Shown here: piece after piece, positions 1 to 64,000 of the stretch
Position numbering within the stretch: position 1 is the stretch's first letter
Layout of the letters: the number at the start of each line of letters is the position of its first letter
Notes under the pieces: model-generated
Seen by the model: only the letters and a program-made list of their open reading frames with translations
Told to the model about the DNA's origin: nothing
The model's database searches: none
Position numbers and translations under genes: made by a program
Virus record (IMG/VR): IMGVR_UViG_3300032334_001259
Coordinates: 124,001 to 188,000 of that record
Length of the DNA stretch: 64,000 nucleotides
Reading direction: 5' to 3' (one strand)

Positions 1-2
1 TC

Positions 3-2801
3 AATAAAAGTGTCAACATCTGTTCCATTATCAGCAGTAACAACAATATCACCACTTGCTTGTGCGCCAGTATTGCTATTTTCTAGGTTTATTTGTGTAT
101 AGTTATTAGTATTACCGCTAAATTGAGCCACTACGTTAGCAAGTGGAGTATAACCAGTTTGACCAGCATAAAGTGCATTCATACCAGTTACTGGTAAACC
201 GTAGAAAATACCACCTTGTGTATAAACATTTGCGGTTATAGCATTGATATTACCAGTAACAATTAAGTTACCAGCAATATATGCATTACCATTACCACCA
301 CTTGTTGTTGTTAAAAGACTAGTAAATACAGCACTATTTGGAACGTTAGCACCTATTGCACCATTTAAGTAACCAATAACTTGGCCCGCACTGTTTAAGT
401 TTCCAACAGAAGCATTGCCTGTTACTGTTAAACTATTCAATGTGCCAATTGAAGTAATGTTTGGTTGACTAGAACTAACACTAGCGATAGTTCCTTCAAG
501 AATTGTATTTGTATTACCAATCTGTCCAGCACTTACTGCATTTACACTTATGTTACCAGTGAGAGTCATACTTGCACCACTAATCGTAGCGCCAGCATTA
601 CCAATAGTTCCTGCATTTAAAGTAGGAGCAGCAACAGTTCCCTGTGATGTAATAGTGCTACTTGTTGTAAGAGTAGTAAATGCACCAGTAGATGCAGTTC
701 CATTACCAATTGGAGTATTTTGGATTGCAGCAGCATAGATGTTACCACCAACACCCATACCACCATAAATTACAGCAGCACCAGTTGTTGTTGATGTTGA
801 TGTGTTGCCACTATAAGCAATGATATTACCAAGTTTTACAGTATCATATATTAGATACGCATTTGCAAGATCAACAGTTGTGCTTGGTTCTGATCGAAGA
901 TTACTGAATACATACCATGCATTGTCTATGTGATTTCTTACAATACCAGTATGGTTATACCCAACAGCAGCATCGTATTTGTGGCTGTAGAAACCTATTT
1001 CATAGTTATAATTGGTAAAACCCGATACCGCAAGGTATAATAGCGGAGCATTGGCAACAAGCGAAGTACTTCCAAGACTTGTAAGATTAGCAACAGTTAA
1101 GTTACCCGCAATATAAGAGTCACCGCCAGCGTAGAAACCGCCAGTTATTTGTAATGCACCTTGACCACTGCCATAGCTGTTTGCTGTTCCTGTTAGTGTT
1201 GCAGTCGAGGCAGTAATTGCCGCACCAGTATTACCAATAGTGCCAGCATAAACTGCTACACCATTAAATGTGTTAGCATTTACGGCACCGCTGACAGTTA
1301 GAGATGATAAAGTACCAAGACTTGTAATATTCGGTTGACTTGGTGTAGCACTACCAATAGTGCCTTCAAGTATAGTAGTTGTGTTACCGATTTGACCAGC
1401 ACTAACAGCGTTTACACTTACGTTACCAGTAAGAGTCATACTAGCACCGCCGAATGTAGCACCACTATTACCGATTGAACCAGCATTTAATGTTGCAGCG
1501 TTAAGTGTACCATTAACGGTTGCAGTTGTGAATACACCAGTATTAGGTGTGTTGGCACCAATTGCACCAGTTATATAACCAATGTGTTGACCGCCACCAG
1601 TAGAAGTAAAATTATCTGCTTTTAAATCATTATTAACGGTAGTTGTACCAGTATCAGCACCAATGCTAACTGTTGTTGCTGCTCCACCAATGTTTACAGT
1701 TGTAGTGTTTGCATTAAAGACAGATGCAGTGCCAGTAGAACTTGTATCAATTGTTGGATTTGCGCCATTCATCAATACTTGTGTAGTATTTGGTAAGTTT
1801 AAGGTTGCATTTTTAATAGTTACTAGACCAGATGTGGCACCAATATTAATATTAGTAGCAGCACCAGCAAAATTCATTGTTGTTGCAACATTATCATATA
1901 AACTTTGTGTAGTTTGACTACCAATAAGGAAAGGATTAGCAATATTTGCTGTTCCACTTGTAGCACCCATTTTAAGTGCAGTAGCAGCACCAGCAAAATT
2001 CATTGTTGTTGCAACAGTGTTAAACAAAGTAACAGCAGTTGAAGAACTAACGATAGTTGGATTTCTTAATGTCAACGAGCCAGATGTTGCACCCATTGAT
2101 AGTGCAGTTGCAGCTTGGAAAGCGTTCACTGTGGTAGAAACAGTATTGAATACGGTTGCAGTCGTTTGATCAGTTACGATAGTTCCATTGCCTTGCATAG
2201 AAATGCCAGTTCCAACTACCAATGCACCACTAACACCAGCACCACCAGTCACAACCAACGCACCAGTTGTTGTATTTGTAGATGCAGTTCCACTTGCAGC
2301 CCAAATATTTCCACTTGATGTTATTGTGCTGCTTGTATTAAGAGTAGTTAAACTTGCACTACCAATTGTAGCATTACTTGCAGCTAATCCATAAACTTGT
2401 AAATTTGCAAAACCACTATTGTTTATTATTCCAAATGTAGTACTTGCAGTACTTTGTGTCGTATATTGTAATTGAAACTGTTGAGCATTTTCTTCCCAAA
2501 TAAATGCTACGTTAGTTGAACTACCACGACCCATAATCATACCAAGATCATATGCAGGCACACCAGTAGCATTTCGATTAATGCTAAACATTGGATCAGC
2601 AATTACAAGATTTGTGGTATCAATTGTAGTAGTATTACCACTGATTGTGAGATTTCCAATGGTCATATTACCTGTATAGGTAAAATTATCGCTTAAAAGA
2701 CCACCACTAATAGACTTTGTAACAACCTTTGCATCAGCATAGATATCACTATTATAAACTTGGTTATTACGTATACGTGTAAGGGATGGTGGTAAGGCCA
2801 T
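3..2801 (-). CDS. Long tail-fibre/virion structural protein, partial (>933 aa, runs off left edge)
   Basis: Not in ORF track. ATG at 2801 (MALPPSLTRIRNNQVYNSDI) with GGAG RBS and TATAAATA upstream; frame open to position 3. Gly/Asn/Thr-rich, with ~42-aa ATTMNFAGAAT repeats and modules shared with neighbouring fibre genes. Confidence 0.85.
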   Translation of the reverse strand, partial: MALPPSLTRIRNNQVYNSDIYADAKVVTKSISGGLLSDNFTYTGNMTIGNLTISGNTTTIDTTNLVIADPMFSINRNATGVPAYDLGMIMGRGSSTNVAFIWEENAQQFQLQYTTQSTASTTFGIINNSGFANLQVYGLAASNATIGSASLTTLNTSSTITSSGNIWAASGTASTNTTTGALVVTGGAGVSGALVVGTGISMQGNGTIVTDQTTATVFNTVSTTVNAFQAATALSMGATSGSLTLRNPTIVSSSTAVTLFNTVATTMNFAGAATALKMGATSGTANIANPFLIGSQTTQSLYDNVATTMNFAGAATNINIGATSGLVTIKNATLNLPNTTQVLMNGANPTIDTSSTGTASVFNANTTTVNIGGAATTVSIGADTGTTTVNNDLKADNFTSTGGGQHIGYITGAIGANTPNTGVFTTATVNGTLNAATLNAGSIGNSGATFGGASMTLTGNVSVNAVSAGQIGNTTTILEGTIGSATPSQPNITSLGTLSSLTVSGAVNANTFNGVAVYAGTIGNTGAAITASTATLTGTANSYGSGQGALQITGGFYAGGDSYIAGNLTVANLTSLGSTSLVANAPLLYLAVSGFTNYNYEIGFYSHKYDAAVGYNHTGIVRNHIDNAWYVFSNLRSEPSTTVDLANAYLIYDTVKLGNIIAYSGNTSTSTTTGAAVIYGGMGVGGNIYAAAIQNTPIGNGTASTGAFTTLTTSSTITSQGTVAAPTLNAGTIGNAGATISGASMTLTGNISVNAVSAGQIGNTNTILEGTIASVSSSQPNITSIGTLNSLTVTGNASVGNLNSAGQVIGYLNGAIGANVPNSAVFTSLLTTTSGGNGNAYIAGNLIVTGNINAITANVYTQGGIFYGLPVTGMNALYAGQTGYTPLANVVAQFSGNTNNYTQINLENSNTGAQASGDIVVTADNGTDVDTFI
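1854..2016 (-). repeat. Intragenic 126-bp-period repeat (ATTMNFAGAAT unit)
   Basis: agtagcagcaccagcaaaattcattgttgttgcaaca is identical at 1854 and 1980; degenerate units flank both sides. Confidence 0.9.
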
Positions 2802-2820
2802 TTAGAAAACTCCGCAAGTA

Positions 2821-2828
2821 TATTTATA
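2821..2828 (-). promoter_or_regulatory. T4-type late promoter TATAAATA
   Basis: Exact T4 gp55 consensus ~20 nt upstream of the ATG at 2801. Confidence 0.75.
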
Positions 2829-2849
2829 GGAGATTTTGTATTTTAAACG

Positions 2850-4052
2850 TCAGTATTTGCCAATAACTAAAGAGGAGTTAATTCCACCAAATGCAAAGTT
2901 ACTTGTCAGTGCATAATCTATGTTCATGTTGCGACCAGTGTTAGGAATTACATCCATATCACACTCTGGGTCTGCTGTTGTAAAGTTTATAGTAGGCGGT
3001 GCAAAACTGTTTTGAATAGATTTAATTGTAATGATTGCTTCAATCGCACCAGTTGCCACTAACATATGCCCATGTATTGGTTTTGTAGAAGATATTGGTA
3101 GTGAATCTGCATATTTTCCAAATATTTGTCTTATACCAGCAACTTCATTTTTATCATTTAATTTTGTTCCAGTTCCATGAGCATTTATGTAATTAATATC
3201 ACCTAAAGCTAAATTAGAATCTTCTAATGCACTTTGCATTGATTTAATAAGACCTAAATTATCTGGCTGAACTAAATGAAATGCATCATTTGATGTACCG
3301 TAACCTAAAATATATGCTTGTGGTTTTACCCCTCTTGCTAAAACATCACTTTCACGTTCTAAAATAAGCATACCACTGCCTTCACCCAATACAATACCAT
3401 CTCTATCAATACTGAATGGTTTAATTGTAGTTGTGCTTAATGCGTTCATATATTCCCACGCACGCATTACCCAAGGTTGAAGACTTGCTTCAGTTGCACC
3501 AACAATAGCACGATCAATTATTCCTGCTCTTATAAGTTGAAAAGCTAATCCTATTGCTTGATTACCAGCAGAACAACCAGAACCTATTGGATAACTTGGT
3601 CCATAAATTTTATTTTCTATACAAATATAACTTATTGCGGCATTAGTCATAGCACGAGGTATAGTGAATACATCATTAGAGTGTGATTCAGCATTTAATT
3701 TTGTAATAAAATTATAAATTGATTCTGCGGCAGGAAATCCATTACCTAATATTATACCTGTTCTACTATCACTTAATTCTTCTTGTGAAATTTTACTATC
3801 TGCAATTGCTTCACGTGTTGCGATAGCAGCGTATGCAGAAAACAAATCTATACGAGTCTGTCTTGTAAAATAATCAGTATGAACAAAATTTTCGATTTTG
3901 GCTGCAATTTTAATTTTGTTTTTTAGATTATATTGATGTCCAATGGGTTTAATACTGCTTTGGTTATTAACAACAGCTTGCCATAATGGGTCAACACCTA
4001 CACCACATGCAGTAATAGCACCCATACCACTAATAACGATATTTGATTTCAT
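2850..4052 (-). CDS. fabF: Beta-ketoacyl-ACP synthase II (FabF/NodE-like)
   Basis: VISGMG start; catalytic Cys (GSGCSAG), His (INAHGTGT), His (TKPIHGHML); PFSIDRDGIVLGEG; SNFAFGG end. Confidence 0.95.
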   Translation of the reverse strand: MKSNIVISGMGAITACGVGVDPLWQAVVNNQSSIKPIGHQYNLKNKIKIAAKIENFVHTDYFTRQTRIDLFSAYAAIATREAIADSKISQEELSDSRTGIILGNGFPAAESIYNFITKLNAESHSNDVFTIPRAMTNAAISYICIENKIYGPSYPIGSGCSAGNQAIGLAFQLIRAGIIDRAIVGATEASLQPWVMRAWEYMNALSTTTIKPFSIDRDGIVLGEGSGMLILERESDVLARGVKPQAYILGYGTSNDAFHLVQPDNLGLIKSMQSALEDSNLALGDINYINAHGTGTKLNDKNEVAGIRQIFGKYADSLPISSTKPIHGHMLVATGAIEAIITIKSIQNSFAPPTINFTTADPECDMDVIPNTGRNMNIDYALTSNFAFGGINSSLVIGKY

Positions 4053-4060
4053 AAAAATAT

Positions 4061-4660
4061 TTAAGAGTTATTAAGAGAAATATAAACTTTTTCAACCCAA
4101 AATTCTGCAATAGCTGCATCTACCGCAGGCATTACATCTGCTTCTCTATATACACAAGCAATAGGTTCAAGAGCTTTATGTATTTGACCATTTATTTCTA
4201 GATCAACATTAGAAAAATAGTATCTACCTGTTTTTAAACGAAATGGTTGTCCACTTGGTATACGCCAAACTTTATCCTTTACAATTTCATTTTCAGTATT
4301 ATTAATAAGTTCACGTTGTGTAGCAGGATATATGCAAAAAATACTTGAATTATCTTCAGTAGCAGTTGATACAACACGATCAACATCATAATCACCATTT
4401 GGACTTATTATAATTCCATGACGTAATCTTGAAATATAAGGTGATTCAGTATATTCAGTAGCTACCTTTTCTCCGTTTAGATAACCATCAACATTAACCC
4501 AACCATTTATAAGAATATGTCGAGAGATAGTAATGTCTTTACCTATACCACGATATGAAAATGATTGATCAATTACATCACCAGCATTTTCAAATGTAAC
4601 CTTTGCTAATTGCATAGGAAAATTACTAATATGAATTGTATTACCTGTAATAATACTCAT
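4061..4660 (-). CDS. Hypothetical protein (199 aa)
   Basis: ORF coupled by ATGA overlap to the upstream gene; no recognised motif. Confidence 0.75.
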   Translation of the reverse strand: MSIITGNTIHISNFPMQLAKVTFENAGDVIDQSFSYRGIGKDITISRHILINGWVNVDGYLNGEKVATEYTESPYISRLRHGIIISPNGDYDVDRVVSTATEDNSSIFCIYPATQRELINNTENEIVKDKVWRIPSGQPFRLKTGRYYFSNVDLEINGQIHKALEPIACVYREADVMPAVDAAIAEFWVEKVYISLNNS

Positions 4661-5019
4661 AGAATTGTGATGCCTGTCATGTTTCCAGTATCGCCATCAG
4701 GAGATGTATAAGTTGTTACATTTATCAAATCAGCAATTGGAAAATTATAAACCTTACCAATTTCTGACTTTGCTGCGGTAACAACATCCTCGTTCTTTTT
4801 ACTTTGTTCTTTAAGATATTTTTGGTGTGCAATAACTGCACCTTGTTTTGCAATTTGTGCAAGCGCATCGCTCAAATCATTTGGGTTGTAATTATGAATA
4901 TCAAAACTGTATTTTTCACTTTCATCAACACTCATATCACTTGCATCAGTTGTAAAACTGACAACTAAACTATGATTTTCTTCATTATATTCATGAACTT
5001 TTACGGTTAATGTATCCAT
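4657..5019 (-). CDS. Hypothetical tail-fibre-associated protein (120 aa)
   Basis: AAGGA RBS; directly follows the adhesin gene. Confidence 0.7.
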   Translation of the reverse strand: MDTLTVKVHEYNEENHSLVVSFTTDASDMSVDESEKYSFDIHNYNPNDLSDALAQIAKQGAVIAHQKYLKEQSKKNEDVVTAAKSEIGKVYNFPIADLINVTTYTSPDGDTGNMTGITIL

Positions 5020-5028
5020 TTTAATTCC

Positions 5029-5850
5029 TTAACTACTTCCACCAAGTCTTGTTCCAGTAACAACCCATGTTGCATAGGCTATACCGTTGATATATTTACC
5101 AGCAGCACCACCTGATCTACCATTTCCACTTGTAGAACCAGCTTGTCCAGGACCACCGCCAGATGCTCCTCCAGCACCACCAGATGTTCTTGTACCTGCA
5201 CTACCACCATTAGCACCGCCAGCACCAGGATCATAACCAGCACCGCCGCCACCACCAGTTCCATTATAACTACTGCCACCACCTAAACAACTACCATAAG
5301 TTGTTCCACCGTCAGTTGCACCTCCGCCACCGCCACCACCAGCAAGTGTGCCATTATTTGTAATGTTTACAGGAGACTGTAACAATAATGCATTACCACC
5401 AGGAGATCCACTACCGCCAGCACCACCAGTACCGTTACCGCCAGCACCACCAGTCCCTATGATAAAACCATTATTGATTAAATTAACAGTATCACCAGCA
5501 GCAAATCCAGTAATAGTCAGTGCATATGAACCAGTAGAACTACTACCAACATAAATTCCACTATCAATAGTTAAATTTACTTTTGTAAAATTAGCTACAT
5601 AACCGCTTACCGCAGCTGGATTTAAAGTATAATTTTTTGTATCAACCGAGATTGTTAAATCAACAGTAACTTTATTTTGTGTTCCACGAAACTCACTAAA
5701 ATTTAAATCAGTAGTATCAAAAGTGCCAATAGTTAAAGTTGATGGTTTATAATATGAAACACCACGATAAGCTGAAATAGCATTACCCAACTGGAATTCA
5801 GTATTAATATTTGCATTAAGGGCAACTTTACCAGTTAACGAAATTGTCAT
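5029..5850 (-). CDS. gp38: T2/S16 gp38-like glycine-rich tail-fibre adhesin
   Basis: INNGFIIGTGGAGG, GGNALLLQSPVNITNNGTLAGGGGGGG and GGAAGKYING...W...GTRLG resemble the gp38 beta-helix plus polyglycine sandwich; downstream of a fibre with an S74 chaperone. Confidence 0.7.
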   Translation of the reverse strand: MTISLTGKVALNANINTEFQLGNAISAYRGVSYYKPSTLTIGTFDTTDLNFSEFRGTQNKVTVDLTISVDTKNYTLNPAAVSGYVANFTKVNLTIDSGIYVGSSSTGSYALTITGFAAGDTVNLINNGFIIGTGGAGGNGTGGAGGSGSPGGNALLLQSPVNITNNGTLAGGGGGGGATDGGTTYGSCLGGGSSYNGTGGGGGAGYDPGAGGANGGSAGTRTSGGAGGASGGGPGQAGSTSGNGRSGGAAGKYINGIAYATWVVTGTRLGGSS

Positions 5851-5851
5851 T

Positions 5852-6205
5852 TTAAGTCCAAGTTATTTTTATTCCGCCATTGGTGCCATTGCCACCAGCA
5901 GCACCAATATTATAATTTATAACTGTGCCAGCAGGTATTTGTCCACCAGTATAAACTACTTTTATATATGCGCCAGCACCGCCTGCTCCACCACCTGCAC
6001 CACCAGCATATCCAGTTGTGCCACTACCATTTCCGCCTACACCAACATTTGCATTAGTAGCACTTGCAGTAGTAGATGTGCCACTTGCAGTTCCAATTAC
6101 ACCACTATTACCATTAAGGAATGTAAAACTTTTTGGATTAGGTATAAATGGTGTTATACCTACATCTATCGTTCCGCCACTGCCACCTGCTCCGTATTGT
6201 GCCAT
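5852..6205 (-). CDS. Glycine-rich protein, C-terminal half of a split Gly-rich adhesin domain
   Basis: ATG at 6205 overlaps the upstream TGA (TGATG); GGAGAYIKV..PAG..YNIGAAGG..GGIKITW is the usual second half of phage Gly-rich domains. Confidence 0.7.
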   Translation of the reverse strand: MAQYGAGGSGGTIDVGITPFIPNPKSFTFLNGNSGVIGTASGTSTTASATNANVGVGGNGSGTTGYAGGAGGGAGGAGAYIKVVYTGGQIPAGTVINYNIGAAGGNGTNGGIKITWT

Positions 6206-6834
6206 CAATATACTCCAGTATCACCAAATCTATCAACAATATCACCATAACCATTTGGTTGTGATGTCTGTGTATATCCAACTGGCACATCATCTCTTGT
6301 AAAAAAGTATGTAGTTCCACCACTGCTATTTTGCACACCAAATGATTGTAAATTATCTTTAGGACCACGATCACCCACATCTACTGAAAGAGGTGGAGGA
6401 GGAACAGGAACTTTTCCACCATCACCACCTTTACCACCACCAGCAGTATAATCTGCAGTAACTGTTCCACCACTTATTGGTTGGTAGTTAGAGATACTTG
6501 TGTCTCCGCCTTTTGCACCATCACTACCATTAGAACCACCGCCGCCGCCACCAGCACCCCATATTTCTATAGTAATTGTATTTCTATAAAGTGGAACGAC
6601 AAAACTGCCACTACCAGAACTATTACTGAATAACACACCAGCAGTTGCAGGATCATTTGGTTGTTTACCATAAAAATCGCTTGATTTAATAGTGCCACTA
6701 TTAAAGTAACCAAATAATAGATTACCTGGATAATACCATTTGGTACCACGATAATTGTTAAAATCATCACCTAACCCAAATACGTCACTTATAATATCAG
6801 TGCTTACCGCACCAGAGTTAGGGACAAAAGCCAT
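6205..6834 (-). CDS. Glycine-rich adhesin-like protein, N-terminal half
   Basis: N-terminus resembles that of the gp38-like gene; GSFVVP..TITIEIWGAGGGGG begins the Gly-rich domain. Confidence 0.7.
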   Translation of the reverse strand: MAFVPNSGAVSTDIISDVFGLGDDFNNYRGTKWYYPGNLLFGYFNSGTIKSSDFYGKQPNDPATAGVLFSNSSGSGSFVVPLYRNTITIEIWGAGGGGGGSNGSDGAKGGDTSISNYQPISGGTVTADYTAGGGKGGDGGKVPVPPPPLSVDVGDRGPKDNLQSFGVQNSSGGTTYFFTRDDVPVGYTQTSQPNGYGDIVDRFGDTGVY

Positions 6835-6838
6835 TCAA

Positions 6839-8692
6839 TTACCTCGCTGCTTTTAATGCCTCGACCTCTGCACTTAATTCCTTGATTGCTTGAATTAGAA
6901 GTGGAACAAGTTTATCATATTGTACAGTAAGATAATTTTCACCACTCTTGCTACTACCGTCTTCTGCAATATCAAATGGTGCTGCTTTAATGACTTGCGG
7001 AGCAACTTGTGCAATTTCTTGTGCAAGAACACCAATATGCTCGTTGTTATCACCTACACCCATTGTAAATGCGAGTTCATTTGGTCGATAAGTGACACCA
7101 CGAATTGCTTTAACTTTATCAAGTGCATTTGGTATTTCAACAATATCTGTTTTTAAACGTTGGTCGGAATAAAATGCAACGATATCTTGTGTAGCAAGTA
7201 TACCACCTGTTACACTTAAGTTTGCATTGTTAAATGTAACACTACTATTACCAGCAAGATTTGCACTATCAGTATAAATTGCAACACGACCAGCAGCACC
7301 ACCACCAGCTACAGGTGTTGGAATTGTATACCAATTTAAGTTACTGCTACCGTCAGTAATAAGAGCTTGTCCACTACTACCGCCAGCAATTTGCACATTA
7401 CCAACATTACCTAATATTACTTTATATGTGCTTGTTGGATTAAATGTAACTGTTCCATTTGCAAAACCTGCTGCACCGCTAACCTGTAATGCAGTAAGTG
7501 TTCCAACGGTTGTAATATTTGTTTGTGTTGCTGTGCTGATAGTTCCAGTTAATGTTGCACTACTATTACCAATAGTGCCCGCCATTACATAATTTGCATA
7601 AACATTACCATTATTACTGCTACCATTAGCAATTAAGTTACCAACATAAACATTTCCTGTAAAAGCATTATTTGGTCCACCAACAATAATGTTACCAACA
7701 AAACCCGCACCACCTGATACCTGAAGTGCGCCAGTTGTTGTACTATATGCGGGTGATGTGCCACTTATGACTGCAATTTCATTACTTGTTACAACATCCA
7801 AATCACCAAGAACAATCAAGTTACCGTTAATTTGAACATCTGCATTAGCAAGAATGTCAAGTGCATCTACTACAGCACCGCTACCATTACGTGTTCTTAA
7901 ACGTATAATACCATTGTTAAGAGTATTATCCATACGAAGTTCATTACTGTAAACAGTAAATGCACCTTGTCCAGTGGTTCCAATATTGATACCACTGTTA
8001 TTTGTAACACTTAAAATACCAACTGTACCAGTGTTTTGGTCATTACGCATAAAGCTACTACCGCTGACACCATTAAGTGCGGCACTATCACTAGCTTGAC
8101 CAACAAATTTATTATTGCTTACAAAAGCAGTTGATGCAATATTAAAACCTGGTGATATTGTGCTAAAACCACTGATTGTTGTTGAAGGTGTAAATGTTGC
8201 ATCTTTACTTAAAATAGCATAACGAGTGTTATTAATCTTCATGCTTATAACATCGTGACTACCAGCAAGAGTGTCAACAATACTCTCACTAACAACTTGA
8301 CCAGCACCACCAAGTGGTCCAACAACCACCCAACCCGTTCCATTATATACATTAAGTTGTTGGTTAGCACTATCAAACCATAAATCACCTGCAACGCTAC
8401 TTGTAGGCGCAGATGCACTGTTAGTTGCACTTGCAATGTTCTTAAAAATTACACCGTTATAAACTTGTAGAGCACCTTTTGTAGTGTTATACCAAATCTG
8501 TCCAACAATTGGATTGCTTGGTTGACTACCACTTGCAAAATTTTCCAACATACTTAAGAAATTTTGATCAAGATACTGACCATAATTGGGGTAATTTTTA
8601 CCAACAAGTGAAAGACTTGTGCTGTTATCTATTGTTCCATCGGCAATAACGATTGAATTAGCACCATTTGAATATGTAATGGTATAAGACAT
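6839..8692 (-). CDS. Tail fibre with C-terminal peptidase S74 intramolecular chaperone
   Basis: SDQRLKTDI...ALDKV..IRGVTY...GVLAQEI...YDKLVPLLIQAIKEL; N-terminal LVGKNY..YG...NF...LENFA fibre-attachment motif. Confidence 0.85.
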   Translation of the reverse strand: MSYTITYSNGANSIVIADGTIDNSTSLSLVGKNYPNYGQYLDQNFLSMLENFASGSQPSNPIVGQIWYNTTKGALQVYNGVIFKNIASATNSASAPTSSVAGDLWFDSANQQLNVYNGTGWVVVGPLGGAGQVVSESIVDTLAGSHDVISMKINNTRYAILSKDATFTPSTTISGFSTISPGFNIASTAFVSNNKFVGQASDSAALNGVSGSSFMRNDQNTGTVGILSVTNNSGINIGTTGQGAFTVYSNELRMDNTLNNGIIRLRTRNGSGAVVDALDILANADVQINGNLIVLGDLDVVTSNEIAVISGTSPAYSTTTGALQVSGGAGFVGNIIVGGPNNAFTGNVYVGNLIANGSSNNGNVYANYVMAGTIGNSSATLTGTISTATQTNITTVGTLTALQVSGAAGFANGTVTFNPTSTYKVILGNVGNVQIAGGSSGQALITDGSSNLNWYTIPTPVAGGGAAGRVAIYTDSANLAGNSSVTFNNANLSVTGGILATQDIVAFYSDQRLKTDIVEIPNALDKVKAIRGVTYRPNELAFTMGVGDNNEHIGVLAQEIAQVAPQVIKAAPFDIAEDGSSKSGENYLTVQYDKLVPLLIQAIKELSAEVEALKAAR

Positions 8693-8713
8693 AAAATTGG
8701 ACTCCGTTAGGAA

Positions 8714-8719
8714 TATTTA
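8714..8719 (-). promoter_or_regulatory. Late promoter TAAATA
   Basis: CATAAATA in a short intergenic gap, followed by GGAG RBS. Confidence 0.65.
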
Positions 8720-8737
8720 TGCAGTAATAGCCACTTA

Positions 8738-10885
8738 TTATACTGGTATGTAAATGTTGCTTACTTTAAAGTTTGTGTTAGCTGTTGTGGTTGCCCAAAG
8801 CCTTACATTTCCACTATAAATGTTAGCTGATAATGTAAAAAATTGTGAGTTAGTTGCAATAATATTATATGTTGTTACATTTGCAGTAAAACCATTATGA
8901 ACAATCATAGCTTCTACTGATTGGAAATAATTACTTGTGGTATTTGTTCCACTTACTAGATATTTTGCAGTTCTATAAATTGATGGGTCAAAGCTATCAA
9001 TTATACTTGTTGTATTATTAACTGAAATGTTGCCAACATTTGCAACAATTGCAGAACTTAAATTTAAAGTATTAAAGATAGCAGTATTAGATTGTGTTAA
9101 TTCACTAACAGTTACACTATTTGCAATGCTAGTAATTTTTTGTAATCCAGCATCATTATGTATATAAATGCGTGAATTATCATTGCTTATAGTATTGACT
9201 GATGTAGAAGGGGTATATTGTCTTGCTTCGATAATATCAGTGCTGATAGGTGCTTCTGTAAAGGTAAGCACATTACCATTTACAGTATAGCTTGATGTTG
9301 GAATCTGTAAAACACCATTAACGCTAACAAGTGTTCCTTGTGTTGTATTATTTTGACTTAGTATAAAGTCAACTTGAGAACCATTACCAGTAAATTGGTC
9401 ACTGGTAACTACAGTTGTTCCTTCAAGACCAACTGCTTCCCAAATAGTTCCTGTATAAACTTCTAAATAATTATAACTTGTATTCCAACGAATCATACCT
9501 GGTGTTGAATAAGTTGGGTATTCACCACTATTTCCCACTGGAACTTGTAGAGCAGTTTTACTATTAACGTTAACAATACCAGTTCCAGTTGGTGTTAAGA
9601 AAATGTTACCATCAGTTGCCTGACCAGTAATATAATTTGTATAAACGTTTGCATTTACATTGGTTGATACAATACTATTAGTAATATTAAGATTTTGAGC
9701 ACTTATATTTGCATTGCTTATAACATAACTGCTATTAATATTACCTGTAATAAGATTTGCACTTGTTATATTGCCAGCAACATTAAGTGAAACAAGAGTT
9801 CCTGTGCTTGTAATATTTGGCTGACTTGAACTTAAACTAGCAATAGTTCCTTCAAGTATAGTATTTGTATTACCTATCTGACCTGCACTTACAGCATTTA
9901 CGCTTATATTTCCTGTAAGAGTCATACTTGCACCACTATGAACAGCGCCAGCATTACCAATAGTGCCAGCGTTAATTGTAGGTGCAGAAATTGTTCCAAT
10001 AGATGTTAGACTAGTTAGTGTTCCAAGACTTGTAATGTTTGGTTGACTTGCACTTACACTAGCAATTGTGCCTTCAAGTATAGTGTTTGTATTACCAATT
10101 TGAAATGCACTTACTGCTCTTGAACTAATATTTCCAGTTACTGTTAAACTAGTTAATGTTCCCAGTGATGTAATATTTGGTTGGCTTGCACTTACGCTTG
10201 CAATAGTTCCTTCAAGAATGGTGTTTGTATTACCAATTTGACCAGCTGCAATAGCATTTGTTGTAACATTACCAGTAACACTTAAACTTGTTAATACACC
10301 AAGACTATTAATATAAGGTTGATTGTTTGTCAGAACATAACCAACTAAATTGGTAATAGCGTTTCCATTAATGTTTACATTATTATAAAAGGTAGGAACA
10401 CTTACAAAACCAAAAGTTACTTGATTATTAGTAACATAAACATTCATCTGGCTTGTATTACCAAAGAATGTTAGGGTTTCATAATTGATACCAACGTTGT
10501 CAGTTCTGGTTCCATCACTGATTGTAAGGTTAGGTTCAGCAGTAGCAATAGCAGTATCAACATAAAGTTTGTTTGCGGCATCTGCTGTATGAACTGGTGT
10601 AGCAACATTTGCAATTCGCAAATTATTAGCACTTATATTACCAGAAATGGCGGTTAAAACAAGATTACCAACAAGACTTGTAATTTGGTTATTGTTTATA
10701 TAGATATTACTGGTTGTAAAACTACCATTAACAGTAAGCGTATTGCCTGGTATAGTGTTATAAATGCCAACACGACGATTAACAACATCAAAATATACAA
10801 GATCAGTATCAATTTGCAGATCTGTGCCATTACGCAACAGATTGTCTTTGAGCATCGGACCTGCAACTTTACCAAGAACTGCCAT
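8738..10885 (-). CDS. Virion structural/fibre protein with internal repeats (715 aa)
   Basis: Three ~41-aa QIGNTNTILEGTIASVSASQPNITSLGTLTSL repeats; P.G.IR.N motif; FTGNG..F beta module; C-terminal YRTAKYLV domain. Confidence 0.8.
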   Translation of the reverse strand: MAVLGKVAGPMLKDNLLRNGTDLQIDTDLVYFDVVNRRVGIYNTIPGNTLTVNGSFTTSNIYINNNQITSLVGNLVLTAISGNISANNLRIANVATPVHTADAANKLYVDTAIATAEPNLTISDGTRTDNVGINYETLTFFGNTSQMNVYVTNNQVTFGFVSVPTFYNNVNINGNAITNLVGYVLTNNQPYINSLGVLTSLSVTGNVTTNAIAAGQIGNTNTILEGTIASVSASQPNITSLGTLTSLTVTGNISSRAVSAFQIGNTNTILEGTIASVSASQPNITSLGTLTSLTSIGTISAPTINAGTIGNAGAVHSGASMTLTGNISVNAVSAGQIGNTNTILEGTIASLSSSQPNITSTGTLVSLNVAGNITSANLITGNINSSYVISNANISAQNLNITNSIVSTNVNANVYTNYITGQATDGNIFLTPTGTGIVNVNSKTALQVPVGNSGEYPTYSTPGMIRWNTSYNYLEVYTGTIWEAVGLEGTTVVTSDQFTGNGSQVDFILSQNNTTQGTLVSVNGVLQIPTSSYTVNGNVLTFTEAPISTDIIEARQYTPSTSVNTISNDNSRIYIHNDAGLQKITSIANSVTVSELTQSNTAIFNTLNLSSAIVANVGNISVNNTTSIIDSFDPSIYRTAKYLVSGTNTTSNYFQSVEAMIVHNGFTANVTTYNIIATNSQFFTLSANIYSGNVRLWATTTANTNFKVSNIYIPV

Positions 10886-10903
10886 TTATAACACCTTACT
10901 TAA

Positions 10904-10909
10904 TATTTA
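10904..10909 (-). promoter_or_regulatory. Late promoter TAAATA
   Basis: CATAAATA intergenic, then AAGGT RBS. Confidence 0.65.
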
Positions 10910-10928
10910 TGGTGTTTAACTTACTGCC

Positions 10929-11333
10929 TTAATTGGCATCCGTGCTATTAAACTTGTGGAATACAACTACTGTTTGACCAAGTGGCGGTGGATTACTAAA
11001 TGTAATAGTTGCACCAACTAATGTAAATGCATCACCTGGATTTTGTGCAATGTTACCAACAAACACAAGAATACTTGTATCACTTGGTGGAGTATAACTT
11101 AATGTAAACACTGTTGTGCTACCATCACCTGTAAACATATCTTTTGGAATGGTAACATTTCCCAAGATAGCAATACTTTGCCAAGCATTATAATAAATCT
11201 CAAAACGTTGAGTATCCGTGTTATAACGTATCTGTCCATTAACAGGATTTGATGGACGGTCGGAAGTAGCACCCAATGGTAATTGAATTGCTGTGCTTCC
11301 ACTTATTTTAGGATTTTTAAGTAATGTAGCCAT
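10929..11333 (-). CDS. Small virion structural protein (134 aa)
   Basis: LPLGATSDRP..GQIRYNT and FTGDGSTTVF modules shared with the 715-aa protein; TAATG coupling. Confidence 0.75.
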   Translation of the reverse strand: MATLLKNPKISGSTAIQLPLGATSDRPSNPVNGQIRYNTDTQRFEIYYNAWQSIAILGNVTIPKDMFTGDGSTTVFTLSYTPPSDTSILVFVGNIAQNPGDAFTLVGATITFSNPPPLGQTVVVFHKFNSTDAN

Positions 11334-11641
11334 TATAGTGTAAAATATCCCACAGTTGAAGTAATACTTGTAGCGGCATTAGCATTAGCATAAATTGCAT
11401 CACCATTACTTAAAACAATTTTTTCAGTGCTTACTACAAGTGTATCAGTGCTTGTAATTGCATAATTTTGATAAACGACAGTGCTATTGCTTGCACTACC
11501 ACCGCTTGGAACAAGATAAAGATTTATTGTTTTTGTTGCACCGCTTGTATTGCAAAAATAAAGTAGGCTAACAACATTAGTACCACTACTAGTATAAATT
11601 GCAGAAGCTGCTGTCCCTAAAACTGTATTTGTAATCGCCAT
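11333..11641 (-). CDS. Small beta-rich structural protein (102 aa)
   Basis: AAGGA RBS; FCNT...LYLVP...KIVLSNGDAIYA; lies in the structural cluster. Confidence 0.7.
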   Translation of the reverse strand: MAITNTVLGTAASAIYTSSGTNVVSLLYFCNTSGATKTINLYLVPSGGSASNSTVVYQNYAITSTDTLVVSTEKIVLSNGDAIYANANAATSITSTVGYFTL

Positions 11642-11651
11642 CTTTAATTCC

Positions 11652-12392
11652 TTAAATCATTATGTTGAAACCTATGGCTCTGTTTTTGCCAACAAGTTCA
11701 TCGCCATTATTACTATTTACCACATATAGACCAGTGTTTCCACTACCAACTGTGTTAGAAAACAATAATGTGTTATTACTTACACTTGCAGGTGTAATAT
11801 TTTTAAAATTAAATTTAAGACCTTTGTCTAAAGAAATTACACCTGAACCATTACCGTAAAGTTTTAAATCTTGGTTTGTTCCACTAGTTGTAATATTACC
11901 ATTTGATATTCTAGTTCCATATACATTTAAGTTTGGAATAGAAAAAGTAAAATTAGCATTACCTAATAATAATCCACCACCTTGATTATATTGAATATAA
12001 GTGTTAGCACCAACTGCCGTAACACCAGCACTCGTATTGCTTATATATGAAAGAGTAACAACATCACTATTAGATACTGGACTTGCAGCTTGTATACGTT
12101 GTATACCTGAAATGTTACCTGTAAATGCTGAATATAATTCATTATAAATCCAATAAGCATTAGGCAAACTACCACGGTCAACTAAAATACCAGCATTTCC
12201 GCCAGTAATACCTGCACCAGTTTCAGCGGTGTTAACTGCAATATAAGCATTTCCAACAGCAGTAGTAGAAGCATTAAAATAAACTATATTACCAACAACA
12301 GCAATATTACCATTGATTGTAACATTATTAGCATAAATGTCCCAAGGAGCATATAAATTATCTGCACCAGTAACTTTTTTTACAGTTGCCAT
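11652..12392 (-). CDS. Structural protein, paralog A
   Basis: Aligns end to end with the neighbour (MATVKKVTGA, VDRGSLPNAYW, SGTNQDL, DEL..KNRA). Confidence 0.8.
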   Translation of the reverse strand: MATVKKVTGADNLYAPWDIYANNVTINGNIAVVGNIVYFNASTTAVGNAYIAVNTAETGAGITGGNAGILVDRGSLPNAYWIYNELYSAFTGNISGIQRIQAASPVSNSDVVTLSYISNTSAGVTAVGANTYIQYNQGGGLLLGNANFTFSIPNLNVYGTRISNGNITTSGTNQDLKLYGNGSGVISLDKGLKFNFKNITPASVSNNTLLFSNTVGSGNTGLYVVNSNNGDELVGKNRAIGFNIMI

Positions 12393-12396
12393 TCAT

Positions 12397-13134
12397 TTAT
12401 CCAAAAATTAGTGACAGTGCTACTGCCCTGTTTTTAGCAAGTAATTCGTCATTAGTAGAATTATTAACAAAGAAAAGTCCACTGTTACCAACACCAACTG
12501 TATTTGCATATATGAAAGCTGTGCTTGCTTGATTAGTTGGTGCTGTTTGAAAACTCATTTTAAGAACATCATCTATAGTTACATAACCAGTAGAACCATT
12601 AGCACTTAATACAAGGTCTTGGTTTGTTCCACTTGTAGTGACATTACCGTTACCAATTATAGTATTATAAACTTTCAAATTACCATTATTAAATGTAAAA
12701 TATTGACTACCAGCTAATAAATTACTTACATTATATTGAACTTCGGTAACGTTACCACCAGCGGTTCCACCAACGTTTGAAAGATAACCTTTTGTTACAA
12801 CATCACTTGGATTTACTGGATTTGCAGCACTTATTCTTGTTAAAACACCACTTATAGTTCCACGAAATGAAGAATTTACTTCGTCCCATACCCAATAAGC
12901 ATTTGGTAAACTACCACGATCAACAATAATACCACTGTTTCCGCTTGTTACACCAGAACCAGTTTCTGCATCATTTAAAATAAGATAAGCATTAGCAATA
13001 TTAACATTACTTGTGTTAATAGAAGAAGTATTACCCGTGACAGTTAAATTACCGTGAATAGTTACAACATTGCTATAAATGTCCCACGGAGCGGTCAATC
13101 CATTTGCACCAGTTACACGTTTTACAGTCGCCAT
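12397..13134 (-). CDS. Structural protein, paralog B
   Basis: Start moved to ATG 13134 (MATVKRVTGA) by paralogy and AGGA RBS; TAAATA at 13154-13159. Confidence 0.8.
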   Translation of the reverse strand: MATVKRVTGANGLTAPWDIYSNVVTIHGNLTVTGNTSSINTSNVNIANAYLILNDAETGSGVTSGNSGIIVDRGSLPNAYWVWDEVNSSFRGTISGVLTRISAANPVNPSDVVTKGYLSNVGGTAGGNVTEVQYNVSNLLAGSQYFTFNNGNLKVYNTIIGNGNVTTSGTNQDLVLSANGSTGYVTIDDVLKMSFQTAPTNQASTAFIYANTVGVGNSGLFFVNNSTNDELLAKNRAVALSLIFG

Positions 13135-13176
13135 ATAAGAAAATCCTACCAAATATTTATGCGAAGGTGTTTTTAT

Positions 13177-13205
13177 AAAAAAATAGCAGCCCGAAGGCTG
13201 CTATT
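13177..13205 (-). terminator. Rho-independent terminator with cUUCGg loop
   Basis: Minus strand AATAGCAGCC-TTCG-GGCTGCTATT followed by a T run. Confidence 0.92.
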
Positions 13206-13227
13206 AATCCTACCATATTCTTGGTTA

Positions 13228-13884
13228 TTAAGCGCCAGGAATACGAACAGTTGTTGAAGTTGGATTGTTAAATGTCCATTGATATTCAAGACCACTAAAA
13301 TCTTGAACAAACTTATTGGTTAACCGTGCTGCATAACCACCACTGTAAATACTTGCTACGCTATTGGTGTTTGCAACAGTTTGTGTTTGACCAAGTGAAA
13401 CGTTTGCATTTGATTGACCAGTAGTTGTATTTGCAGTGACTGTGTTAACTACAACGTTACCAGTAAGACCAGTGCCACGTAGGTAATCACCTGCGCCTGG
13501 TGCTTTTGGACCGCTTACGTTTGCAGTTTGATAAATTACATAAGCATATGTTGAGCTACTGCTTATACCACCATTGCTTACGTTGGCATATGTAATTACT
13601 GCAGTATCAACACCTATACTCATTTGTGTTGAAGTTAAGTTTGCATTCGGAACGTTAACAAGTGTGCATTGACCAGTTTGTGTACCGTTTGTTACAAGAA
13701 ACTTTGCACGACCTTTTTGATTAAGAATTGAACCAAAACCAGCAGCACTTGCACCGCTAATATAAACGTTTGGACGAACTTGGTTACCCGCAATGCTTGT
13801 TAGACCACCAGTACCACCAATTACGTTTGTAGCATCGAAATATTGGTTTACTGTTGCTGACTTTTGAATTTTAAATTTTGCCAT
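13228..13884 (-). CDS. Probably abundant virion protein (218 aa); candidate capsid decoration protein
   Basis: Own late promoter (13950-13955), TAAGGAG RBS and UUCG terminator; QKG..KFLV motif. Function is inferred. Confidence 0.7.
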   Translation of the reverse strand: MAKFKIQKSATVNQYFDATNVIGGTGGLTSIAGNQVRPNVYISGASAAGFGSILNQKGRAKFLVTNGTQTGQCTLVNVPNANLTSTQMSIGVDTAVITYANVSNGGISSSSTYAYVIYQTANVSGPKAPGAGDYLRGTGLTGNVVVNTVTANTTTGQSNANVSLGQTQTVANTNSVASIYSGGYAARLTNKFVQDFSGLEYQWTFNNPTSTTVRIPGA

Positions 13885-13955
13885 TTTATTCTCCTTATGT
13901 GACGTTCCAGGTCAACGGCTGGCTAAACCGTAGTCTTAAACGACAAAGGTATTTA
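13885..13955 (-). promoter_or_regulatory. Late promoter plus structured 5' leader
   Basis: TAAATA followed by hairpins at 13933-13944, 13915-13931 (G-U on minus strand) and 13900-13914, then TAAGGAG. Confidence 0.55.
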
Positions 13956-13960
13956 TGTTA

Positions 13961-14674
13961 TTATAATCCAAATCTGCTACGATAATATGCCCATTGTGCT
14001 TGTATATCTGTTAATGCTAAAACACTATTATATGCTTTTACAAATCCAATATCAGCAGTTTGAACTTCGGAACCACCTGAACGACTGAATAATCGCAACT
14101 GATTAAATCCACCAAAACCTGCATTAGTTGCTGTTTTATAAACTCCAGCAGGTTGTGTATTTGTAGCAATATAAAGATTTGCTACACCAGTTGATGATTT
14201 AAAAGTTCCCCAAATAAAATGCCAATTTTGATCAGCAACATCGGAACTTAAGTTAACTGTTCCGTTAGGATAGAATACATTCATATAATTAATACCAGTT
14301 GAATAACTACCCAACAACCAATCTTTACTCGCTTCACTTTGCGTGTTTAACAATCTACCATTAGCAGTAGTAGAAAGTTTATATGCCATAAAAACTGTAT
14401 AATCTTGACCAGTTACATAATTTGGACCACCATATATATAATCTGTTCCACTGCTTGTTGATTTTCTAAAAACGCCACCATTAGCACTATTCCAAGCAAT
14501 ACTACTGCCAGCATTTGCTACGGTAATTGTAAAAGTTCCCGTTGCATCCGTTGTGCCGTTTACAGGAACAGCAGAATAGTTAGCCGCATCAAGATCGTAT
14601 GTAGGTGATGGTAATCCACGTTCTATTACGATTCCGTTACCAAATGTTATACCTGGTCCAACTATGGTTACCAT
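13961..14674 (-). CDS. LamG/concanavalin-A-like lectin-fold virion protein
   Basis: YDLDAANY, YTVFMAYK, WHFIWGT, DIGFVKAYNSVL..DI...W..Y.SRFG pattern. Confidence 0.7.
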   Translation of the reverse strand: MVTIVGPGITFGNGIVIERGLPSPTYDLDAANYSAVPVNGTTDATGTFTITVANAGSSIAWNSANGGVFRKSTSSGTDYIYGGPNYVTGQDYTVFMAYKLSTTANGRLLNTQSEASKDWLLGSYSTGINYMNVFYPNGTVNLSSDVADQNWHFIWGTFKSSTGVANLYIATNTQPAGVYKTATNAGFGGFNQLRLFSRSGGSEVQTADIGFVKAYNSVLALTDIQAQWAYYRSRFGL

Positions 14675-14676
14675 TA

Positions 14677-17600
14677 TTACACCAATCGCTCAATACTAAT
14701 TAGGTTGTTGCTATAACCACTGCCAGTAATTGCACTGACACGATAAGCATTTGTTCCAATAGTTGCAGTAAACATAAACATGTCACCAGCAGTTCCACTT
14801 GGACTACCAATATTTGCATAAGTTGTGCTTAATGCCGTGTTACTACTACCACCAGTTGTTCCACCACCCAATCCAGATTGGAAAATATAAGTGTAAAGTG
14901 CTTGTGGTGTTCCGCTTAAACTACCAAGTTGTAATTGGTTAGCATTGCTACTACCATTGTTCAACCACTGAACCTTAATATTATCCATCGTAACAGCAGT
15001 ATTTTGTGCTACAATTGCAGAACTCTTACCAGTAACACTTGAACTATATAAATTACCACTAATTGTAGCATTAGTTCCAGTAAATGTATTAGCAGTAATA
15101 ACGTTTGCACCACTAATATTACCATAATTGGTTATTACAAAATTGCTTGCAACTACATAGCTTGCACCAGTGATGTTACCACCACTGCCTGTTGTTATAA
15201 GATAACCAGCAGTTATGTTACCAGTTGTAGATACGTTACCATAAGTTAAATTGTTCGTTACACTTATGTTAGCGGCATTGACATTTGCAGTTACGTTGAT
15301 ATTGCCAACATTAATATTACCAGTTGTGGTAATTGGGTTGGCATTGCTCATATAAATGTTACCATTTGGATACAACACCATCTGTGCGGCACCGTTGTTA
15401 TAGAAACTTAACGGTAGATATGTGCCAGTGCCGTTGATACCACTAACCAACTGAACATCTGTTGAACCATTTGTAGCAATAAGAATCTTACTTGCATTAG
15501 TTGGGTTAGTGCTATTAGCTGCTTGCCAACTTGCCGCAGTGCTACTACCACTTGGAAGAGCATAGATACCAGTGCTGCTATTAACATTAGCAGTTTGGAA
15601 CATTGTTCTATAAGCAACAGTAGAATTAGTAAAGTCACCAAGAATATAACTATTGCTTGGATGTGTTATGTTTCCAGTTACAGTAATATTACCAGCAGTT
15701 AAATTACCAGTATAAGTTGGCAAGTATGCAGCAACTTGCGTATTGCCATAAGTTCCACTTATGCCTGTCAGTATGCTTACACCATTGCTGTAAAGATAAC
15801 TGTTACCATAATGTGCGTTTGCAATCACATTGCCTGTGACAGAAATAGTTGAACTGATCAAGTTGCTGTTTAAGTAATATCCAACTTGTGTATTACCATA
15901 AGTTCCACCAATACCAGTGAGTATGCTTACACCATTGCTATAAAGGAAGCTGTTACCATAATGAGCGTTTGCAATAACGTTGCCTGTAACAGAAATGGTT
16001 GAACTGATCAAGTTGCTGTTTAAGTAATATCCAACTTGTGTATTACCATAAGTTCCACTTACACCAGAAAGTATTGATGTTCCATTTGGATATAGATAAT
16101 TTGGTGAGTAAATGTTGGATACAAAAGCATTACCAAAGAATGTGCTTATGCTACCAATATTGCCATAGTTGTTTGAACCACCATTGACAATTGCATTTTG
16201 CTGATTACCATAAACATTTAATATGTAGACACCAAATTGTCCACTAACTGAACCATAATTTAATACAGCATTTCTTGAACCATTTGGTGATAACAGATAA
16301 CCACTGCCACCAATAACAACACCAGCAAGGGCATCTACAGTTGTGTTAGGCGAAAGAACAAGATAACCAGCACTATAACTATCACTTATACTTGCACCAG
16401 TTGCTAATCTTATATTACCATTTCTCAAGATTTGAACATTACTTGTAGCAACAGTATTAGCAACATAATAAGCACTTACTTGTGTATTACCATATGTTGC
16501 AGGCAAACCTGTTAGATAATATCCATTACCTGTGTAGAATGATGCACCAACATTACCACTTGCTGTGATATTACCACTTGCAATAATACTGTTTGCATAT
16601 TCTGTATTATTGATAGTTTCATAGTTAAGTGTAGTAATATTACCAGTTACAAATAGATTACCATTTACAGTAATATTACCAGCACTTAAATTACCGCTAT
16701 AAGTTGGCAAGTATGTAGCAACGTTTGCATTGCTATAACTAAATGCACCGTTAATAACACCAATAAGTGTATTATTAATGCTTACAATATTACCTTCAAC
16801 GACTGTAACACGACCAGTTAATGATCCAAGATTAGCATTAGCTGCATTAATATTTGCAGTCATTGCATTGTTTAAGTTTGTTGCATAAGCGGTTACAGCA
16901 CTATTTGCAGTAACAATTGCGCTGTTTGCACCACTTACATTAGCATTTAATAATGCAATGAGATTTGCTTGTGTAGCAGCATTACTATAAAGAGTAGTAA
17001 TATCACTTGCTTGACTTGCGGCATTAGTTGTAAGTGTAGCAAGGTTACTTGCTTGTGTAGCGGCATTACTATAAAGAGTAGTAATATCACTTGCTTGGCT
17101 TGCAGCATTAGTGAATAATATATTCACGTTGCTTGCAATAGTTCCAGTGTTACTCTGTAGTGCGCTAATGTTAAGATTAGCGGCATTTAAGTTTGCATTT
17201 AATGTAGAGATTGAACTATTCGCAGCTTGAATCTGTTGTGTAGTAGCAAATCCAGTACCTGCTTGTATTTGCGCAATTTCACCTGCAAGATTTACAACAC
17301 TGTTGTTTAATGCAGTTATACTGTTTGCTTGAACGCCAGCATTAGAATAAAGTATAACAATATCGCTTGCCTGACTTGCGGCATTGCTTGACAATGTAGC
17401 AATTGCGCTGTTAGCTGCTGTAACATTAGCATTTATTGTAGTAATTGCACTATTAGCAGCAGTAACATTAGCATTGACTGTTGTAATAAGGTTTGCTTGC
17501 GTTGCCGCATTACTTGTTAATGTAGTGATTGCACTATTAGCTGCAGTGATGTTAGCATTTATAATTGTAATAAGGTTTGCTTGTGTTGCGGCATTACTTG

Positions 17601-19194
17601 TTAATGTAGTGATTGCACTATTTGCCGCAGTAACATTTGCATTAATGGTTGTAATAAGGTTTGCTTGTGTTGCCGCATTGCTATTAAGAGTTATAATTGT
17701 GCTATCAGTAGGTAGATATGCCGCAACATTAGCATTACTATATGTTGTTCCACCAGTGACTGCATTTCCTCCAACCAAAAGTGATCCATTTGCAACTTGA
17801 ACCGCAGTTCCAGCAATATAAATTGTATTATTGCTTACATACAAACTCTTCCATTGATTTGTTAGTGTTCCTAAACTATAAACAGCATTTGCTGTTGGTG
17901 ATATGTTACCAGTTATATTAACATCAGTTACAATACTATTTGTAAGATACGCTGCTACATTTGTATTGCTATAACTTGTTTGAACACCAGTTAGATAATA
18001 ACCATTACCTGTGTAAAATGTTGCACTAATATTACCGCTTGCAATAATACTATTAGCATATTCAGTTTTAGAAACAACTTCATAATTTGTAGTTACAATA
18101 TTACCAGTAACATTTAGATTACCAGAAATATTAACATTGCCACTTGCTGTAACATTTCCTGTTACAACTAATCCATTTCCACTTTTAAAACGACCTATTT
18201 CATTTGCAGCAGCATCGCCACCAATGGCAAATACAATATCTTTACCAGAAGTTAGGGTTGCAACAACAAGTTTACCACCTTCATTAAGAAGATAACCATC
18301 ATTTGGCCCATCAAGACCACCGCCACCACTAAATGTGCTACTGTTAATACCAAGATCAATATAATTAGTGCTATCACTACCATTATCTGCTGTTACAACA
18401 AGGTCGCCACTTGCACTGGTTCCATTGCTTTTGTTTTGTAATAATACTTGTGAATAACTGTTTACACTATCAACATAAGTCAAACGTGCATTTGCAGGAT
18501 TAAATGATGGTAATAACCCGATAGTTGTATAATTTGGAATGGTAAGATTATTGCCAGTAATATAAACATTACTATAAAATTGTGTGTATCCATTTACAGT
18601 ATTATAACCATTACCATAAGTTGTTAAACTTGTATTTCCATTTGAAGTTATATATAAAGCTGGAACACTACCAACATTTGAGTGAATTAAACCTGTTACA
18701 TTAGTTCCTAATCCACTAAATGTATAACCAGAAAAATTAGTAGTATTGATTTCTATAAAGCCATTAGCATAAATTGTGTCAGCACTTAAAGAACCATCTG
18801 TAGAAATACTTGTTTGGGCATAAAGTCTATCAGCGTTTAAACGATTTGCATTTATTCTTAAATTACCCCAATTATTATTTGTTTTAGTAGGATTAATCCA
18901 AGTATCAACGCTAATATTTCCAGAAAAGTTTGCATCTTTAATATAAGCACCAGCCCAAATATTAGATACATTTCCTAATGTAAAATAATTAGTAATACTT
19001 GGATTTACATTTGCATAAACATTACCTACCGCTGCATTAACATTGGTATATAGAATACGTTGACCACCTGCAGTAATGCCATCCATGACATATACATAAT
19101 CTGTTGCTTCATCAATGACTAATTCACCGTTGTGACCAACAAGATTACCTATTTCAAGAAAACTAATCTTACCAAAATAACGACGCAGTGCCAT
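14677..19194 (-). CDS. Long fibre protein (1505 aa) with Mtd_N-like N-terminus and coiled-coil stalk
   Basis: GELVIDEATDYVYVMDGITAGG (Mtd_N-like); 28-aa heptad repeats; many YSN.NVA.YL/YGNTQV repeats; TAAATA at 19215-19220. Confidence 0.85.
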   Translation of the reverse strand: MALRRYFGKISFLEIGNLVGHNGELVIDEATDYVYVMDGITAGGQRILYTNVNAAVGNVYANVNPSITNYFTLGNVSNIWAGAYIKDANFSGNISVDTWINPTKTNNNWGNLRINANRLNADRLYAQTSISTDGSLSADTIYANGFIEINTTNFSGYTFSGLGTNVTGLIHSNVGSVPALYITSNGNTSLTTYGNGYNTVNGYTQFYSNVYITGNNLTIPNYTTIGLLPSFNPANARLTYVDSVNSYSQVLLQNKSNGTSASGDLVVTADNGSDSTNYIDLGINSSTFSGGGGLDGPNDGYLLNEGGKLVVATLTSGKDIVFAIGGDAAANEIGRFKSGNGLVVTGNVTASGNVNISGNLNVTGNIVTTNYEVVSKTEYANSIIASGNISATFYTGNGYYLTGVQTSYSNTNVAAYLTNSIVTDVNITGNISPTANAVYSLGTLTNQWKSLYVSNNTIYIAGTAVQVANGSLLVGGNAVTGGTTYSNANVAAYLPTDSTIITLNSNAATQANLITTINANVTAANSAITTLTSNAATQANLITIINANITAANSAITTLTSNAATQANLITTVNANVTAANSAITTINANVTAANSAIATLSSNAASQASDIVILYSNAGVQANSITALNNSVVNLAGEIAQIQAGTGFATTQQIQAANSSISTLNANLNAANLNISALQSNTGTIASNVNILFTNAASQASDITTLYSNAATQASNLATLTTNAASQASDITTLYSNAATQANLIALLNANVSGANSAIVTANSAVTAYATNLNNAMTANINAANANLGSLTGRVTVVEGNIVSINNTLIGVINGAFSYSNANVATYLPTYSGNLSAGNITVNGNLFVTGNITTLNYETINNTEYANSIIASGNITASGNVGASFYTGNGYYLTGLPATYGNTQVSAYYVANTVATSNVQILRNGNIRLATGASISDSYSAGYLVLSPNTTVDALAGVVIGGSGYLLSPNGSRNAVLNYGSVSGQFGVYILNVYGNQQNAIVNGGSNNYGNIGSISTFFGNAFVSNIYSPNYLYPNGTSILSGVSGTYGNTQVGYYLNSNLISSTISVTGNVIANAHYGNSFLYSNGVSILTGIGGTYGNTQVGYYLNSNLISSTISVTGNVIANAHYGNSYLYSNGVSILTGISGTYGNTQVAAYLPTYTGNLTAGNITVTGNITHPSNSYILGDFTNSTVAYRTMFQTANVNSSTGIYALPSGSSTAASWQAANSTNPTNASKILIATNGSTDVQLVSGINGTGTYLPLSFYNNGAAQMVLYPNGNIYMSNANPITTTGNINVGNINVTANVNAANISVTNNLTYGNVSTTGNITAGYLITTGSGGNITGASYVVASNFVITNYGNISGANVITANTFTGTNATISGNLYSSSVTGKSSAIVAQNTAVTMDNIKVQWLNNGSSNANQLQLGSLSGTPQALYTYIFQSGLGGGTTGGSSNTALSTTYANIGSPSGTAGDMFMFTATIGTNAYRVSAITGSGYSNNLISIERLV
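15741..16058 (-). repeat. 150-bp tandem duplication in the fibre gene
   Basis: GTYGNTQVGYYLNSNLISSTISVTGNVIANAHYGNS.LYSNGVSILTGI occurs twice, with mostly synonymous differences. Confidence 0.9.
17380..17700 (-). repeat. 84-bp (28-aa) coiled-coil tandem repeats
   Basis: SNAATQANLITT(I/V)NANVTAANSAITTLT three times plus partial units. Confidence 0.9.
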
Positions 19195-19272
19195 GCTTAT
19201 ATCCTAATATCTTATATTTACCATAAAATGATTGTTTAAGAACCCATGAGATTTATGCATATCAGCCATTTA

Positions 19273-19327
19273 TGCACTGCAACATAATAAATATTGCACT
19301 GCACTAAATATATGCGTAAAATGCATA
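19273..19327 (+). promoter_or_regulatory. Regulatory region: two TGCACTGCA boxes, two TAAATA, TATGC-N7-GCATA inverted repeat
   Basis: TGCACTGCA at 19273 and 19295 (22 bp apart); TAAATA at 19288 and 19305; inverted repeat at 19311-19327. Confidence 0.55.
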
Positions 19328-19344
19328 GAACATGGAGATTTAAT

Positions 19345-19536
19345 ATGAAGACCATCGTAGAAAAGATAGCTAAGGTCATAGAATATAATCGTGAAGCAAT
19401 TGCACTTCGTCGCAAGTATTATAAAACCTATGATGAATTAAGCCGTTTAAACGATAGAGACTTAGCTGATATTGGTATCAATCGTGGTATGATTGAACAA
19501 ATTGCATTTGACCATACATATAATACTTCTCGCTAA
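19345..19536 (+). CDS. DUF1127 (YjiS-like) small protein, 63 aa
   Basis: RRKYYKTYDELSRLNDRDLADIGINRGMI is the DUF1127 signature; GGAG RBS at 19334-19337 supports ATG 19345. Confidence 0.9.
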   Translation: MKTIVEKIAKVIEYNREAIALRRKYYKTYDELSRLNDRDLADIGINRGMIEQIAFDHTYNTSR

Positions 19537-19561
19537 TATTTTTTTATATTTTTTGGTCAAT

Positions 19562-19588
19562 AAAAAAGGGGCTTTTCAGCCCCTTTTT
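19562..19588. terminator. Bidirectional intrinsic terminator between DUF1127 and major capsid genes
   Basis: AAAAAAGGGGCT-TTTC-AGCCCCTTTTT; GAAA loop on the minus strand. Confidence 0.92.
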
Positions 19589-19610
19589 CTTTTTCTGTAT
19601 TCCGTAAATC

Positions 19611-20810
19611 TTATTGGAATGAAAGGTTGCTAACGTTGATTTCACTTAGGTAGTCAGCTGCGTTACCGAAGCTGCTTGCTACGTTTGTGAGTTCTACATA
19701 ACCATAACGAGTCATGAAGCCAACTACTGGTTCGAATGTAGTTGGATCAAGGATAACACCACTGCTCATTAGAGGAATATATGGGCAATAGAACGCAGCT
19801 GCATCAGCTTCGCTAGTTCCCTTATAACCAACTAGAACAGGAATTGTGTCATCAGCATAGCTATCAACATATACACGCATTGCACCATTGAGAGTACCAA
19901 CGAACTTAGTGTTTGTTGGAGCTTCAAAAGCACCTTCTGTAGTACGTGCGAAAGCTGAAGTTGTTGCAGACTGAAGAACAGTCAATGCAGCACTTGATAC
20001 AACAGCCCAGTTACCTGCACCACGACGAGTGCGTTGTGCAATTAGGTTAGCAGCACGGTTGATAAGAACAGCTAGAGCAGCATGTTCGTCACCAACGAAT
20101 GTTGCAGTACCACTTACAGTAGCTTGGTTGTAAGTAAATTCTTGTGCAGCCAATGAACGTAGGCTGTAAAGGATTTCCTGATCAATTTCAGCAGTGATTT
20201 CTTGTGCGAGAGCAGCCATGATTTCTGCTTCAATGTCAAGACCATGCATAGCCTGTGCATCTTGAGCAGCTTCAAAAGTCCAGCGTGCGCTTAACTTACG
20301 AGTCTTTGCTTCAACAGGTTGCTTTAGGATTTGAACATTGAGCTTACGACCTGGTGTACCTTCCATAGCAGCAGTGAAACCAGCCTTACCGTCAGTGCTG
20401 TTAACACCTGGTGCAGTTCCAGAATAACCACTTGCAATCTTAAATGGTGAAAGTGCTTCATCATTAAGAGCAACGTCAGTACCAGCCTGACCGCTTGCAG
20501 TTGATGTGAATGTTTCAGCATAACGTACACGAAGAGTGTGGATCTGTGCAACAGGTCCAGTCATTGGTTGAACACCAACGATTTCGTTTGCAATAACAGT
20601 TGGCATAACACGGCGGATAACAGGGAGGATAACACGGTTAAGTGTTGCAATGTTACCAGCTGCAGTTGCACCAGCACTTGCGCTTTCAGCAAGATACTTC
20701 TTAGTATTTTCGAGCACCATGCTCATTGTTGTACGACGATTACCGCTTAGACCTTCCAACAGGGCTGTCTTGGTTTCGTCCCAACGACTTTCAATTAATT
20801 CTTGTGACAT
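19611..20810 (-). CDS. gp23: Major capsid protein (T4 gp23 family)
   Basis: VIRRVMP..IA.EIVGVQPMTGP, AKTRKLSARWT.EAAQD, EI..EIDQEI, FYCPYIPL, TRYG. Confidence 0.97.
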   Translation of the reverse strand: MSQELIESRWDETKTALLEGLSGNRRTTMSMVLENTKKYLAESASAGATAAGNIATLNRVILPVIRRVMPTVIANEIVGVQPMTGPVAQIHTLRVRYAETFTSTASGQAGTDVALNDEALSPFKIASGYSGTAPGVNSTDGKAGFTAAMEGTPGRKLNVQILKQPVEAKTRKLSARWTFEAAQDAQAMHGLDIEAEIMAALAQEITAEIDQEILYSLRSLAAQEFTYNQATVSGTATFVGDEHAALAVLINRAANLIAQRTRRGAGNWAVVSSAALTVLQSATTSAFARTTEGAFEAPTNTKFVGTLNGAMRVYVDSYADDTIPVLVGYKGTSEADAAAFYCPYIPLMSSGVILDPTTFEPVVGFMTRYGYVELTNVASSFGNAADYLSEINVSNLSFQ

Positions 20811-20834
20811 AGGGTCTTCTCCAAATTTGTATTA

Positions 20835-21932
20835 TCACTTTAGACCAGCAAGACGCTTCATTTCAATTATGTTTGAAGTTTCTTTCTGTTCAGTTTTAAC
20901 AGCACGATCACCTGTAACTTCTTTCTTGCTTTCAACGATAGTTTGCTTTGTAGCTTCTACCTTTGGAGCATTGCCTTCCATTACTGGGTTTAAGTACTTT
21001 TTGTATGCTGCGTCGAGTTTTTCTGTTGGGACTGATTCCAGCAGTTGTGACATCACAGCGGCTTTGTCTTTGCTAAGAGGACTTAGCAATTCGTTGAGTT
21101 TACCGTTACGAGCAATGCTTTCATTGATTTTACGGATTTCTACTTCTTTTGCCTTAACTTCAGTCAACGCACGTTCTTCGGCATCACGTGATTCACTGAT
21201 TTGACGAGCCATTAGCTCGATCTTACCAGTAAGTTTCTTGATGTCTGCACGTTCGTTAAGGTAGCTTGCGCCAAACTCAGTTGCAAAGGCTTCAAAAATC
21301 TTACGACCGAAGTTGTTTTCCTTGGCTTCCTGAATATCTGTTTTGAGTTGGTTTAATTCTGTACGTAGATGATTTGTAACTGTGCCTTCTACAAGTGCAC
21401 TTGCTTTTTTTACGAAACTATCACGAAGTGATTCAAGTTTCTTACGACCTTCGGTTACAACTGCAACCTTAGTGCGAGCAAGATCCATCTTGTCTGCTGC
21501 AAATTCTGCAATCTCAGCTTGTAAGTTTTCAGCAACGAATGCTTCTAACTTACTGATTGCATTTTGCATATTGGCACGATCACCACGAAGTTCAGCAACT
21601 TCACTTGCAAGTGATTCACTTAGATAAGCATCAAAATTACGAGCCTTATCCATCATTTGCTTTGTGAATTTTACACGGTCTTCGCTAACCATTTCACGTT
21701 CAGCACGAATTTTTGACAATTCGTCTGTAAGTGATTCGTTAACCATCTTGTCCAGAGCCTCAACCATATTAGCACGGTCGTGTTCATAACGACTAGCCAT
21801 TTCCTCACGAATTTCATCACGAATCTGTCCACGTGCTTCTTCAAGTTTCACATTCCATGCTTCTTCAAGTTGCTTACGTGTATCTTCGTTCAGAAGTCCG
21901 CTTTCTAGTAATGGTTTTAGAGCTTCGAACAT
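20835..21932 (-). CDS. gp22: Prohead core scaffold protein (gp22-like)
   Basis: Glu/Lys-rich helical protein between protease and capsid genes; FGRKIFEAF motif. Confidence 0.8.
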   Translation of the reverse strand: MFEALKPLLESGLLNEDTRKQLEEAWNVKLEEARGQIRDEIREEMASRYEHDRANMVEALDKMVNESLTDELSKIRAEREMVSEDRVKFTKQMMDKARNFDAYLSESLASEVAELRGDRANMQNAISKLEAFVAENLQAEIAEFAADKMDLARTKVAVVTEGRKKLESLRDSFVKKASALVEGTVTNHLRTELNQLKTDIQEAKENNFGRKIFEAFATEFGASYLNERADIKKLTGKIELMARQISESRDAEERALTEVKAKEVEIRKINESIARNGKLNELLSPLSKDKAAVMSQLLESVPTEKLDAAYKKYLNPVMEGNAPKVEATKQTIVESKKEVTGDRAVKTEQKETSNIIEMKRLAGLK

Positions 21933-21947
21933 TAATTTCTCCTGAAC

Positions 21948-22571
21948 TTATATTTTTAATTCATCAATAAATTTAGCAAGTTCTTGCTTAAGATATTTTT
22001 GAACTCGTTGATCTTGATTTAAATCTTTAGCCATTTCCAAAATGCGATGACCACCGTTCATATTCATTAGTCCTTCATAGACTGCTGTTGGGTAGGCATT
22101 AGGTGCACTTGGCTGTGCTACAATATCAACAGTAACGATATCAAAATCGCTTACTGCACCGTCGTTTTCGTTTACATTACCACTTCCACGACTACTTACT
22201 CCTAGTTTGACACCACTTTCTAACATGGTGCGAACTAAATTGCCCATTGGAGTAGGCAAAATCTTCATCTTACCATAACCGTTCGGTCCATCTAACCACA
22301 TTTCTGTAATCATATGACTTACACGATCAAGGTTAATGCGTAAGTTTGTTGGGTGATCTACTTCACCCAACACACTATAACCTGTTCTAATTTGCTTATT
22401 GAGTGTTTCAATAGCACGACTAATTTCATTAACGGGATAAACACGTTGATTTGCGTTCTTTACACCACCTTGGATGCAAATGCCCTTCATATAAAGGTTT
22501 TTGCCTTCATCAGTTGATGTTTCCATCTTTGCTTGGTCGTAACTAAGATTTTCAATAAGCAAATTATTCAT
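21948..22571 (-). CDS. gp21: Prohead protease (gp21)
   Basis: KNANQRVYP, LGEVDHP, VSHMI, GVSSRGSG, DIVAQPSAP. Confidence 0.96.
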   Translation of the reverse strand: MNNLLIENLSYDQAKMETSTDEGKNLYMKGICIQGGVKNANQRVYPVNEISRAIETLNKQIRTGYSVLGEVDHPTNLRINLDRVSHMITEMWLDGPNGYGKMKILPTPMGNLVRTMLESGVKLGVSSRGSGNVNENDGAVSDFDIVTVDIVAQPSAPNAYPTAVYEGLMNMNGGHRILEMAKDLNQDQRVQKYLKQELAKFIDELKI

Positions 22572-22585
22572 AACTTTTCTTTACC

Positions 22586-23443
22586 TTACTTTGGAAGATT
22601 ACTCTTCTTGTTTACATTTGGACCACCGCCAGTTGCAAACTTGCCTTCTGCACTTTGTGGCTTCTTGGCATTTGAGAAACCTTTCTTGCCAGCGTCACCA
22701 CCTGGTGCATTAAGGAACTTACCACTGTGTGGGAAATTACCTGACTTTGGACTAGTATATTGCTTGCCATTTGGATCTACTTGTTCACTCTTTTGAGCAA
22801 TATTCTTTGCAGTGCCACCCATGTCGTTCTTGCCAGCAACAACGCTCTTTGGATTTGTTTCACCAGTTTTTACGAATTCACCAGTGCCAGCACCTACTGT
22901 AGCACCATTTGGCTTTGCGCCAAACTCGCCCTTGTATGGTTCGCCAACTTTTTCAACATATTCACGAACTACGCCTTCTTCAGCGTGTTCTGGTTCTTCT
23001 TTTTCTTGTGCCATTAGCTTTTCAAATTCAGCCTTAAGGTCGTCAAGAGCATCTTCAAGGTCCATTACACGATCTTCAACGTCACCTGCTTCACCAGCTT
23101 CGTCGCCCATGTCCATGTCATCACTGTCCATGCCCATGTCATCGTCTGCACCGTCCATACCGTCATGATCTGCTTCAATATCGTGCATCATGTCATCGGT
23201 TTGGTCCATGCTCATGTCGTCACCAGCTTCTTCCATGCCGAAGTTTTCTTCAACTGAATCTTCTTCAACTGCTTCTTCGTCCATGTCTTCTGCTTCATCA
23301 ACGCCTTCTTCCATTTCTTCTGCAACGATTTCGTTGTAGATGTCACGGCTTTTTGCTACAACAAGGTTATGAAATAATTCTTTTGCCTTGTCTTGTTCAT
23401 CATTAATGATGTATTCTATAAGTTGTTCGTACTGACTACGCAT
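22586..23443 (-). CDS. Highly acidic prohead core/internal protein (gp67/68 position)
   Basis: Asp/Glu/Met-rich tract; position between portal and protease; TAAATA at 23479-23484. Confidence 0.65.
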   Translation of the reverse strand: MRSQYEQLIEYIINDEQDKAKELFHNLVVAKSRDIYNEIVAEEMEEGVDEAEDMDEEAVEEDSVEENFGMEEAGDDMSMDQTDDMMHDIEADHDGMDGADDDMGMDSDDMDMGDEAGEAGDVEDRVMDLEDALDDLKAEFEKLMAQEKEEPEHAEEGVVREYVEKVGEPYKGEFGAKPNGATVGAGTGEFVKTGETNPKSVVAGKNDMGGTAKNIAQKSEQVDPNGKQYTSPKSGNFPHSGKFLNAPGGDAGKKGFSNAKKPQSAEGKFATGGGPNVNKKSNLPK

Positions 23444-23545
23444 ATAAAAAACTCCTGTGGAATTATATCCTGTGATTATATTTAAACTATGGTTATAATA
23501 AGTGCCTGAAATAGCCGTATTTTTGAATTTTTTGTGAAAAATAAA

Positions 23546-23770
23546 TTATAAGCCTGGTTGGCCGCTACTTGGCGCACCATATTGTTGGCGCACTAACTTG
23601 ATTTTTTCAACATATTCGACCGTGCGCTGGTCATTCATTTTACGTAATTGGTTAATTTGAGCAAGTGTTAGTCGTGTTTTACGCAAATCATGAATCTTAT
23701 CTACACTATTATCACGTGATAGATCTTGATAGGCTCCATTATTTGCATTAAACATTTCACTTAAAAACAT
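23546..23770 (-). CDS. Small head-module protein (74 aa)
   Basis: GGAG RBS; TAAATA at 23786-23791; RKTRLTL.QIN.LR.M motif. Confidence 0.7.
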   Translation of the reverse strand: MFLSEMFNANNGAYQDLSRDNSVDKIHDLRKTRLTLAQINQLRKMNDQRTVEYVEKIKLVRQQYGAPSSGQPGL

Positions 23771-23794
23771 AACTGCTCCACTTTTTATTTAGGT

Positions 23795-25582
23795 TTATGC
23801 GCCACCTAGCGCCGCACCAGCAGTTTGTCCACCTGCAGCACCGCCGCCAGCACCACCTGTTGGACTTGGAACACCAGCCGCACCAACTTCACCACCTATT
23901 GGCGGTGCACCTGGTCCACCTAGTCCACCACCTTGTTCTGCAGCTTGTATATCGCTTACGGTTTCAAGGTCAGTGCTTATTGCACCTGGTGTAACACCAA
24001 CTGTTCGTAGATCAGCACCCTGAATCATACCCTTTGGTTGCTCTGTGCCACGTTCTTCATGCCACATCTTATCGTTTTCAGCAAGTTCCATATCACTCAA
24101 ACCAAGATATTTCTTTAACATAAAGCGTTTACTCAAGTAATCAGTTTGGTTAATTTGTGTAAATGCAGTAATACGACCAGCATTTAACTCAAGTTCACGA
24201 TATGCTGCAAAATTTTGTGGTTCAGTAAATTTAATTTCAAACAAGCTATTATCAAGGTTGAAACCACGATGTTTTAAAAACATCTTAAATTCTGTATCAA
24301 ACTTTGGACTTATATAACGCTGCAATCTCTTGCAATATTCATTAAAACGATGTTCTTGTATAAGTGCAGTAGTTACCTTACCATCAACAAATGCACGATC
24401 ACTGTCTTCTGGACCAGTTGGTAGATAAGAACTTGGAATACGAAGACTACGATACATCTTGTTTTGGAAATAACGCAAGTCATCAATTTCACCAAGATTT
24501 TGACCACCAGGTAGAACTTCTACTGATGAGCCACGACCTTCTGCACTTTGTGGAAAGAAAAAATCTTCATTCATACTCATTGGATTATATGAAGCATCCA
24601 TTAAGTTAGAACCACCACCACTTTGTGTTGGTATTCTGCGTTGATTAATTTCATTCTTTACACGTTCAACAAATTGCATTGCAAGATGTGCTGGCATGTT
24701 GCCAACATCAATCTTAAACATTCTGCGTTCTGGTGCACGACTAATACGATAGATAAGAATTGCATCTTCAAGTAATTCTTTTTGCTTGAATACTTTAAAG
24801 ATTGCTTCAAATATACTAACACCAAATGGCCAGTTGACATCTAAACCTTCAGTTAGACTTAAATGAACAATATGTTCTGCACCAACAGGAAATTCATTGT
24901 TACCAGCACCGAAACGTGTATTTGGTGAAAATACTTCACCACCTGCTGTATAAGAACGACTACCGCCCATATAAGGAGCAAAGGCATAACTGTCATTTGG
25001 ACCAGGTGGACGAGTAATAGTATTATTCTGTAGATTTGGATTTAAATCACGAATATAATAAATTTCAGGTTCTTTACCTTTAGATTCATTAACAATAACC
25101 TTGCTAACACGGTTCATTTCAGTCCAAAACCACTTATAAGTTTCTGGATCACGAACAAACACTTGGTCACCATACTTTAATGTGTTACGGAAAATCTTAA
25201 AGATACGCTGTTCAAAGTCTTGTAATTTACACCAAGCCTTTAACTGTTCTTTTAGAATCATTACTTCATTTTCAGTAGCTTCTTCATTAAAATGAACATT
25301 AAATGGTGTATGTGTTTCTTCACTACGTTGTGTACAGAACTCACTTAAAATATCAAGTGCGCTGTTGGCTTCACTATCTAAATCCATATTTTCATATTGA
25401 GTATAACGATCAATACGATTTGGGTGACCGCTATAAACATCTGGCAACATGCTTTGATAGTTACGATATGCGGCGTTTGCTTGTGAACCAAGATAATTGT
25501 AACTGCTATAATCTGTTACACTACCGTTTACAGGGCTATATGAACCATCACTTACAATACGCCAATGCTTTTTCCAACCCAT
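23795..25582 (-). CDS. gp20: Portal vertex protein (gp20)
   Basis: LLEDAILIYRISRAPERRMFKIDVGNMP, EDFFFP..EGRG..VEVLPGGQNLGEIDD, LRIPSSYL; TAAATA at 25602-25607. Confidence 0.97.
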   Translation of the reverse strand: MGWKKHWRIVSDGSYSPVNGSVTDYSSYNYLGSQANAAYRNYQSMLPDVYSGHPNRIDRYTQYENMDLDSEANSALDILSEFCTQRSEETHTPFNVHFNEEATENEVMILKEQLKAWCKLQDFEQRIFKIFRNTLKYGDQVFVRDPETYKWFWTEMNRVSKVIVNESKGKEPEIYYIRDLNPNLQNNTITRPPGPNDSYAFAPYMGGSRSYTAGGEVFSPNTRFGAGNNEFPVGAEHIVHLSLTEGLDVNWPFGVSIFEAIFKVFKQKELLEDAILIYRISRAPERRMFKIDVGNMPAHLAMQFVERVKNEINQRRIPTQSGGGSNLMDASYNPMSMNEDFFFPQSAEGRGSSVEVLPGGQNLGEIDDLRYFQNKMYRSLRIPSSYLPTGPEDSDRAFVDGKVTTALIQEHRFNEYCKRLQRYISPKFDTEFKMFLKHRGFNLDNSLFEIKFTEPQNFAAYRELELNAGRITAFTQINQTDYLSKRFMLKKYLGLSDMELAENDKMWHEERGTEQPKGMIQGADLRTVGVTPGAISTDLETVSDIQAAEQGGGLGGPGAPPIGGEVGAAGVPSPTGGAGGGAAGGQTAGAALGGA

Positions 25583-25631
25583 TTGTGAAATCCTTGTAGA
25601 ATATTTATGGATATATGCGGTGTTTTAATTA

Positions 25632-27965
25632 TTATGCTACACGCACACTAGTGCGTTCAGTATGACTGCTGATATCATCAAGTAAACTTATCATGTCATC
25701 AAACTTGGAATTTAAAGCTGTAAGCAATTCATCACTCATATTTCTTGTATTCATTGCGGTTGGTATTTGTTCTTTAACTGTTTGTGCACTTTTTGCAGCA
25801 TCAGTTAATAATTCTGTTAAGTTTTCTGGTAATACTGCTTCTGTTCCGTGCAGCATCGCAAGGTATCCAGATTTTGGTCCAGAAGCAATTCCGCCATTGT
25901 CTAATGGTGGTAATCCGTAACTTCGACGTATATCATTAACCGCAGCATCACTGACGCTAGTCATACTTGCAGGTTGCTGATTTGGTTGTGTGTTATTACC
26001 ACTGTTCATGAACCAATCTGGCATATCAATTCTTGACCTTGTATCAGATTGTATTGCCTGTGTTCTTGCAAGCATATTTCGGTCAGATTGAGCCAACCGT
26101 TCACCCATTCTTCTTATTTCAGCCCTATTTTCATCTTCGCTTATATTACCAACAAAACCACCCGCACCAGTAATACCTGATTCAGTAAACTTTCTTATTA
26201 AACCAACAATTGCTTCGGTAACATTCTTAAATGCCCATGCAGTATTTTCTAAAACTTTACTATCAAGCATTGTTTCTTGAATTTGTTTAGCCATATCACG
26301 ACCAGCATTTGCTGCTAATATTAATTGTGTATCAAGTTGTGCTGAAGTAGCTTTTTGTTTTTCTACTGCTTGTTCAGCTGCGGTTATTGATTCTTGCGTT
26401 ACACGATTTCTTTCTTGTAGTTCACCCTTATACGCTTCTCTTAAATCTTGGACTAATCCAGTAACACCAGCCATACCAGCACGAGCTAAATCAGTGCTTG
26501 CGATTATGTCTGCTTTCATGGCACTACCCAAATCAGCATTTATTCTTCGCATACTTGCGCCATCTAACGTGCCGTCTTGAAAATTTTGCATTGCACGATT
26601 AATACTTTCACCAAAACCAGCCATATTAGACATCATATATGCACTTGCTGGTGTAATTGCTTGCCCAAATACCACAGTTTCCATGAATGCTTTACGTTGT
26701 GCAACACTCATATTCTCCATTGCGGCGATGGTGCCTAAACGTGTTTTCTCATCCATGCCAGCAAGTTTCTGCTGAAAGGCAACTTCGTTTGTTTGATCAC
26801 GAACTTCTTGTTCACGGCGTTTTGCATCTTCACCAGTAATAGCACTTATAATGCGTAAATTCTCTGCATACTTGGATGTTTGCTGTGCAACTTCTTCATT
26901 ACTACTTGTAAGACTGCCACCACTTTGACGCATTAAACCCATAGTATCAGCAATTAAACCTGCTTGTTCTCTAAATGTAAATCCAAGTTTTTGTAACTCA
27001 AGACTTACACCACTTTTACGCATGGTAGTTCCAACATCACCCATACGTTTAGCGGCTTCAGTACTGCTTATACCCAACAATGATAAATTTTGTGTGTTTG
27101 CTTTAACAACTTCTGCAAATTCAGGTAGTGTCAAGTTTAATGCTAAACCAGCGTTAGCCATATCACGTATACCACCCGCAAATACTAAACCTGCACTATT
27201 GATTAAATTAAAATTAGTATAAAGTTTATCTAATTCACTTGTTAATATCGGAATTGCAGTTTGTGCCAGTTTATCTGCGGCTTCACTTGCACTATTAAGA
27301 AAAATTCCCAATCCTTTTGCCGCTATACCAACACCAGCAGTAATAATGCCACCTATACCAGCACCCAATGCTGCAACAACTGGTGCCGCCGCCATTGCCG
27401 CATCACCAAATGTAGATAAAGCATTACCAGCTACACTTGTTGTTTTAAACAATACGCTTGCCGCCGCCGCTGTAGTAGTGCCAGCCATTCTTATGTCAGT
27501 TTCACCACCTTGATATGCTTTTACAAGTGATAATGAATTTGTATAAAGTGAACTTAAAATTGTTGTTCCGCCTTGTATTGCACCATTAAACTTTACAAGT
27601 TGTGAGTTTAATGACATTACAACGTTATTTGCATAACCTTGATTACGAATATACAAATCAAATTTTGCTTTAAACTCTGGCGGAACTACTTCTTTAACTC
27701 TATCATTAAGTGCTTGTAATTGTAACTGTGTTTCACGTGCAGTCAATCTGCCTTTGCGTTGTTCAGACAGTATTTGCTGTTCTTCACGTTGACGTTCACG
27801 CATTAAACGTTTATAAGATTCATTAGTATCTTTTGTAGTTTTATTAGTTTCTGTTAATTTTAATTTCAATGCTTCTGTAGCAAGATCTAATCCGCTGAAC
27901 TTTGTTGTTACATTTTTAAGTGCTTCATTAAAAGCAGCTAATTCGGCATCGCTTATTTCAGCCAT
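25632..27965 (-). CDS. Tape-measure-like protein (777 aa)
   Basis: Ala-rich helical protein with a central hydrophobic stretch; C-terminal GGIASGPKSGY..LHGTEAVLP motif; next to the chaperone-like gene. Confidence 0.7.
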   Translation of the reverse strand: MAEISDAELAAFNEALKNVTTKFSGLDLATEALKLKLTETNKTTKDTNESYKRLMRERQREEQQILSEQRKGRLTARETQLQLQALNDRVKEVVPPEFKAKFDLYIRNQGYANNVVMSLNSQLVKFNGAIQGGTTILSSLYTNSLSLVKAYQGGETDIRMAGTTTAAAASVLFKTTSVAGNALSTFGDAAMAAAPVVAALGAGIGGIITAGVGIAAKGLGIFLNSASEAADKLAQTAIPILTSELDKLYTNFNLINSAGLVFAGGIRDMANAGLALNLTLPEFAEVVKANTQNLSLLGISSTEAAKRMGDVGTTMRKSGVSLELQKLGFTFREQAGLIADTMGLMRQSGGSLTSSNEEVAQQTSKYAENLRIISAITGEDAKRREQEVRDQTNEVAFQQKLAGMDEKTRLGTIAAMENMSVAQRKAFMETVVFGQAITPASAYMMSNMAGFGESINRAMQNFQDGTLDGASMRRINADLGSAMKADIIASTDLARAGMAGVTGLVQDLREAYKGELQERNRVTQESITAAEQAVEKQKATSAQLDTQLILAANAGRDMAKQIQETMLDSKVLENTAWAFKNVTEAIVGLIRKFTESGITGAGGFVGNISEDENRAEIRRMGERLAQSDRNMLARTQAIQSDTRSRIDMPDWFMNSGNNTQPNQQPASMTSVSDAAVNDIRRSYGLPPLDNGGIASGPKSGYLAMLHGTEAVLPENLTELLTDAAKSAQTVKEQIPTAMNTRNMSDELLTALNSKFDDMISLLDDISSHTERTSVRVA

Positions 27966-27992
27966 TAAATTTCATCCATTTTTTTCTAACTG

Positions 27993-28018
27993 TAAATAAT
28001 ACTGTCAATTATTATTTA
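27993..28018. promoter_or_regulatory. Face-to-face late promoters (TAAATA plus 27993-27998; minus 28013-28018)
   Basis: One motif on each strand in the 66-bp gap between divergent genes. Confidence 0.6.
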
Positions 28019-28031
28019 TGGAACTCAAAAA

Positions 28032-28874
28032 ATGCAAAATTCAAATCCACTTGCTAAACATTTTCGTCAGCCAGCAGTATTTCTTAAACTGCCTAGTGGT
28101 GGAAAATATTGGGCACCAGATAGTTTAGACCTTCCACCAAATGGTGAAGTAGGTATTATGCCAATGACAGCCAAGGATGAAATACTATTACGCACACCAG
28201 ATGCACTTATGAATGGTCAAGGTGTAGTAAATGTAATACAAAGCTGTGTGCCTGCTATTAAAAATGCTTGGGCAATGCCAACTATAGATGTTGATGCACT
28301 TCTTATTGCTATACGTATTGCAACTTATGGTGAAACCATGGAAATGGATAGTAAATGTCCTAAATGTGAAGCAGAAAGCCGCCATGGATTAGATTTAAGT
28401 AGAGTTCTATTTGGCGTTAGAGCACCAAATTATAATCAAATTGTAGAAATAGATGGATTAAAGATTAAGTTTAAACCACTTAACTATGTGCAAAGCACTA
28501 AAAATAACATTGCTGGATTCGAAGAACAAAAGATTATACAGTTATTAAACAATGAAAACATTGATCCAGATACACGCAAAGCACAGTTTGATATGCATCT
28601 ACAAAATATTATCAAAAGTAATATAACTTTGTTGAGTGGTGCCACAGAAAGTATTACTACTGAAGACGGAACTATTGTTACTAATCCAGAGTTTATATCA
28701 CAATTCTACGATAATACTAACAACCATATTATTAAAACTGTTCAAGCAAAATTAAGAGAATTTGCTGATACAGCACAATTACCACCTACACGTGTGCAAT
28801 GTGAAGCATGTGATAACGAATATAATGTTAATGTAACTTTTGATTACGCAAATTTTTTCGAGCCACTATCTTAA
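28032..28874 (+). CDS. gp26: Baseplate hub assembly/tail chaperone (gp26-like)
   Basis: LPSGG, PMTAKDE, D.DALLIAIR..TYGE, two CxxC pairs, NFF near the C-terminus. Confidence 0.8.
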   Translation: MQNSNPLAKHFRQPAVFLKLPSGGKYWAPDSLDLPPNGEVGIMPMTAKDEILLRTPDALMNGQGVVNVIQSCVPAIKNAWAMPTIDVDALLIAIRIATYGETMEMDSKCPKCEAESRHGLDLSRVLFGVRAPNYNQIVEIDGLKIKFKPLNYVQSTKNNIAGFEEQKIIQLLNNENIDPDTRKAQFDMHLQNIIKSNITLLSGATESITTEDGTIVTNPEFISQFYDNTNNHIIKTVQAKLREFADTAQLPPTRVQCEACDNEYNVNVTFDYANFFEPLS

Positions 28875-29089
28875 CTCTCACCCAAGAAGAATTATTGAAG
28901 TTAGTGGCGGATTATGAGGGTGAAGTAAAGAGTATTAAAAAGAATATTCTTAAAATGTGTTGGTATATGCGTGGTGGTGTCACTTATGACGAACTCATGG
29001 ATATGAGCGTAACTGAACGTAACATTATCGGTAGCATTATTGAAGAAAACTTGGAAACTACTAAAAAGTCAGGTATGGCTTTCTTCTGA
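28853..29089 (+). CDS. gp51: gp51-like segment, probably made as a -1 frameshift extension of gp26
   Basis: Frame open from 28844 with no ATG/RBS at its 5' end; slippery T TTT TTC at 28853-28859; WYMRGG..Y.E...MS..ER motif. Confidence 0.65.
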   Translation, partial: FFRATILTLTQEELLKLVADYEGEVKSIKKNILKMCWYMRGGVTYDELMDMSVTERNIIGSIIEENLETTKKSGMAFF

Positions 29090-29098
29090 TCAGTTTTA

Positions 29099-29520
29099 AG
29101 ATGCCTACGGCATCTGTTCAGGGACTATCGTCCCTTCACTTTCTTTCTTTCTTTCATTTCTCTTCTAAGATTTAATATTAGTTTCATTTAGACTGGATTT
29201 TGGACATAGATTTCCTTAAGCAGGAAATCCATATCCAAACAGCTTCATTTGAGCTATCATAAGGACATTAGCAAACGGAACTTGAAACCAAGTGGGGCGG
29301 TTAGCCTGTACCCCTTCACATCCTGTAGATTTTACCAACGGACCTACTATAAACCCTTGCTAACGAACTTATATTAGTAGAGGTTGCTTTTTCTCAGAGC
29401 CTCAATCATTTAGCCTAACGTTTGGCCAAACGATTCCATCATAGCAATGTCGGGGTGCTACCAACCTTCAGTTAATACCTATTTGTGGATATGCTGCCTA
29501 AATTGCCTGTGAGCCAAAGG
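29099..29520 (-). ncRNA. Candidate large structured ncRNA of unknown family
   Basis: 463-bp gap with no ORF of 60 aa or more; several helices whose non-Watson-Crick pairs are G-U only on the minus strand; possible pseudoknot. Confidence 0.65.
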
Positions 29521-29552
29521 TGAGTTATAATCTATATATCGTAAAATTAAAA

Positions 29553-30110
29553 TTACCAGAGATTTTCTTCAAAGCCTAATTGTATTGCTATTCGTGTTTC
29601 TGGAATGTTTTCTACACTGTGTGGTACAAAAGCATTCAACAGTGTCCATTTATACAATGGAACTACAATACTGTCAATTTCTTTTACCTGGTCATACTCT
29701 AATTGTAGCCCACGTGAAAGATTAATAGAACTGTCAATTGCCTCGTAAAAAACAGTTCTATGATGTTCTCCGCCTGTTTGTATCAAATACATTAGTGTGT
29801 ATTTTCTTGTTCTGTCAATATGCGGAGCAACCATACTACCCCGCACTACTGTTGTTTGAGCCAAACTACAGCCATTAAACTTATCACTTATATTAGTTTT
29901 AATCCAATCAAATAGCTGTGGATGCAGTGATTGTTTATGAAATCTTTTGTTTTGCTCCTCTATATCATTACGAACTATAGTTCTGTCCATGTATGGTATA
30001 GTTGGATTTTGAACATAAGGATCAAATATATCTTGCGAAGTATAATTTAAAGTTAGATCAATTAACTGTGTTGGAACACTTGGTAAATTGTCTAATATCT
30101 TGTAATGCAT
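29553..30110 (-). CDS. Fe(II)/2OG-oxygenase-like (double-stranded beta-helix) protein
   Basis: HxD (PHID), distal His (PHSVEN) and Arg (TRIAI). Confidence 0.65.
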   Translation of the reverse strand: MHYKILDNLPSVPTQLIDLTLNYTSQDIFDPYVQNPTIPYMDRTIVRNDIEEQNKRFHKQSLHPQLFDWIKTNISDKFNGCSLAQTTVVRGSMVAPHIDRTRKYTLMYLIQTGGEHHRTVFYEAIDSSINLSRGLQLEYDQVKEIDSIVVPLYKWTLLNAFVPHSVENIPETRIAIQLGFEENLW

Positions 30111-30964
30111 TACTCACCCCTAATACTTTTAATAATTTTTATAAATTTGTTTTCACTTGTAATTTCTATTCTACCAAATTCATTAACAAAATCTTTCCAA
30201 GATTGGTTATTACGAATTGTCTTGATTTGATTGTTTATATTTTGAATTTGTTCTTGAGATAAGTTGGCACCAACTAAAACTATACTATCTTGCAATAGTG
30301 GTAGATCCACAGCCTTTGGTAGCAATTTATATACGCTTGGTATTGTGACACCATCTTTAACAATATCACTTTCACTACCACTAAACAAACAATTTACTTT
30401 GTCTAAATTTTTACCTAACCATTCACTATCAACAAGAGTATAATCAAATTCATTGCCTAGAATTACTTCTCTAGCCTTACCACTATTGCCTACAATTACA
30501 ATATTTGCACTGTCTCCATTAGGAAACGCACCTATGATTTTTTGAATTATATTATTGCTTGCTGTGGTAATTGCAATGTTTTTGCGAGTAGTCTTATCTA
30601 AGAAATTCTGCATTCCTAAATTAGTTTTATCTTTGCGATAACAAAGACTGTAACTATAATAGTATAGTTCTTGGATCACTTTAACATTATCACTATATGT
30701 TAGTTTACAAGCATCATCAACTACACCCCAACTACCTGTAAGATAAACTAATGGTTGTTTTTCATTCTCAATTGCATTTTTAACAACTGCACAATTTGGT
30801 AGAGCATTTATGGTATTTTTGATACCAGATTTTTCCTGTATTTCTTGTAGTATTGTTGCAGTTTTACCAGTAACTCCACCTGGTGGAACGCCAACTGTAA
30901 TATCAAAAGCATATGCATTTGATGCAAATAAAACTGCAAATAATGTTGTAATATATCGTATCAT
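30110..30964 (-). CDS. TctC/Bug-like periplasmic substrate-binding protein (divergent)
   Basis: AAGGAG RBS supports ATG 30964; signal peptide ending NAYA; VGVPPGGVT resembles TctC P..PGG.TD; follows tctA. Confidence 0.6.
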   Translation of the reverse strand: MIRYITTLFAVLFASNAYAFDITVGVPPGGVTGKTATILQEIQEKSGIKNTINALPNCAVVKNAIENEKQPLVYLTGSWGVVDDACKLTYSDNVKVIQELYYYSYSLCYRKDKTNLGMQNFLDKTTRKNIAITTASNNIIQKIIGAFPNGDSANIVIVGNSGKAREVILGNEFDYTLVDSEWLGKNLDKVNCLFSGSESDIVKDGVTIPSVYKLLPKAVDLPLLQDSIVLVGANLSQEQIQNINNQIKTIRNNQSWKDFVNEFGRIEITSENKFIKIIKSIRGE

Positions 30965-30974
30965 TCTATTCTCC

Positions 30975-32276
30975 TTAAAAATATAAATTATACACAATGT
31001 GTATAACTGAATCAAATTGTTGCGCCAGCAAAAACCCTAATACTAGTGGTAATAAGTCATGTCGTCGTAACAAAAACCCAATCGGTGCAAAAATTGCACT
31101 ACAAATCAAATAAAAAGAAAGTTGATTTGTATTATACCCCATTTGAAATACTGCAAATAATAACAAAACTATACTTAAAGTATTAAAAAGTCTTAATCTT
31201 TTAACCATTGCTTTAACTAAACTTGCAGCAAGCGGCCAACTGCAAACAAACCCAATTATATTTGCGAATCCAAAAATAGCAAATATCCACCAAAAATTAT
31301 TAACCAACCAATCATAACTGTAATTTAAACCACGAGTAGATGTAATATCATATAGTAGATATTCACTTGCATTTATTGGTATCGCAAAACAAAACAATGG
31401 AATAAAACTAGCAACCAATCCACTGTTATGTGCACTATCACTAGAAACCAAACCACGTATATCACCATCTTTGTTATATGTTTTACGATTAACAAACTTT
31501 TCAACAGCCCATGCAAAATTACTGCTAATAGTAATACCCAACGAAGGTATAAAACCACAAACAAAACCAATTATACTACCTCGCATAAAAGTATAAGGAT
31601 TTATATCAATAATGTATTTTTTGCTTTTTATGTTAACTAGATTTTTGATTTGTGCTGATGACGATAACATCATGGGTAAACTATATAGAAACACTAATAT
31701 AATAATAGTAGGTATACCGCCATATAGATAAGGAATATCAAAGGTGGCGAATTGTTGTTTTGTTACTGGATCATACCCTACTTTACCTATAAAATAACCA
31801 CTTACCAAAAATACCGCAGATAATAATATATTTTTACTAGTGAATATAGTAATAAGGTAAGTTAACAATAATATACAAAACTGTAGTTTGAAATTGTATA
31901 AAACAGAGTAATTGTTACCTATCCAAAAAATGCTACAAGCTAATATGACTGCTACAATACTACCTAAAAAACTTGCCATAGCGCCACTGCCTAATGCAGT
32001 ATTAGCTTGACCACGTAGTGTTAACGCATATCCTTCTTTGACACTTGGTAAACTAGTAGTTTCAGTTGGTATACCAAGTATTGTTGCACTAGCACCACCA
32101 AAATACTGTGTACATGTAACCATACCAATATAAAAACTTAAAACATTATGTGGGTCTAAATCAATTAATAGTGGATAAAACAATACCATAGCCAAACTGT
32201 TATGTAAGCCAGGCATAATTCCAACAAATAAACCAGTTGCGCACCCTAATAATGCAAAAAGTATTATTTCACTCAC
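30975..32276 (-). CDS. tctA: Tripartite tricarboxylate transporter large subunit TctA
   Basis: GIMPG, YFGG..ATILGIP..T.S....EGY, GFIPSLG, SDSAHNSG..FIPL..AIP; many transmembrane segments. Confidence 0.88.
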   Translation of the reverse strand: MSEIILFALLGCATGLFVGIMPGLHNSLAMVLFYPLLIDLDPHNVLSFYIGMVTCTQYFGGASATILGIPTETTSLPSVKEGYALTLRGQANTALGSGAMASFLGSIVAVILACSIFWIGNNYSVLYNFKLQFCILLLTYLITIFTSKNILLSAVFLVSGYFIGKVGYDPVTKQQFATFDIPYLYGGIPTIIILVFLYSLPMMLSSSAQIKNLVNIKSKKYIIDINPYTFMRGSIIGFVCGFIPSLGITISSNFAWAVEKFVNRKTYNKDGDIRGLVSSDSAHNSGLVASFIPLFCFAIPINASEYLLYDITSTRGLNYSYDWLVNNFWWIFAIFGFANIIGFVCSWPLAASLVKAMVKRLRLFNTLSIVLLLFAVFQMGYNTNQLSFYLICSAIFAPIGFLLRRHDLLPLVLGFLLAQQFDSVIHIVYNLYF

Positions 32277-33366
32277 CTAACAAATACCTTTTGCTCCATG
32301 TTCCAACTAAACCGTTGTGTATATTGTTTCCATTTATAAAATATGGATCAACATTATTTGAAATCCATTCTAAACCTGTAAAATATTCCGTAGCAAAATC
32401 ACTGTTACTATCCCATATCCACCGATTCTTTTCTTTTAATATTGATTTTTCTTTTCCTAAACTAAAAGTTTTATCACTCCAATATGGATAACATGCGGCA
32501 CGTACCGCAGAAAAATATTCGCCACCATTGAAATTACCATCATTATTGAAGTTTTTTTCTATAAATTCAAGTGTATAAGTTTTATTAATATAATTTTTCA
32601 CTAAGTGTGATTGTTTTATTGTTACTAATGGCGAGTCAGGACTTACATAAAAAGGTTCTAAACTTATTGGTGATATTGAATTATAACTATTTCCAAAATT
32701 ATAAGCATTAGTTACATCTAAAAAAGCACTATACCAAACACCATTTTCAAACCAAATTCGTGGTTTTTCTAATCCAATTATTACACCTACTTTATTTTTT
32801 TCACTCTTCTTTAACCAATCACTATTTTCAAAAATTAATTTTGGTTTACATAGTTGTTCTAGTGATAGTGATGGTTCACTTGTCATAAACCACTCTATAT
32901 TTGGCATTATACCTTTTTCAAATTGTGGTTTCATATCCATTTTTGAAACTTTTATACCATTAATGATAATGATTGAGTTAAGCAATTCACTACCAGCATT
33001 TAAAACTTCACTGTTTGCTAAATTGTTTTGTAAATCATAACTGCTATACCAATAAGCAACTTCATCTATTTTAATATTATTTTTGAGAAATACTTTAAGT
33101 GCATTACTGCTATCGCTGCCACCGCTATAAAGTAAAATAAGATAATCATACTTTTGACGCAGCTGTAATGCTCGTTCCATGTATAAATCTTCAATATTTG
33201 ATTGCGGTTCATTTTTCCAATCATGACTACCAAAAATATTATCATGGTAATAAAAACGTATATCATAGCTGTTTCGTGATTGCGCCTCTATAATAGTCTG
33301 TAGTTTGTTATAATAAATGTGTTGATTGTCTAACAACCAATGACCAAACTGTGCTGCATTACTCAT
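32269..33366 (-). CDS. PP-loop (adenine nucleotide alpha-hydrolase-like) ATPase, unknown substrate
   Basis: LLYSGGSDS PP-loop; start placed at ATG 33366 just after a -10 box. Confidence 0.75.
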   Translation of the reverse strand: MSNAAQFGHWLLDNQHIYYNKLQTIIEAQSRNSYDIRFYYHDNIFGSHDWKNEPQSNIEDLYMERALQLRQKYDYLILLYSGGSDSSNALKVFLKNNIKIDEVAYWYSSYDLQNNLANSEVLNAGSELLNSIIIINGIKVSKMDMKPQFEKGIMPNIEWFMTSEPSLSLEQLCKPKLIFENSDWLKKSEKNKVGVIIGLEKPRIWFENGVWYSAFLDVTNAYNFGNSYNSISPISLEPFYVSPDSPLVTIKQSHLVKNYINKTYTLEFIEKNFNNDGNFNGGEYFSAVRAACYPYWSDKTFSLGKEKSILKEKNRWIWDSNSDFATEYFTGLEWISNNVDPYFINGNNIHNGLVGTWSKRYLLGE

Positions 33367-33371
33367 AAAAA

Positions 33372-33400
33372 ACCTTAACAAAAAAATATATATAAGTCAA
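33372..33400 (-). promoter_or_regulatory. Sigma70-like promoter, leaderless geometry
   Basis: TTGACT-N17-TAAGGT-N5-ATG. Confidence 0.65.
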
Positions 33401-33409
33401 TTTTTGTTA

Positions 33410-33510
33410 GCAGTTTACTGCATACAGCACGGCGTCTCTTGGCTCTAACCAGATAAAAGGATCACTATCCTTTGCGTCGTTTTTATTGCTGACGCCACTA
33501 TGTGGCGTTA
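33410..33510. other. GC-richer structured intergenic element (candidate small RNA)
   Basis: Hairpins at 33410-33421, 33456-33473 and 33492-33508 plus an enclosing stem; TAAATA (minus) at 33517-33522. Confidence 0.45.
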
Positions 33511-33522
33511 CGAAATTATTTA

Positions 33523-34038
33523 TTATGCACAAGCAAGTGCTACAAAATCTTTATTCAATGACCAAAAACGATCATAATCCATAATTGCCCAACGAATATC
33601 TTTATACTGATATAGCATATGATATTCTACAAACAGCGGCACATCATAATGTTGGTCAAATTCCAATGCTACAAACTTGCCTTTACGGTTAAACTTCATA
33701 AACAATATATTAAAGTCACCTTCATCAGCAACATCCATAAGCTGATCTATCCAACCATCTAATTGTTTACAACTACCGCTGAATAGTTGATGAAATGGAA
33801 AGTCACCATAGTTTTTACATTCGCAATTAAACTTTGGAAAACTTTGCCCAGGTATAATATCACCTTTGAATGATCTTATTTGACCTTCATGTAATATTTC
33901 TTTACGTTTTGTATTAGCACCGCCAATATAAGCACCACTATTAGGAACACGGATAAATGGTTCACCATATAATTCTGTTAGGTGTTTGGCAACTTCACGT
34001 TCCCAACTATTGCCTTTTGTTTTACTTTTACTGGTCAT
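33523..34038 (-). CDS. Holliday junction resolvase-like PD-(D/E)XK nuclease
   Basis: SK.KG..WERE, RVPNSGA, GDII, ECK; ATGA overlap with gp46. Confidence 0.8.
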   Translation of the reverse strand: MTSKSKTKGNSWEREVAKHLTELYGEPFIRVPNSGAYIGGANTKRKEILHEGQIRSFKGDIIPGQSFPKFNCECKNYGDFPFHQLFSGSCKQLDGWIDQLMDVADEGDFNILFMKFNRKGKFVALEFDQHYDVPLFVEYHMLYQYKDIRWAIMDYDRFWSLNKDFVALACA

Positions 34039-35807
34039 ACTGTAGTTATGTCGCTTCCATAACTAGTAAAACCATTTTCTTTTGTTACAGTAAGAATATT
34101 ATTAACACGGCCACTTAATTCTTCACGATGTGATACAAGGAAAATACTCTTGCCACGCTCACGTGTCATACGTTTAAGAATAGCCAAACTGTTTTCAACA
34201 CCACTGGCATCCATACCACTATCAATCAATTCATCAATAAACAACAAATTAATATTTTGGTATAGATTTTCCCAAACATCACGAAACGCCCAACTTAGTG
34301 AAAGAATAAGACGATTGCGTTCACCACGTGATAAGTTATCAAAATCAAGGTCACGACCAAGTTCAGTAATTTCTACAGATAGGTCATTAATAAACTTAAC
34401 TTCATGTGGTAATCCAATAGAACTCAAGTATGCGCCAAGTCTGCTATTAAGATAGTTAAGGTTCTGATCAATAATCTTCTTACGAACAAAACTATCTTTG
34501 CTTACGAGCATTTTAAGTAAGAACTCTTGGTGTTCTTGCATTTGTGTGAGATTATTAATAGTATCCCAACTAATTTCAACCAGTGCAGTGCTTTCCATAT
34601 CACCAATTTGTTCACTATATGGATCAGTTTCTGTTGCTTTCTTTTCTAACGTGACCGCAAGATTGTCAACCGTGCTACGATGTTCAAGTGCTTGTTCTAA
34701 CGTGTCATATATTACAGTGGGTGCATCACCAATATCTGCAAATTGTTCAAGCACAGCCATGTGTTCCCAACGTTGTGTTTCATTTGACAGTATTTGTGCT
34801 ACGCTTTCACCAAGTAGTTTCTTTTTAGACTCAATCATTTTTTCTTGATTACTATCATGTAACTCACCACCACAAGCATAACAACGGTGATCTTTGAGTT
34901 GTGCTATTTCTTGAGTAAGTTTATCACGTGTGCGTTCTTCTTTTGCATTAGCAGCATCAATACTTGCAATCCATTTCTTGGCTTGGTCACGCCTCTTTAC
35001 ACCTTCATGGTATAGAGCAAGCGCACGATGATTAGCAATTTCTTCATCAATATCAATAGCAACAAGATCACGTAGGTGTTTTTCTAGCGTAAGAACATCT
35101 TCTTCGTGTTTAGTATGCCATAGTTTTTGACGTTTTTTTAAATTTTCAATTTGTTCTGCAATACGCAGATTAGCATCTTGCTGTGCCTTAATACGAATCT
35201 TTTCTTCTGTAATAGCATCTTTGGTTGATTTAATTTGGCTTTTAAGTTGTTCAGCCTTTTCACTTAAGATTGTAACACCAAGCAACTGCTCAATAATTTG
35301 GCGTTGGTCATTGGCTCGCATTGCCAAGAATGGTTCTGTATAAGTGTTGAGTGCCACAACATGCTTGAACATGTCATGTGTCATACCAAGCAGTCGTTCA
35401 ATGTCACCTTGTGTTTCACGGCTGTCACCTTGGCTATCATCTACATAATCAGTTTGTTCATTGCCATTAATATATAATTTAGTAAACGTAGGTTTTCTGC
35501 CACGTTCAATGCGATAATCTACCCCACCAACTTCAAAGTCAACCGTAACAACCATGTTCTTGGCATTGGTTTTGTTAATAAGGTTATCTTTCTTGATATT
35601 AGTAAGGGCTTGACCGTAGAGACCATAACTCAAAGCATTTATAATGGTTGTCTTACCTGTTCCATTACGTGCTCCAGTATCATCACCTCCTAAATCCAAG
35701 TTCTCTCCGAGTACAAGAGTTAGGTCACTACGGTCAAAGTGTACAGCTTGGGTCGCATTACCCACGCTCATAAAGTTTTTAGCGGTAAGACTTTTAAGTT
35801 TCAACAT
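34035..35807 (-). CDS. gp46: Recombination exonuclease ATPase subunit (gp46/SbcC/Rad50)
   Basis: KNFMSVGN, Walker A NGTGKTT, CYAC zinc hook, LSRGE signature, LFIDE Walker B, VSH. Confidence 0.95.
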   Translation of the reverse strand: MLKLKSLTAKNFMSVGNATQAVHFDRSDLTLVLGENLDLGGDDTGARNGTGKTTIINALSYGLYGQALTNIKKDNLINKTNAKNMVVTVDFEVGGVDYRIERGRKPTFTKLYINGNEQTDYVDDSQGDSRETQGDIERLLGMTHDMFKHVVALNTYTEPFLAMRANDQRQIIEQLLGVTILSEKAEQLKSQIKSTKDAITEEKIRIKAQQDANLRIAEQIENLKKRQKLWHTKHEEDVLTLEKHLRDLVAIDIDEEIANHRALALYHEGVKRRDQAKKWIASIDAANAKEERTRDKLTQEIAQLKDHRCYACGGELHDSNQEKMIESKKKLLGESVAQILSNETQRWEHMAVLEQFADIGDAPTVIYDTLEQALEHRSTVDNLAVTLEKKATETDPYSEQIGDMESTALVEISWDTINNLTQMQEHQEFLLKMLVSKDSFVRKKIIDQNLNYLNSRLGAYLSSIGLPHEVKFINDLSVEITELGRDLDFDNLSRGERNRLILSLSWAFRDVWENLYQNINLLFIDELIDSGMDASGVENSLAILKRMTRERGKSIFLVSHREELSGRVNNILTVTKENGFTSYGSDITTV

Positions 35808-35813
35808 ATTATT

Positions 35814-35842
35814 ACCATATCACAATTAAAGGCTATTGTAAA
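35814..35842 (-). promoter_or_regulatory. Sigma70-like promoter, leaderless geometry
   Basis: TTTACA-N17-TATGGT-N6-ATG with an extended TG. Confidence 0.65.
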
Positions 35843-36839
35843 TTTCCATCAACAACTTGGTGTCATAGTGTTGTGTATCAAGATTTTGTATTTGATTTAA
35901 CACAATCTGGTCAACTGACTCAAACTTAACATCACCAAGTGTATCTTCACGTAGCACTTCACCACGTTGTTGTATAAGACTTAATTCACGAACAGCAAAT
36001 GTTTTAACCATTTCTTCTTTAATAAATGTTGCTTCTTCATAAGAAATGTTAATATCAATGTTTACACGTGCATAGGTTTTATCATTTAAATGTTTGTCTG
36101 CTTCATCAATAAGTTGTGATAGTGTAAGAACTCTATAGCGTGGAGCATCAGCCCAATTATGATAAACTGGTTCGGCACCCCAAGTTAAAATCATTGCACC
36201 ACGAGCATCGTCCCAAGCATCAGCATAATTATGAGGAAAGGCGTTGCCAATATAATGTATGTTGCCCTTACGCTGACGTTTATGAAAATGTCCTGTAAAA
36301 ACCGTTCCAACATTTGAAAACTCCTCACTATTTAATCCTCCGTGGTCAGGCATTTCTACCATTGCATTCATAAGAAACTGCGGTAATTCAAAATGACCCA
36401 TAACATAGCGTGACTTAATCTTACGCATATTTTTATGTTCTTCACCAATCAACCATGGCACAAAGGTAACATCACCTTCGGTATGTTGGTCCATAATTAA
36501 TTCAATATTTTTAAACTTTTCAATATAACGAATACTTGTTATGGTTCGTCTGTCTTTGTGATAAAGATCATGGTTACCAGGAATAAAAAGTACACGTGTG
36601 CCAATATTATTAAGGCGTTCAAGAATCCGTATTGAATGATCCATAGTATTAATATTAAGACTATTCCGTGTATCATGAAAATCTCCAAGAAACAGCACTG
36701 TGTCACATTCTTGAGTTTTAACTAGATCCAAGAACCAATCTATATAACGATCACAATCGTTTAAGAACAGTTGACTGTTCTGTTTGTACCCAAGGTGTAG
36801 GTCGGTAAAAACCGCAGCTTTTTTGAACAGATTAGACAT
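35826..36839 (-). CDS. gp47: Recombination nuclease subunit (gp47/SbcD/Mre11)
   Basis: TDLH, GDFHD, GNHD and GHFH metallophosphoesterase motifs. Confidence 0.95.
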   Translation of the reverse strand: MSNLFKKAAVFTDLHLGYKQNSQLFLNDCDRYIDWFLDLVKTQECDTVLFLGDFHDTRNSLNINTMDHSIRILERLNNIGTRVLFIPGNHDLYHKDRRTITSIRYIEKFKNIELIMDQHTEGDVTFVPWLIGEEHKNMRKIKSRYVMGHFELPQFLMNAMVEMPDHGGLNSEEFSNVGTVFTGHFHKRQRKGNIHYIGNAFPHNYADAWDDARGAMILTWGAEPVYHNWADAPRYRVLTLSQLIDEADKHLNDKTYARVNIDINISYEEATFIKEEMVKTFAVRELSLIQQRGEVLREDTLGDVKFESVDQIVLNQIQNLDTQHYDTKLLMEIYNSL

Positions 36840-36845
36840 ATTACT

Positions 36846-36874
36846 AACCTAACAGTTTAGTGTTTAGTTGTCAA
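36846..36874 (-). promoter_or_regulatory. Sigma70-like promoter, leaderless geometry
   Basis: TTGACA-N17-TAGGTT-N6-ATG. Confidence 0.72.
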
Positions 36875-36876
36875 TA

Positions 36877-37725
36877 TTAATCATTAAAACCAAAATCACC
36901 ACCGCTACCGCCGCCTCTTATGGCGTTGTCTGTTTGACGGGTATAACTTGGATTAAGTCCATTTGCTTCAAGGATGTCGTCACGTAAATGTTGATTTCTC
37001 TTCTCAACATTAAGGACTCTAGTAAAACTATTGGTAATAGTAGCAGTATAATAAGCAAAAGGATTATTAGATTTGCTTTCGTCAAATTGCAACCCTACCT
37101 GTGATAACTGTAACAATGCTTGGCTTCGCATTTCATCATTATATGTATAACCACGCCAGTTGCCTTTACTACCATACCGTTCACATAGCTTGATAAACAT
37201 ACGTGCTAGATTATTGGTAATCTTGCCATGGTCACGATTAAAGCAACCATTCTCTAGTCCACCCTCCCAATGTGATTTACCACAGCATATAAGTTCACCT
37301 GCTTCATTATATCTATAATGTTGGAATGGTGGGAAGTTTACTTTGACGTGGTGGTCAGCAGTTGTCTTAAGACTTTTCTTTCTGCCAGGTGCCAATGGAA
37401 TATGATCCCATGTAGTGATTCTAAAAATTACTTCTGTTTTTGGAATTGCTTGCCAATCAACTGTATGTTGGTCTAATTTTGTTTTCTTACCATCAACGTT
37501 TGATGCTTCCCATGCTTGCTTTGCCAACCTATCAGCACGTGCACGTTTGGCTTCTGCAACAGTCTTCTGATTAATTTTAGTAATACTTGGAAGAATCAAA
37601 TCATAAACACAATCTTCGGGTGTTAAAAATTCACAGTAAGTATTTTTACTTCTAGCAATTTCTTTAAGAAGTTCTTTATTTGTAAGATATGGAGTTCTTT
37701 TGGTTGGTGTTTTTGTTATTGTCAT
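36877..37725 (-). CDS. gp55: Late-transcription sigma factor (gp55-like)
   Basis: YLTNKELL, NWRGYTY.DEM, QFDESKSNNPFAYYT...NSF.R...EK. Confidence 0.88.
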   Translation of the reverse strand: MTITKTPTKRTPYLTNKELLKEIARSKNTYCEFLTPEDCVYDLILPSITKINQKTVAEAKRARADRLAKQAWEASNVDGKKTKLDQHTVDWQAIPKTEVIFRITTWDHIPLAPGRKKSLKTTADHHVKVNFPPFQHYRYNEAGELICCGKSHWEGGLENGCFNRDHGKITNNLARMFIKLCERYGSKGNWRGYTYNDEMRSQALLQLSQVGLQFDESKSNNPFAYYTATITNSFTRVLNVEKRNQHLRDDILEANGLNPSYTRQTDNAIRGGGSGGDFGFND

Positions 37726-37784
37726 GACTCAATTATATATGGTTATTTTAATAAAATAAATATTTTTGTTGAGAATTTTTTCAT

Positions 37785-38831
37785 ATGGCATCATTATTTA
37801 ATTTCGCACCGCAAAACTATTATACTAGAACACCTGGATACAATCAAAATCCAGCTACTTTCTATAATCCTGGTGAATTACAACCTACTGGTTATGGCAG
37901 ACAACCTGATGTTGCTGGTTATCTTGGCTATGGTGCAGCTGTTGGTGCACTTACAGTTGGAACACAAGGTTATAGATTACCTACACAAAACTTTTACAAT
38001 TATGGTGTTAACAATCCTGGTTTGTTTGGTGCACAAACACTTAAAACAAGTGTAAAAGATGTTGCAATTAATGCTGCTCTTACAGGGTTAGTGTATGGAT
38101 TAACTGGTGGACCATCTACTGATCCTACTAACGGTCGCTTAAGTGGTACTGGTGTACAACAAGGTGCTACACCACGACAATTGTTACCAACACAAACACC
38201 AAGAACCAATCCAGATGATGGTAAAGAAGATCGTGTTGTAATATATGACCAAACTGGTAGATTCATTGGTCAAAGTGATATCTTCAAACCACTTAAGAAT
38301 ACTGGTGGTGTGTTATTTCCATATACTCCAACTATTCAAGTTGGTCATAAAGCAAGTTATGAAATGATGCAACTTGTGCATACCAATTATCCTACACCAG
38401 CTTATCAACACAGTGCTATTGAGAATATATCTATACAAGCATTGTTTACAGCAAATTATCGTGCAGAGGCAGAATATATTATTGCTATGATGCATTTCTT
38501 TCGCACTGCTACAAAGATGTTTTATGGTCAAGATCAATTAGCTGGCACACCGCCACCTATTTTATTTCTTGATGGTTATGGTCCATACACGTTTGATCAT
38601 ATACCAGTTGTAATCACAAGTTTTGATTATACACTACCTAATGATGTTGATTATATAAGTTGCACTATTATGAATGAGCGTCAAAAAGTTCCTACAACTC
38701 TTAATGTAAGTTTAAGTCTTGTCCCAACTTACAGTCGTAATAAAGTTAGTAATGAGTTTGGTTTGGTTAATTATAGTCAAGGCACACTTAAAACAAGTGG
38801 TCGTGGTAATCGCAGCGGAGGATGGATCTAA
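37785..38831 (+). CDS. Baseplate/tail-tube initiator-like protein (gp48/gp54-like)
   Basis: FPYTP, GTPPP.L.L.GYG, PVVITSF.Y tube-fold motifs; TAAATA at 37757-37762. Confidence 0.6.
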   Translation: MASLFNFAPQNYYTRTPGYNQNPATFYNPGELQPTGYGRQPDVAGYLGYGAAVGALTVGTQGYRLPTQNFYNYGVNNPGLFGAQTLKTSVKDVAINAALTGLVYGLTGGPSTDPTNGRLSGTGVQQGATPRQLLPTQTPRTNPDDGKEDRVVIYDQTGRFIGQSDIFKPLKNTGGVLFPYTPTIQVGHKASYEMMQLVHTNYPTPAYQHSAIENISIQALFTANYRAEAEYIIAMMHFFRTATKMFYGQDQLAGTPPPILFLDGYGPYTFDHIPVVITSFDYTLPNDVDYISCTIMNERQKVPTTLNVSLSLVPTYSRNKVSNEFGLVNYSQGTLKTSGRGNRSGGWI

Positions 38832-39145
38832 TGGCAAGCACACCAAATTATCCTGCCGCAAGTTCTTATTATGGCACACCAAGTTTTGATAATAATCAGT
38901 TTCTTGATTTGTTAAATTATCGTGCAATACCTAAATTGGTTGATGATATTCTTTTTACTATACCGCCACAATATGAATATCGTCCAGACTTGTTAGCATT
39001 TGACCTTTATGGAGACCCTACACTTTGGTGGGTATTTGCTGTGCGTAATCCTAATACACTTATTGATCCGCTTTGGGATTTTGTCGCTAATGCAGTAATA
39101 TATTTGCCAAAAAAAGCCACGCTACAGAACGCATTGGGTATCTAA
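38831..39145 (+). CDS. gp53: Baseplate wedge protein (gp53/LysM-like)
   Basis: YEYRPDLLAFDLYG...LWWVFA..N; TAATG coupling places the start at 38831. Confidence 0.85.
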   Translation: MASTPNYPAASSYYGTPSFDNNQFLDLLNYRAIPKLVDDILFTIPPQYEYRPDLLAFDLYGDPTLWWVFAVRNPNTLIDPLWDFVANAVIYLPKKATLQNALGI

Positions 39146-42100
39146 ATGGCATCAAATTTGACCAAAGATCAACAATTAAGTGCTGCCAATGCTCAATACA
39201 AGAATTGGGTTAATCAACAGATTGCCGCCAATGGTGGTTATTATCCAACTATAGACCAAATTAACCAATATAAAGCAAGTGTTCTTAATACAGGATTGTA
39301 TCCTGATTTAGATATAGGTGTTGCACCACCACCGCCTGGTGTAGATGTAAACATAGCACCAAGTCAATTTTTTATTGTAGGGCAAGATGCATTAAATGCA
39401 GATCGTGGTAGTGGTTATAGCGGTAATCCAATCTTTACAGGTGGTATAAGTGATAACACAACATTAGAACAATTTACAGCTGCGCAAGATGCTTATGGTA
39501 GTGCACTACAAGCACAACAAGATGCGCTGGCACGTAGTAGTGCCGCAGAAGCACAAGCCGCACAAAATGCACTTGCAGCCGCACAAGCACGTGTAAAGGC
39601 ATTAGAAGCGCAATTAGCGGCTGATAGTCCAATGGACCCTACTCTAACAAGCAGTGCACAAGTACAAGCTGCAAGTAGTGCCGCAAATCAACGCAGTGGT
39701 CAAGAGATTTCACCAACTGGTGCAGTTACTGATCCAACTACTCTTGCTGAACAATACAGTCAGTATCGTAGTGGTGGAACTGTTATTCAAAATAGCACAC
39801 CTGCAAGTAATCCTGATAGACAAGCACAATTAGACCGTATTAATGATTCTTACACTGCAACAAGCAGTGGTAGCGGAACTGATGTAACAGCCCAAACACC
39901 ATCTACAAATAATCAAAATATAGAAAATTTTAATCGTGATAGACTTACTGATGCAACAGAAGTATCAGCTGCACCATTAAATAAAACTAATAGTGCAGCA
40001 GAGGATAATCCACAAAATGGTGCTACAACAGGTAGCAGCGATAGTAGGGTTTATACTGACCAACAAGTAAATGGTATGCGTGGACGTGGATTGCCTGATA
40101 AAAATCCAAGTGGTTCAGATGCAGCAACAAACGGTAGTAATAGCGTAAGCATATTAAAAAGTGGCAAAGCATATGATGAAGGTGTAAATGGTGGTAATCA
40201 AAGCACTGCCGCACCTACTGGTGGTAATGCTTCACGCACAAATAAATTACACAATTATGTCAACTACACTTATAGATTAAGTTTATATGCGATACCTAGA
40301 GAAACAGTAAACTCTATATTTGCAAGTAGCACTACACCAACAAATCAACAAATACTTGCAAACAGTGTTTGGATTTGTAGTGATAGTGGACAAGGACAAA
40401 ACAAACGTGATGCTAATTTTCCTGTTGATTTAACAATTGATAATCTTGAATTAGAAACAATAGTAAATGCTAATAATAGCAGAACTCGTGCAACTGATGT
40501 AATAAAACTTAAGTTTGATATTATTGAACCATATACTGTTAATTTTCTTGGTAGACTTATGAAGTTAAGTGCCAAAGTAAATCCAAATGGTAATTGGAGC
40601 ACAATGTTCTTTGTATTGAAAATAGAATTTATGGGATATACAGATAACGGTCAACCAATTATTCCTAGTGGTGGCGGTGATACAATTCCAAATACTACAA
40701 AGTTTATTCCATTTACAATGATTAACATGAAGTTTAATGTTACAAGTAGTGGTGGAAAGTATCACATTGATGGTATTCCTGTTAATGCTCTTGCGCTTAC
40801 TGCACTTGATAATCAAATACCATTCCACGTAGAAGTAAGTGGACAAAACATAAATGATTTATTTAACGAAGGATTACAAAGCACAACTAAATCAACTGCA
40901 ACTGGTGGAGCAGCAAGAGAACAAAATACTGTTACAACACAAAATACAGTTAATGGTAACAATACTACTGTAACTAAAGGTCTTGCAAAAGCACTTAATG
41001 CAAATGAAGAACAAAAGGTAAGTCAAAATACTCAAGGTAAACCAAACACTTATGCATTTGATTTCCAAGATCATTTACCAAGTGCAAAGATAGTTGATCC
41101 AGAACAATACTTTAAGATTCAAGGAGTACCTGGCGTAAAAGGTAAAGACCAAAAAGAAATTGACCAAGGTAAGGTTGGTTCACTTGTAGCTGATTTACAA
41201 AAAGGTGTATTTCGTGCAAATCCAGGTACTCGTATCACAGATTTTATTTCAAGTGTGTTATCAGTAAGCACATATATGACAGACCAATACAAAGATGATG
41301 GTAGTAATAATACAGCACCACTTAAAACTTGGAAGATTACTCCTGTAGTTCAGTTTAATGATATTGATCCTAAAACAAATTTTTATGCACGTGATATAAC
41401 TTATGTTGTGCGAGAATATACAACTTATGGTCAAGATGCGCCTAACTTTGGTCAAGCACGTGTGCAAAATAATCGTATTGTGAAAACCTACAAATACATT
41501 TATAGCGGTAATAATCAAGATGTGCTAGATGCAAGCATTGATTTTCAAATGGCTTTCTTTGAATTAAAAAATGGTGTGCCAATGAACTATATTGATCGTG
41601 ATGGTTTAACACCTGGTGCAGCACAGGCACAAACTGTAAGCCAAAGTCCATCAACAATAAAGCGATTCTTTATGCCACGCTATCAATATACTAATGGTCT
41701 TGCTAATCGCCAAAACACTGGTCCAACTACTATTGATTTGAAAAGCATTGGTGTTCAAGAATTAATGGAAAAATTATTTGATAATCGTGGTGATATGATT
41801 ACACTTGACATTACAATTGTTGGTGATCCAGATTGGATAAGTCAAGATTATCCACTTATGCATCCAACTCTTGTTGGCAATGATGCTTACTTACAAAATG
41901 GCAGTATTAATTACAGTAATGCTGTTTATTTTAATTTTTATTTTGCAACACCTAATACAGATTATAATGATGTTACTGGTATATTTGATGATAGAAATAA
42001 TTACAGCGAATTTAGTGGAATCTATCAAGTTGTAAGTGTAAAGAGTAATTTTAGTAATGGTAGATTCACACAAAAATTAACTAACTTCCGTGTTCGTAAT

Positions 42101-42376
42101 CAAGAAGAAGTTCAGAGCAGTGCTATACGTAATGATAGTGTAAATCCAAATGCTCCAACCTCAAGTAACAATGCAGGTGCTGCACCACTAGAAAAAGCTA
42201 CTAACAGTATAACTATTCCACCTGATCCAAGATTGAATATTCCAACAGGAACTAATGCACCATCTAATAATCAACCAATTTATAATGTTACTGATCCACG
42301 TGTAGGATTACCGCCACCAAGTAATAATTACAATGAAGACGCAGCTATACGAAACTACTATTTGGGAGTTGATTAA
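39146..42376 (+). CDS. Baseplate hub protein (gp27-like) with a long low-complexity N-terminus
   Basis: N.LH.Y..YTY..SL, I.EPY...F, TIVGDPDW and FSGIY.V..V...F..G.FTQ.L motifs; lies before the spike gene. Confidence 0.6.
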   Translation: MASNLTKDQQLSAANAQYKNWVNQQIAANGGYYPTIDQINQYKASVLNTGLYPDLDIGVAPPPPGVDVNIAPSQFFIVGQDALNADRGSGYSGNPIFTGGISDNTTLEQFTAAQDAYGSALQAQQDALARSSAAEAQAAQNALAAAQARVKALEAQLAADSPMDPTLTSSAQVQAASSAANQRSGQEISPTGAVTDPTTLAEQYSQYRSGGTVIQNSTPASNPDRQAQLDRINDSYTATSSGSGTDVTAQTPSTNNQNIENFNRDRLTDATEVSAAPLNKTNSAAEDNPQNGATTGSSDSRVYTDQQVNGMRGRGLPDKNPSGSDAATNGSNSVSILKSGKAYDEGVNGGNQSTAAPTGGNASRTNKLHNYVNYTYRLSLYAIPRETVNSIFASSTTPTNQQILANSVWICSDSGQGQNKRDANFPVDLTIDNLELETIVNANNSRTRATDVIKLKFDIIEPYTVNFLGRLMKLSAKVNPNGNWSTMFFVLKIEFMGYTDNGQPIIPSGGGDTIPNTTKFIPFTMINMKFNVTSSGGKYHIDGIPVNALALTALDNQIPFHVEVSGQNINDLFNEGLQSTTKSTATGGAAREQNTVTTQNTVNGNNTTVTKGLAKALNANEEQKVSQNTQGKPNTYAFDFQDHLPSAKIVDPEQYFKIQGVPGVKGKDQKEIDQGKVGSLVADLQKGVFRANPGTRITDFISSVLSVSTYMTDQYKDDGSNNTAPLKTWKITPVVQFNDIDPKTNFYARDITYVVREYTTYGQDAPNFGQARVQNNRIVKTYKYIYSGNNQDVLDASIDFQMAFFELKNGVPMNYIDRDGLTPGAAQAQTVSQSPSTIKRFFMPRYQYTNGLANRQNTGPTTIDLKSIGVQELMEKLFDNRGDMITLDITIVGDPDWISQDYPLMHPTLVGNDAYLQNGSINYSNAVYFNFYFATPNTDYNDVTGIFDDRNNYSEFSGIYQVVSVKSNFSNGRFTQKLTNFRVRNQEEVQSSAIRNDSVNPNAPTSSNNAGAAPLEKATNSITIPPDPRLNIPTGTNAPSNNQPIYNVTDPRVGLPPPSNNYNEDAAIRNYYLGVD

Positions 42377-42378
42377 TA

Positions 42379-45300
42379 ATGACTTGGTTTACAGAACAAG
42401 AAACTAGTAAAACAGCACCAAATACAAAATCAGAAGCCTCTGCTGGTAATCGTATTAATCCTGGTCCTTATATTGGTATTGTTAAAAACGTTGTTGACCC
42501 ACTGTATAGTGGTAGATTACAAGTTTATATTCCAGATTTAGGTGGTGATGAAACTGACCCCACCAGTTACAAAAGCATGATGTATGCGACACCATTCTAT
42601 GGTCGCACTAATATTCAAGATGGCAGTAGCTTTGCTGGTAGTCCACACAGTTATGGTATGTGGTTTGTGCCACCTGATATTGATAATAAAGTGCTATGTA
42701 TATTTGCTAACGGTGATCCTGCAAAAGGTTATTGGTTTGCTTGTATTCCAGATTGGCCAGCACTACACATGGTTCCTGGCATAAGTGGTCCAGTTGATGG
42801 TAGTAGTCCTGCACCAGTAGTAGATCATTTTGATAATAAAGATAATCCAAGTAACTTATCTAGTGTACGAACACTTGACAGATATATTCATGAATATCAA
42901 CAGAAAACTTGGGAAGACCAAGGATTATTACAAGACCCAGATCGTGGACCTGGTCGCAGTAGCGCACAACGTGAAACACCAAGTGGTGTGTTTGGTATAT
43001 CTACACCTGGTCGTCCAATACTAGATGAAGACCCACAACTTTATCCTGACAATCTTGGCTTTACAAGTGGTGGTGTAAAGCAAAAAACACCTGGTCAACT
43101 TATGGGTGTAATGGGTCGTAAGGGCGGTCATACACTTGTTATGGATGATGGCGATGCCAATGGCAATAACCAAATGTTCCGTATTCGCAGTGCCGCTGGT
43201 CATATGATATTAATGAATGACACCAAAGAGTTTCTTTATATTATTAACAGTAAAGGCACTGCTTGGGTTGAAATGGATGCTAAAGGTAGCATTAATGTTT
43301 ATGCTGAAAGCCAGATGAATATATTTGCTAAAGATAGCTTTAGTCTTGAGTCAAGTGGTGCTATAAAAATAAAAGGTAAGACAGTTGATATTCTTGCAGA
43401 GAATGGATTAAGTTTACAAGGTGCTGATGTTAACGTATTAGGAAGTGGTAGCACAAAGATTGCTGGTAAACAGAACCTACACCTACACAGTAAAAAGAAT
43501 ACCTATCTTACTGGTGAATCATGTATACAAATTAAAGCAGATGGGCATATTGATCTTAAAGCTAGTTGTCATACTATTAATACTGCTGATGCAACTAAAG
43601 CTACTGAAGCGGCTGAAGTTAAAAATAAACCAACAAATATGCCACAGCATGAACCAAGAAATAAAGGTGCTGGTAGTTTAACAGCAAGTCCAACACCTAA
43701 TGCTAAAAACAATGCAGCTACTAATCCAAATAATCCTTATGGTCAAGGTAATAACTTTGGCAGTGGTGGTGCACAACCAAATTATGGTCCACAAACTAAT
43801 AATGTTCAACCAGTTGTTTATAACAGTGGACCACAAGGTAGTTTACAAGGTCAAGGCAGTGTTTATGGTAGTTATAAACCAGACAATTATAATGGCGGTG
43901 GTATAGATTGGACAGTAGCTGGCACTATCGCTGGTGCTATTGCTGGTATTGCATTTAGTGGTGGTAGTAGTTATAATGTAACAAATGATGCTGATCCAAA
44001 ATTAAGTGTTGGTGAAGCACAGAACAATCCAGGCAACTTACCATACAATAATACTGATACATTTGCCGTGGGTTATAATAATAATCTTGCCGTATATGCA
44101 AAACCAGAAGGCGGTATTGCGGCACTTGCATTAGCATTTGATGCACTGAATATAGGTGTAAGCACACGTAGCATTGATCTTATACAAGGTTTCTTAAATG
44201 CAAAGAGCAATGTAGATCCTAAAGTTATTGATATGACTCGTTATATGCACCAAAATTTAGGTATAGTTGCTGATGATTATGTTGCATTATATGATCCTAA
44301 TACACGTATTGGTTGGGTTGCTTATGCAATACAGTATATTCAAGGTAGATTAATTTATAGTTATGACCAAGTAGTGACTGGTTGTGCATTAAGTCTTGGT
44401 ATAAGTGTAACAGACTTCTTAATGGGTATTCAACCACTTACTAAACCATGGCAAAACAATAATGGTTATAATCCGCTAAGTGGATTTGTTAATCCTGCAC
44501 AGAATAACAATATTGTTCAGCGTGGTAGCAGTCCGCTACAAACTATTGGCAGTGCAATTGGTGGTGGTTTGATTGGTGGGTTGATTGGTAGCTTTATACA
44601 AGGCAATCAACGTAGTAATCAAGGTGGTATTGTTGCAGTTACTGATGCTAATTCTGCAAGACGTTATTTGGAAGCTAATCCAAATACACCTAATGGCACC
44701 GTATTCCAATATCCTGATGGTAGCACATTTACATTAGGCGGTGGCAGCGTAACTTATGTTGATAATGGTGGTTATAATGTAACTAATGTTCAACAATATG
44801 GTGGACCAACTAATGAAGCTATCGGTTCTGATATTCGCTTTGATGGTATCATTAATAATGGCACACAAGGCAGTGGTGGCTGTGCTACACTAGCGCAAAC
44901 ATATGCACCTAATCTTGGTCATACAAGCACTTGGAGTGCTGGTGATAGTATTACTAATGGAACCGCACAACCAGGTGATGTATATGCTACATTTGCACCT
45001 GGTGGTAGTTATACAGGTCAAAGTGGCACATGTCATACAGTTATCTTTAACAATTACACTTATGATAATAATGGTAATATTAATGGTGCCTATGTTACTG
45101 AACAATATGTTGGTCAGCCTCCACATACAGCTTTCTATAGTGCATCACGCACTGACAAATATGAAGTATTCCAAAACTTTAAACGTGTTCAAAGTGATAC
45201 TGCTCCAAGTGGTGCTAACGTAACACAAACACAACAATATAATAATGTTACTGGTCAAAGAACACAACAAAGTTATGCACAAGATAGTAATCCAATTCCT

Positions 45301-46176
45301 CAACCAAGAGACAATACACCAGTCGTAGAAACTTCTGATAGTCGTGATATGAAGTCAACTGCTGTACGTTCACCGATGAATCCAAATGATGCATTTGGTG
45401 ATACTATTGCTAATCCTAAAGATACTGCAACTGGTCGTTATTATGATCCACGTACTGGTGAAGTAGTATCAACATACTCTTATAGTGGTGGTGCACCTGC
45501 TGGTGCAAATCCTGGTGATATAGCAACAGGTGGTTATGGTGCACCTGCACCAAACACTGATTTCTATCCTGAAGATTTCTACAGCAGAACAGCAAAAAAT
45601 TATGATACAATTTATGATCCAAGAACTAACGATGTTGTTCAAGTAGAAAAGCCATCACAATCAGCATATTACTATTATGATGATGTCCATCCTGCAAGTA
45701 GTTCAGTTTATAATCCATATGAAGATTCAGCTAATACTGAATTAAAGAATGTAACTCAAAGTTCAACATATTATGAACGTGATTATCTTGACCCAGGTCA
45801 AAACAGAAACAGTGATATAACAACCGAAAGTAATTTTGATGCGGCAAGTAAAGCTGCAAATCTTGGAAGTGATAATAATCTTGGTATTGCGGCACCAGAT
45901 GCGGCTGATGCACCACTGGCTGTAAACAATTATCAAACTACATATGATGTTCGCACAGGTGAAGTTGTTACAGTTGGTAGCAGTGGAACAGCAGTTCAAC
46001 CACCATCTGTATCAAATGTAAATGGTGTACGGCCAGAGTATGATCCATTAACAGGAAAATTAATTAACCAACCAATTACAGGTGCTAATAAACCACCTGG
46101 AACTGGTGGTGCAAACGGTGGACAAAAGACACCACAAGGAAGTTCACAAACAGGAGCAGGCGGTAAGTCCTGTTAA
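42379..46176 (+). CDS. gp5: Central spike (gp5/VgrG-like) with C-terminal peptidoglycan-hydrolase-like domains
   Basis: OB-fold DP...GRLQVYIP, GMWFVPPD...VLC.F..GD; GHT.VMDD beta-helix start; NNPGNL and Cys/His amidase-like segments. Confidence 0.8.
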   Translation: MTWFTEQETSKTAPNTKSEASAGNRINPGPYIGIVKNVVDPLYSGRLQVYIPDLGGDETDPTSYKSMMYATPFYGRTNIQDGSSFAGSPHSYGMWFVPPDIDNKVLCIFANGDPAKGYWFACIPDWPALHMVPGISGPVDGSSPAPVVDHFDNKDNPSNLSSVRTLDRYIHEYQQKTWEDQGLLQDPDRGPGRSSAQRETPSGVFGISTPGRPILDEDPQLYPDNLGFTSGGVKQKTPGQLMGVMGRKGGHTLVMDDGDANGNNQMFRIRSAAGHMILMNDTKEFLYIINSKGTAWVEMDAKGSINVYAESQMNIFAKDSFSLESSGAIKIKGKTVDILAENGLSLQGADVNVLGSGSTKIAGKQNLHLHSKKNTYLTGESCIQIKADGHIDLKASCHTINTADATKATEAAEVKNKPTNMPQHEPRNKGAGSLTASPTPNAKNNAATNPNNPYGQGNNFGSGGAQPNYGPQTNNVQPVVYNSGPQGSLQGQGSVYGSYKPDNYNGGGIDWTVAGTIAGAIAGIAFSGGSSYNVTNDADPKLSVGEAQNNPGNLPYNNTDTFAVGYNNNLAVYAKPEGGIAALALAFDALNIGVSTRSIDLIQGFLNAKSNVDPKVIDMTRYMHQNLGIVADDYVALYDPNTRIGWVAYAIQYIQGRLIYSYDQVVTGCALSLGISVTDFLMGIQPLTKPWQNNNGYNPLSGFVNPAQNNNIVQRGSSPLQTIGSAIGGGLIGGLIGSFIQGNQRSNQGGIVAVTDANSARRYLEANPNTPNGTVFQYPDGSTFTLGGGSVTYVDNGGYNVTNVQQYGGPTNEAIGSDIRFDGIINNGTQGSGGCATLAQTYAPNLGHTSTWSAGDSITNGTAQPGDVYATFAPGGSYTGQSGTCHTVIFNNYTYDNNGNINGAYVTEQYVGQPPHTAFYSASRTDKYEVFQNFKRVQSDTAPSGANVTQTQQYNNVTGQRTQQSYAQDSNPIPQPRDNTPVVETSDSRDMKSTAVRSPMNPNDAFGDTIANPKDTATGRYYDPRTGEVVSTYSYSGGAPAGANPGDIATGGYGAPAPNTDFYPEDFYSRTAKNYDTIYDPRTNDVVQVEKPSQSAYYYYDDVHPASSSVYNPYEDSANTELKNVTQSSTYYERDYLDPGQNRNSDITTESNFDAASKAANLGSDNNLGIAAPDAADAPLAVNNYQTTYDVRTGEVVTVGSSGTAVQPPSVSNVNGVRPEYDPLTGKLINQPITGANKPPGTGGANGGQKTPQGSSQTGAGGKSC

Positions 46177-46184
46177 ATATACAC

Positions 46185-46571
46185 ATGGCATTATACAAAG
46201 GCTACAGCAGCGTAAACAGAGATTTTGGTCCATTTGCAATAACTGATAATGATCTTATCATACAGGATTTGCTTAATCATTTAAACATACGCAAAGGTGA
46301 AAAGCTACACAATCCAAATTTTGGAACTATTATTTGGTATCGATTATTTGATCCACTTACACCAGCACTTAAGAATGAAATAAAAGCAGATTTAGATAGA
46401 ATTATTTCATATGATCCACGTTTTACGGTTGTAAGTGAAACATTAGTCCAAGAAAGTCCAGATGGTCATGGTTTGGTATTGAGTTTTAGTTTACAGTTCA
46501 GTGGCGGAAACAAGATTGTAGACTTAAGTTTACTGTTCGATAAGAACAGCAGCAAACTTTATGTATTATAA
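46185..46571 (+). CDS. gp25: Baseplate wedge protein gp25
   Basis: DLLNH..IRKGE...NP.FG..I...LFDP, YDPR; TAAATA at 46174-46179. Confidence 0.9.
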   Translation: MALYKGYSSVNRDFGPFAITDNDLIIQDLLNHLNIRKGEKLHNPNFGTIIWYRLFDPLTPALKNEIKADLDRIISYDPRFTVVSETLVQESPDGHGLVLSFSLQFSGGNKIVDLSLLFDKNSSKLYVL

Positions 46572-46614
46572 TAGTAGCATATTATTTTCAAAATAAATAA
46601 TAAGAGGTTTTTAA

Positions 46615-49600
46615 ATGGCTACTAATACTCGTCAAACCAATATATTTGCAGCTGAAGATTGGAAGAAAGTTTATACAACATTCTCCAATGCTGATTTCCA
46701 AAGTTATGATTTTGAAACGCTTCGCAAAGTATTGGTTGATTACATCAAGACTTATTATGCAGAAGATTTCAACGACTTTATTGAAAGCAGTGAGTATGTA
46801 GCACTACTTGATTTGATTGCATTTATGGGACAAAGTGTTGCTTTTCGCACTGACCTTAATGCACGTGAAAACTTTCTTGAAACTGCAGAACGCCGTGATA
46901 GCGTCCTGAAACTAGCAAAACAATTAAATTATGTTCCAAACCGTAATCGTGCAGCTAATGGATTATTAAAAATTAAATCTGTTAATACTACTGAAAACAT
47001 TTTTGATGTTAATGGCAGTAACTTAAGTCGTGTAACAGTTAATTGGAATGATGCAAACAATGCGGCTTGGGTAAGCCAGTTCACACAGATTCTTAATGCG
47101 GCTATTACCAAATCTACAAAGATTGGTAAACCATATGCAAGCAAGACTATTAACAATATTCGCACTGAACAATATAACATTGCAGTACCAAATACTATAC
47201 TTCCAATCTTTGCTTTTAACAGCACAATTAATGATGTTTCAACTAATTTTGAAATTGTGAGCGCAAACATTCTTAACACTGATACTATAAGTGAATATGA
47301 ACCAGGTAGTCGTGGACAATTTGGTATGATTTACCAAAATGATAGTCGTGGTAATGCTTCTTCAAACACTGGATATTTCTTATATTTCAAACAAGGTAGT
47401 TTGAATAGCACTGACTTCCTTATCACAGAAAAGATTGCTAATCGTGTTATTGATGTAGATGTTGCTAATATCAATAACAGTGATATATGGATGTATGAAA
47501 TTACTAATGGTGCTATTGGTAATAACTGGACACAGGTTCCAGCTACAAGTAGTAGCAGTGCAATTTATAATTCCACAGCACGTGGTATCCGCACTCTTTA
47601 TAGCGTTAATACACGCATCAATGACCAAATATCACTAGTGTTTGGTGATGGTAGCTTTGCAGATATTCCTATTGGTAACTATCGTGTTTACTATCGTGTA
47701 AGCAACGGTTTAACTTACCGTATTACACCGAATGATTTAAACAATGTTACTGTTGCTGTTCCTTATATCAGTAGCACTGGTAAGCCAGAAACACTTACAA
47801 TTACTGCAAGTCTACAGTATACTGTAAGTAATAGTAGTCGTCGTGATTTAACAAATGAAATTAAGATTAAGGCACCACAGTCTTATTACAGTCAAGGTCG
47901 TATGGTAAATGGCGAAGATTACAATACTTTTCCATATACAAGTTATAGTGACATTGTTAAAGTAAAATCTGTAAATCGTTATGCTAGTGGTGTAAGTCGT
48001 GGTTTAGATATTACTGACCCTACTGGCAAATATACTTCTACTGATTTGTATGCACGTGATGGTGCTCTTTATAAAAACCAATACAATCAGTTGCTGACTT
48101 TTATATATAATAGTCGCAATGATATTATTAATGTTATCAACACACAAATCTTGCCGATTGTTCAAGATTACCCAATGCGGCATTTTTATTTTGAAAACTA
48201 TACGCCAATAGATTTTGCTACATTACAACCAACTACTTGGGAACGTAGCACAGATGATACTACAAGTAGCACAGGTTTCTTTTTAGATCCTGCTGATAGC
48301 ACAGATACACCAGTTCAAATTGGCAATAGCACAACAACGTATCGCAAATACTTACAAGTTGGTAGTTTGATTAAATTTACTGCACCAACAGGTTATTATT
48401 TTGATGCTACAAATACACTTGTATTAGGTAGTCCAAGCCTACGCAGTGATCGCACTTATGTATGGGCAAGTATTCAAAGTATTACAGGTAGTGGTGCAAC
48501 TACTGTATTAGTTGCTGGTCGTAATATTGGTGCTGTTACTATAAGTGAAAGCATACCAACTGGTGCTATCATAAGTTCAGTTTATACACCATTTACAACT
48601 AATTTCCAATATACTACAATTAATACAATTGTAAACTATATCTTAAACAAAACAGAATTTGCACTTATATATGATTACACTAAAACTGCTGGTGTAAACG
48701 ATCCTTGGACTATTATACCTATTACTAATGTAAATCAAAGTAGTGAATTTAATTTAGGTACACAATATACTACTAATGATAGTAGTTGGTTATTCTTGTT
48801 TACCACTGATACTATAAAATATACTGTAAAATATCGTCAGCTTGATTTTGTATTTGGCAGTCAAAATCAAGTAGCGTTTATTAATACAAATCCACAGATT
48901 GTTTATGATGCTACTACTAACACACGTGTTCGTGATAACATTCGTTTAACAACAGTTAATAGTGGTTTAAGTAAAGATGTTAATATGAATGTTTACAAAA
49001 ACTTTACAACAAGCGATGGTTATAGTGATACAAGTCGTGTATATGTAACATATCCTATAAGCAATACTAATCAGTTGCCAACTGATCCAAGCATTTTTAG
49101 TGAAGCAACTGCTGGCACACCTATATTACTTTTTTACGAGCGTTATAATGATGCACAAAATCTTGTGCGTTATAGATTGTTATCAACAGGAACAATTATT
49201 GCAACATTTAACACATATAGTGATATTAATTATGTTCGTAACAATTATCCAGTTAGTACAGTGTTTTATGCACTTTTAGATCAACTTTTTTATAGAATTG
49301 ATATTACTAATACTGTCACATATCTTACAAACGTGACTAGTAGTTATCTAGCATACTATGGTCGTCAAGACATGGTATTTGAATATCAACATAATGCAGA
49401 AAATACTCGTCGTCTTGATCCAGCGGCCACAAACTTGATTGACTCTTATATTCTTACACGCAGCTATGATGAAAGCTATCGTAATTATGTTTATGATAAT
49501 ACGAACACTGTTGCAAGACCTGCAGATTTAGATACAGTTCAATTAAACAATAGTTATAGTGGATTGTTTAATTATAAGATGATAAGTGATGAAATGATAT

Positions 49601-50007
49601 TAAATCCTGGTGTTTATAAACTGCTATTCGGAAGTAAGGCTGATGTTCAACTGCGTGCTAATTTTCAAGTTGTTAAAAATAGCAACACTACATTAAGTGA
49701 TACAGAAATTAAAACTCGTGTCATAGATGAGATCAACCAATATTTCAGTTTAGATAATTGGGATTTTGGTGACACTTTCTATTTCAGTGAATTAGCTGGT
49801 TATCTTCACAGTAAGTTAAGTAATTACATCAGTAGCATTGTATTAGTTCCTAATGATGCAACAAGTTATTTTGGTAGTCTTTTTGAAATTCGTTGTCAAC
49901 CAAATGAAATTTTCTTAAGTGCTGCAACTGTTGATAATGTAGAAATAGTTCAAAGTGTATTGAGTGGCATTAACAGTGCTGGCATTAATCTGTATCAGGG
50001 ATATTAA
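46615..50007 (+). CDS. gp6: Baseplate wedge protein gp6-like (1130 aa)
   Basis: DF..LR..L, ENFLETA.RR.SV..LA..L.Y.P, FGDG.F..IP, Q.RMV..EDY; TAAATA at 46594-46599. Confidence 0.88.
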   Translation: MATNTRQTNIFAAEDWKKVYTTFSNADFQSYDFETLRKVLVDYIKTYYAEDFNDFIESSEYVALLDLIAFMGQSVAFRTDLNARENFLETAERRDSVLKLAKQLNYVPNRNRAANGLLKIKSVNTTENIFDVNGSNLSRVTVNWNDANNAAWVSQFTQILNAAITKSTKIGKPYASKTINNIRTEQYNIAVPNTILPIFAFNSTINDVSTNFEIVSANILNTDTISEYEPGSRGQFGMIYQNDSRGNASSNTGYFLYFKQGSLNSTDFLITEKIANRVIDVDVANINNSDIWMYEITNGAIGNNWTQVPATSSSSAIYNSTARGIRTLYSVNTRINDQISLVFGDGSFADIPIGNYRVYYRVSNGLTYRITPNDLNNVTVAVPYISSTGKPETLTITASLQYTVSNSSRRDLTNEIKIKAPQSYYSQGRMVNGEDYNTFPYTSYSDIVKVKSVNRYASGVSRGLDITDPTGKYTSTDLYARDGALYKNQYNQLLTFIYNSRNDIINVINTQILPIVQDYPMRHFYFENYTPIDFATLQPTTWERSTDDTTSSTGFFLDPADSTDTPVQIGNSTTTYRKYLQVGSLIKFTAPTGYYFDATNTLVLGSPSLRSDRTYVWASIQSITGSGATTVLVAGRNIGAVTISESIPTGAIISSVYTPFTTNFQYTTINTIVNYILNKTEFALIYDYTKTAGVNDPWTIIPITNVNQSSEFNLGTQYTTNDSSWLFLFTTDTIKYTVKYRQLDFVFGSQNQVAFINTNPQIVYDATTNTRVRDNIRLTTVNSGLSKDVNMNVYKNFTTSDGYSDTSRVYVTYPISNTNQLPTDPSIFSEATAGTPILLFYERYNDAQNLVRYRLLSTGTIIATFNTYSDINYVRNNYPVSTVFYALLDQLFYRIDITNTVTYLTNVTSSYLAYYGRQDMVFEYQHNAENTRRLDPAATNLIDSYILTRSYDESYRNYVYDNTNTVARPADLDTVQLNNSYSGLFNYKMISDEMILNPGVYKLLFGSKADVQLRANFQVVKNSNTTLSDTEIKTRVIDEINQYFSLDNWDFGDTFYFSELAGYLHSKLSNYISSIVLVPNDATSYFGSLFEIRCQPNEIFLSAATVDNVEIVQSVLSGINSAGINLYQGY

Positions 50008-50010
50008 TAA

Positions 50011-53000
50011 ATGGCAAAACGTAAAAGTGAAAACTTTTTACCACAATCTTTTAGAACATTAAGCAATCGTAGATTTTTAAATGCCACTATAGATCCACTT
50101 ATACAAGAGCCAAGTCTTAAGAAGATGTATGGTTATATTGGACAACAGGACCAAAGTCCTGTGTTTGAAAAAGGTGACTATTACATTAATGAAAACGATA
50201 GCTATAGTCAGTTCTATCAATTAGAACCAGGTGTAGTAATCAAAAAACGCCAGTATGGAACTAACACTTATAAAGTAGATAATGTTTACAACTATGTTGA
50301 TTTATTAAACCAGATTGCAGCTGACGGTGGTATTAACAACAATCATGATAGATTGTTTAGTAATCGTTATTACAGTTATAATGGTTTTATTGACCTTGAT
50401 AAGTTAACAAACTATCGTCAGTATTATTGGGTGCCAGGCGGTCCACTTACAGTTGACGTAACTGCAGAAAATACACTTACACAAAAAGATTTTTATATTC
50501 ACCGTAACAGTTATGTTGCTAATAATCAAACTGAATTACAAAGTGCTGCACTTGGTGCAACTGGTTATAGTGTGGATGGTTACAACAATGTTATTAATCC
50601 TACACTTACGCTAGTTCGTGGTGGTAGTTATAATTTTTATGTAAATCAAGACACTGACTTCTGGATTCAAACTGAAATTGGTGTAGATGGTGTAAGTAGT
50701 GTACAGAATAATATTTCAACTCGTGATGTATTGGGTGTTTCTAATAATGGAGCAAAAAGTGGAACTATAACATTTACAGTTCCATTAAGCACTGCACAAG
50801 ATTATCTTATTAACTATCCAACAATTAGCCAAGCTGTTGATTTAATTGTTGATGATGTTACTTACGAAGAATTACAAGGACAAAATTACGATACATTTAT
50901 TCTATCAAACGGATTAGATGGTGTTCGTGCATTCGATGGAAAGTATATTGTTTTAACAAGCACAACTGGTTGGGGAGATATAGCATCTACACAATGGGGT
51001 GGTGTTTGGCGTATAAATGTAGGCAGTGATCCAGCTGCAGCCAATTATCGTTTAATGAATTTAACATATATTGCAGATTGGACAGTTTTAAACAAAGTAT
51101 TTGTTACTCAAGGTGATGTATATGGTCACGTTTATGCATACAAAGATTTATTTGGTGTTATTCAAAAATTTCCAACATTAAGTGCAGCACAAAGTGTTCT
51201 TTATTATGTTGATGCTACAAATCCTCTTGTGTACGGAACTATTCAGCTTGTTGATCCACAACCAAATAGTTTACTAAATGTTAATGATATACTTGGTCGT
51301 GAAAACTATACAAGTCCAAATGGTGTACAGTTTACAAGTGGACTTAAAGTAAAGTTCACTGGCATTGTCGTGCCTGCTGAATATCAAGGTAATGAATATA
51401 TTGTTGAAGGTGTAGGTAGCAGTATTAAACTTATTAAATATGCTGACCTTGTTACACCAGAAATAATTAATACTAATCTAGGTAGTAGTTTTGGTAATAG
51501 TCGTGGTTATGATGCTGATGGCACTGGTTTCGATGGAACTACAAATAGTCCAGAACAAAAAGATTATGTAACAATTAATCGTGCTAGTATTGATGGTAAT
51601 AGTTGGAGTCGTAACAATCGTTGGTTCCATCGTGATGTGCTGCAAGCAGCTGCTGATTATAATAATGTAAGTTATAGCTTTGACAGCAATCAACAAGCAA
51701 AGCGTCCTATTATTGAGTTTTTACCTAATATAAAACTTTACAACTATGGAACAAACTATGCTGGCAGTGTCACTTGTATAGACAGTGTTACAACAAGTGC
51801 TTTTGCACAAGTAGAGGGTTTTAACAGTTATGCTGTAAAGACTGATGGTGTTTATAATAGTGATGGTATACAATTATTGAATGGACTGTCAGTTATCTTT
51901 ACACAAGAAACTGATCCTGTAAAGCGTGCAACTCTTTATCGTGTGCAGAATAATAAAACACGTGCAAGTGCAACTTATAATATACTAACAAATGCTTTTA
52001 CTAACAGTGGTGTAAATTATCTTAACATAAACAATATTGCAAATCTTGCTGTTGGTCAGCATGTTACTGGTAGTGGTATCCCAAACTTTACTACTATTAC
52101 AAGTATTGATACTGTATTTGATCGTGTTTATATAAGCAATAATTTAACACAAGATGTTCCTGCAGGAACTACAATTACATTTGATAACAGTTATGATCAA
52201 ATACATCTTGTACCTATTAAAACATTTACCAATGGCGATACTGTTGTTGCTATGGAAGGTGTTGAGAATCAAGGTAATATGTTTTATTACTTGGATGGTG
52301 AGTGGATTCGTTCACAGATTCGTAACAGTCGTCCACAATTTCCACTATTTGATGTCATCGATAAAAATGGTTATAGTTTTGGTGATCAAACAGTTTATGC
52401 AAGTAGTGACTTTAGTGGTAGTGAACTATTTGGTTATGCAGTAGGAACTGGAACACGTGACAGTGAATTAGGGTTCCCACTTGTTTATAAGAGCATTGGT
52501 AATCTTGGTGACATTGTATTTGAAAACTATTATCAAACTGATACATTTCATTATAGTTTAAATCAAGTTGACCAAGAAGAAAACATTAATCAGGGTTTTG
52601 CAGCGGTTATTGTTGGTTGGAACAACTATACTCTTGCTAATGGTTGGTATCGTGTAAGTGATAAATCTAAACAATACATTACTAAAGTTTTCACTGCAAA
52701 TGCAGTTCAACTCAATAATTTTGATCTTGGTGTTGTTTATGATAACAGCTATTATGAAAATAATATATTCGTTTATGTAAATGGTTCACTACAATCAAAT
52801 TCAACATATGCATTACAGACAAGCAGTTTAACAAGTGTAGTTGTTTTTAATCAAGATTTAAATGTAAATGATCGTGTATTTGTTAAAATTTATGGAACAA
52901 GCACAGTGTACAAAGAAACATACACTATGCCACGCAATCTCACAAACAACAGTGAGAACACAGAATTTACAACTATTACGCTAGGTCAAGTTCGTAATCA

Positions 53001-56000
53001 CTTGATTGAGATTGGTAATAATTTATTAGATTTGGTTGGCGAACCTGCTGGCGCAAATAATTTCCGTGATTTAAACTTTAACTATGTTGGTGGTAAGTTG
53101 TTACAACACAGTGCAAGTATGCGACCAGCTGCACTACTATTTGCAAACCGTGATGTAGATCCAATACAATTCATTCGTTATGCATCTGATAGCTATGGTA
53201 TCTTTAAGAATCAGTTATTGAATTATATCAGTAATACAGAGTTTCCAAATCCAACTAATTATCGTGAAAGTTTGGATATGGTATTAGCAGAGTTTAGTAA
53301 AGTGGCAAATATTGGTCAACCATTTTATTATACTGATATGGTTGGATTTGGTACTGATTTTATTAAAAATAGTTATACAGTTGCTAACACAACATATCGT
53401 CGTTATAATTTGACACAAGATTTTGCAGATGACACTAAAGGTTATCGTGCATTGTATGTCTATCTTAATGGTGTGCTATTACTTAAGAATGTAGATTATA
53501 CTATTGGAACAAGAACTATTACTATTAATGATAGTGTTACTCTTGTACGTAATGATAAGATTGAGGTGTATGAATACAATAGCACACAGGGTTGCAACAT
53601 ACCATCAACACCAACTAAACTTGGTATGTATCCAAAGTTTAAGCCTGAAATAGTAACTGATGACACATATGTAACACCAACTCTTGGTATTATCGGTCAC
53701 GATGGTAGCTTTACAAAAGGTTTTGGTGATTACCGTGATAATATTCTATTAGAATTTGAAAAACGTGTGTATAACAATATTACTACTACATATGCTGAAA
53801 ACAGTGATGTTGATTTAAGTAGTGTTGTGCCAGGTGCTTTTCGTGTTACTAATTATACAATTGATGAATGGACACAATTACTTGCACCATCATATTTGCG
53901 TTGGGCACATATTAACAACGTTGATATTTTTACTAATTCAACCGTAACAGGTGATCCATTTACATTTAACTATGCAACTGGAACTGACAAATTGTTTGCA
54001 AAACCAGTGCCTGGTTATTGGCGTGGTATCTACAAGTATTTTTATGATACCAATCACCCACATACAAAGCCATGGGAAATGTTAGGTTTTACTCAACGTC
54101 CAACATGGTGGACAAATCGTTATGGACCTGCACCATATACAAGTGAAAATGGTGTGTTGTGGAGCGACCTTGAGGCTGGTTTTGTTTATAGTGGAAATCC
54201 TAATGATTCATATTATAATACTCGTTACGCAAGACCTGGTCTTACAAGTATTATTCCTGTTGATGAGCATGGTAATTTATTAAATCCAAACCAGTCTGTA
54301 TTACTCAATTACGATGCAAATTATGCTGCACAGAATTGGGTAGTTGGAGATCAAAGTCCAGCAGAAACTGCATGGCGTCGTAGCGTAGATTATCCTTTTG
54401 CTGTTATGATGGCCTGGTGTCTCGCAAAACCAGCGGAATGGACTGCATTAAAATACAATACACGAGACCTTGCTTATAATACACTTTTAGAACAGTTTAT
54501 TAATAAAAAATATAACAATCGTCAGTTTGATTTTACTGCTACTGATGATACTGATTTTATACCAGGTTACAATGTTTGGTTGCGTGATTATCTAACAAAT
54601 AATAACCTCGATATTACTGAAAATTGGATTAACGTAGCAAATAATAGCACATTTAATCTTGTATACAAGATGGGTGCTTATACTGATAAGAGTTATCTTA
54701 CTATTGTTGCAGACCAAGTAAGTCCACAAAGCACAAACAGTAGTGTTATAATTCCGCAAGAAAACTATCAAGTTAAAGTAACAAAGAGTGCACCAGTTGC
54801 TCGTGCTGTTTATAGTGCAGTTATTGTACAGAAAGTTGTTAATGGTTATCAAGTAAGTGGATTTGACCGTGAGCGTCCATACTTCTTAACCATTCCAAGT
54901 CGTGTAAGCAATAACAACTATACTATCACTGTTGGCACTGAACGTGCTATTGTTTATATGGATAGCAGCGATAATGTATTCAGTTATCCTTATGGTAGTA
55001 TCTTTAATACAAAACAACAAGTGGTTGATTTCCTTGTAAGTTATGGTCGTTATCTACAATCACAGGGCTTTACATTCGAGGATGTTTTAGGTGATAAAAC
55101 TACTAAGAGTGATTGGGTATTAGCTTCAAAAGAATTCTTATTCTGGAATCAACAGCAGTGGGGTGACGATACAATTATTTCCTTGACACCTGCGGGCACA
55201 GATGTTAAGTTTATAAGTACATTTGGTGTTGTTGATACATTATCAAATACAAACAATTATACCAAGGTTGTTAACAGTGATAATGTTACACTAACTGGTA
55301 GTGATTATCGTGTATATCGTGATGATAACTTATTCCAACTTGAATTAAAAAATGCACAAAAAGGCGTGCATCTTATAGACTTGGCGATTATTCAGTATGA
55401 GCATACACTTATACTTGATAACAACACTGTGTTTAATGATATTTTGTATGATGAGCAAGTTGGTAGCCGACAATTCCGTCTGCGTCTTGATGGAGCAAAA
55501 ACAAATGATTGGAATGGTAGTCTTTATGCACCTGGTTTCTTTGTAAATGTAAGTGAAGTTCCGCAATGGGTTGCTTATACTGACTATTATAAGGGTGATA
55601 TTGTTCTATTCAAAAATCAGTATTATGCCGCACAAGATTTTGTACCAGGCACTGCACAATTCAAGAGTAGCAATTGGTATCCAATCAATGGTGATTTATT
55701 AAGTAAAAACCTTATTCCAAACATGGCAAGTGGTGCTGCACAGTTTATTAATTTCCATGATCCAGATAGCACTGACCTTAACAGTGCTGCTGATTTATTG
55801 AGTAAAGCCGAAACAGGATTTAGTCCACGTCAATACTTTGCTGATTTAGGGTTGGATAACACAAGCCAATACAAGTTCTACCTTGGTATGGTAAGCCAAA
55901 AAGGAACACAGGCTGTTCTTAATGCATATCTTCGTAACAAACAAAAGCGTATTGATAGTGATATTAAGTTAGTAGAACAATGGGCAATTAAACTTGATAA

Positions 56001-59000
56001 TTATGGTGGTACAAATCAAAACGATAAGTTAGAATTTAATATTGGTAATGCTATAACAATTAATAACCAATATCTATTTGAACTTATTAATCAGACTGAT
56101 CAACGTATCGCTGATACTAATACAGTTAAGCCAAGTGATTTACTTTATAAGCCACGCATTTATACAACAGATATATTTGCAAAAACACAAAACAATAAAG
56201 AAGTTATACCAACTGTTGGACCAGTAAATCCAAATGATGTTGATGCAACTGTATATGATATTAACAAAATTTATAACATAAGTCCACTTAACACTATATT
56301 AAGTGAAGGCAGTAAAGTATGGATTGCAGCGGATAGTGCTAACCAGTGGGGTGTATATCGTTTAAGTCAAACTGGTCAAGTATTTGTAACTTATATCAAT
56401 CAGATTAGTCCAACTGAATTACAGTTCACGACAAATCTGCCACATAATTTAAGTCAGTATGATTACATTATGTTGAAGAATGGTCGTCTTGCAGCACCAC
56501 AAACTGGTGGTGCAATTACCGATATGAGTGGTTTCTATCGTGTTAAGACTGTTACCAACACAACATTTAATGTGAAGATTGCTGATAATACAACTATCGG
56601 CACGGGTGCACTTAATGCAATTCTTTTTAAACTTATAAATGTTCGTTATACAACTGCTAATGACTTTACAGGCTTTGTTCCTGTTCGTGGTTGGAATAGC
56701 GGTGAAATTGTTTATATTGATGCTGGACCAGATGGTTATAATGTTTTACAGAACAGCAATAGTTGGGTTTATAGTCAAACGAAGAGTCCTGTGTTTACAA
56801 CACCAAGCGACAATTATGGTAGTAGTGTGCGAATTAATTCAACACAAGGTTTTGCTATTGTTGGTGCAAGTGTAAAAAATACAACTGGTAGTGCTTTTGT
56901 TTATGGAAAGCGTGAGGATAATTCATTCCAAGAAATTGGTATTCTAACACCTGATACTGGCGTAACTACGTTTGGTGCTAATGTAGATATTAATGATAGT
57001 AATTTTGCTTTTGTAAGTGCACCTGGTGCATATAAAGGTGTTGTATATACAGCTAATGTAAACAGTCAACAAGTCCAATTAACACAAGCAATTCACTATG
57101 ATAACCTTTATGCTATCAGTGCTGGATTTAGTCAAACAAATAACAATATTTTGTTAACTACAGTTTATAGTTTTGATAGTAATGGTAATATTGCACAACA
57201 AGCAAGTTATAGTTTAGATAATTTTGCTGTTGGTATGGGAGTAGGTGGTGCTGGTGTAAATGCTGGTACAGTTATTACAAGTATAACAACTAAAGCTCTT
57301 ACAAATACTATACAACTTGCTACATCAAATGGTAATAGTAGCATTTTCAGTATTACAACTGGTGACACCGCTACAATATTGCAAGCTAACAATAGTATTT
57401 TAAAAACACTATATGCAAATATTACAAGTAGCAATTCTAATGTTTATATTGGTAATACTGGACAAAGCATTACTGGGTTATATGCTAATGGTTCACAACC
57501 AGTATTGGGTAATGGTATTCCTGCTGGTTCATTCATTACAGCAATAAGCAATATTACTGGTTATAAAGTTATTACCTTAAACAATAATGTTTCAATAACA
57601 AACAAAAGTCTGTTAACATTTGTTCGTAGCAACGCTAACATCGTTCAATCTTCAATATCTAGTATAAGCACAACCGCAAACAATTATTTAATTGTAAGCG
57701 GAGCAACAAGTCTTTATGGTGCAGCTAATGGTTTACCAATTATTGGTGGATATCTTCCTAACAGTAGTGTTATTTCTAACCTTGTCGTCGGACCCGCTTA
57801 TAACATTCTTGGTGTAAGTGATAATGTAAATCTAAATGCATCTACAAAGATTGCAGTCTATCCCAATGTTCAACCAACAAGTAATTTTGGTTATAGCATA
57901 AGTGCAAGTGGTGATGGTAAGTGGTTATATGTTGGTGAACCAACAACAAATAGTGTTTATGTTTACAAATACACTTATGTGAATGCAAATAGCAGTCTGC
58001 GTCAAGGTGATGGAACTCAAACCAGTTTCACTTATCCAACTGGTGCAACTGGTAGTGCAAATGATATTAAAGTTTATGTAAATGGTGTTCTTAAGATACC
58101 AAACTATCATTATATTAAAACACCTGGTCAAGATATTATTACATTTGATATAGCACCAAGTGCAAGTGATATTATTAATCTTGTTTATGAAGATCACTAT
58201 GCAGAAGTTAATCGTATTGTTACTGATGATCCTGATGCAAGTGGATTTGGAACAAGTGTGAGCACCAACTATGATGGTAGCACAATTGTAATTGGTGCGG
58301 CTAATAGTAGTGTAAACAGTGTAACAACTCTTGCAAATAGTGGTAAAACATATGTATTTGACCGCACAGCAGAAATATTTGTTGCTAATGGTGTTGCAAA
58401 AACTTTCCAATTAAGTAATGCACTTAGTAGTCTTACAACAATTACAACACCTGATTTAATTACACATCCAAGTGTAACAATTGATGGTGTTGACACGGAT
58501 GCGACATTTAATTATGCTACAAACCAAGTTACATTTGCAAATGCACCTGAACGTGGTAGCACTGTTCGTGTTCAAACAAATCAATTTGTTAATACTCTTA
58601 TAAGTTATACTGATGTGGGTCAAGAAAACAGTAATTATGGTTCCGCAGTAAAAATAGATCGTGATGGCACGACGGCATTTAGTGGTGCGCCTGGTTATGC
58701 TACAAGCAGCACACAGAATGGTGCAGTATTTCGTTTAATTAATACTCCAAGAATGTATGGTAATGTAGTTGGTAGTAAAACTGGATTCAGCATTGCTGCA
58801 AATAGCACAATACGAATTAACGATTATCTTGTAACATTTGGTCAAACATTTAGACCACCATATGCTCCAATTTATTACAGCAGCAATGTTGACCAAGTAA
58901 TAACAACTATTAATAATGCTGGCATACCATATGTTACTGCTGGTAAAACACCAAACGGTGCTATCTATATTACAAGTAGTGATACTACTGCAATGCCTAT

Positions 59001-62000
59001 GTTAAAACTACGTAACGAAGGCAGTGACATTCTTGGAACATTTGGAATTACACAGTGGAAAACTGTGCAAAAACTTACAAATCCTATTGCACAAGATACT
59101 GCACGTTTTGGTGAAATACTTGCGCTAAGTCCACATGCCAATAGCATGGTTGTGGGTAGCACATTATCAAATACAAAAACAACAGTTACATTTGATAGCA
59201 AGACTACTACATTCGACCGTTTTGGAACACGTTTCCGTGATACTGTGTATCGCAGTGGTGCCGCTCACCTTTATGAATATCAAGCAGTTGCAAATGAAGA
59301 CTATCAAAACTATGGTAGCTTTGCTTATGCAAGTCTTGTTCAAGATCAATTTGCAAATAGCTATGACCGTTATGCAAGTGGTGTAGATATCAGCGATAAC
59401 TTCTTGATGGTTGGTGCACCACATGCACATGTACTTGGTAATCCAGTTGGTGCAATGTATATATACTACAATCAAAATGCGGCTCCTGTGTGGCAAACTA
59501 TACGCAGTGGTGGTATTGATTTTGATAGTCGCAATATTGACCGTGTTTACTTGTATAATAGCACAACTGCAAGATTAATTGCTGAATTACCAGTGCTTGA
59601 TTTACCTTACGGTTATCTACCAAATAGCAGTGAAAGTTATATTGATTATACTATTAACTATGATCCTGCTGTTTATAATCAAGCACCAACAACTACAAGT
59701 TTCAGTTTTGATCGTAAAAATGCTTGGGGCAAGCAACAAGTTGGTAAATTGTGGTGGGATATTAACAGTATCAAGTATTATGATAATACACAAGGCGATA
59801 ACGTTAACCGCTTTAATTATTGGGGTCTTGCTTTCCCTAATAGCACAATAAATGTTTATGAATGGATTGAAAGTGATGTTCTACCAAAGAATTACAGTGG
59901 TAGCAGTGTAAACAATACACCACTTTATACAGTTAATGATGTTTATTGTTCTCAAGTTACCGTTGATGAAAAAACTGGACAAGCGGTTACAAAATATTAT
60001 TTCTGGGTTAAGAATAGTATTCTTGCTAACACAAAGCGTCCAAGTGCACGTGAAATACAAACTGCACTTATAAGTCCACGTAACAACAGTGAACCATTTG
60101 CAGCAGTGATTAATAAAAATGCAATCGGTATATTTAATGCACAAAATCTTGTAAGCATTGATACCAATCTTGCCATTGAATATAAGAACACTCTTGAACC
60201 ACAACTTATCCATAGTGAATGGACTATGTTTGACGATGGCACTGACTTGGGCGTTGCTGATGAGTTCTTGAATAAGTTGAATGATAGTTTAACTGGTCAG
60301 GATGTCAGTGGTCGTATTGTTCCAGATTTTAACCTTCCTATTGGTCAAAAGTATGGTATGAGTGTTGATTTGCGTCAGAGTTTATTCAAAGACAATTACT
60401 ATGCACGTATGTTGTTTATTGAAAAGATAAATCAGATTTGCATCAAATATCCAATGGTGTTGACTCGTGTTGATGCTATTGCTCAACTTAACAACATTGA
60501 TCCGATTCCCGACTCTACTGAATATACACTTACTGTCAATAACTTAACAGAACTAGGCTATATAAACACTGTAGCCTATCCTATCGGCACACGTGTTCTT
60601 GTAATACAAGATAGCAATAGTTATAACAATGGTTGGAGTTTGTTTACTTTAGTGTTAAATTCAACAAGTTATGCAAGACGTTGGGAATATGTTCGTGTTC
60701 AAACTTATAATGTTAATGATTATTGGACATATGCTGATTGGTATAGCACAAAATACAACCCACAAGCACCATATAACTATACAGTTACAACTGACAATGA
60801 TATTGCTAACCTTCAATTAAATGTAAATGATTTAATTTATGTAACAAATAGTAATAGCGGTGGTTGGAAGTTAGTTCTTGTAAACACTAATGATCTTGAA
60901 TTAGTTGCACAACAAAACGCAACTATACAATTCACTTCAAATCTGTATAGTCTTGTTGATGCTGCACAAGGATTCCAAACAAATAGTTTCCAAAGTGTAG
61001 GATTTGATACTGACAGTAATCTTGAATTTAGTGCAATATTTGCTGTGATTCGTGATTATCTTCTTACTAATGAATATCGCAGTGAATATAAAGAAACTAT
61101 TGCACTTCTTATTGATATTGTTGCAAGTCAACATCAACAAACTGATTGGATGATGAAAACAAGTCTTGTTGATTTATATCATCGTGTTCGTGGTTTGGAT
61201 CAGCTACCTGTTTATCTGCCACAACCAGAAAATACAGTAACTGATTTCTTCAATGAAGTTAAACCATTCCATACAAAACTAAAACAATATGTTGCAAGAT
61301 ATGATAACAGCAATGATATTGATACAGCATATGCAAGTATTACTGACTTTGACTTGCAACCATATAAGAATGCATTAACTGGCAAGTATCGTAGTCCACA
61401 ATTAGGTAACAGTCTTGATACTGATACTTTGAATAATACAGCAGTGTATCAACCATGGGTAAACAATCACAAATATAGTATTGATCTTGTTACAATGGTT
61501 GATGGTGGTGCTGGTTATGATGGTTCAACTACTGCGGCTGTAATTGGCGATGGAAGTGGTGCTATTGTTAAACCTTATATTCTTAATGGTAGTGTTTATA
61601 CAATTGAAGTTATAAATGCAGGTCAAGATTATACCTATGCTACTGTAGAAATTTATGGTATTGGTGTTGGTGCCAAAGCTGAAGCAGTTTTAGGAAGCAG
61701 TCTTGCACGAAATATTAATGCAACAGTTAAATTTGACCGTAACCAATATTTTAATAATATACAAGATTGGGCGGCTAACACAAGTTATACAATTGATACT
61801 GTTGTTGTATATAATGCAACACCTTATAGATGTATTACTGCACACACAAGTGGTTCTACATTTGATGCAACCAAGTTCTTGGTATTGATTGTTAAAGTTT
61901 GGTATCCAAAAACTGATTATAATGTTGGTGATATAGTTGTTTATAATAATAGTAGCTATGTTGTTGATACAGCATTTACAAGTGATCTTATATTCAGTAG

Positions 62001-63999
62001 TGCTAACATGTCAAGTTACACTGGCTTCTGGTTAGATAATGCTTGTGACCGTGTATGGGCATATTATGCACCATTAAGCGGTATGGCAGGTCGTGATCTT
62101 GCACAGGTTATGACAGGAATTTACTATCCAGGCAATCAGGTTATTGGACCAGGTTTTAATCAAGTTCCAGGTTATGATGTAACTTATTATGATTATATTC
62201 CATATGATTATGCAACAAAAGATATTGAAAATGTTTATGATATCTATGGTGTGCAAAGTGAAGATACTATTATTCGTAGCTTGTTCACTGATACTGGTTT
62301 AGGTCTACGTCCAGAAGACATTGATGTTGTTGGTGGTGGATTCATTGATACATATAGTAGTCATGCACCAGAAGAATTGGTACCTGGTCAAATCGTTGAC
62401 ACATTAGATATCAAGGTTAATACGCTACCTGATCGTGATGGTGGACCAGATATTATGATCTTCACAAGTAATTATATAGGTAGTGATACATTTAGTTACG
62501 ATCCAGAAATTACTGGTGTAGAATTACCACTTGGTGGTATTGAAAAGTTCTATGTAATTGACCGTGATTTAGGTCCAATTGCTGAAACATATCACTATAC
62601 TGTTGATTACTATGCTAAAACAATAACTGTTCTTTACACTCCAGCTGCTGGAACATTCTTCTATGTTCTTATGATTGGTAGTAATGGTGTAAATCCAGTT
62701 AATGATCTTGATTTCTATGCTGATGGTGTTCAGACAGATTTTGATATTCCAGATTTTGTTACAACACCAATTCAACAGGCATATGTTAAAATAAATGGTG
62801 CAAAAGTTGATAATTGGAGTTTGGTTGACAAACTTGAAAACGGCAGAACTTTACTTGCTGTAAGATTTGATACTGCACCTGTTGTTAATGACTATGTTCA
62901 AATTCATCTTTACAATGTTGCAGTTGGAACACAAGCATATAGTGAATGGTATGAGCAAACATTTATCATTACAAGTGCAAGTTATCCAATAAACTATAAC
63001 TTTACATTGGATCGTGAAGAATTTTATGTTGAGCCTATAAGTTCATTCCCAATTGTTCGTCTAAATGGTAGTGATTTATTGCCACCACAACAAAGTTATT
63101 ATTTTGGTGATGGTGTAACTACTAATTTCAGTATGACAGATAGTTGGGTTGAAACCATTGCGAATATTGTTGATCCTGAAATCATTGTTGTAGTCGATAA
63201 TGTAACACAGGTTCGTGATCAAGATTATACGGTTTATCATGATCCAACAAATACTGTTACGCCAGTTATACAATTTACAATAGCACCAGCGAGCGGTTCA
63301 AGAATTGTAATAAGTGATAGCAGTCAGTGTGATTTCAAGATTTATGGTAATCAGTTATGGATTAGTCCACAAGTCACAATTACCGATAATAGTAAACTTA
63401 CAGTTTTAACTCAAGGCAATCATGATCCAAATGAACAGTATACTAAATTGTTTAGTGGTAGCACAAGTGCGACAAGTGTTATCGATAATGGTCTTGATAC
63501 AACTGGATTTGATAGTGTTGGTTTTGATAATGAATTGAGCAGTTATATCGGTGCAGTATATTATACTCTTCCACGTGCTGTTACAAACATAAATCAACTT
63601 TACATTACGCTTAAAGCACCAAATACAACAGGTGGTTTCCCACTATTGCCTTATAGTGACTTTAAATTGGTTACACCATCTATTATTGTGTTGGATACTG
63701 CACTTAACATTAGTGGAACAAGTGTCATTACTGTTCGTTTATTTGGTGAACCTGTTCGTCAAAATACTCTTGAATTTAGAATATTCAAAGATATGCGTGA
63801 AAATACAAGAATGTATGGGGTAAAGTCAAAGAAAGCTACACTTACTGCTAACTTGACAGCAAATGCAAATTACATTTATGTTGATAATGTTAATTATCTG
63901 CAACAACCAAGCACTACACCTAATAATTCTGGTATTATCTTCATTAATGGCGAACGTATTTCTTACGGAACTATGGACCGTGTAAACAATCGTTTAGGT
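50011..63999 (+). CDS. Giant virion/baseplate protein, partial (>4,663 aa, runs off right edge)
   Basis: Not in ORF track. ATG at 50011 (MAKRKSENFLPQSFRT) coupled to gp6; frame reads open at every line checked to the end; contains FG-GAP-like blades and CBM5/12-like repeats. Confidence 0.9.
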   Translation, partial: MAKRKSENFLPQSFRTLSNRRFLNATIDPLIQEPSLKKMYGYIGQQDQSPVFEKGDYYINENDSYSQFYQLEPGVVIKKRQYGTNTYKVDNVYNYVDLLNQIAADGGINNNHDRLFSNRYYSYNGFIDLDKLTNYRQYYWVPGGPLTVDVTAENTLTQKDFYIHRNSYVANNQTELQSAALGATGYSVDGYNNVINPTLTLVRGGSYNFYVNQDTDFWIQTEIGVDGVSSVQNNISTRDVLGVSNNGAKSGTITFTVPLSTAQDYLINYPTISQAVDLIVDDVTYEELQGQNYDTFILSNGLDGVRAFDGKYIVLTSTTGWGDIASTQWGGVWRINVGSDPAAANYRLMNLTYIADWTVLNKVFVTQGDVYGHVYAYKDLFGVIQKFPTLSAAQSVLYYVDATNPLVYGTIQLVDPQPNSLLNVNDILGRENYTSPNGVQFTSGLKVKFTGIVVPAEYQGNEYIVEGVGSSIKLIKYADLVTPEIINTNLGSSFGNSRGYDADGTGFDGTTNSPEQKDYVTINRASIDGNSWSRNNRWFHRDVLQAAADYNNVSYSFDSNQQAKRPIIEFLPNIKLYNYGTNYAGSVTCIDSVTTSAFAQVEGFNSYAVKTDGVYNSDGIQLLNGLSVIFTQETDPVKRATLYRVQNNKTRASATYNILTNAFTNSGVNYLNINNIANLAVGQHVTGSGIPNFTTITSIDTVFDRVYISNNLTQDVPAGTTITFDNSYDQIHLVPIKTFTNGDTVVAMEGVENQGNMFYYLDGEWIRSQIRNSRPQFPLFDVIDKNGYSFGDQTVYASSDFSGSELFGYAVGTGTRDSELGFPLVYKSIGNLGDIVFENYYQTDTFHYSLNQVDQEENINQGFAAVIVGWNNYTLANGWYRVSDKSKQYITKVFTANAVQLNNFDLGVVYDNSYYENNIFVYVNGSLQSNSTYALQTSSLTSVVVFNQDLNVNDRVFVKIYGTSTVYKETYTMPRNLTNNSENTEFTTITLGQVRNHLIEIGNNLLDLVGEPAGANNFRDLNFNYVGGKLLQHSASMRPAALLFANRDVDPIQFIRYASDSYGIFKNQLLNYISNTEFPNPTNYRESLDMVLAEFSKVANIGQPFYYTDMVGFGTDFIKNSYTVANTTYRRYNLTQDFADDTKGYRALYVYLNGVLLLKNVDYTIGTRTITINDSVTLVRNDKIEVYEYNSTQGCNIPSTPTKLGMYPKFKPEIVTDDTYVTPTLGIIGHDGSFTKGFGDYRDNILLEFEKRVYNNITTTYAENSDVDLSSVVPGAFRVTNYTIDEWTQLLAPSYLRWAHINNVDIFTNSTVTGDPFTFNYATGTDKLFAKPVPGYWRGIYKYFYDTNHPHTKPWEMLGFTQRPTWWTNRYGPAPYTSENGVLWSDLEAGFVYSGNPNDSYYNTRYARPGLTSIIPVDEHGNLLNPNQSVLLNYDANYAAQNWVVGDQSPAETAWRRSVDYPFAVMMAWCLAKPAEWTALKYNTRDLAYNTLLEQFINKKYNNRQFDFTATDDTDFIPGYNVWLRDYLTNNNLDITENWINVANNSTFNLVYKMGAYTDKSYLTIVADQVSPQSTNSSVIIPQENYQVKVTKSAPVARAVYSAVIVQKVVNGYQVSGFDRERPYFLTIPSRVSNNNYTITVGTERAIVYMDSSDNVFSYPYGSIFNTKQQVVDFLVSYGRYLQSQGFTFEDVLGDKTTKSDWVLASKEFLFWNQQQWGDDTIISLTPAGTDVKFISTFGVVDTLSNTNNYTKVVNSDNVTLTGSDYRVYRDDNLFQLELKNAQKGVHLIDLAIIQYEHTLILDNNTVFNDILYDEQVGSRQFRLRLDGAKTNDWNGSLYAPGFFVNVSEVPQWVAYTDYYKGDIVLFKNQYYAAQDFVPGTAQFKSSNWYPINGDLLSKNLIPNMASGAAQFINFHDPDSTDLNSAADLLSKAETGFSPRQYFADLGLDNTSQYKFYLGMVSQKGTQAVLNAYLRNKQKRIDSDIKLVEQWAIKLDNYGGTNQNDKLEFNIGNAITINNQYLFELINQTDQRIADTNTVKPSDLLYKPRIYTTDIFAKTQNNKEVIPTVGPVNPNDVDATVYDINKIYNISPLNTILSEGSKVWIAADSANQWGVYRLSQTGQVFVTYINQISPTELQFTTNLPHNLSQYDYIMLKNGRLAAPQTGGAITDMSGFYRVKTVTNTTFNVKIADNTTIGTGALNAILFKLINVRYTTANDFTGFVPVRGWNSGEIVYIDAGPDGYNVLQNSNSWVYSQTKSPVFTTPSDNYGSSVRINSTQGFAIVGASVKNTTGSAFVYGKREDNSFQEIGILTPDTGVTTFGANVDINDSNFAFVSAPGAYKGVVYTANVNSQQVQLTQAIHYDNLYAISAGFSQTNNNILLTTVYSFDSNGNIAQQASYSLDNFAVGMGVGGAGVNAGTVITSITTKALTNTIQLATSNGNSSIFSITTGDTATILQANNSILKTLYANITSSNSNVYIGNTGQSITGLYANGSQPVLGNGIPAGSFITAISNITGYKVITLNNNVSITNKSLLTFVRSNANIVQSSISSISTTANNYLIVSGATSLYGAANGLPIIGGYLPNSSVISNLVVGPAYNILGVSDNVNLNASTKIAVYPNVQPTSNFGYSISASGDGKWLYVGEPTTNSVYVYKYTYVNANSSLRQGDGTQTSFTYPTGATGSANDIKVYVNGVLKIPNYHYIKTPGQDIITFDIAPSASDIINLVYEDHYAEVNRIVTDDPDASGFGTSVSTNYDGSTIVIGAANSSVNSVTTLANSGKTYVFDRTAEIFVANGVAKTFQLSNALSSLTTITTPDLITHPSVTIDGVDTDATFNYATNQVTFANAPERGSTVRVQTNQFVNTLISYTDVGQENSNYGSAVKIDRDGTTAFSGAPGYATSSTQNGAVFRLINTPRMYGNVVGSKTGFSIAANSTIRINDYLVTFGQTFRPPYAPIYYSSNVDQVITTINNAGIPYVTAGKTPNGAIYITSSDTTAMPMLKLRNEGSDILGTFGITQWKTVQKLTNPIAQDTARFGEILALSPHANSMVVGSTLSNTKTTVTFDSKTTTFDRFGTRFRDTVYRSGAAHLYEYQAVANEDYQNYGSFAYASLVQDQFANSYDRYASGVDISDNFLMVGAPHAHVLGNPVGAMYIYYNQNAAPVWQTIRSGGIDFDSRNIDRVYLYNSTTARLIAELPVLDLPYGYLPNSSESYIDYTINYDPAVYNQAPTTTSFSFDRKNAWGKQQVGKLWWDINSIKYYDNTQGDNVNRFNYWGLAFPNSTINVYEWIESDVLPKNYSGSSVNNTPLYTVNDVYCSQVTVDEKTGQAVTKYYFWVKNSILANTKRPSAREIQTALISPRNNSEPFAAVINKNAIGIFNAQNLVSIDTNLAIEYKNTLEPQLIHSEWTMFDDGTDLGVADEFLNKLNDSLTGQDVSGRIVPDFNLPIGQKYGMSVDLRQSLFKDNYYARMLFIEKINQICIKYPMVLTRVDAIAQLNNIDPIPDSTEYTLTVNNLTELGYINTVAYPIGTRVLVIQDSNSYNNGWSLFTLVLNSTSYARRWEYVRVQTYNVNDYWTYADWYSTKYNPQAPYNYTVTTDNDIANLQLNVNDLIYVTNSNSGGWKLVLVNTNDLELVAQQNATIQFTSNLYSLVDAAQGFQTNSFQSVGFDTDSNLEFSAIFAVIRDYLLTNEYRSEYKETIALLIDIVASQHQQTDWMMKTSLVDLYHRVRGLDQLPVYLPQPENTVTDFFNEVKPFHTKLKQYVARYDNSNDIDTAYASITDFDLQPYKNALTGKYRSPQLGNSLDTDTLNNTAVYQPWVNNHKYSIDLVTMVDGGAGYDGSTTAAVIGDGSGAIVKPYILNGSVYTIEVINAGQDYTYATVEIYGIGVGAKAEAVLGSSLARNINATVKFDRNQYFNNIQDWAANTSYTIDTVVVYNATPYRCITAHTSGSTFDATKFLVLIVKVWYPKTDYNVGDIVVYNNSSYVVDTAFTSDLIFSSANMSSYTGFWLDNACDRVWAYYAPLSGMAGRDLAQVMTGIYYPGNQVIGPGFNQVPGYDVTYYDYIPYDYATKDIENVYDIYGVQSEDTIIRSLFTDTGLGLRPEDIDVVGGGFIDTYSSHAPEELVPGQIVDTLDIKVNTLPDRDGGPDIMIFTSNYIGSDTFSYDPEITGVELPLGGIEKFYVIDRDLGPIAETYHYTVDYYAKTITVLYTPAAGTFFYVLMIGSNGVNPVNDLDFYADGVQTDFDIPDFVTTPIQQAYVKINGAKVDNWSLVDKLENGRTLLAVRFDTAPVVNDYVQIHLYNVAVGTQAYSEWYEQTFIITSASYPINYNFTLDREEFYVEPISSFPIVRLNGSDLLPPQQSYYFGDGVTTNFSMTDSWVETIANIVDPEIIVVVDNVTQVRDQDYTVYHDPTNTVTPVIQFTIAPASGSRIVISDSSQCDFKIYGNQLWISPQVTITDNSKLTVLTQGNHDPNEQYTKLFSGSTSATSVIDNGLDTTGFDSVGFDNELSSYIGAVYYTLPRAVTNINQLYITLKAPNTTGGFPLLPYSDFKLVTPSIIVLDTALNISGTSVITVRLFGEPVRQNTLEFRIFKDMRENTRMYGVKSKKATLTANLTANANYIYVDNVNYLQQPSTTPNNSGIIFINGERISYGTMDRVNNRLG

Positions 64000-64000
64000 A

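What the first reader, a model, noticed from the sequence alone, without database searches (positions are those of the whole stretch)
2850..4063. Intact NodE/FabF-like ketosynthase inside the tail-fibre cluster, with a possible late promoter
Seen: a complete Cys-His-His KAS II co-oriented among fibre and adhesin genes, with no ACP or other fab gene in the window. TAAATA (4058-4063) sits 5 nt before its ATG, the same geometry as at gp25. Knowledge: VMRAWEYMNALSTTTIKPFS..RDG lacks the usual FabF insertion before RPFD and resembles rhizobial NodE-type enzymes, which make unusual acyl chains. Inference: a phage-encoded acyl-chain elongation step late in infection, for acylating virion parts or remodelling the host envelope or receptor. 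The two unknown genes upstream (4061-5019) may be partners.
Basis: partly seen in the sequence, partly recalled or inferred. Interest (0 to 1): 0.75.

Follow-up and report, generated by a model that had tools for sequence, protein, structure and literature searches.

The report
Orphan NodE-like ketosynthase in jumbo phage
A freshwater jumbo phage carries an intact fatty-acid chain-extending enzyme as a small self-contained cassette between two tail-fibre genes; it looks like a late-expressed metabolic add-on that depends on the host's lipid machinery, with no sign that it belongs to the fibre itself.

Summary
Window 2850-4052 (-) encodes a 400-aa elongating ketosynthase with the Cys-His-His triad, the catalytic Lys and the gating Phe intact. 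It is under purifying selection (dN/dS about 0.16).

- **Not an artefact.** The same junctions occur on 9 other contigs.
- **Not housekeeping FabF.** It falls in a NodE-like superclade. Inside that, it belongs to an uncharacterised bacterial subfamily whose genes sit in ACP-KS-MaoC dehydratase operons. True NodE is a separate clade.
- **Nearest relatives.** These are ketosynthases of freshwater T4-like phages, where the gene sits in the replication region beside a glycosyltransferase. A "fabF" in freshwater pelagimyophages was already noted in 2020.
- **An insertion.** Sister jumbo phages have the identical fibre module, including homologues of both upstream genes, but no ketosynthase.
- **Alone in the genome.** The 338-kb genome has no ACP, PPTase, FabD, FabG/I, FabA/Z, MaoC, desaturase or PlsC.
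- **The promoter motif is real.** TAAATA-N5-ATG is conserved in all 8 orthologous loci and precedes 33 of 387 genes. That spacing predicts a leaderless late transcript.

Best reading: a late-expressed, host-dependent metabolic add-on gene. Virion acylation and partnership with the upstream genes are unsupported. One oddity remains: the jumbo-phage clade has lost ACP-docking basic residues.

The parts
2850..4052 (-). Ketosynthase gene, 400 aa. An orphan elongating KAS of the NodE-like superclade and the ACP-KS-MaoC subfamily. Catalytic residues are C160, H292, K324, H329 and F388.
   Evidence: dN/dS is 0.16.
4058..4064 (-). TTAAATA late-promoter-like motif, followed by 5 nt and then the ATG of the ketosynthase. 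This spacing predicts a leaderless transcript. Its TAA (4063-4061) doubles as the stop codon of the upstream gene.
   Evidence: Conserved in all 8 orthologous loci even though the spacer and the stop-codon position vary. It belongs to a class of 33 genes. A gp55-like late sigma factor is present.
2810..2828 (-). TATAAATA (2828-2821) followed by GGAG (2813-2810), a canonical T4-type late promoter with a Shine-Dalgarno site. It serves the large fibre gene that starts at 2800. This marks the downstream border of the ketosynthase cassette.
   Evidence: The same element directly follows the 180-aa gene in KS-less phages.
1..2800 (-). N-terminal part of a large fibre protein (1391 aa in L002). It runs off the start of the window.
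   Evidence: L002 11252-15427; similar to the 715-aa fibre.
4061..4660 (-). 199-aa protein with a bicupin-like fold. It belongs to the fibre module and is not tied to the ketosynthase.
   Evidence: pLDDT 86. Foldseek matches BacB, HutD and cupins, plus uncharacterised phage proteins. A 32%-identical homologue occurs in KS-less phages.
4657..5019 (-). 120-aa protein made of beta strands and a long helix. It has no known fold match and is not an ACP.
   Evidence: A 72%-identical 106-aa form occurs in KS-less phages.
5029..5850 (-). Glycine-rich gp38-like adhesin.
   Evidence: PF05268, E 4e-4, below the curated cut-off. The family is also listed on the orthologues at L133 and L135.
6839..8692 (-). 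Tail fibre with a C-terminal S74 intramolecular chaperone. It is preceded by TAAATA at 21 nt.
36877..37725 (-). gp55-like late sigma factor, the presumed reader of the TAAATA promoters.
   Evidence: phrog_12791, E 1.3e-78.

Best explanation
The gene is a stand-alone metabolic add-on: a ketosynthase ORF with its own late-promoter-like motif, inserted in the intergenic gap between a fibre-module gene and the late promoter of the next fibre gene.

**Origin.** It derives from a bacterial NodE-like subfamily whose members work with a dedicated ACP and a MaoC-type dehydratase. It shares one origin with the ketosynthase of freshwater T4-like phages.

**Proposed mechanism (inferred).** Late in infection the phage gp55-type RNA polymerase transcribes it, probably as a leaderless mRNA. 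The enzyme then condenses host malonyl-ACP with host acyl-ACP. Every other step (ACP, its phosphopantetheinylation, malonyl transfer, reduction, dehydration) is left to the host. The effect would be to sustain or redirect acyl-chain elongation for envelope lipids while host gene expression is shut down.

**Shown:** gene integrity, purifying selection, clade membership, insertion polymorphism, absence of partner genes, and motif conservation and enrichment.

**Inferred:** timing of expression, leaderless start, use of host ACP, and the physiological effect.
For: - **Enzyme integrity.** The catalytic residues are invariant and dN/dS is 0.16, like the neighbouring genes.
- **Phylogeny.** Jumbo and T4-like phage ketosynthases are sisters (96/84). 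Their bacterial sister group has 99/96 support. All lie inside the ACP-KS-MaoC subclade (100/100). Housekeeping FabF lies outside (100/99).
- **Bacterial context.** The bacterial relatives all show an ACP-KS-hotdog/MaoC arrangement.
- **Phage context.** T4-like phage loci carry the gene in the RNR-glutaredoxin-GT1 region.
- **Insertion.** KS-less sister phages have an otherwise identical module.
- **Synteny.** Junctions are conserved on 9 contigs.
- **No partners.** The genome holds no partner genes.
- **Promoter.** The motif statistics and its conservation support a late promoter. Genes of the same motif class include terminase, baseplate wedge and a virion protein. A late sigma factor is present.
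- **Long residence.** GC of the gene (33.7%) matches the genome (35.5%).
- **Literature.** fabF plus a desaturase were noted in freshwater pelagimyophages (PMC7029224).
Against: - There are no expression data. No RNA run was listed.
- The host is unknown. LD12 is only suggested, by analogy with LBVG_1 and by the phage's S21 gene.
- The jumbo-phage clade has replaced basic residues that, from memory of FabF-AcpP structures, dock ACP. FabF R206 is N203 here, and R127/K128 are H124/S125. All other clades keep Arg at the R206 position. Use of a standard ACP is therefore not assured.
- The bacterial relatives use a dedicated ACP, not the housekeeping one. That ACP may be absent from the host.
Confidence: 0.5

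Rival explanations
1. **Specialised envelope-lipid remodelling.** The enzyme completes or boosts a non-housekeeping host pathway, the ACP-KS-MaoC type. It would make an unusual acyl chain for an outer-membrane lipid or LPS. That could change the receptor surface, for example to exclude superinfection or to stop progeny sticking to cell debris.
For: - It belongs to the specialised subfamily, not to FabF.
- Bacterial homologues lie next to LptF/LptG, CDP-alcohol phosphatidyltransferases, glycosyltransferases and a PlsC acyltransferase.
- In T4-like phages the gene abuts or overlaps a GT1 glycosyltransferase.
- Its position in the host-range module of the jumbo phage fits a surface role.
Against: - The product of the bacterial operon is unknown.
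- The phage lacks the dedicated ACP and the dehydratase.
- It could not be tested whether the host has that operon.
- The jumbo phage's GT4 is not a detectable sequence homologue of the T4-like phages' GT1 in a direct pairwise BLASTP.
Confidence: 0.22
2. **The first reader's idea.** The enzyme supplies an acyl chain that is attached to a virion part (fibre or adhesin), with the two upstream proteins as partners.
For: - It is co-oriented within the fibre cluster and carries a late-type promoter.
- The 199-aa neighbour differs much more between KS-plus and KS-minus phages (32% identity) than the 120-aa neighbour does (72%).
Against: - Both neighbours occur without the ketosynthase.
- Neither is an ACP or an acyltransferase.
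- No PlsC-type acyltransferase was found in the genome.
- The orthologue in T4-like phages is far from structural genes.
- The complex prediction gave no answer.
Confidence: 0.06
3. **Changed carrier or non-canonical role.** After capture, the jumbo-phage enzyme shifted away from ACP. It might use CoA thioesters or another carrier, or act mainly by binding and sequestering host acyl-ACP.
For: - The stem branch of the jumbo clade is long (0.69, against 0.30 for the T4-like clade).
- Residues equivalent to R206, R127 and K128 are lost only in this clade.
Against: - The full catalytic set, including the decarboxylation histidines and the gate Phe, is invariant.
- Purifying selection acts on the gene.
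- The assignment of docking residues rests on memory of FabF-AcpP structures and was not tested here.
Confidence: 0.12
4. **Neutral passenger or assembly artefact.**
For: It lies in a variable, recombination-prone fibre region and is absent from sister phages.
Against: - Junctions are identical on 9 contigs from different samples.
- Protein identity is 71-100% across 12 clusters, with dN/dS 0.16.
- The upstream motif is conserved.
Confidence: 0.03

Closest known systems
"fabF" auxiliary gene of freshwater T4-like phages (pelagimyophage group PMP-D; Zaragoza-Solas et al. 2020, PMC7029224)
   Same: It is the sister clade, at 47-50% identity. It is also an orphan ketosynthase in a low-GC (about 34%) freshwater phage. 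Both types occur in the same lake sample, 3300010885.
   Different: The phage lineage differs: the major capsid protein here is 61-69% identical to PA5oct, GAP32 and Phosso jumbo phages. The genomic place differs: fibre module versus the replication region beside a GT1. The jumbo clade has lost the Arg equivalent to FabF R206. That the contigs found here are the published PMP-D group is inferred, not shown.
Bacterial ACP-KS-MaoC dehydratase operon ketosynthases (uncharacterised; named "nodulation protein E" by automatic annotation)
   Same: It falls in the same subclade with 100/100 support. It shares the SSTKP(I/V)HGH, HGTGT and FAFGG motifs and the short loop.
   Different: The phage gene has no adjacent ACP or dehydratase. 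Identity is at most 50%. The function of the bacterial operon is itself unknown.
NodE of rhizobia (works with the NodF ACP to make polyunsaturated acyl chains for Nod factor)
   Same: It lies in the same superclade, apart from FabF (100/99). It shares the 6-7-residue loop deletion and the HGTGT motif.
   Different: It is a separate clade, at 36.8% identity. There is no NodF and no nod gene context (one search shows the true arrangement).
Housekeeping FabF (KAS II)
   Same: Same fold, same catalytic residues and about the same length. The best solved-structure matches are FabF proteins, with E down to 1e-77.
   Different: It scores below the equivalog cut-off, 367 against 493.75 bits. It lies outside the FabF clade, has the shorter loop and sits in no fab cluster.
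T4 late promoters (TATAAATA read by gp55)
   Same: The TAAATA core is the same and a gp55-like sigma factor is encoded. The motif is depleted genome-wide yet concentrated upstream of structural genes.
   Different: A second class lies only 5 nt from the ATG with no Shine-Dalgarno site, which implies leaderless mRNAs. The first two positions of the octamer are relaxed; at the ketosynthase the sequence reads CTTAAATA.

Membership tests
Elongating beta-ketoacyl-ACP synthase (thiolase fold, KAS I/II type) | N- and C-terminal ketoacyl-synthase domains | tested here: met
   PF00109 at 128.7 bits and PF02801 at 103.7 bits, both over the 20.8-bit cut-off.
Elongating beta-ketoacyl-ACP synthase (thiolase fold, KAS I/II type) | Cys-His-His triad, catalytic Lys and gating Phe | tested here: met
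   C160, H292, H329, K324 and F388 are invariant in all clades.
Elongating beta-ketoacyl-ACP synthase (thiolase fold, KAS I/II type) | Basic ACP-docking patch (FabF R206, R127, K128; residue roles recalled from FabF-AcpP structures) | tested here: not met
   The equivalents here are N203, H124 and S125. Arg at the R206 position is kept in T4-like phage, bacterial sister, NodE and FabF rows.
Elongating beta-ketoacyl-ACP synthase (thiolase fold, KAS I/II type) | Condensing activity with malonyl-ACP | not testable with these tools
   Needs an enzyme assay.
Housekeeping FabF (TIGR03150 equivalog) | Score above the curated equivalog cut-off | tested here: not met
   367.1 bits against 493.75. The PRK07314 subfamily model gives 360 against 387.
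Housekeeping FabF (TIGR03150 equivalog) | Groups with FabF in a tree | tested here: not met
   FabF of E. coli and of alphaproteobacteria lies outside a branch with 100/99 support.
NodE | Orthology with rhizobial NodE | tested here: not met
   NodE of S. meliloti and R. leguminosarum forms its own 100/100 clade. Identity to the phage enzyme is 36.6-36.8%.
NodE | Adjacent NodF-type ACP and nod gene context | tested here: not met
   No ACP anywhere in the genome. The true context is nodABC-nodD-ACP-KS-nodL.
ACP-KS-MaoC operon ketosynthase subfamily (uncharacterised) | Membership of the subclade | tested here: met
   100/100 support.
ACP-KS-MaoC operon ketosynthase subfamily (uncharacterised) | Dedicated ACP upstream and MaoC or hot-dog dehydratase downstream | tested here: not met
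   Present in the bacterial loci L012, L130, L131 and L132. Absent from the phage.
T4-type late promoter | TATAAATA-like element enriched upstream of late genes, with a gp55-like sigma factor encoded | tested here: met
   107 of 193 TAAATA copies lie within 60 nt upstream of a start codon, with modes at 5 and 19 nt. gp55 homologue, E 1.3e-78. The motif is conserved at the ketosynthase in 8 loci.
T4-type late promoter | Transcription start about 6 nt downstream, late in infection | not testable with these tools
   No RNA run was listed.
Phage auxiliary metabolic gene / moron | Presence/absence polymorphism at a fixed intergenic site among related phages | tested here: met
   L133 and L134 lack the gene between the 180-aa gene and the fibre promoter. 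L002-L009 and L135 have it.

The most novel reading that the evidence does not exclude
After capture, the jumbo-phage ketosynthase was retooled. It lost the conserved ACP-docking arginine and neighbouring basic residues. It may now work with a different carrier or partner, possibly a phage protein of the fibre module, to make a lipid used at the cell surface or on the virion late in infection. It would be expressed from a leaderless late mRNA.
Probability: 0.1. Interest if true: 0.8.

Novelty: new member of a known kind. Interest (0 to 1): 0.45.

Why it matters
- **Lipid reprogramming by phages.** The gene adds to the case that phages of abundant freshwater plankton reprogramme host lipid synthesis. 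It shows that the phage "fabF" is really a member of a specialised, uncharacterised NodE-like subfamily, shared by two unrelated myophage lineages. Knowing what these enzymes make would shed light on both the phage strategy and the unknown bacterial ACP-KS-MaoC pathway.
- **Promoter architecture.** The analysis exposes a clear two-class late-promoter layout in this phage. One class, at 5 nt, predicts leaderless mRNAs and is directly testable.
- **Annotation caution.** Position inside a tail-fibre cluster is weak evidence of function, because such clusters are hot spots for inserted genes.

Tried and rejected
- **Cultured-phage records.** No DNA match. The protein hits are at most 38.6% identical and look mostly like unannotated bacterial-type contigs filed under phage names, judged from the record names. 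They were not used as phage relatives.
- **Single-protein scan of viral contigs.** It found only the jumbo clade. The T4-like clade came from the protein database and a second scan.
- **Bacterial genome scan.** No relative above 42% identity and no plausible donor or host genome.
- **RNA evidence.** No RNA run was listed.
- **Complex prediction.** The ketosynthase against the two upstream proteins gave "no answer". It is not evidence either way.
- **The 120-aa protein as a hidden ACP.** Rejected: no conserved serine, not a four-helix bundle and no Pfam hit.
- **The jumbo phage's GT4 against the T4-like phages' GT1.** No detectable pairwise similarity.
- **Intrinsic terminators around the gene.** None convincing.
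- **Relatives of a virus record.** These cannot be drawn. Host genomes such as LD12 could not be searched for the ACP-KS-MaoC operon.
- **Chimera idea.** Rejected on synteny across 9 contigs.

Full report
**What is there.** Window 2850-4052 on the minus strand is an uninterrupted 400-codon ORF. It matches both ketoacyl-synthase Pfam domains. Its best NCBIfam matches are FabF models, but below their cut-offs: TIGR03150 gives 367 against 493.75 bits, and PRK07314 gives 360 against 387. The best solved-structure matches are FabF proteins, with E down to 1e-77. Across 29 homologues the active-site Cys160, His292, Lys324, His329 and the FAFGG gate are invariant.

**The genome.** The window is bases 124001-188000 of a 338,435-bp virus record with direct terminal repeats.
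- It encodes T4-type major head, portal, baseplate hub, gp46/47-like nuclease and gp55-like late sigma proteins.
- Its major head protein is 61-69% identical to those of the jumbo phages PA5oct, GAP32, Vibrio 2.275.O and Sinorhizobium Phosso.
- The gene is found in freshwater and lake metagenomes.
- The phage encodes ribosomal protein S21. So does LBVG_1, a 318-kb Lake Biwa jumbo phage predicted to infect the LD12 lineage (bioRxiv 10.1101/655167).

The host assignment is only an analogy with that phage.

**Not an artefact, not a one-off.** Eight IMG/VR contigs and a 343-kb ENA contig carry the same gene order: S74 fibre, 209 aa, 117 aa, gp38-like adhesin, 120 aa, 199 aa, ketosynthase, large fibre. 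Ketosynthase identity among them is 73-100%. Pairwise dN/dS for the ketosynthase is 0.16, within the range of its neighbours at 0.13-0.24. Its GC content (33.7%) matches the genome (35.5%).

**It is an insertion.** A more abundant set of sister phages (L133, L134) has the same module, with a 106-aa homologue (72% identity) and a 180-aa homologue (32% identity) of the two upstream genes. In those phages the module runs straight into the late promoter and start of the large fibre gene, with no ketosynthase. The cassette therefore consists of the TTAAATA motif, the ORF and about 20 nt. It sits between the 180/199-aa gene and the CCTATAAATA...GGAG...ATG element of the next gene. Both upstream genes exist without the ketosynthase, which argues against obligate partnership.

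**The upstream genes.** The 199-aa protein is predicted with confidence (pLDDT 86) as a bicupin-like barrel. It resembles BacB, HutD and uncharacterised phage proteins. The 120-aa protein is built of beta strands and a long helix, with no fold match. It has no conserved serine of the ACP type. A complex prediction of the ketosynthase against both gave no answer.

**Which family.** In a careful tree:
- The jumbo-phage clade and a clade from freshwater T4-like phages are sisters (96/84).
- Next comes a bacterial group at 48-50% identity (99/96). One member, L131, lies on a 54% GC contig in an ACP-KS-MaoC operon.
- Then comes P0064, also in an ACP-KS-MaoC arrangement.
- All lie in a 100/100 subclade whose sampled bacterial members share that operon, twice beside LptF/LptG and lipid-head-group genes.
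- Rhizobial NodE, fetched from pSymA and from a nodABC-nodD-ACP-KS-nodL locus, is a separate 100/100 clade within the same superclade.
- Housekeeping FabF and FabB lie outside (100/99).

So the enzyme is "NodE-like" in features, but it is not NodE. The name "nodulation protein E" on many database relatives is automatic annotation.

**The other phage lineage.** In the T4-like phages the gene lies in a conserved stretch: RNR, glutaredoxin, WYL_2, a 111-aa gene, a GT1 glycosyltransferase, then the ketosynthase. This stretch is near the RNase H, PhoH, gp59 and gp32 genes. In one contig the ketosynthase overlaps the GT1 gene by 4 nt. Zaragoza-Solas et al. 2020 already listed fabF and a stearoyl-CoA desaturase as genes unique to freshwater pelagimyophages (PMC7029224). 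These contigs are probably that group. A phage-borne ketosynthase is therefore known in kind, though uncharacterised.

**It stands alone.** The whole genome has no match at E<=1 to ACP, FabD, FabG/FabI, FabA/FabZ or PPTase models. It has none to desaturase or PlsC, and only noise for MaoC. A six-frame search with an HMM of six ACPs, including NodF and the operon ACPs, found nothing better than E 0.19.

**The promoter claim.**
- TAAATA occurs only 193 times on both strands. Same-composition hexamers occur 547-836 times.
- 107 of those copies lie within 60 nt upstream of a start codon on the same strand.
- Their spacing has two sharp modes: 15-23 nt (mode 19, followed by a Shine-Dalgarno site) and 4-7 nt (mode 5, no Shine-Dalgarno site). 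The expectation is about 0.11 per offset.
- In the window the long-spacing class heads the fibre, portal and other structural operons. Early genes lack the motif.
- The 5-nt class has 33 genes. It includes terminase large subunit, the gp25-like baseplate wedge protein, a virion protein, a radical SAM enzyme and a GT4 glycosyltransferase.
- At the ketosynthase, TTAAATA-N5-ATG is conserved in all eight orthologous loci. The five spacer bases vary, and so does the position of the upstream stop codon.

From memory, T4 late promoters span -13 to -6. On that basis a 5-nt spacer places the transcription start on the A of the ATG, giving a leaderless mRNA. This step is inference. No RNA run could be listed to test it.

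**An unexpected difference.** Residues that (from memory of FabF-AcpP crosslinked structures) dock ACP are changed only in the jumbo clade. FabF R206 is N in 11 of 12 members and G in the other. R127/K128 are H/N/Y and variable. T4-like phage, bacterial sister, NodE and FabF rows keep Arg at the R206 position. The stem branch of the jumbo clade is also long, at 0.69. This may reflect adaptation to a particular host ACP, or a change of carrier.

**Verdict.**
- It is a real, late-promoter-equipped, NodE-like orphan ketosynthase.
- Its place among the fibre genes is best explained as insertion of an add-on gene in a recombination-prone region.
- It most likely acts on host acyl-ACP pools.

A role in specialised envelope lipids remains a live alternative. 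Virion acylation is unsupported.

Noticed in passing
whole genome G000; in the window e.g. 46174-46184, 8693-8737, 25583-25631: TAAATA is about 3-4 times rarer than same-composition hexamers. More than half of all copies lie just upstream of start codons, in two spacing classes (about 19 nt with a Shine-Dalgarno site, and 5 nt without). The 5-nt class predicts leaderless late mRNAs for 33 genes.
   Followed up: partly
G000:C1:331176-331328 (outside the window; L146): The phage encodes ribosomal protein S21 (PF01165, E 1.5e-16). So does LBVG_1, the Lake Biwa jumbo phage predicted to infect LD12. This hints at a SAR11-type freshwater host.
   Followed up: partly
window residues N203, H124 and S125 of the ketosynthase (about 3444-3446 and 3678-3683): The jumbo-phage clade alone has replaced the Arg equivalent to FabF R206 and the R127/K128 pair. 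Every other clade examined keeps the Arg.
   Followed up: partly
L133 and L134 (ENA lake metagenome contigs), 9001-9902: Abundant sister phages have the same fibre module without the ketosynthase. Their 180-aa gene is only 32% identical to the 199-aa gene here, while the 106/120-aa gene is 72% identical.
   Followed up: yes
L148:5066-7224; also L010 and L011: In freshwater T4-like phages the ketosynthase lies next to a GT1 glycosyltransferase. In one contig the two genes overlap by 4 nt, which suggests co-expression.
   Followed up: partly
window 5029-6834 (-): Three consecutive glycine-rich proteins (209, 117 and 273 aa). The last is gp38-adhesin-like. They vary far more between related phages than the flanking genes do.
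   Followed up: no
window 50011-64000 (+): A very long ORF, about 4898 aa in the genome, runs off the end of the window. It follows three genes of 1076-1265 aa, of which only the first was scanned and matched a virion structural protein family.
   Followed up: no
L012, L132, L131, L130 (bacterial loci): A widespread bacterial ACP-KS-(hot-dog)-MaoC operon has no known product. In the two loci L012 and L132 it lies beside LptF/LptG and phospholipid head-group genes, and automatic annotation often names its ketosynthase "nodulation protein E".
   Followed up: partly
G000:C1:270657-271775 and 308323-309324 (L143, L144): A radical SAM enzyme and a GT4 glycosyltransferase also carry the 5-nt TAAATA arrangement. 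Several non-structural genes therefore appear to be in the late regulon.
   Followed up: partly

Follow-up and report, generated by a model that had tools for sequence, protein, structure and literature searches.

A DUF1127 gene beside the capsid gene of an uncultured freshwater jumbo phage lies behind boxes that match the PhaR binding site and is probably tied to the stored carbon of its host

The window analysed here is a stretch of 64,000 nucleotides, bases 124001-188000 of the 338,435-bp virus record IMGVR_UViG_3300032334_001259, which carries direct terminal repeats and has a G+C content of about 35%. Its protease, scaffold and capsid module is of the T4 gp21/gp22/gp23 type, and the capsid protein (Pfam Gp23, E 6.8e-98) shares 68.6% amino acid identity with Pseudomonas phage PA5oct, 67.6% with Sinorhizobium phage Phosso, 66.9% with a Vibrio jumbo phage and about 61% with the RaK2/GAP32/CBB group. 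Near-identical or related DNA occurs in freshwater, lake, pond, river and freshwater-sediment metagenomes from 16 studies, and we therefore regard the record as an uncultured freshwater jumbo phage. Between a fibre-like gene and the capsid gene, a small DUF1127 gene lies alone on the plus strand, and the features of this region are as follows (L numbers denote loci and lineages of related phage, or of bacteria where stated).

14677-19194, minus strand: long fibre-like structural gene (1505 aa), transcribed divergently from the DUF1127 gene; its N-terminus is conserved in relatives.
19214-19220, minus strand: TAAATAT, late-type promoter core of the fibre gene, 26 nt upstream of the fibre ATG and inside an almost invariant block, which is invariant in alignment A2.
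19256-19264, no strand: box 0, TGCATATCA, a degenerate PhaR-like box 17 bp before box 1; it is a perfect box (TGCAATGCA) in L023 and reads TGCATAGCA in L009, L010 and L013.
19273-19284, no strand: box 1, TGCACTGCA (19273-19281) plus ACA.
19288-19294, plus strand: first TAAATAT, not conserved in relatives.
19295-19303, no strand: box 2, TGCACTGCA, overlapping a -35-like TTGCAC (19294-19299).
19305-19311, plus strand: second TAAATAT, inferred phage late promoter core, 40 nt before the ATG.
19311-19327, plus strand: inverted repeat TATGC-N7-GCATA, whose loop holds a -10-like TAAAAT (19317-19322), 17 bp after TTGCAC.
19334-19337, plus strand: Shine-Dalgarno GGAG, 7 nt before the start codon; TGGAGA is invariant in alignment A2 of the intergenic region.
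19345-19536, plus strand: DUF1127 gene, 63 aa.
19563-19588, no strand: intrinsic terminator hairpin with T-runs on both sides, between the convergent DUF1127 and capsid genes.
19611-20810, minus strand: major capsid protein, T4 gp23 family.

The observation made in the initial annotation is thus confirmed, since the two boxes (22 bp apart), both TAAATA motifs, the inverted repeat and the open frame ending at 19536 were all found where it had placed them. The real start is ATG 19345, whereas the longer TTG-started ORF (19294) reads through the promoter. The protein matches Pfam PF06568 over profile positions 2-37 of 37 (E 5.9e-12, 45.6 bits against a gathering score of 23.3), and a six-frame search of the genome gave the same result and showed it to be the only copy. 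In a crude ORF map it is the only plus-strand ORF between 2850 and 27965. The terminator was called in a terminator scan and folds at -16.6 kcal/mol (z -4.0), and its stem is kept while the loop changes in L004 and L005.

The gene also fits the character of a moron, an extra gene with its own promoter region and terminator between conserved genes. Tblastn of the protein against 50,697 phage records gave no match, and hence no clue to the host, and the annotation of phage CBB shows no such gene beside its capsid gene, so that it is an insertion relative to cultured relatives. Within its own clade, however, it is old, as its base composition does not differ from that of the phage. Sixteen metagenomic orthologues at 63-100% identity share an invariant C-terminal half, and every contig long enough to judge has the order fibre-like gene (-), DUF1127 (+), capsid (-). 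Further IMG/VR contigs with capsids 88-94% identical have a DUF1127 gene at the same place, although that protein is only 36-49% identical.

Regarding the phage's own promoters, TAAATA is by far the most enriched upstream hexamer of the genome, being present in 84 of 196 upstream regions (14.6x). TAAATAT is depleted in the genome as a whole (85 on both strands against about 190 expected), and 61 of those 85 lie within 80 nt upstream of a same-strand ATG, mostly at 10-11 or about 25 nt, with the virion genes of the window among the genes concerned. By analogy with T4 (TATAAATA), we infer that this motif is the late promoter core. CTTGACA is the second enriched motif and marks sigma70-type promoters. 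Of the two copies upstream of the DUF1127 gene, only the second is conserved, its TAAATA core being kept in all 11 lineages examined (invariant in alignment A2 and nearly invariant in a second alignment, A6). The -35-like TTGCAC and the -10-like TAAAAT are also conserved, as TTGC/TTGA and TAnnAT, but a consensus scan did not call this sigma70 promoter, which therefore rests on conservation alone. Sigma54 and MotA-box readings of TTGCA were rejected, since there is no GG at -24 and the alignments gave no support.

The initial annotation had likened the boxes to PhaR sites of the loose form TGC-N3-GCA. On its own this pattern is not enriched in the genome (61 against 100 expected), and on that test alone the motif would fail. 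The literature, nevertheless, gives a sharper definition of the site of PhaR, the bacterial sensor of stored carbon (PHB). PhaR of S. meliloti recognises the palindrome WNWDDNYGCRNYGCRNHHWNW, with core YGCRNYGCR, in two copies flanking the -35 of phaP1 and phaP2 (PMC12542648); footprints in B. diazoefficiens give the consensus TGCRNYGCASMA, with sites 6 bp either side of, or over, the -35 (PMC6201568); and R. eutropha gives YTKNTGCRNYGCANMAR (PMC12849132). Both window boxes fit the 9-mer exactly, and the 12-mer of box 1 (TGCACTGCAACA) fits the B. diazoefficiens consensus at 11 of 12 positions and differs from the listed bsr4236 site (TGCATTGCAACA) only at the free middle base. YGCRNYGCR boxes are depleted genome-wide (28 against 50 +/- 7 expected), and seven or eight of them lie in the 6% of the genome that is intergenic. 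Only two close pairs exist in 338 kb, this one and one at another promoter, whereas shuffles gave a mean of 0.22 pairs and two or more pairs in 2% of runs. It is thus only the R-N-Y form specific to PhaR, its intergenic placement and its pairing that carry signal.

Conservation points in the same direction. In the alignments and box scans of the intergenic region from 11 lineages, every lineage keeps at least one perfect box within about 100 nt of the start codon, and the TGC and GCA arms stay fixed while the middle triplet changes (ACT, AGT, AGC and GAT at box 1; ACT, GCC, ATT and GTT at box 2; AAT at box 0), all of these fitting R-N-Y, with box 1 of L028 as the one exception. Box 1 is kept as a perfect box in 9 of 11 lineages and is degenerate in L028 and L006, while box 2 is perfect in the window's subclade and in L006 but degenerate in L009-L018. 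The CA two bases after box 1 is also invariant, and in L018 the 12-mer is TGCAGTGCAGCA, identical to the B. diazoefficiens phaZ3 and nifR sites (PMC6201568). Over 15 viral DUF1127 loci, perfect boxes occur at 1.65 per kb in the 330 nt around the gene start against 0.10 per kb elsewhere. This is the pattern of a protein-binding site under selection in AT-rich DNA.

The inverted repeat, in contrast, finds no such support. The initial annotation had proposed LysR-type control here, and LysR-family control of DUF1127 genes is reported for Brucella VtlR (PMC12595884); the repeat is present and contains a T-N11-A core, and control by an LsrB/VtlR-like regulator, as for DUF1127 genes of Agrobacterium and Brucella, would be conceivable. 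However, it is intact in only 4 of 11 lineages (window/L003, L021, L026 and L028), degraded in L004 and absent in L023, L006 and L009-L018, and what is conserved inside it is the -10-like TAnnAT. Two copies in the genome against 0.9 expected is not significant, its RNA hairpin is weak (-5.1 kcal/mol, z -1.9), Rfam found nothing in the window, and nothing ties the repeat to LsrB or VtlR. We consider this reading very unlikely.

A scan of the whole phage for further boxes and phasin genes, which had been suggested beforehand as a check, led to a second gene. The only other close pair in the genome is at 319,911/319,931 on the minus strand (locus L087), where a TTGACA-N17-TATAAATAT promoter has one box in its spacer and the other just after the -10, as an inverted repeat. 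The pair is identical in L091 and L092, and is kept as one perfect and one single-mismatch box in a lineage whose protein is only 55% identical. The gene behind it (L087:1529-1897, minus strand, 123 aa, downstream of a phage metK) gives weak but repeated phasin signals. These are Pfam Phasin_2 (PF09361), E 0.017; TIGR01841 phasin, E 0.021; Phasin_2 as the only family that recurs among distant homologues (6 of 56, best 1.2e-4) found with a profile search of 1.8 billion proteins; hhalign against seven bona fide alphaproteobacterial phasins at probability 70%, E 4e-5, over the AKSL..AQT.YTK core; and language-model neighbours that are all PHA-granule families, at scores below 0.9 and so leads only. 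The gene nevertheless fails the Phasin_2 gathering score (15.7 against 24.9 bits), and this sub-threshold hit is the only Phasin_2 hit in the phage, so that we call it phasin-like and not a phasin. Its AlphaFold model has three helices and a pLDDT of 77.5, and neither Foldseek against the PDB (nothing with E at or below 0.001) nor a shape search of the ESM Atlas gave a hit, which is uninformative for an all-helical protein. A cluster look-up of the distant homologues returned only 'hypothetical protein', and tblastn against the 50,697 phage records gave no match.

In two other phage lineages (L093/L094 and L107), a 52-aa DUF1127 gene lies directly upstream of the phasin-like gene, in the order HSP20, DUF1127, short upstream ORF (MWPYT...), phasin-like gene. 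The two genes are therefore either adjacent, there without any boxes at all, or 176 kb apart, each with a box pair, which argues that they work together.

The same boxes were also found on the bacterial side. Of ten true phasin genes in five named alphaproteobacterial genomes, seven have box pairs 18-31 bp apart just upstream. Among 57 bacterial DUF1127 loci found with the phage family's patterns, nearly all of them Alphaproteobacteria, boxes occur at 2.8 per kb upstream against 1.3 per kb elsewhere, and pairs at 0.32 against 0.06 per kb. In Sulfitobacter (L035) and an uncultured alphaproteobacterium (L039), the arrangement box, CATAAATA, box lies just before the DUF1127 start codon, which is the layout seen in the phage, and Bradyrhizobium-type and related genes carry TATGT-TGCATYGCAC about 70 nt upstream. 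All five tested genomes with such box-bearing DUF1127 genes encode PhaR. In B. diazoefficiens USDA110, the small ORFs bsr4236, bsr4726 and bsr5273 are strongly repressed by PhaR. We found no paper linking DUF1127 to PhaR.

The boxes might also be real operators for a different DNA-binding protein, either a phage-encoded regulator or another host factor, in which case the likeness to PhaR sites would be coincidental and regulation would have nothing to do with PHB. A short quasi-palindrome built on TGCA could serve many dimeric regulators, single boxes also lie beside late-type promoters of unrelated phage genes (genome 19710 and 81279), and the lineage L093/L107 has the gene pair without boxes. 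Against this stand the same boxes before DUF1127 and phasin genes in bacterial chromosomes that encode PhaR, the 12-mers that equal footprinted PhaR sites, as in L018, the phasin-like gene behind the only other pair in the genome, and the absence of a PHB_acc_N domain, and hence of an own PhaR, from the phage. We regard this alternative as unlikely. It is also possible, though less likely still, that the boxes are unused relics carried in with genes captured from a bacterium, and that the gene is simply a late gene driven by TAAATAT. The module of box, CATAAATA, box and DUF1127 exists in bacteria and could have been captured whole, TAAATAT is the best-conserved element, and box 2 has decayed in some lineages. 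Yet the boxes persist in an intergenic region of a 35% G+C genome where the DUF1127 protein itself has diverged to 36-49% identity, their middle triplets drift almost only within R-N-Y, the motif is otherwise avoided in the genome, and a second gene keeps a pair across lineages whose proteins are 55% identical.

Taken together, we consider it more likely than not, with moderate confidence, that the gene is a moron of a jumbo phage related to RaK2, PA5oct and Phosso that is gated by host PhaR, that is, by PHB state. In this view, the promoter region would combine the phage's own late-type TAAATAT element, overlapping a sigma70-like TTGCAC-N17-TAAAAT, with two or three copies of a putative operator of PhaR, the host PHB-responsive repressor, one copy overlapping the -35-like element and another lying 22 bp upstream, the layout seen at bacterial phasin promoters, although this placement depends on promoters that we only inferred. 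PhaR represses phasin promoters when no PHB is present and is pulled onto nascent granules when PHB is made (PMC12542648, PMC12849132). By inference, in a host without PHB granules free PhaR would occupy the boxes and hold the gene down, whereas in a host that stores PHB (carbon excess, for example under phosphate limitation) PhaR would be drawn onto the granules and the gene released; the phasin-like gene, with the same box pair across its -35/-10 region, would be co-regulated. If transcription is driven mainly by a phage late sigma factor, however, repression by PhaR is only assumed. The product would then act as a small regulator of host physiology, by analogy with characterised DUF1127 proteins, which bind the phosphate sensor kinase PhoR and restrain phosphate uptake (PMC12501420) or bind RNA and affect sRNA maturation (PMC8034643). 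Low phosphate is also a PHB-permissive condition in S. meliloti, so that a carbon-storage signal and a phosphate-signalling effector fit together, even though restraint of phosphate uptake is not an obvious benefit for a phage. What our analysis establishes is the identity of the gene, its synteny, the motif statistics, the conservation and the occurrence of the same boxes before bacterial DUF1127 and phasin genes, while the binding of PhaR, its presence and PHB synthesis in the host, the expression of the gene, the promoters used, the direction of regulation, and the target of the protein with its binding of PhoR or RNA all remain inferences. Contigs of four freshwater metatranscriptome assemblies cover the capsid, scaffold and protease genes but not 19000-19603, which is only weak evidence against expression, since contigs only show presence.

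The interpretation offered in the initial annotation is accordingly supported in part. Its main line, a DUF1127 moron beside the capsid gene with PhaR-type boxes and a phage late-type promoter, holds as far as computation can take it, whereas the LysR element is unsupported, only one of the two TAAATA motifs is conserved, and the boxes cannot by themselves point to the host class, because the betaproteobacterium R. eutropha uses the same TGCRNYGCA core (PMC12849132). An alphaproteobacterial host is somewhat more likely than not but unproven, as this leaning rests on DUF1127 similarity from a pattern-biased scan and on the bacterial modules above. The low G+C is typical of this phage group whatever the host, and a search of 401 Pseudomonadota genomes, for which no taxonomy was shown, was of no use for this question.

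A bolder reading, which we put forward only tentatively and hold to be rather less likely than not, is that a widespread clade of freshwater jumbo phages carries a two-gene module, a DUF1127 small protein and a phasin-like protein, wired to the host's PHB sensor PhaR, so that the phage reads the host's carbon-storage (and indirectly phosphate) state and acts on it. The same comparison implies that DUF1127 small proteins belong to the PhaR regulon of many Alphaproteobacteria, and a further possibility is that hundreds of replicating phage genomes titrate PhaR and so derepress the host's PHB regulon. If PhaR gating is true, it would provide a concrete, testable case of a virus sensing stored carbon in its host, a physiological context for DUF1127 proteins, whose function is still debated between PhoR binding and RNA binding, and a host clue, namely a PHB-making proteobacterium, for an abundant group of uncultured freshwater jumbo phages. 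On the bacterial side, PhaR-type boxes before DUF1127 genes in Rhodobacterales, Bradyrhizobium-like and Acetobacteraceae genomes would extend the PhaR regulon.

Phages place host-derived genes under host nutrient regulators such as Pho, NtcA, LexA and Fur, as exemplified by the Pho boxes before cyanophage pstS/phoA and the NtcA sites in cyanophages. The logic proposed here is the same, a host nutrient-status regulator gating a host-derived phage gene, but the regulator would be PhaR and the signal PHB storage, for which we found no report in any phage, nor any report of a phage phasin-like gene. Compared with T4-type late promoters, which are read by gp55 and gp33, the TAAATA core likewise lies 10-40 nt before the start codons of virion genes, is depleted elsewhere and has no -35 element, but the consensus here is nTAAATAT, and many copies sit 10-11 nt before the ATG, so that the leaders are very short. 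With the small DUF1127 proteins (A. tumefaciens SDPs, E. coli and Salmonella YjiS, R. sphaeroides CcaF1), the protein shares the Pfam domain, the size and the conserved LSxLxDRxLxDIG core, yet it is phage-encoded, has a family-specific C-terminal tail (IAFDHTYNTSR) and is at most about 43% identical over its full length to bacterial proteins. Finally, with the PhaR (AniA) operators at phasin promoters of Alpha- and Betaproteobacteria (S. meliloti phaP1/phaP2, B. diazoefficiens phaP1/phaP4, R. eutropha phaP1), the putative operators share the core TGC-RNY-GCA, the 3' ACA/GCA tail, the two copies about 20 bp apart and, given the inferred promoters, the placement over or beside the -35/-10 elements, whereas here they lie in a virulent-type jumbo phage genome of 35% G+C, are interleaved with a phage late-type promoter and precede a DUF1127 gene rather than a phasin gene.

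A 123-aa phasin-like gene was found outside the window, downstream of a phage metK, and its promoter, TTGACA-N17-TATAAATAT, is bracketed by an inverted pair of PhaR-type boxes. The features of this locus (L087, a stretch of the same phage genome, G000:C1) are as follows:
L087:1529-1897, minus strand (= G000:C1:319525-319896), the phasin-like gene
L087:1912-1920, PhaR-type box
L087:1932-1940, PhaR-type box

In relatives (L091, L093 and L107), the first 17 codons (MWPYT...) form a separate upstream ORF whose stop overlaps the main start codon. Moreover, in other phage lineages (L093:1710-2809 and L107:1218-2309), the HSP20 gene, a 52-aa DUF1127 gene and the phasin-like gene are adjacent to one another and lie next to a family-B DNA polymerase gene, although no PhaR-type boxes occur in these loci.

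The HSP20 gene of our phage, likewise outside the window, is itself preceded by a ROSE_3 RNA thermometer, which narrowly passed the Rfam gathering score (RF02523, 43.5 bits against 43, E 2.5e-6) and which lies behind a CTTGACA promoter:
L108:1918-1979, minus strand (= about G000:C1:329,920-329,985), ROSE_3 RNA thermometer
A similar CCTTGCTTAATAGGAGG element is present at the HSP20 genes of L093 and L107, but it was not called by Rfam.

Single PhaR-type boxes were also observed next to late-type promoters at two further sites of the phage genome outside the window:
G000:C1:19710 (locus L088), single PhaR-type box
G000:C1:81279 (locus L089), single PhaR-type box
Here, TATAAATAC-TT-TGCACTGCA precedes a 65-aa membrane-like ORF, while TGCAATGCAACATAAAATAAAAT, closely resembling the context of box 1 upstream of the window's DUF1127 gene, lies between a signal-peptide beta-barrel-like ORF (214 aa, without any Pfam hit) and a glucosaminidase-domain gene. 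As for the late-type promoters themselves, both within window 2826-46174 and genome-wide, many of the TAAATAT elements lie only 10-11 nt before the ATG (TAAATATTnnnATG), which implies leaderless or nearly leaderless late mRNAs without a Shine-Dalgarno sequence.

Within the window, the fibre-like gene encodes a protein full of near-identical internal repeats (SNAATQANLIT.. and GTYGNTQV..):
window 14677-19194, minus strand, 1505-aa fibre-like protein
The N-terminal 48 residues of this protein are conserved, whereas the rest varies between relatives. In addition, freshwater and riverine metatranscriptome assemblies contain many contigs 88-99% identical to the capsid, scaffold and protease genes (window 19604-23500), and relatives of this phage were therefore active, or at least present, in those samples.

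On the bacterial side, the DUF1127 genes of several Alphaproteobacteria (loci L035, L039, L060, L062, L065, L078 and L080) carry PhaR-type boxes upstream, and some of them are followed by a second DUF1127 gene. The small, strongly PhaR-repressed ORFs of B. diazoefficiens (bsr4236, bsr4726 and bsr5273) may also carry the DUF1127 domain. The boxes upstream of the alphaproteobacterial genes suggest, from sequence alone, that DUF1127 proteins belong to the PhaR regulon.

Follow-up and report, generated by a model that had tools for sequence, protein, structure and literature searches.

The single T4 gp26/gp51-family gene of a freshwater giant phage very probably uses a deeply conserved programmed -1 ribosomal frameshift, T_TTT_TTC, located at its end, to produce a short and a C-terminally extended tail-hub assembly protein. 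This suggests that the separate genes 26 and 51 of phage T4 are the un-recoded, duplicated version of the same two-protein design. We put the probability of the frameshift at roughly 0.85; the comparative evidence is very strong, although the shift is inferred from sequence and has not been observed as protein. The analysed window, a stretch of 64,000 nucleotides (positions 124,001 to 188,000 of IMG/VR record IMGVR_UViG_3300032334_001259), carries the gene on the plus strand at 28032-28874. In the proposed mechanism, most ribosomes read this frame and release a 280-aa protein, the equivalent of T4 gp26, whereas a fraction shift when tRNA-Phe sits on UUU in the P site and on UUC in the A site of U_UUU_UUC, with both tRNAs slipping back one base onto UUU_UUU. 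These ribosomes continue in the -1 frame from CGA (28859) to TGA (29089) and yield a predicted 352-aa protein, consisting of residues 1-276 and a 76-aa helical domain, which would be the equivalent of T4 gp51. Both products are proposed to act as assembly factors for the central hub and tape-measure part of the contractile tail and to be made in a fixed ratio.

The sequence-only reading, which had proposed a -1 frameshift fusing a gp26-like to a gp51-like ORF, described items that are all in the sequence at the stated coordinates. The gene ends AAT TTT TTC GAG CCA CTA TCT TAA (stop at 28872-28874), the heptamer T_TTT_TTC (Phe275-Phe276) occupies 28853-28859 in the zero frame, and a second in-frame heptamer, A_AAT_TTT, overlaps it at 28850-28856. 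The slip site is followed by an invariant G at 28860, although PA5oct has an A after the heptamer. The last upstream stop of the -1 frame is a TGA at 28841-28843 and the frame is then open from 28844 to the TGA at 29087-29089, which, with the zero-frame stop, confines the shift to 28844-28874. From the slip site, the -1 frame reads FFRATILTLTQEELLKLVADY...; the predicted zero-frame C-terminus is ...DYANFFEPLS, and the predicted junction peptide of the fusion ends ...DYANFFR, followed by ATILTLTQEELLK. The 280-aa product matches Pfam PF12322 (T4_baseplate; 1.8e-20, 74 bits against a cut-off of 24.5, residues 20-277 on profile positions 9-219) and phrog_150 baseplate hub (3.8e-24), confirming the gp26-like label, and the assignment to a T4-related jumbo lineage is likewise right. 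It is the only PF12322 gene in the complete 338-kb genome, the extension is also present in a single copy, and the AlphaFold model of the zero-frame product has a pLDDT of 86.6. C109, C112, C257, C260, F275, and F276 are invariant or nearly so in two alignments, while C257 and C260 are no longer among the conserved columns listed for a wider alignment.

The slip site is conserved where synonymous change would be free. The octamer TTTTTTCG was in frame at the terminal Phe-Phe in 87/87 first-round loci (the window, 6 cultured jumbo phages, and 80 IMG/VR contigs; 27-92% aa identity) and in 30 further metagenome loci. The site is also found in PA5oct (TTTTTTC followed by A), Vibrio 2.275.O and SCTP-2, and in five T4-like phages, namely the cyanophages S-WAM1 and P-HM1, OLIVR5, LPCS28, and KVP40-like D486. 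The preceding codon varies (AAT, AGT, CAT, ACT, GCT, CGT, GAT) but always ends in T, whereas only 3 of 121 (2.5%) other Phe-Phe pairs in the same genes share the T|TTT|TTC spelling. Many of these loci are related, however, and the counts do not represent independent events. Rare variants mostly remain slippery: T_TTT_TTA keeps the Arg as AGA in one locus (L094), T_TTT_TTT occurs in Xoo-sp13, RAS14, and RsoM2USA, and A_AAT_TTT is found in the loci numbered L121-125. One contig carries T_TTT_TCC, which is not a canonical heptamer. In addition, all-pyrimidine heptamers with a UUN A-site codon are among the more shift-prone classes in E. coli (PMC4066793).

The reading frames downstream of the site behave as expected for a shift. 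The zero-frame tail is short and variable (1-12 codons in nearly all relatives, 22 in LR756511), while the -1 frame stays open for 59-84 codons and is conserved from its first codon (FFR-x-R-L-L ... W-Y-M-R-G-G ... E-R ... T-K-K-S-G-L-P-F-F). Across 81 relatives, the overlap of the two frames is 13-79 nt (median 31) and always contains the heptamer. In the window, the extension spans 28859-29089 (76 codons plus TGA) and is predicted to form a helical hairpin (pLDDT 89.9). Two terminator-like hairpins (29100-29114 and 29121-29134) followed by a T-rich run lie just after the -1 frame stop; both covary among relatives, and they place the end of the transcription unit after the extension rather than after the zero-frame stop. 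In-frame fusions also exist in nature: about 25 of the top 150 database hits to the extension are 319-351-aa proteins made of a gp26-like domain plus the extension, and one contig carries a short and a long paralogue in tandem, the short one having lost the cysteines.

A downstream RNA structure probably raises the shift rate. The 75 nt after the heptamer fold with a mean z of -3.07, compared to -0.05 to -0.7 for seven control windows in the same genes, and 61/81 relatives share a stem between alignment columns 13-20 and 76-83, which starts 6 nt after the heptamer and displays compensatory pairs (U-A 41 / C-G 24 at one position and G-C 40 / A-U 34 at another). This stem emerged only when per-sequence folds were mapped onto alignment columns; RNAalifold found no single consensus structure over all 81 sequences on either the MAFFT or the codon-guided alignment. 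The clade of the window and the RaK2-like phages lack this stem. The window instead has a different, weaker candidate hairpin at 28862-28908, in which GCCACUA (28862-28868) pairs with UAGUGGC (28902-28908), with inner pairing (MFE -12 kcal/mol, z = -2.08, 6/200 shuffles fold as well). It begins only 2 nt after the heptamer, closer than the usual 5-9 nt, but the same outer stem occurs in the close clade of the window with one compensatory G-C to U-A change. An Rfam search of 28700-29700 found nothing real.

Among the alternatives, the one that survives best, though it is unlikely, is that the downstream piece is a separate 64-aa protein, translated from the TTG at 28895-28897 or by termination-reinitiation after the gp26 stop, and that the T run is merely how Phe-Phe happens to be spelled. 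This TTG is the first canonical start codon in the -1 frame (there is no ATG before codon 35) and is preceded, 5 nt upstream, by the purine run AAGAAG (28884-28889), so some independent initiation cannot be excluded. GenBank annotators call separate small ORFs in Phosso, BF, 121Q, XaC1, Atu_ph07, P-HM1, D486, and OLIVR5, a few relatives have an ATG 1-2 codons after the slip site (FFRM...), and stop/start overlaps often fall in the -1 frame anyway. However, the called starts are at different, non-homologous positions. In relatives, the first ATG/GTG/TTG lies anywhere from codon 3 to codon 38, being at least 28 codons in for about 19 sequences, and the first ATG lies at least 32 codons in for 55/81. 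The peptide is nonetheless conserved from the very first -1 codon, the T|TTT|TTC spelling is 81/81 at this site against 3/121 elsewhere, and natural proteins carry the piece fused in frame to the gp26-like domain, an architecture shared by T4 gp51.

It is similarly improbable that RNA polymerase slips on the T6 run and adds one U to a fraction of transcripts, although this judgement rests on sequence comparisons without read data. The site is a homopolymer run and RsoM2USA has nine T's there, a length at which transcriptional slippage appears to operate in other systems (PMC5009743). Yet six T's is short for productive slippage, and L121-125 have only five T's but keep a canonical tandem-slip heptamer. 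The motif is conserved in register with the reading frame, including the base before the run, which matters for tRNA re-pairing but not for polymerase, and in relatives a covarying stem lies downstream at ribosome-entrance spacing. Finally, a single 352-aa gene split by a homopolymer sequencing error or a recent mutation can be all but dismissed: homopolymer indels are common assembly errors and in-frame versions exist in other phages, but more than 120 independently assembled loci, including finished genomes of cultured phages from many laboratories, have the same out-of-frame arrangement, and the in-frame versions have a different, non-slippery junction (AGT TTC AGA), at least one of them sitting beside a separate short paralogue.

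Programmed -1 frameshifting in tail-assembly chaperone genes is regarded as nearly universal in long-tailed phages, whereas, to our knowledge, no such pair has been described for T4, the best-studied contractile-tail phage. A 2016 review of recoding does not mention gp26 or gp51 (PMC5009743), and none of the papers or GenBank records we examined reports this frameshift. We consider it about as likely as not that the gp26/gp51 locus is the missing G/GT-type recoded chaperone of the whole T4 superfamily, covering cyanomyoviruses and KVP40-like, Pootjes-like, and RaK2/PA5oct-like jumbo phages, and that it was built independently on an unrelated zinc-ribbon protein fold. In this scenario, T4 and its close kin, and separately at least one uncultured lineage, replaced the frameshift by duplicating the gene into a short (26) and a long (51) paralogue, and the 'catalytic' gp51 would be the minor, extended form that couples the tape-measure and hub complex to its next assembly partner. 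The locus would then be a clean natural example of a frameshift resolved by gene duplication, and hub assembly in T4 could be approached with the G/GT logic. Annotation is also affected, given that hundreds of phage genomes annotate the extension as a free-standing small ORF with an arbitrary start, or not at all.

The likeness to G/GT of phage lambda (also P2 E/E+E', Mu, and most long-tailed phages; Xu, Hendrix and Duda, 2004; PMC5009743) is architectural. In both, a -1 shift (here inferred) on an X_XXY_YYZ heptamer near the 3' end of a tail-assembly gene yields a short and a C-terminally extended protein with a common N-terminal part, and the gene lies beside the tape-measure gene (here a putative one); the T4 counterparts are listed as assembly chaperones, with gp51 listed as absent from the finished particle (PMC3004832). 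By contrast, we found no sequence or fold relationship: the protein belongs to PF12322 with a split Cys4 zinc ribbon, Pfam and PHROG searches gave no chaperone hit, a PDB sequence search gave nothing, and Foldseek against PDB (both pieces) and VIA-align (gp26-like domain) returned only generic helical matches. The short product is also much larger than G, and the extension is only 76 aa. In the window, the gene is divergent from, not upstream of, the 777-aa putative tape-measure gene (25632-27965, minus strand), and the tube and sheath genes lie about 85 kb away. The putative tape-measure protein has no family hit of its own, but its RaK2 orthologue is annotated as similar to a tail tape-measure protein, its PA5oct orthologue is a virion protein by MS, and the same divergent neighbour is seen in 5 of 6 cultured jumbo phages, in PA5oct, SCTP-2, and RsoM2USA, and in the IMG/VR loci. 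In LPCS28, S-WAM1, OLIVR5, and D486, the order is tube-family gene, gp26/51, and a large gene of unconfirmed tape-measure identity. T4 genetics places gp26 and gp51 at hub formation, and the tape-measure chaperone role suggested by the sequence-only reading stays an inference; a complex prediction of the tape-measure protein (residues 78-777) with the gp26-like protein gave no answer (score 0.01) and counts neither for nor against binding.

T4 gp26 (8.8e-64) and gp51 (3.9e-52, residues 1-201 of 249) both belong to PF12322 and have the same C-terminal Phe-Phe or Val-Phe boundary, gp26 matching the short product and gp51, a PF12322 domain plus a ~50-aa tail, matching the architecture of the long one. 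T4 encodes these forms as two diverged, divergently transcribed genes without a frameshift, and T4 gp26, which lacks an extension and is followed by gene 25, has a non-slippery G_TTC_TTT. A profile of T4-like extensions aligns to gp51 residues 200-243 (15.9 bits), directly after the PF12322 domain, whereas similarity between the extension of the window and the gp51 tail is weak (hhalign 15%, E 0.0018; 2.6% against whole gp51). A broad extension HMM scored at noise level against T4-like extensions and gp51; the extensions of L121-124 were cut in the wrong frame in this analysis, which does not affect the conclusion. The gp51-like label of the sequence-only reading holds at the level of architecture and field annotation; the small cyanophage ORFs annotated 'gp51' are this same -1 extension. 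The 'gp26' and 'gp51' of cyanomyoviruses, KVP40-like vibriophages, and Pootjesviridae share the slip octamer TTTTTTCG or heptamer T_TTT_TTC at the same Phe-Phe and a -1 continuation starting FFR/FFL, and 582 phage records hold this extension next to gp26. These are annotated as two independent genes, and their extension is shorter (59-67 aa) and of the T4 gp51-tail type rather than the WYMRGG...GLPFF type found in the lineage of the window. Lastly, in E. coli dnaX (tau/gamma), which uses A_AAA_AAG and an upstream Shine-Dalgarno-like stimulator, a tandem-slip heptamer plus a downstream stem-loop about 6 nt away (the spacing in most relatives here, but not in the window) sets a fixed ratio of two nested products, as is proposed here, but there the shifted product is the shorter one.

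ORF 28032-28874 (+) encodes a protein of 280 aa and ends AAT TTT TTC GAG CCA CTA TCT TAA. The zero-frame heptamer T_TTT_TTC lies at 28853-28859, and a second canonical in-frame heptamer, A_AAT_TTT, overlaps it at 28850-28856. The latter is present wherever the preceding codon is AAT. The -1 frame is closed by TGA at 28841-28843 and then open to TGA at 29087-29089, whereas its first canonical start codon is TTG at 28895, with no early ATG. A tandem -1 slip would give a product of 276 + 76 = 352 aa, reading ...DYANFF and then, past the slip site, RATILTLTQEELLK... The sequence-only reading, which had placed the heptamer and the opening of the -1 frame at these positions and predicted products of 280 and ~352 aa, is therefore accurate in every detail. 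The 280-aa protein belongs to Pfam PF12322 T4_baseplate (1.8e-20) and to PHROG 150 'baseplate hub', while the 76-aa piece has no family hit.

The window comprises bases 124001-188000 of a complete 338,435-bp virus record with terminal repeats, and only freshwater metagenomes hold the sequence. The neighbouring genes are portal, protease, major capsid, baseplate wedge, late sigma factor and gp46/47-like genes, and a 777-aa putative tape-measure gene is transcribed divergently from the gp26-like gene. Directly after the extension lies a noncoding stretch (29090-29510) that begins with two terminator-like hairpins (29100-29114 and 29121-29134), followed by about 370 nt that are 85-98.6% identical in relatives whose gp26-like protein is only 60-92% identical. 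RNAalifold gives 67 pairs for this stretch, 20 of them with compensatory changes, and no Rfam family matches, making it a candidate new structured RNA. Further on, the genome encodes a TctA-family tricarboxylate transporter membrane protein (30975-32276 (-); PF01970, 2.2e-62), an unusual auxiliary gene for a phage, next to a 301-aa ORF (30110-31015 (-)) that has no Pfam hit and, by our reading, a signal-peptide-like N-terminus. There are few ORFs of 90 aa or more in the last 14 kb (50007-64000), and no tRNA genes were found anywhere in the window.

A tblastn search found the protein in 95 phage records, all RaK2/121Q/PA5oct/Atu_ph07-type jumbo phages at under 35% identity. In six of these, the same heptamer sits at the same C-terminal Phe-Phe, the zero-frame tail after it varies from 1 to 11 codons, and the -1 frame reads FFR-x-x-L-L... 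When 80 IMG/VR loci (41-92% identity) were added, the octamer TTTTTTCG was present in 87 of 87 sequences, and a metagenome scan added 30 more. The codon before the run differs (AAT, AGT, CAT, ACT, GCT, CGT, GAT) but always ends in T. In contrast, of 121 other Phe-Phe dipeptides in the same genes, only 3 are spelled T_TTT_TTC. The region where the two frames overlap is 13-79 nt long (median 31) and always holds the motif. Some IMG/VR and metagenome loci are the same contigs and all are related, so that these counts are not independent events; at these divergences, however, synonymous sites are saturated. The exceptions are instructive: T_TTT_TTA occurs in locus L094, with the following Arg kept as AGA; T_TTT_TTT occurs in Xoo-sp13, RAS14 and RsoM2USA; and A_AAT_TTT followed by TCA TAA is the only slip motif left in the lineage of loci L121-125. 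One non-canonical T_TTT_TCC was found, on a 1.5-kb contig (L112).

The extension aligns without gaps from its first residue, with the conserved motifs FFR, L-L, W-Y-M-R-G-G, E-R and T-K-K-S-G-L-P-F-F. The first ATG lies at least 32 codons in for 55 of 81 unique sequences, and the first ATG/GTG/TTG lies at least 28 codons in for about 19. GenBank annotators have called small ORFs with starts at unrelated positions, or nothing at all in Pseudomonas phage PA5oct, where the 75-codon -1 extension after T_TTT_TTC (positions 2034-2270 of L126, the PA5oct sequence) is not annotated in the RefSeq record. Independent initiation therefore cannot explain the conserved N-terminal part.

The 75 nt after the heptamer fold much better than shuffles, with a mean z = -3.07 and 73% of sequences below -2, while seven control windows in the same genes give mean z between -0.05 and -0.72. 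In 61 of 81 sequences, columns 13-20 (GGCUYUUR, starting 6 nt after the heptamer) pair with columns 76-83. There is clear compensation: the wobble base of a Leu codon covaries with a Lys/Arg second position (U-A 41, C-G 24, C-A 14), and a second Leu wobble base covaries with another partner (G-C 40, A-U 34). The window's own clade and the RaK2-like phages lack this stem. The window instead has GCCACUA (28862-28868) paired with UAGUGGC (28902-28908), a hairpin of -12 kcal/mol (z = -2.08) that starts only 2 nt after the heptamer and is shared by the window's close relatives with one compensatory change. We regard the stimulator as supported for most relatives and only probable for the window. 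In 25-34 of 81 relatives (L014, L020, L027 and others), the U-run of the heptamer itself (codon alignment columns 0-6) pairs in the MFE fold with a GAAGAAA (Lys-Glu-Glu codons) about 90 nt downstream (columns 87-96, approximately), which could be incidental or could be part of the signal.

Fusions of the two parts also occur naturally. A profile of the extension, searched against 1.84 billion proteins, gave 546 hits, most of which are small ORFs. About 25 of the best 150, however, are proteins of 319-351 aa with the extension at the very C-terminus; their N-terminal parts are gp26-like, and the junction reads x-F-R-x-K/R-I/L-L. One uncultured phage contig (L141) carries two PF12322 genes in tandem (411-2389). 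The short gene (294 aa) keeps a relic T_TTT_TTC, but its -1 frame closes after one further codon and it has lost the cysteines, whereas the long gene (351 aa) has an in-frame, non-slippery junction. This arrangement parallels T4 genes 26 and 51: T4 gp26 (208 aa) and T4 gp51 (249 aa) both match PF12322 over the full profile and align to each other, and gp51 continues for about 50 aa after the domain. A profile of the -1 extensions of S-WAM1, OLIVR5 and LPCS28 aligns to gp51 residues 200-243, exactly at that boundary (15.9 bits). Five T4-like phages, namely cyanophages S-WAM1 and P-HM1, Pootjesviridae OLIVR5, Straboviridae LPCS28 and KVP40-like D486, carry T_TTT_TTC at the terminal Phe-Phe and a 59-67-aa -1 continuation. 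In 582 phage records this extension is found beside gp26, usually annotated 'baseplate hub assembly catalyst / gp51'. These small ORFs of cyanomyoviruses, KVP40-like vibriophages and Pootjesviridae overlap the end of gp26 and share the same T_TTT_TTC slip site, and their annotated ATG starts lie inside the conserved -1 peptide. The 'gp51-like' label proposed in the sequence-only reading is thus right in architecture and in current annotation, although direct similarity between the window-type extension and the T4-type tail is only weak (hhalign 15%; noise in HMMER). The window's genome has a single PF12322 gene and a single extension.

Taken together, we consider this to be a real, conserved programmed -1 frameshift signal, with a probability of about 0.85, although no protein-level proof exists. 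Independent initiation of the downstream piece is disfavoured by the conservation of the slip site, by coding from the first -1 codon and by the natural fusions. Transcriptional slippage is, without read data, likewise disfavoured: the run is short, the motif is conserved in register with the reading frame, the A_AAT_TTT variant keeps a tandem-slip heptamer, and a stem lies at ribosome-entrance spacing. Assembly error is excluded by more than 120 concordant loci. None of the roughly 25 GenBank records we inspected annotates a joined CDS here, the jumbo-phage genome papers do not contain the word 'frameshift', and a 2016 recoding review does not mention gp26 or gp51. Full-text searches likewise found no description of a gp26/gp51 frameshift, but these did not extend to the subscription literature, and prior description cannot be ruled out.

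In T4, gp26 and gp51 are listed as hub assembly chaperones, and gp51 is described as essential, of unknown function and absent from the particle (Leiman et al., 2010; PMC3004832). In T4-like relatives the gene order is tube-family gene, gp26/51, then a large gene of tape-measure size, while in jumbo phages the gene abuts the putative tape-measure gene. This resembles the lambda G/GT pattern (PMC5009743), and function as a hub and tape-measure assembly chaperone pair is likely but untested. The proteins are nonetheless unrelated to known chaperones: confident AlphaFold models of the 280-aa domain (pLDDT 86.6) and of the predicted helical-hairpin extension (pLDDT 89.9) find no fold match, and no solved relative exists. 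That the pair works like G/GT is therefore a reasoned inference, whereas membership of the G/GT family is not supported. While the mechanism is classical, as is the design of a short plus an extended chaperone, what appears to be new is the protein family, the breadth across the T4 superfamily, and the reading of T4 genes 26 and 51 as a duplicated, un-recoded version.

What the first reader, a model, noticed from the sequence alone, without database searches (positions are those of the whole stretch)
29167..29520. Large strand-specific structured RNA of no family I recognise, in an otherwise gene-packed genome
This is the largest non-coding gap in the window. Minus-strand helices: an 18-bp hairpin 29199-29239 with 2 G-U; stem 29344-29380 with 3 G-U; stem 29262-29268/29318-29324 with 2 G-U enclosing GGGG/CCCC (29294-29314) and CTTG/CAAG (29281-29292) hairpins; and stem 29441-29461 with 1 G-U. 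All these wobbles would be A-C mismatches on the plus strand. The loop GUUAGCAA (29364-29357) is complementary to UUGCUAAU (29274-29267), a possible pseudoknot. There is a perfect palindrome CGTTTGGCCAAACG (29419-29432) and AAAUGA recurs four times (29154, 29184, 29245, 29406). I see no tRNA, tmRNA, RNase P or group I/II cores. Inference: a novel phage ncRNA (ribozyme, scaffold or sponge, or replication primer).
Basis: partly seen in the sequence, partly recalled or inferred. Interest (0 to 1): 0.85.

Follow-up and report, generated by a model that had tools for sequence, protein, structure and literature searches.

The report
Unknown large structured jumbo-phage RNA
Between two converging genes of a giant phage lies the gene for a roughly 400-base folded non-coding RNA of a family no database describes. 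Relatives in over a hundred uncultured phages, and probably dozens of cultured jumbo phages, keep its helices, two pseudoknots and an odd pair of identical 7-base boxes, but its job is unknown.

Summary
The finding is real. Window 29520-29095, minus strand, encodes a structured RNA of about 330-420 nt between convergent genes of a Rak2-like jumbo phage. It has no Rfam, tRNA or tmRNA match. More than 120 IMG/VR contigs carry homologues, which I reduced to 97 representatives below 92% identity.

- **Helices:** they show heavy compensatory change. A covariance-model alignment of 55 sequences is 97.7% paired against 77.7% in shuffles.
the pairing 29364-29357 with 29274-29267 covaries.
- **Second pseudoknot:** 29339-29335 pairs with the loop 29304-29300. 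It is 98% paired over 86 sequences, with four pair types at one position.
it is not conserved.
- **Twin boxes:** two 7-nt boxes (29250-29244 and 29189-29183) flank the 18-bp hairpin. They are identical to each other in 77 of 86 relatives yet differ between relatives (29 variants). I found no complementary partner in cis.
- **Cultured phages:** diverged copies with the same pseudoknot and twin boxes occur in cultured phages. E. coli phage 121Q has one in the same syntenic slot, and GAP32 and XaC1 also carry copies. There are 2-5 copies per genome, all unannotated.

Function is unknown. My best guess is a trans-acting scaffold RNA with a bivalent, lineage-specific recognition module.

The parts
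29490..29520 (-). 5' leader with two AGGCA/GGCW boxes. The RNA's 5' end and promoter probably lie here, but neither is mapped.
   Evidence: The GGCW..GGCW..AU motif is conserved upstream of helix H1 whatever the upstream gene is. In many relatives the upstream ORF's TAG stop lies inside it. No sigma-70-type promoter was found on this strand.
29435..29489 (-). H1 (29489-29486 with 29438-29435) enclosing hairpin H2 (29461-29457 with 29445-29441). The H2 loop ACCCCGACAUU is conserved.
   Evidence: A3 alignment of 24 same-architecture relatives: H1 is 97% paired with 3 of 4 pairs showing double changes. H2 is 83% paired with 4 of 5.
29419..29432 (-).
   Evidence: 82% paired, with 4 of 5 pairs showing double changes, for example CGCA..UGCG and CGUA..UACG.
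29405..29417 (-). Conserved single-stranded motif UAGGCUAAAUGAU.
   Evidence: The AAA.G positions are invariant in 88 sequences.
29380..29403 (-). H4, GAGG:CCUC, closing the near-invariant 16-nt loop CUCUGAGAAAAAGCAA.
   Evidence: 100% paired. The pairs show 3-5 pair types each (helix 1). The GCUCUG loop is invariant.
29344..29377 (-). H5, a 10-pair hairpin whose loop carries the 5' strand of pseudoknot 1 (29364-29357).
   Evidence: 10 of 10 pairs show double changes in A3. 6 of 6 modelled pairs show double changes in 55 sequences.
29267..29274 (-). 3' strand of pseudoknot 1 (UUGCUAAU), which pairs with 29364-29357.
   Evidence: The longest complementary run between the loop and this segment averages 7.7 nt within a sequence and 5.1 between sequences. 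Runs of at least 6 nt occur in 87% versus 29% (85 sequences). Examples of change are GCUAACAA:UUGUUAGU and ACACUG:CAGUGU.
29335..29339 (-). 5' strand of pseudoknot 2 (GUUGG, after the invariant CCG).
   Evidence: It pairs with 29304-29300. Pairing is 98% over 5 pairs in 86 sequences. One position shows AU48/GC27/UA6/CG5. Slid controls give 2-59%.
29294..29314 (-). H7, GGGG:CCCC, with a near-invariant 13-nt loop (UACAGGCUAACCG). Loop bases 29304-29300 form pseudoknot 2.
   Evidence: The loop bases G, G, U, A, C .. ACCGCC are invariant in 86 sequences. The stem is 99-100% paired.
29277..29323 (-). H6b (29323-29321 with 29279-29277), which closes the junction holding H7 and H8 (29292-29289 with 29284-29281).
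   Evidence: H6b is 91-94% paired, and its outer pair shows AU29/GC25/UA25. H8 has 4 of 4 pairs with double changes.
29326..29332 (-). AAAUCUA, a copy of the 3' strand of the long hairpin (29214-29208). It offers a possible alternative partner for the hairpin's 5' strand.
   Evidence: The two segments change in parallel in three lineages: AAAUCUA, GGAUCAG and GUGAA. The aligned columns are about 82% identical.
29238..29258 (-). H9 short stem presenting twin box 1. The prefix CUC is at 29253-29251 and the 7-nt box AAAUGAA is at 29250-29244.
   Evidence: H9 is 73% paired with 5 of 6 pairs showing double changes. The box rule is described in the next entry.
29199..29239 (-). H10, an 18-bp hairpin with 2 G.U pairs.
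   Evidence: The upper 8 pairs covary strongly in 86 sequences, for example GC30/CG28/UA26 at one pair.
29183..29192 (-). Twin box 2. The prefix UCU is at 29192-29190 and the box AAAUGAA is at 29189-29183.
   Evidence: Box 1 equals box 2 at all 7 positions in 77 of 86 sequences. There are 29 different boxes. Between sequences the boxes share 3.9 of 7 positions and never all 7. No Watson-Crick partner column or cis complement was found.
29095..29182 (-). 3' tail. It holds a purine-rich spacer, then hairpin T1 (29139-29116) with tandem G.A pairs and a GAUA loop, then hairpin T2 (29114-29100).
   Evidence: The T1 motif GARCG..AGYGAA is found in 56 loci of the family. On the plus strand the same T1 inverted repeat (29120-29135), followed by a T-run, scores as the terminator of the 64-aa ORF. 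The RNA's 3' end is not mapped.

Best explanation
SHOWN. Window ~29520-29095 (minus strand) is the gene of a stable, highly structured non-coding RNA. It belongs to a large, undescribed family carried by Rak2-like jumbo phages.

Its 5' two-thirds is a conserved core. This core holds helices H1-H8, near-invariant loops and two pseudoknots. Its 3' third is a module in which a long hairpin (H10) is flanked by two short stem-loops. Each stem-loop carries the same lineage-specific 7-nt box.

INFERRED. The RNA acts in trans. No gene follows it on its strand.

- The invariant, pseudoknotted core is a folded platform for a protein partner or for chemistry.
- The twin boxes are a bivalent address. They are two copies of one short recognition sequence, and they engage two copies, or two sites, of a single partner.
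- That partner is most simply a nucleic acid read by base pairing. This would explain why both boxes must stay identical while the sequence itself is free to drift between phage lineages.
For: Family and structure:
- The gap DNA is 85% identical in phages whose neighbouring baseplate-hub protein is only 65% identical.
- At least 120 IMG/VR hits were found, giving 97 representatives.
- A covariance model finds the RNA in most other gp26 loci.
- Pairing is 97.7% against 77.7% in shuffles. The covariation score is 0.534 against 0.141 (0 of 500 shuffles reach it). Slid controls give 37-56%.
- H10 covaries.
- Both pseudoknots are supported.

Strand:
- Fold z-scores are -4.4 on the minus strand and -1.7 on the plus strand.
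- The G.U and tandem G.A pairs make sense only on the minus strand.

Trans action:
- The RNA ends at convergent genes in the window, in 121Q and in XaC1.
- The upstream gene differs between relatives: a 185-aa ORF, a PP-loop protein, TctA, a PDDEXK nuclease or a GIY-YIG nuclease.

Twin boxes:
- They are identical in 77 of 86 sequences, with 29 variants.
- They have no cis complement.
- Box spacing is 42-64 nt with no codon periodicity.
- The rule also holds in cultured phages: CGUCAAG/CGUCAAG in 121Q, UCGUCAG in GAP32 and GCGUCAA in XaC1.
Against: - No partner has been identified. The reverse complement of each phage's own box is not enriched in the ~10 kb around its locus (0.71 versus 0.64 per locus). 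It is not enriched in the window either.
- Predicted accessibility of the boxes is only moderate: 0.49 and 0.59 unpaired, against 0.29 for the hairpin between them.
- Parallel change is not confined to the boxes. It also occurs in the AUGNC segment before each box and in a copy of the H10 3' strand. That pattern fits a conformational switch at least as well.
- There are no expression data for any member. Transcript ends and the promoter are unmapped.
- In the cultured phages the boxes are much less variable, which would also fit a protein-binding site.
Confidence: 0.4

Rival explanations
1. Conformational switch. The 5' strand of H10 can pair with its downstream partner (forming H10) or with upstream copies of that partner. 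Those copies are the H6-loop copy at 29332-29326 and the AUGUCC at 29268-29263. The duplicated segments, boxes included, are the two alternative arms of a switch that responds to a ligand, a protein or ongoing transcription.
For: Three separate segments upstream of H10 are direct copies of the segments that follow it, and they change in parallel with them.
Against: The 7-nt boxes have no complement in the H10 5' strand or anywhere else in cis. A pure switch therefore does not explain why the boxes must be identical. No downstream gene or obvious expression platform exists on this strand in the window.
Confidence: 0.17
2. Processing module. The two boxes are identical cleavage or ligation sites. 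An endoribonuclease, or the RNA's own core, cuts at both. This releases, or circularises, the 42-64-nt H10 unit, as toxin nucleases do with type III antitoxin repeats.
For: Identical sites flanking a unit is what repeat-processing systems show. The boxes co-vary only with each other. The intervening unit is a conserved-structure hairpin.
Against: No ToxN/AbiQ-like nuclease or other dedicated nuclease is consistently adjacent. The neighbouring nucleases are a resolvase-like PDDEXK protein or homing-type GIY-YIG proteins, and they vary between loci. There is only one unit, not a tandem array. The large conserved core would be left unexplained.
Confidence: 0.15
3. Replication-origin transcript. 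The RNA is an origin primer or R-loop former, as at ColE1 RNA II or T4 oriF/oriG. Its folding controls hybrid formation, and the purine-rich 3' tail forms the persistent RNA-DNA hybrid.
For: The locus sits next to the recombination/replication module (gp46/gp47, resolvase; RNase HI in phage Phosso). The 3' spacer is purine-rich. Cultured genomes carry 2-5 dispersed copies, as multiple origins would be.
Against: Two pseudoknots and invariant loops are more elaborate than known origin transcripts need. I found no AT-rich unwinding element or origin-protein gene. This remains speculative.
Confidence: 0.12
4. A DNA-level element with no RNA function, such as protein-binding direct repeats with an inverted repeat, a recombination site or a homing-endonuclease target.
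For: Homing-type endonuclease genes cluster beside it in relatives. The twin boxes are direct repeats in the DNA.
Against: Compensatory base-pair changes occur across about ten helices and two pseudoknots. G.U and G.A pairs are strand-specific, and the folding bias is strand-specific. None of this is expected for a DNA site.
Confidence: 0.03
5. A divergent member of a known RNA class that the models miss (group I or II intron, RNase P RNA, tmRNA, 6S, GOLLD/ROOL/HEARO, phi29-type pRNA), or a broken or short protein-coding region.
For: Rfam models can miss phage variants. In relatives an upstream ORF ends at the RNA's 5' edge.
Against: No Rfam match appears even at E<=10 in the window or in GAP32. 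ARAGORN finds nothing. The helix order does not fit the P3-P7 pseudoknot of group I introns or P4 of RNase P (my reading). Substitutions follow base-pairing rather than codon periodicity, indels are frequent, and no ORF is conserved.
Confidence: 0.04

Closest known systems
GOLLD and ROOL RNAs (large ornate ncRNAs, often phage- or prophage-borne, function unknown)
   Same: They are several hundred nucleotides long and multi-helix, with pseudoknots and near-invariant loops. They are carried by phages, are not cis-regulatory and were found by comparative analysis.
   Different: There is no sequence or model similarity, since the Rfam models give nothing. This RNA is smaller. It is tied to Rak2-like jumbo phages and has the twin-box module. 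No tRNA genes adjoin it.
phi29 pRNA (packaging RNA)
   Same: It is a phage-encoded structured RNA in which short loop sequences co-vary as a pair between related phages. In the window the RNA lies in the structural-gene region, with the portal gene 4 kb away.
   Different: The pRNA loops are complementary to each other, giving intermolecular pairing and a ring. Here the two boxes are identical, not complementary. There is no Rfam pRNA match. In cultured phages other copies lie far from structural genes.
Type III antitoxin RNAs (ToxI and relatives)
   Same: A unit is bounded by identical short sites, and phages can carry mimics.
   Different: Those are tandem arrays of 34-45-nt repeats next to a toxin endoribonuclease gene. 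Here there is one unit, no adjacent toxin and a 250-nt conserved core.
ColE1 RNA II and T4 oriF/oriG origin transcripts
   Same: They are non-coding transcripts near replication or recombination genes. This RNA has a purine-rich 3' part that could hybridise to DNA, and cultured genomes carry several copies.
   Different: No origin has been mapped here. Known origin transcripts are not known to need a doubly pseudoknotted core with invariant loops.
Unnamed candidate structured RNAs catalogued from IMG/VR (PMC10690425)
   Same: They come from the same data source and were found by the same kind of evidence (covariation in phage intergenic regions).
   Different: That catalogue's candidates average 67 nt, and the ones discussed sit upstream of gp20 or gp32. 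I could not check whether a fragment of this RNA is among them. No description of the whole RNA or of the twin boxes turned up.

Membership tests
Any Rfam 15 family (4227 models, including group I/II introns, RNase P, tmRNA, 6S, SRP, GOLLD, ROOL, HEARO, pRNA and riboswitches) | A score at or above the family's gathering threshold. | tested here: not met
   There are 0 hits in the whole window. At E<=10 the only hits are miRNA and CRISPR-repeat noise on the 18-bp hairpin, at 15-19 bits against 37-160 needed. There are 0 hits in five cultured-phage loci and only noise in the GAP32 copy.
tRNA / tmRNA | A cloverleaf or tRNA-like domain with a tag ORF, as detectable by ARAGORN. | tested here: not met
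   There are 0 genes in the window and 0 in eight related loci.
Group I intron | A P3-P7 pseudoknot core with a G-binding site, a P1 with a G.U at the splice site, and flanking exons of an interrupted gene. | tested here: not met
   There is no RF00028 hit. No ORF continues across the element, and the upstream gene differs between relatives. The order of helices and pseudoknots differs from the group I pattern: H5 loop to post-H8 strand, and pre-H6 strand to H7 loop.
Type III toxin-antitoxin antitoxin RNA | A tandem array of near-identical 34-45-nt repeats immediately upstream of a ToxN/AbiQ-type endoribonuclease gene. | tested here: not met
   Only the 7-nt boxes, plus short flanks, are duplicated. 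Neighbouring proteins give no toxin family in Pfam or PHROGs. The PADLOC library was not searched.
Retron / DRT-type template ncRNA | An adjacent reverse-transcriptase gene, with a template bounded by repeats used for priming or template jumping. | tested here: not met
   No reverse transcriptase is among the neighbours. Box spacing is variable (42-64 nt) with no period of three.
phi29-type pRNA | Two loops complementary to each other (intermolecular pairing), a gene at the genome end, and binding to the portal. | tested here: not met
   The boxes are identical, not complementary. No Rfam match was found. Portal binding cannot be tested here.
Cis-regulatory leader (riboswitch or attenuator) | A position in the 5' UTR of a regulated gene on the same strand. 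| tested here: not met
   In the window, 121Q (gp26 copy) and XaC1, the RNA runs into the 3' ends of convergent genes. In GAP32, BF and the second 121Q copy a co-oriented gene does follow, so this is not excluded for every paralogue.
New family proposed here (working definition) | The CCG-YYRN strand pairs with the H7 loop NYRRC (pseudoknot 2), and the H7 loop contains AC.GG..RACC. | tested here: met
   This holds in the window and in 86 of 86 aligned relatives. It also holds in 121Q (GUUGC:GCAAC), GAP32 and XaC1 (GUUGU:ACAAC).
New family proposed here (working definition) | A long hairpin is flanked by two copies of one 6-7-nt box. | tested here: met
   This holds in the window (AAAUGAA twice) and in 77 of 86 relatives at all 7 positions. 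It also holds in 121Q, GAP32 and XaC1.

The most novel reading that the evidence does not exclude
The RNA is a programmable, bivalent guide. A conserved, doubly pseudoknotted core recruits a phage or host effector, or is itself catalytic. The twin 7-nt boxes are a rapidly evolving address that base-pairs with a chosen nucleic-acid target present in two copies or sites. Candidate targets are a host tRNA or other abundant host RNA, a rival phage's transcript, or DNA. Each phage lineage retargets by changing both boxes together. This would be a new class of RNA-guided system in jumbo phages, and it is present in cultured E. coli phages.
Probability: 0.18. Interest if true: 0.92.

Novelty: categorically new. 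Interest (0 to 1): 0.8.

Why it matters
Large, intricately folded RNAs are rare, and each class so far has revealed unusual biochemistry (ribozymes, RNP machines, RNA cages). This one has four features that make it worth pursuing.

- **Widespread.** It occurs in more than 100 uncultured phage contigs. A diverged form appears in 62 records of cultured jumbo phages, including E. coli phages 121Q and PBECO4 and Cronobacter phage GAP32. It is unannotated in nearly all of them.
- **More conserved than neighbouring proteins.** The gap DNA is 85% identical where the adjacent baseplate-hub protein is only 65% identical.
- **Likely trans-acting.** In the window and in two cultured phages it runs into convergent genes, with no gene after it on its strand.
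- **An unusual evolutionary rule.** Two boxes must be identical to each other but may take almost any sequence. I know of no described RNA class with this rule.

Because diverged copies appear to exist in phages that grow on laboratory E. coli, its function can be tested directly by deletion, box swaps, pull-downs and structure probing.

Tried and rejected
- **Known families.** Rfam at gathering and permissive thresholds and ARAGORN gave nothing.
- **Direct DNA similarity.** Searching the window's gap against 50,697 phage records found nothing, near or distant. The link to cultured phages came only through a covariance model, then XaC1, then blastn.
- **nhmmer profile.** It found nothing in cultured-phage gp26 loci.
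- **Bacterial genomes.** The relaxed pattern gave 120 hits, all chance matches in GC-rich genomes with none confirmed by profile.
- **Cis partner for the boxes.** I searched for a 6-nt complement, G.U allowed, anywhere in about 600 nt of 81 sequences. I also ran mutual information against every column of both half-alignments. Both found nothing.
- **Local trans partner.** Each phage's own box complement is not enriched in the ~10 kb around its locus or in the window.
- **Boxes as a genome-wide motif or promoter.** The motif is not enriched. An apparent -35-like TTGACG on the opposite strand in 121Q does not hold in GAP32 (my reading).
- **Boxes as codons or start sites.** There is no consistent stop or start, and no spacing period of three.
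- **Boxes pairing with a tRNA anticodon loop.** Box position 6 is A in every variant tabulated from the 78 uncultured representatives (GAP32's box has G there), which would fit U33. Positions 1-2 also co-vary and would face purine 37/A38, so the fit is poor. This is inference only.
- **Neighbouring nucleases as RNA-guided partners.** The PDDEXK protein looks like the resolvase of the gp46/47 module. The GIY-YIG genes look like homing endonucleases. Neither is constant.
- **PA5oct ncRNA002.** This RNA-seq-supported, 451-nt RNA from a related phage is not a homologue by the model.
- **Typed dot-bracket strings.** I avoided typing long ones. Pseudoknot statistics were therefore computed in scripts rather than with the count of structure pairs.
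Full report
**What is there**

The 463-nt gap 29090-29552 lies between the stop of a 64-aa plus-strand ORF (28895-29089) and the stop of a 185-aa minus-strand ORF (29553-30110). The 64-aa ORF sits downstream of a T4 gp26-type baseplate hub gene (28032-28874). The genome is a T4-like jumbo phage. It has a gp20-type portal and gp46/47-type nuclease subunits, and the window matches a 338-kb IMG/VR contig. Its hub protein is 30-34% identical to those of Rak2-like cultured jumbo phages such as Atu_ph07, XaC1, RaK2 and 121Q.

**Checking the observation**

The minus strand folds far better than shuffled versions of itself: -130.8 kcal/mol, z = -4.4, 0 of 100 shuffles as good. The plus strand does not (z = -1.7). 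Rfam 15 gives no hit at gathering thresholds anywhere in the window. At E<=10 it gives only meaningless miRNA-precursor matches to the 18-bp hairpin. ARAGORN finds no tRNA or tmRNA.

**Relatives**

The gap has no DNA match among 50,697 deposited phage genomes. Fifty IMG/VR loci encoding relatives of the hub protein were fetched. In loci whose hub protein is only 65% identical, the gap DNA is 85% identical. It is therefore more conserved than the neighbouring proteins.

Two patterns built from the most conserved motifs widened the set. The first found 39 loci. After removing duplicates and a few chance matches inside GC-rich ORFs, 97 representatives below 92% identity remained.

The usual arrangement is gp47, gp46, then a small nuclease, then the RNA, facing the convergent small ORF(s) and gp26. 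The small nuclease is either a resolvase-like PDDEXK protein or a homing-type GIY-YIG protein. In the window four extra genes, including a TctA-family transporter, lie between the PDDEXK gene and the RNA. The upstream gene varies, and nothing follows the RNA on its strand. This argues for an independent, trans-acting RNA gene.

**Structure**

Using j = 29498 minus the window coordinate, the window RNA has these elements:

- H1: 29489-86 with 29438-35.
- H2: 29461-57 with 29445-41.
- H3: the palindrome.
- A conserved single-stranded UAGGCUAAAUGAU.
- H4: 29403-00 with 29383-80, with an almost invariant 16-nt loop.
- H5: 29377-68 with 29353-44.
- H6b: 29323-21 with 29279-77, closing a junction with H7 (29314-11 with 29297-94) and H8.
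- H9, presenting box 1.
- H10: the 18-bp hairpin.
- Box 2.
- A purine-rich spacer and two hairpins, T1 and T2.

In a MAFFT alignment of 24 relatives with the same architecture, H1 to H9 are 73-100% paired. Most pairs show double (compensatory) changes, including all 10 pairs of H5.

A covariance model of the H4-H7 core aligned 55 diverse members. On that alignment 97.7% of cells are paired, against 77.7% in shuffles. The covariation score is 0.534 against 0.141 (0 of 500 shuffles reach it), and slid controls give 37-56%. That alignment is fitted to the model, so I weigh it together with the sequence-only alignments.

RNAalifold on the sequence-only 86-member alignment of the 3' half shows H10 pairs with three or four pair types each.

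**Pseudoknots**

The loop and its partner match better within a sequence than between sequences. The mean longest run is 7.7 nt against 5.1 nt, and runs of at least 6 nt occur in 87% against 29%.

A second pseudoknot emerged from APC-corrected mutual information. The strand after the invariant CCG (29339-35) pairs with five bases of the near-invariant H7 loop (29304-00). Over 86 sequences it is 98% paired. The pair types are AU48/GC27/UA6/CG5 at one position and UA74/CG12 at another. Slid controls give 2-59%.

**The twin boxes**

The heptamers after CUC (29250-44) and after UCU (29189-83) are the same in the window (AAAUGAA). They are identical to each other at all seven positions in 77 of 86 relatives. 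Yet there are 29 different heptamers across the family, for example AGAUGAU, GGAUAAU, AACAAAA, AACGAAA and ACGAAAU. Boxes from different sequences share 3.9 of 7 positions and never all seven.

The few exceptions differ at the first or last position or are misaligned. No column anywhere in either half of the RNA covaries with the box columns in a Watson-Crick manner. No 6-nt complement occurs at a consistent place in about 600 nt.

Box spacing varies from 42 to 64 nt without a period of three. The box complement is not enriched near the locus or in the window.

Two further upstream segments are also parallel-varying copies of segments downstream of H10. These are AUGNC before each box, and a copy of the H10 3' strand in the H6 region. 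Mutually exclusive pairing of the H10 5' strand is therefore possible.

**Cultured phages**

The covariance model gave a weak hit (13.6 bits) in the unannotated gap near gp26 of Xanthomonas phage XaC1. That sequence shows features the model does not score:

- The pseudoknot-2 complementarity (GUUGU:ACAAC).
- A hairpin flanked by twin GCGUCAA boxes.
- The T1 motif.

Its core is about 91% identical to unannotated DNA in 26 cultured jumbo phages. The 651-nt GAP32 gap element is conserved in 62 records, with 2-5 places per genome. No Rfam hit was found, and the fold z-score is -7.9.

E. coli phage 121Q has one copy in exactly the window's syntenic slot, on the strand opposite gp26. There pseudoknot 2 reads GUUGC:GCAAC, a compensatory change relative to GAP32 and XaC1. 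The twin boxes are CGUCAAG twice. A second 121Q copy has CGUCAAA and CGUCAAU.

I rate homology between this cultured-phage subfamily and the window's family as probable, not proven. The individual model E-values are 0.02-0.07.

RNA-seq of the related phage PA5oct reported four ncRNAs (PMC7318152). The one I tested is not a homologue.

**Mechanism**

What is shown is a conserved, strand-specific, doubly pseudoknotted RNA with a twin-box module, not followed by a gene in the window.

What is inferred is that it acts in trans. The invariant core would be a platform for a protein or for chemistry. The twin boxes would be a bivalent address read by base pairing. That is the simplest way to explain two sites that must match each other while their sequence drifts.

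The rivals are a conformational switch, a processing unit bounded by identical cleavage sites, and an origin transcript. None is excluded, and I give none more than 0.17. A purely DNA-level element, a missed known family and a coding region are each unlikely.

**Novelty**

I found no description in Rfam or in the searchable literature. An IMG/VR catalogue of short candidate motifs may contain fragments. As an RNA class with this architecture and the box-identity rule it appears new.

Noticed in passing
window 46615-64000 (+): An ORF of at least 4663 aa runs from 50011 off the end of the window. It is in frame with the preceding 1130-aa ORF (46615-50007) across a single TAA. Read through, the two would give a product of at least 5826 aa. 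This is either a giant protein split by, or read through, one stop, or two adjacent genes.
   Followed up: partly
window 30975-32276 (-); L086 3526-4878; L010 7180-7926: The phage carries a TctA-family tricarboxylate-transporter membrane gene (Pfam E = 2e-62). A relative has the same family immediately upstream of the RNA. Another relative has an ABC-type permease nearby. These are unusual cargo for a phage.
   Followed up: partly
L130 929-1357 and 1896-2486; L100 3934-4368; L137 6943-7371; L127 2743-3810: GIY-YIG (SegE-like) and NUMOD3-type homing-endonuclease genes repeatedly sit directly beside the RNA gene in relatives. The RNA gene may be a conserved target or landing site for homing.
   Followed up: partly
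L331 (GAP32 35090-35805), L330 (Serratia BF 30239-30940), L333 (121Q 192.7-193.4 kb), L095 4037-4874: Cultured Rak2-like jumbo phages hold 2-5 dispersed, unannotated (or spuriously ORF-annotated) copies of a conserved 450-650-nt element. Some copies start right after a -10-like box and a terminator-like hairpin.
   Followed up: partly
L010 5459-5500 and equivalents; window 29497-29520: In many relatives the upstream ORF ends at a TAG inside the RNA's conserved 5' leader (..CAUAGUCC), after a C-terminal Q-A-x repeat. The window keeps this leader as non-coding DNA with in-frame stops.
   Followed up: partly
L021-L023 5636-5783 (+): In one clade the RNA lies on the same strand as gp26 rather than the opposite one, so the locus has been inverted.
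   Followed up: no
window 29116-29139 (-) and relatives: Hairpin T1 has conserved tandem sheared-type G.A/A.G mismatches, a bulged A and a GAUA/GAAA loop (motif GAGCG..AGCGAA). It looks like a protein-binding RNA module. On the plus strand the same inverted repeat serves as a terminator.
   Followed up: partly
window 32269-33381 (-); L010 5459-6577: A 370-aa protein with an SGGxDS (PP-loop ATPase-like) motif is conserved near the locus. It is 28% identical between the window and L010, and no Pfam family is assigned.
   Followed up: no
L332 (PA5oct 21951-22401): The RNA-seq-supported ncRNA002 of phage PA5oct is not a model hit. It carries GUAGGCAAC near its 5' end, the same octamer-like motif found just upstream of many members of this family. 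This may be a shared start or promoter element, or it may be chance.
   Followed up: no
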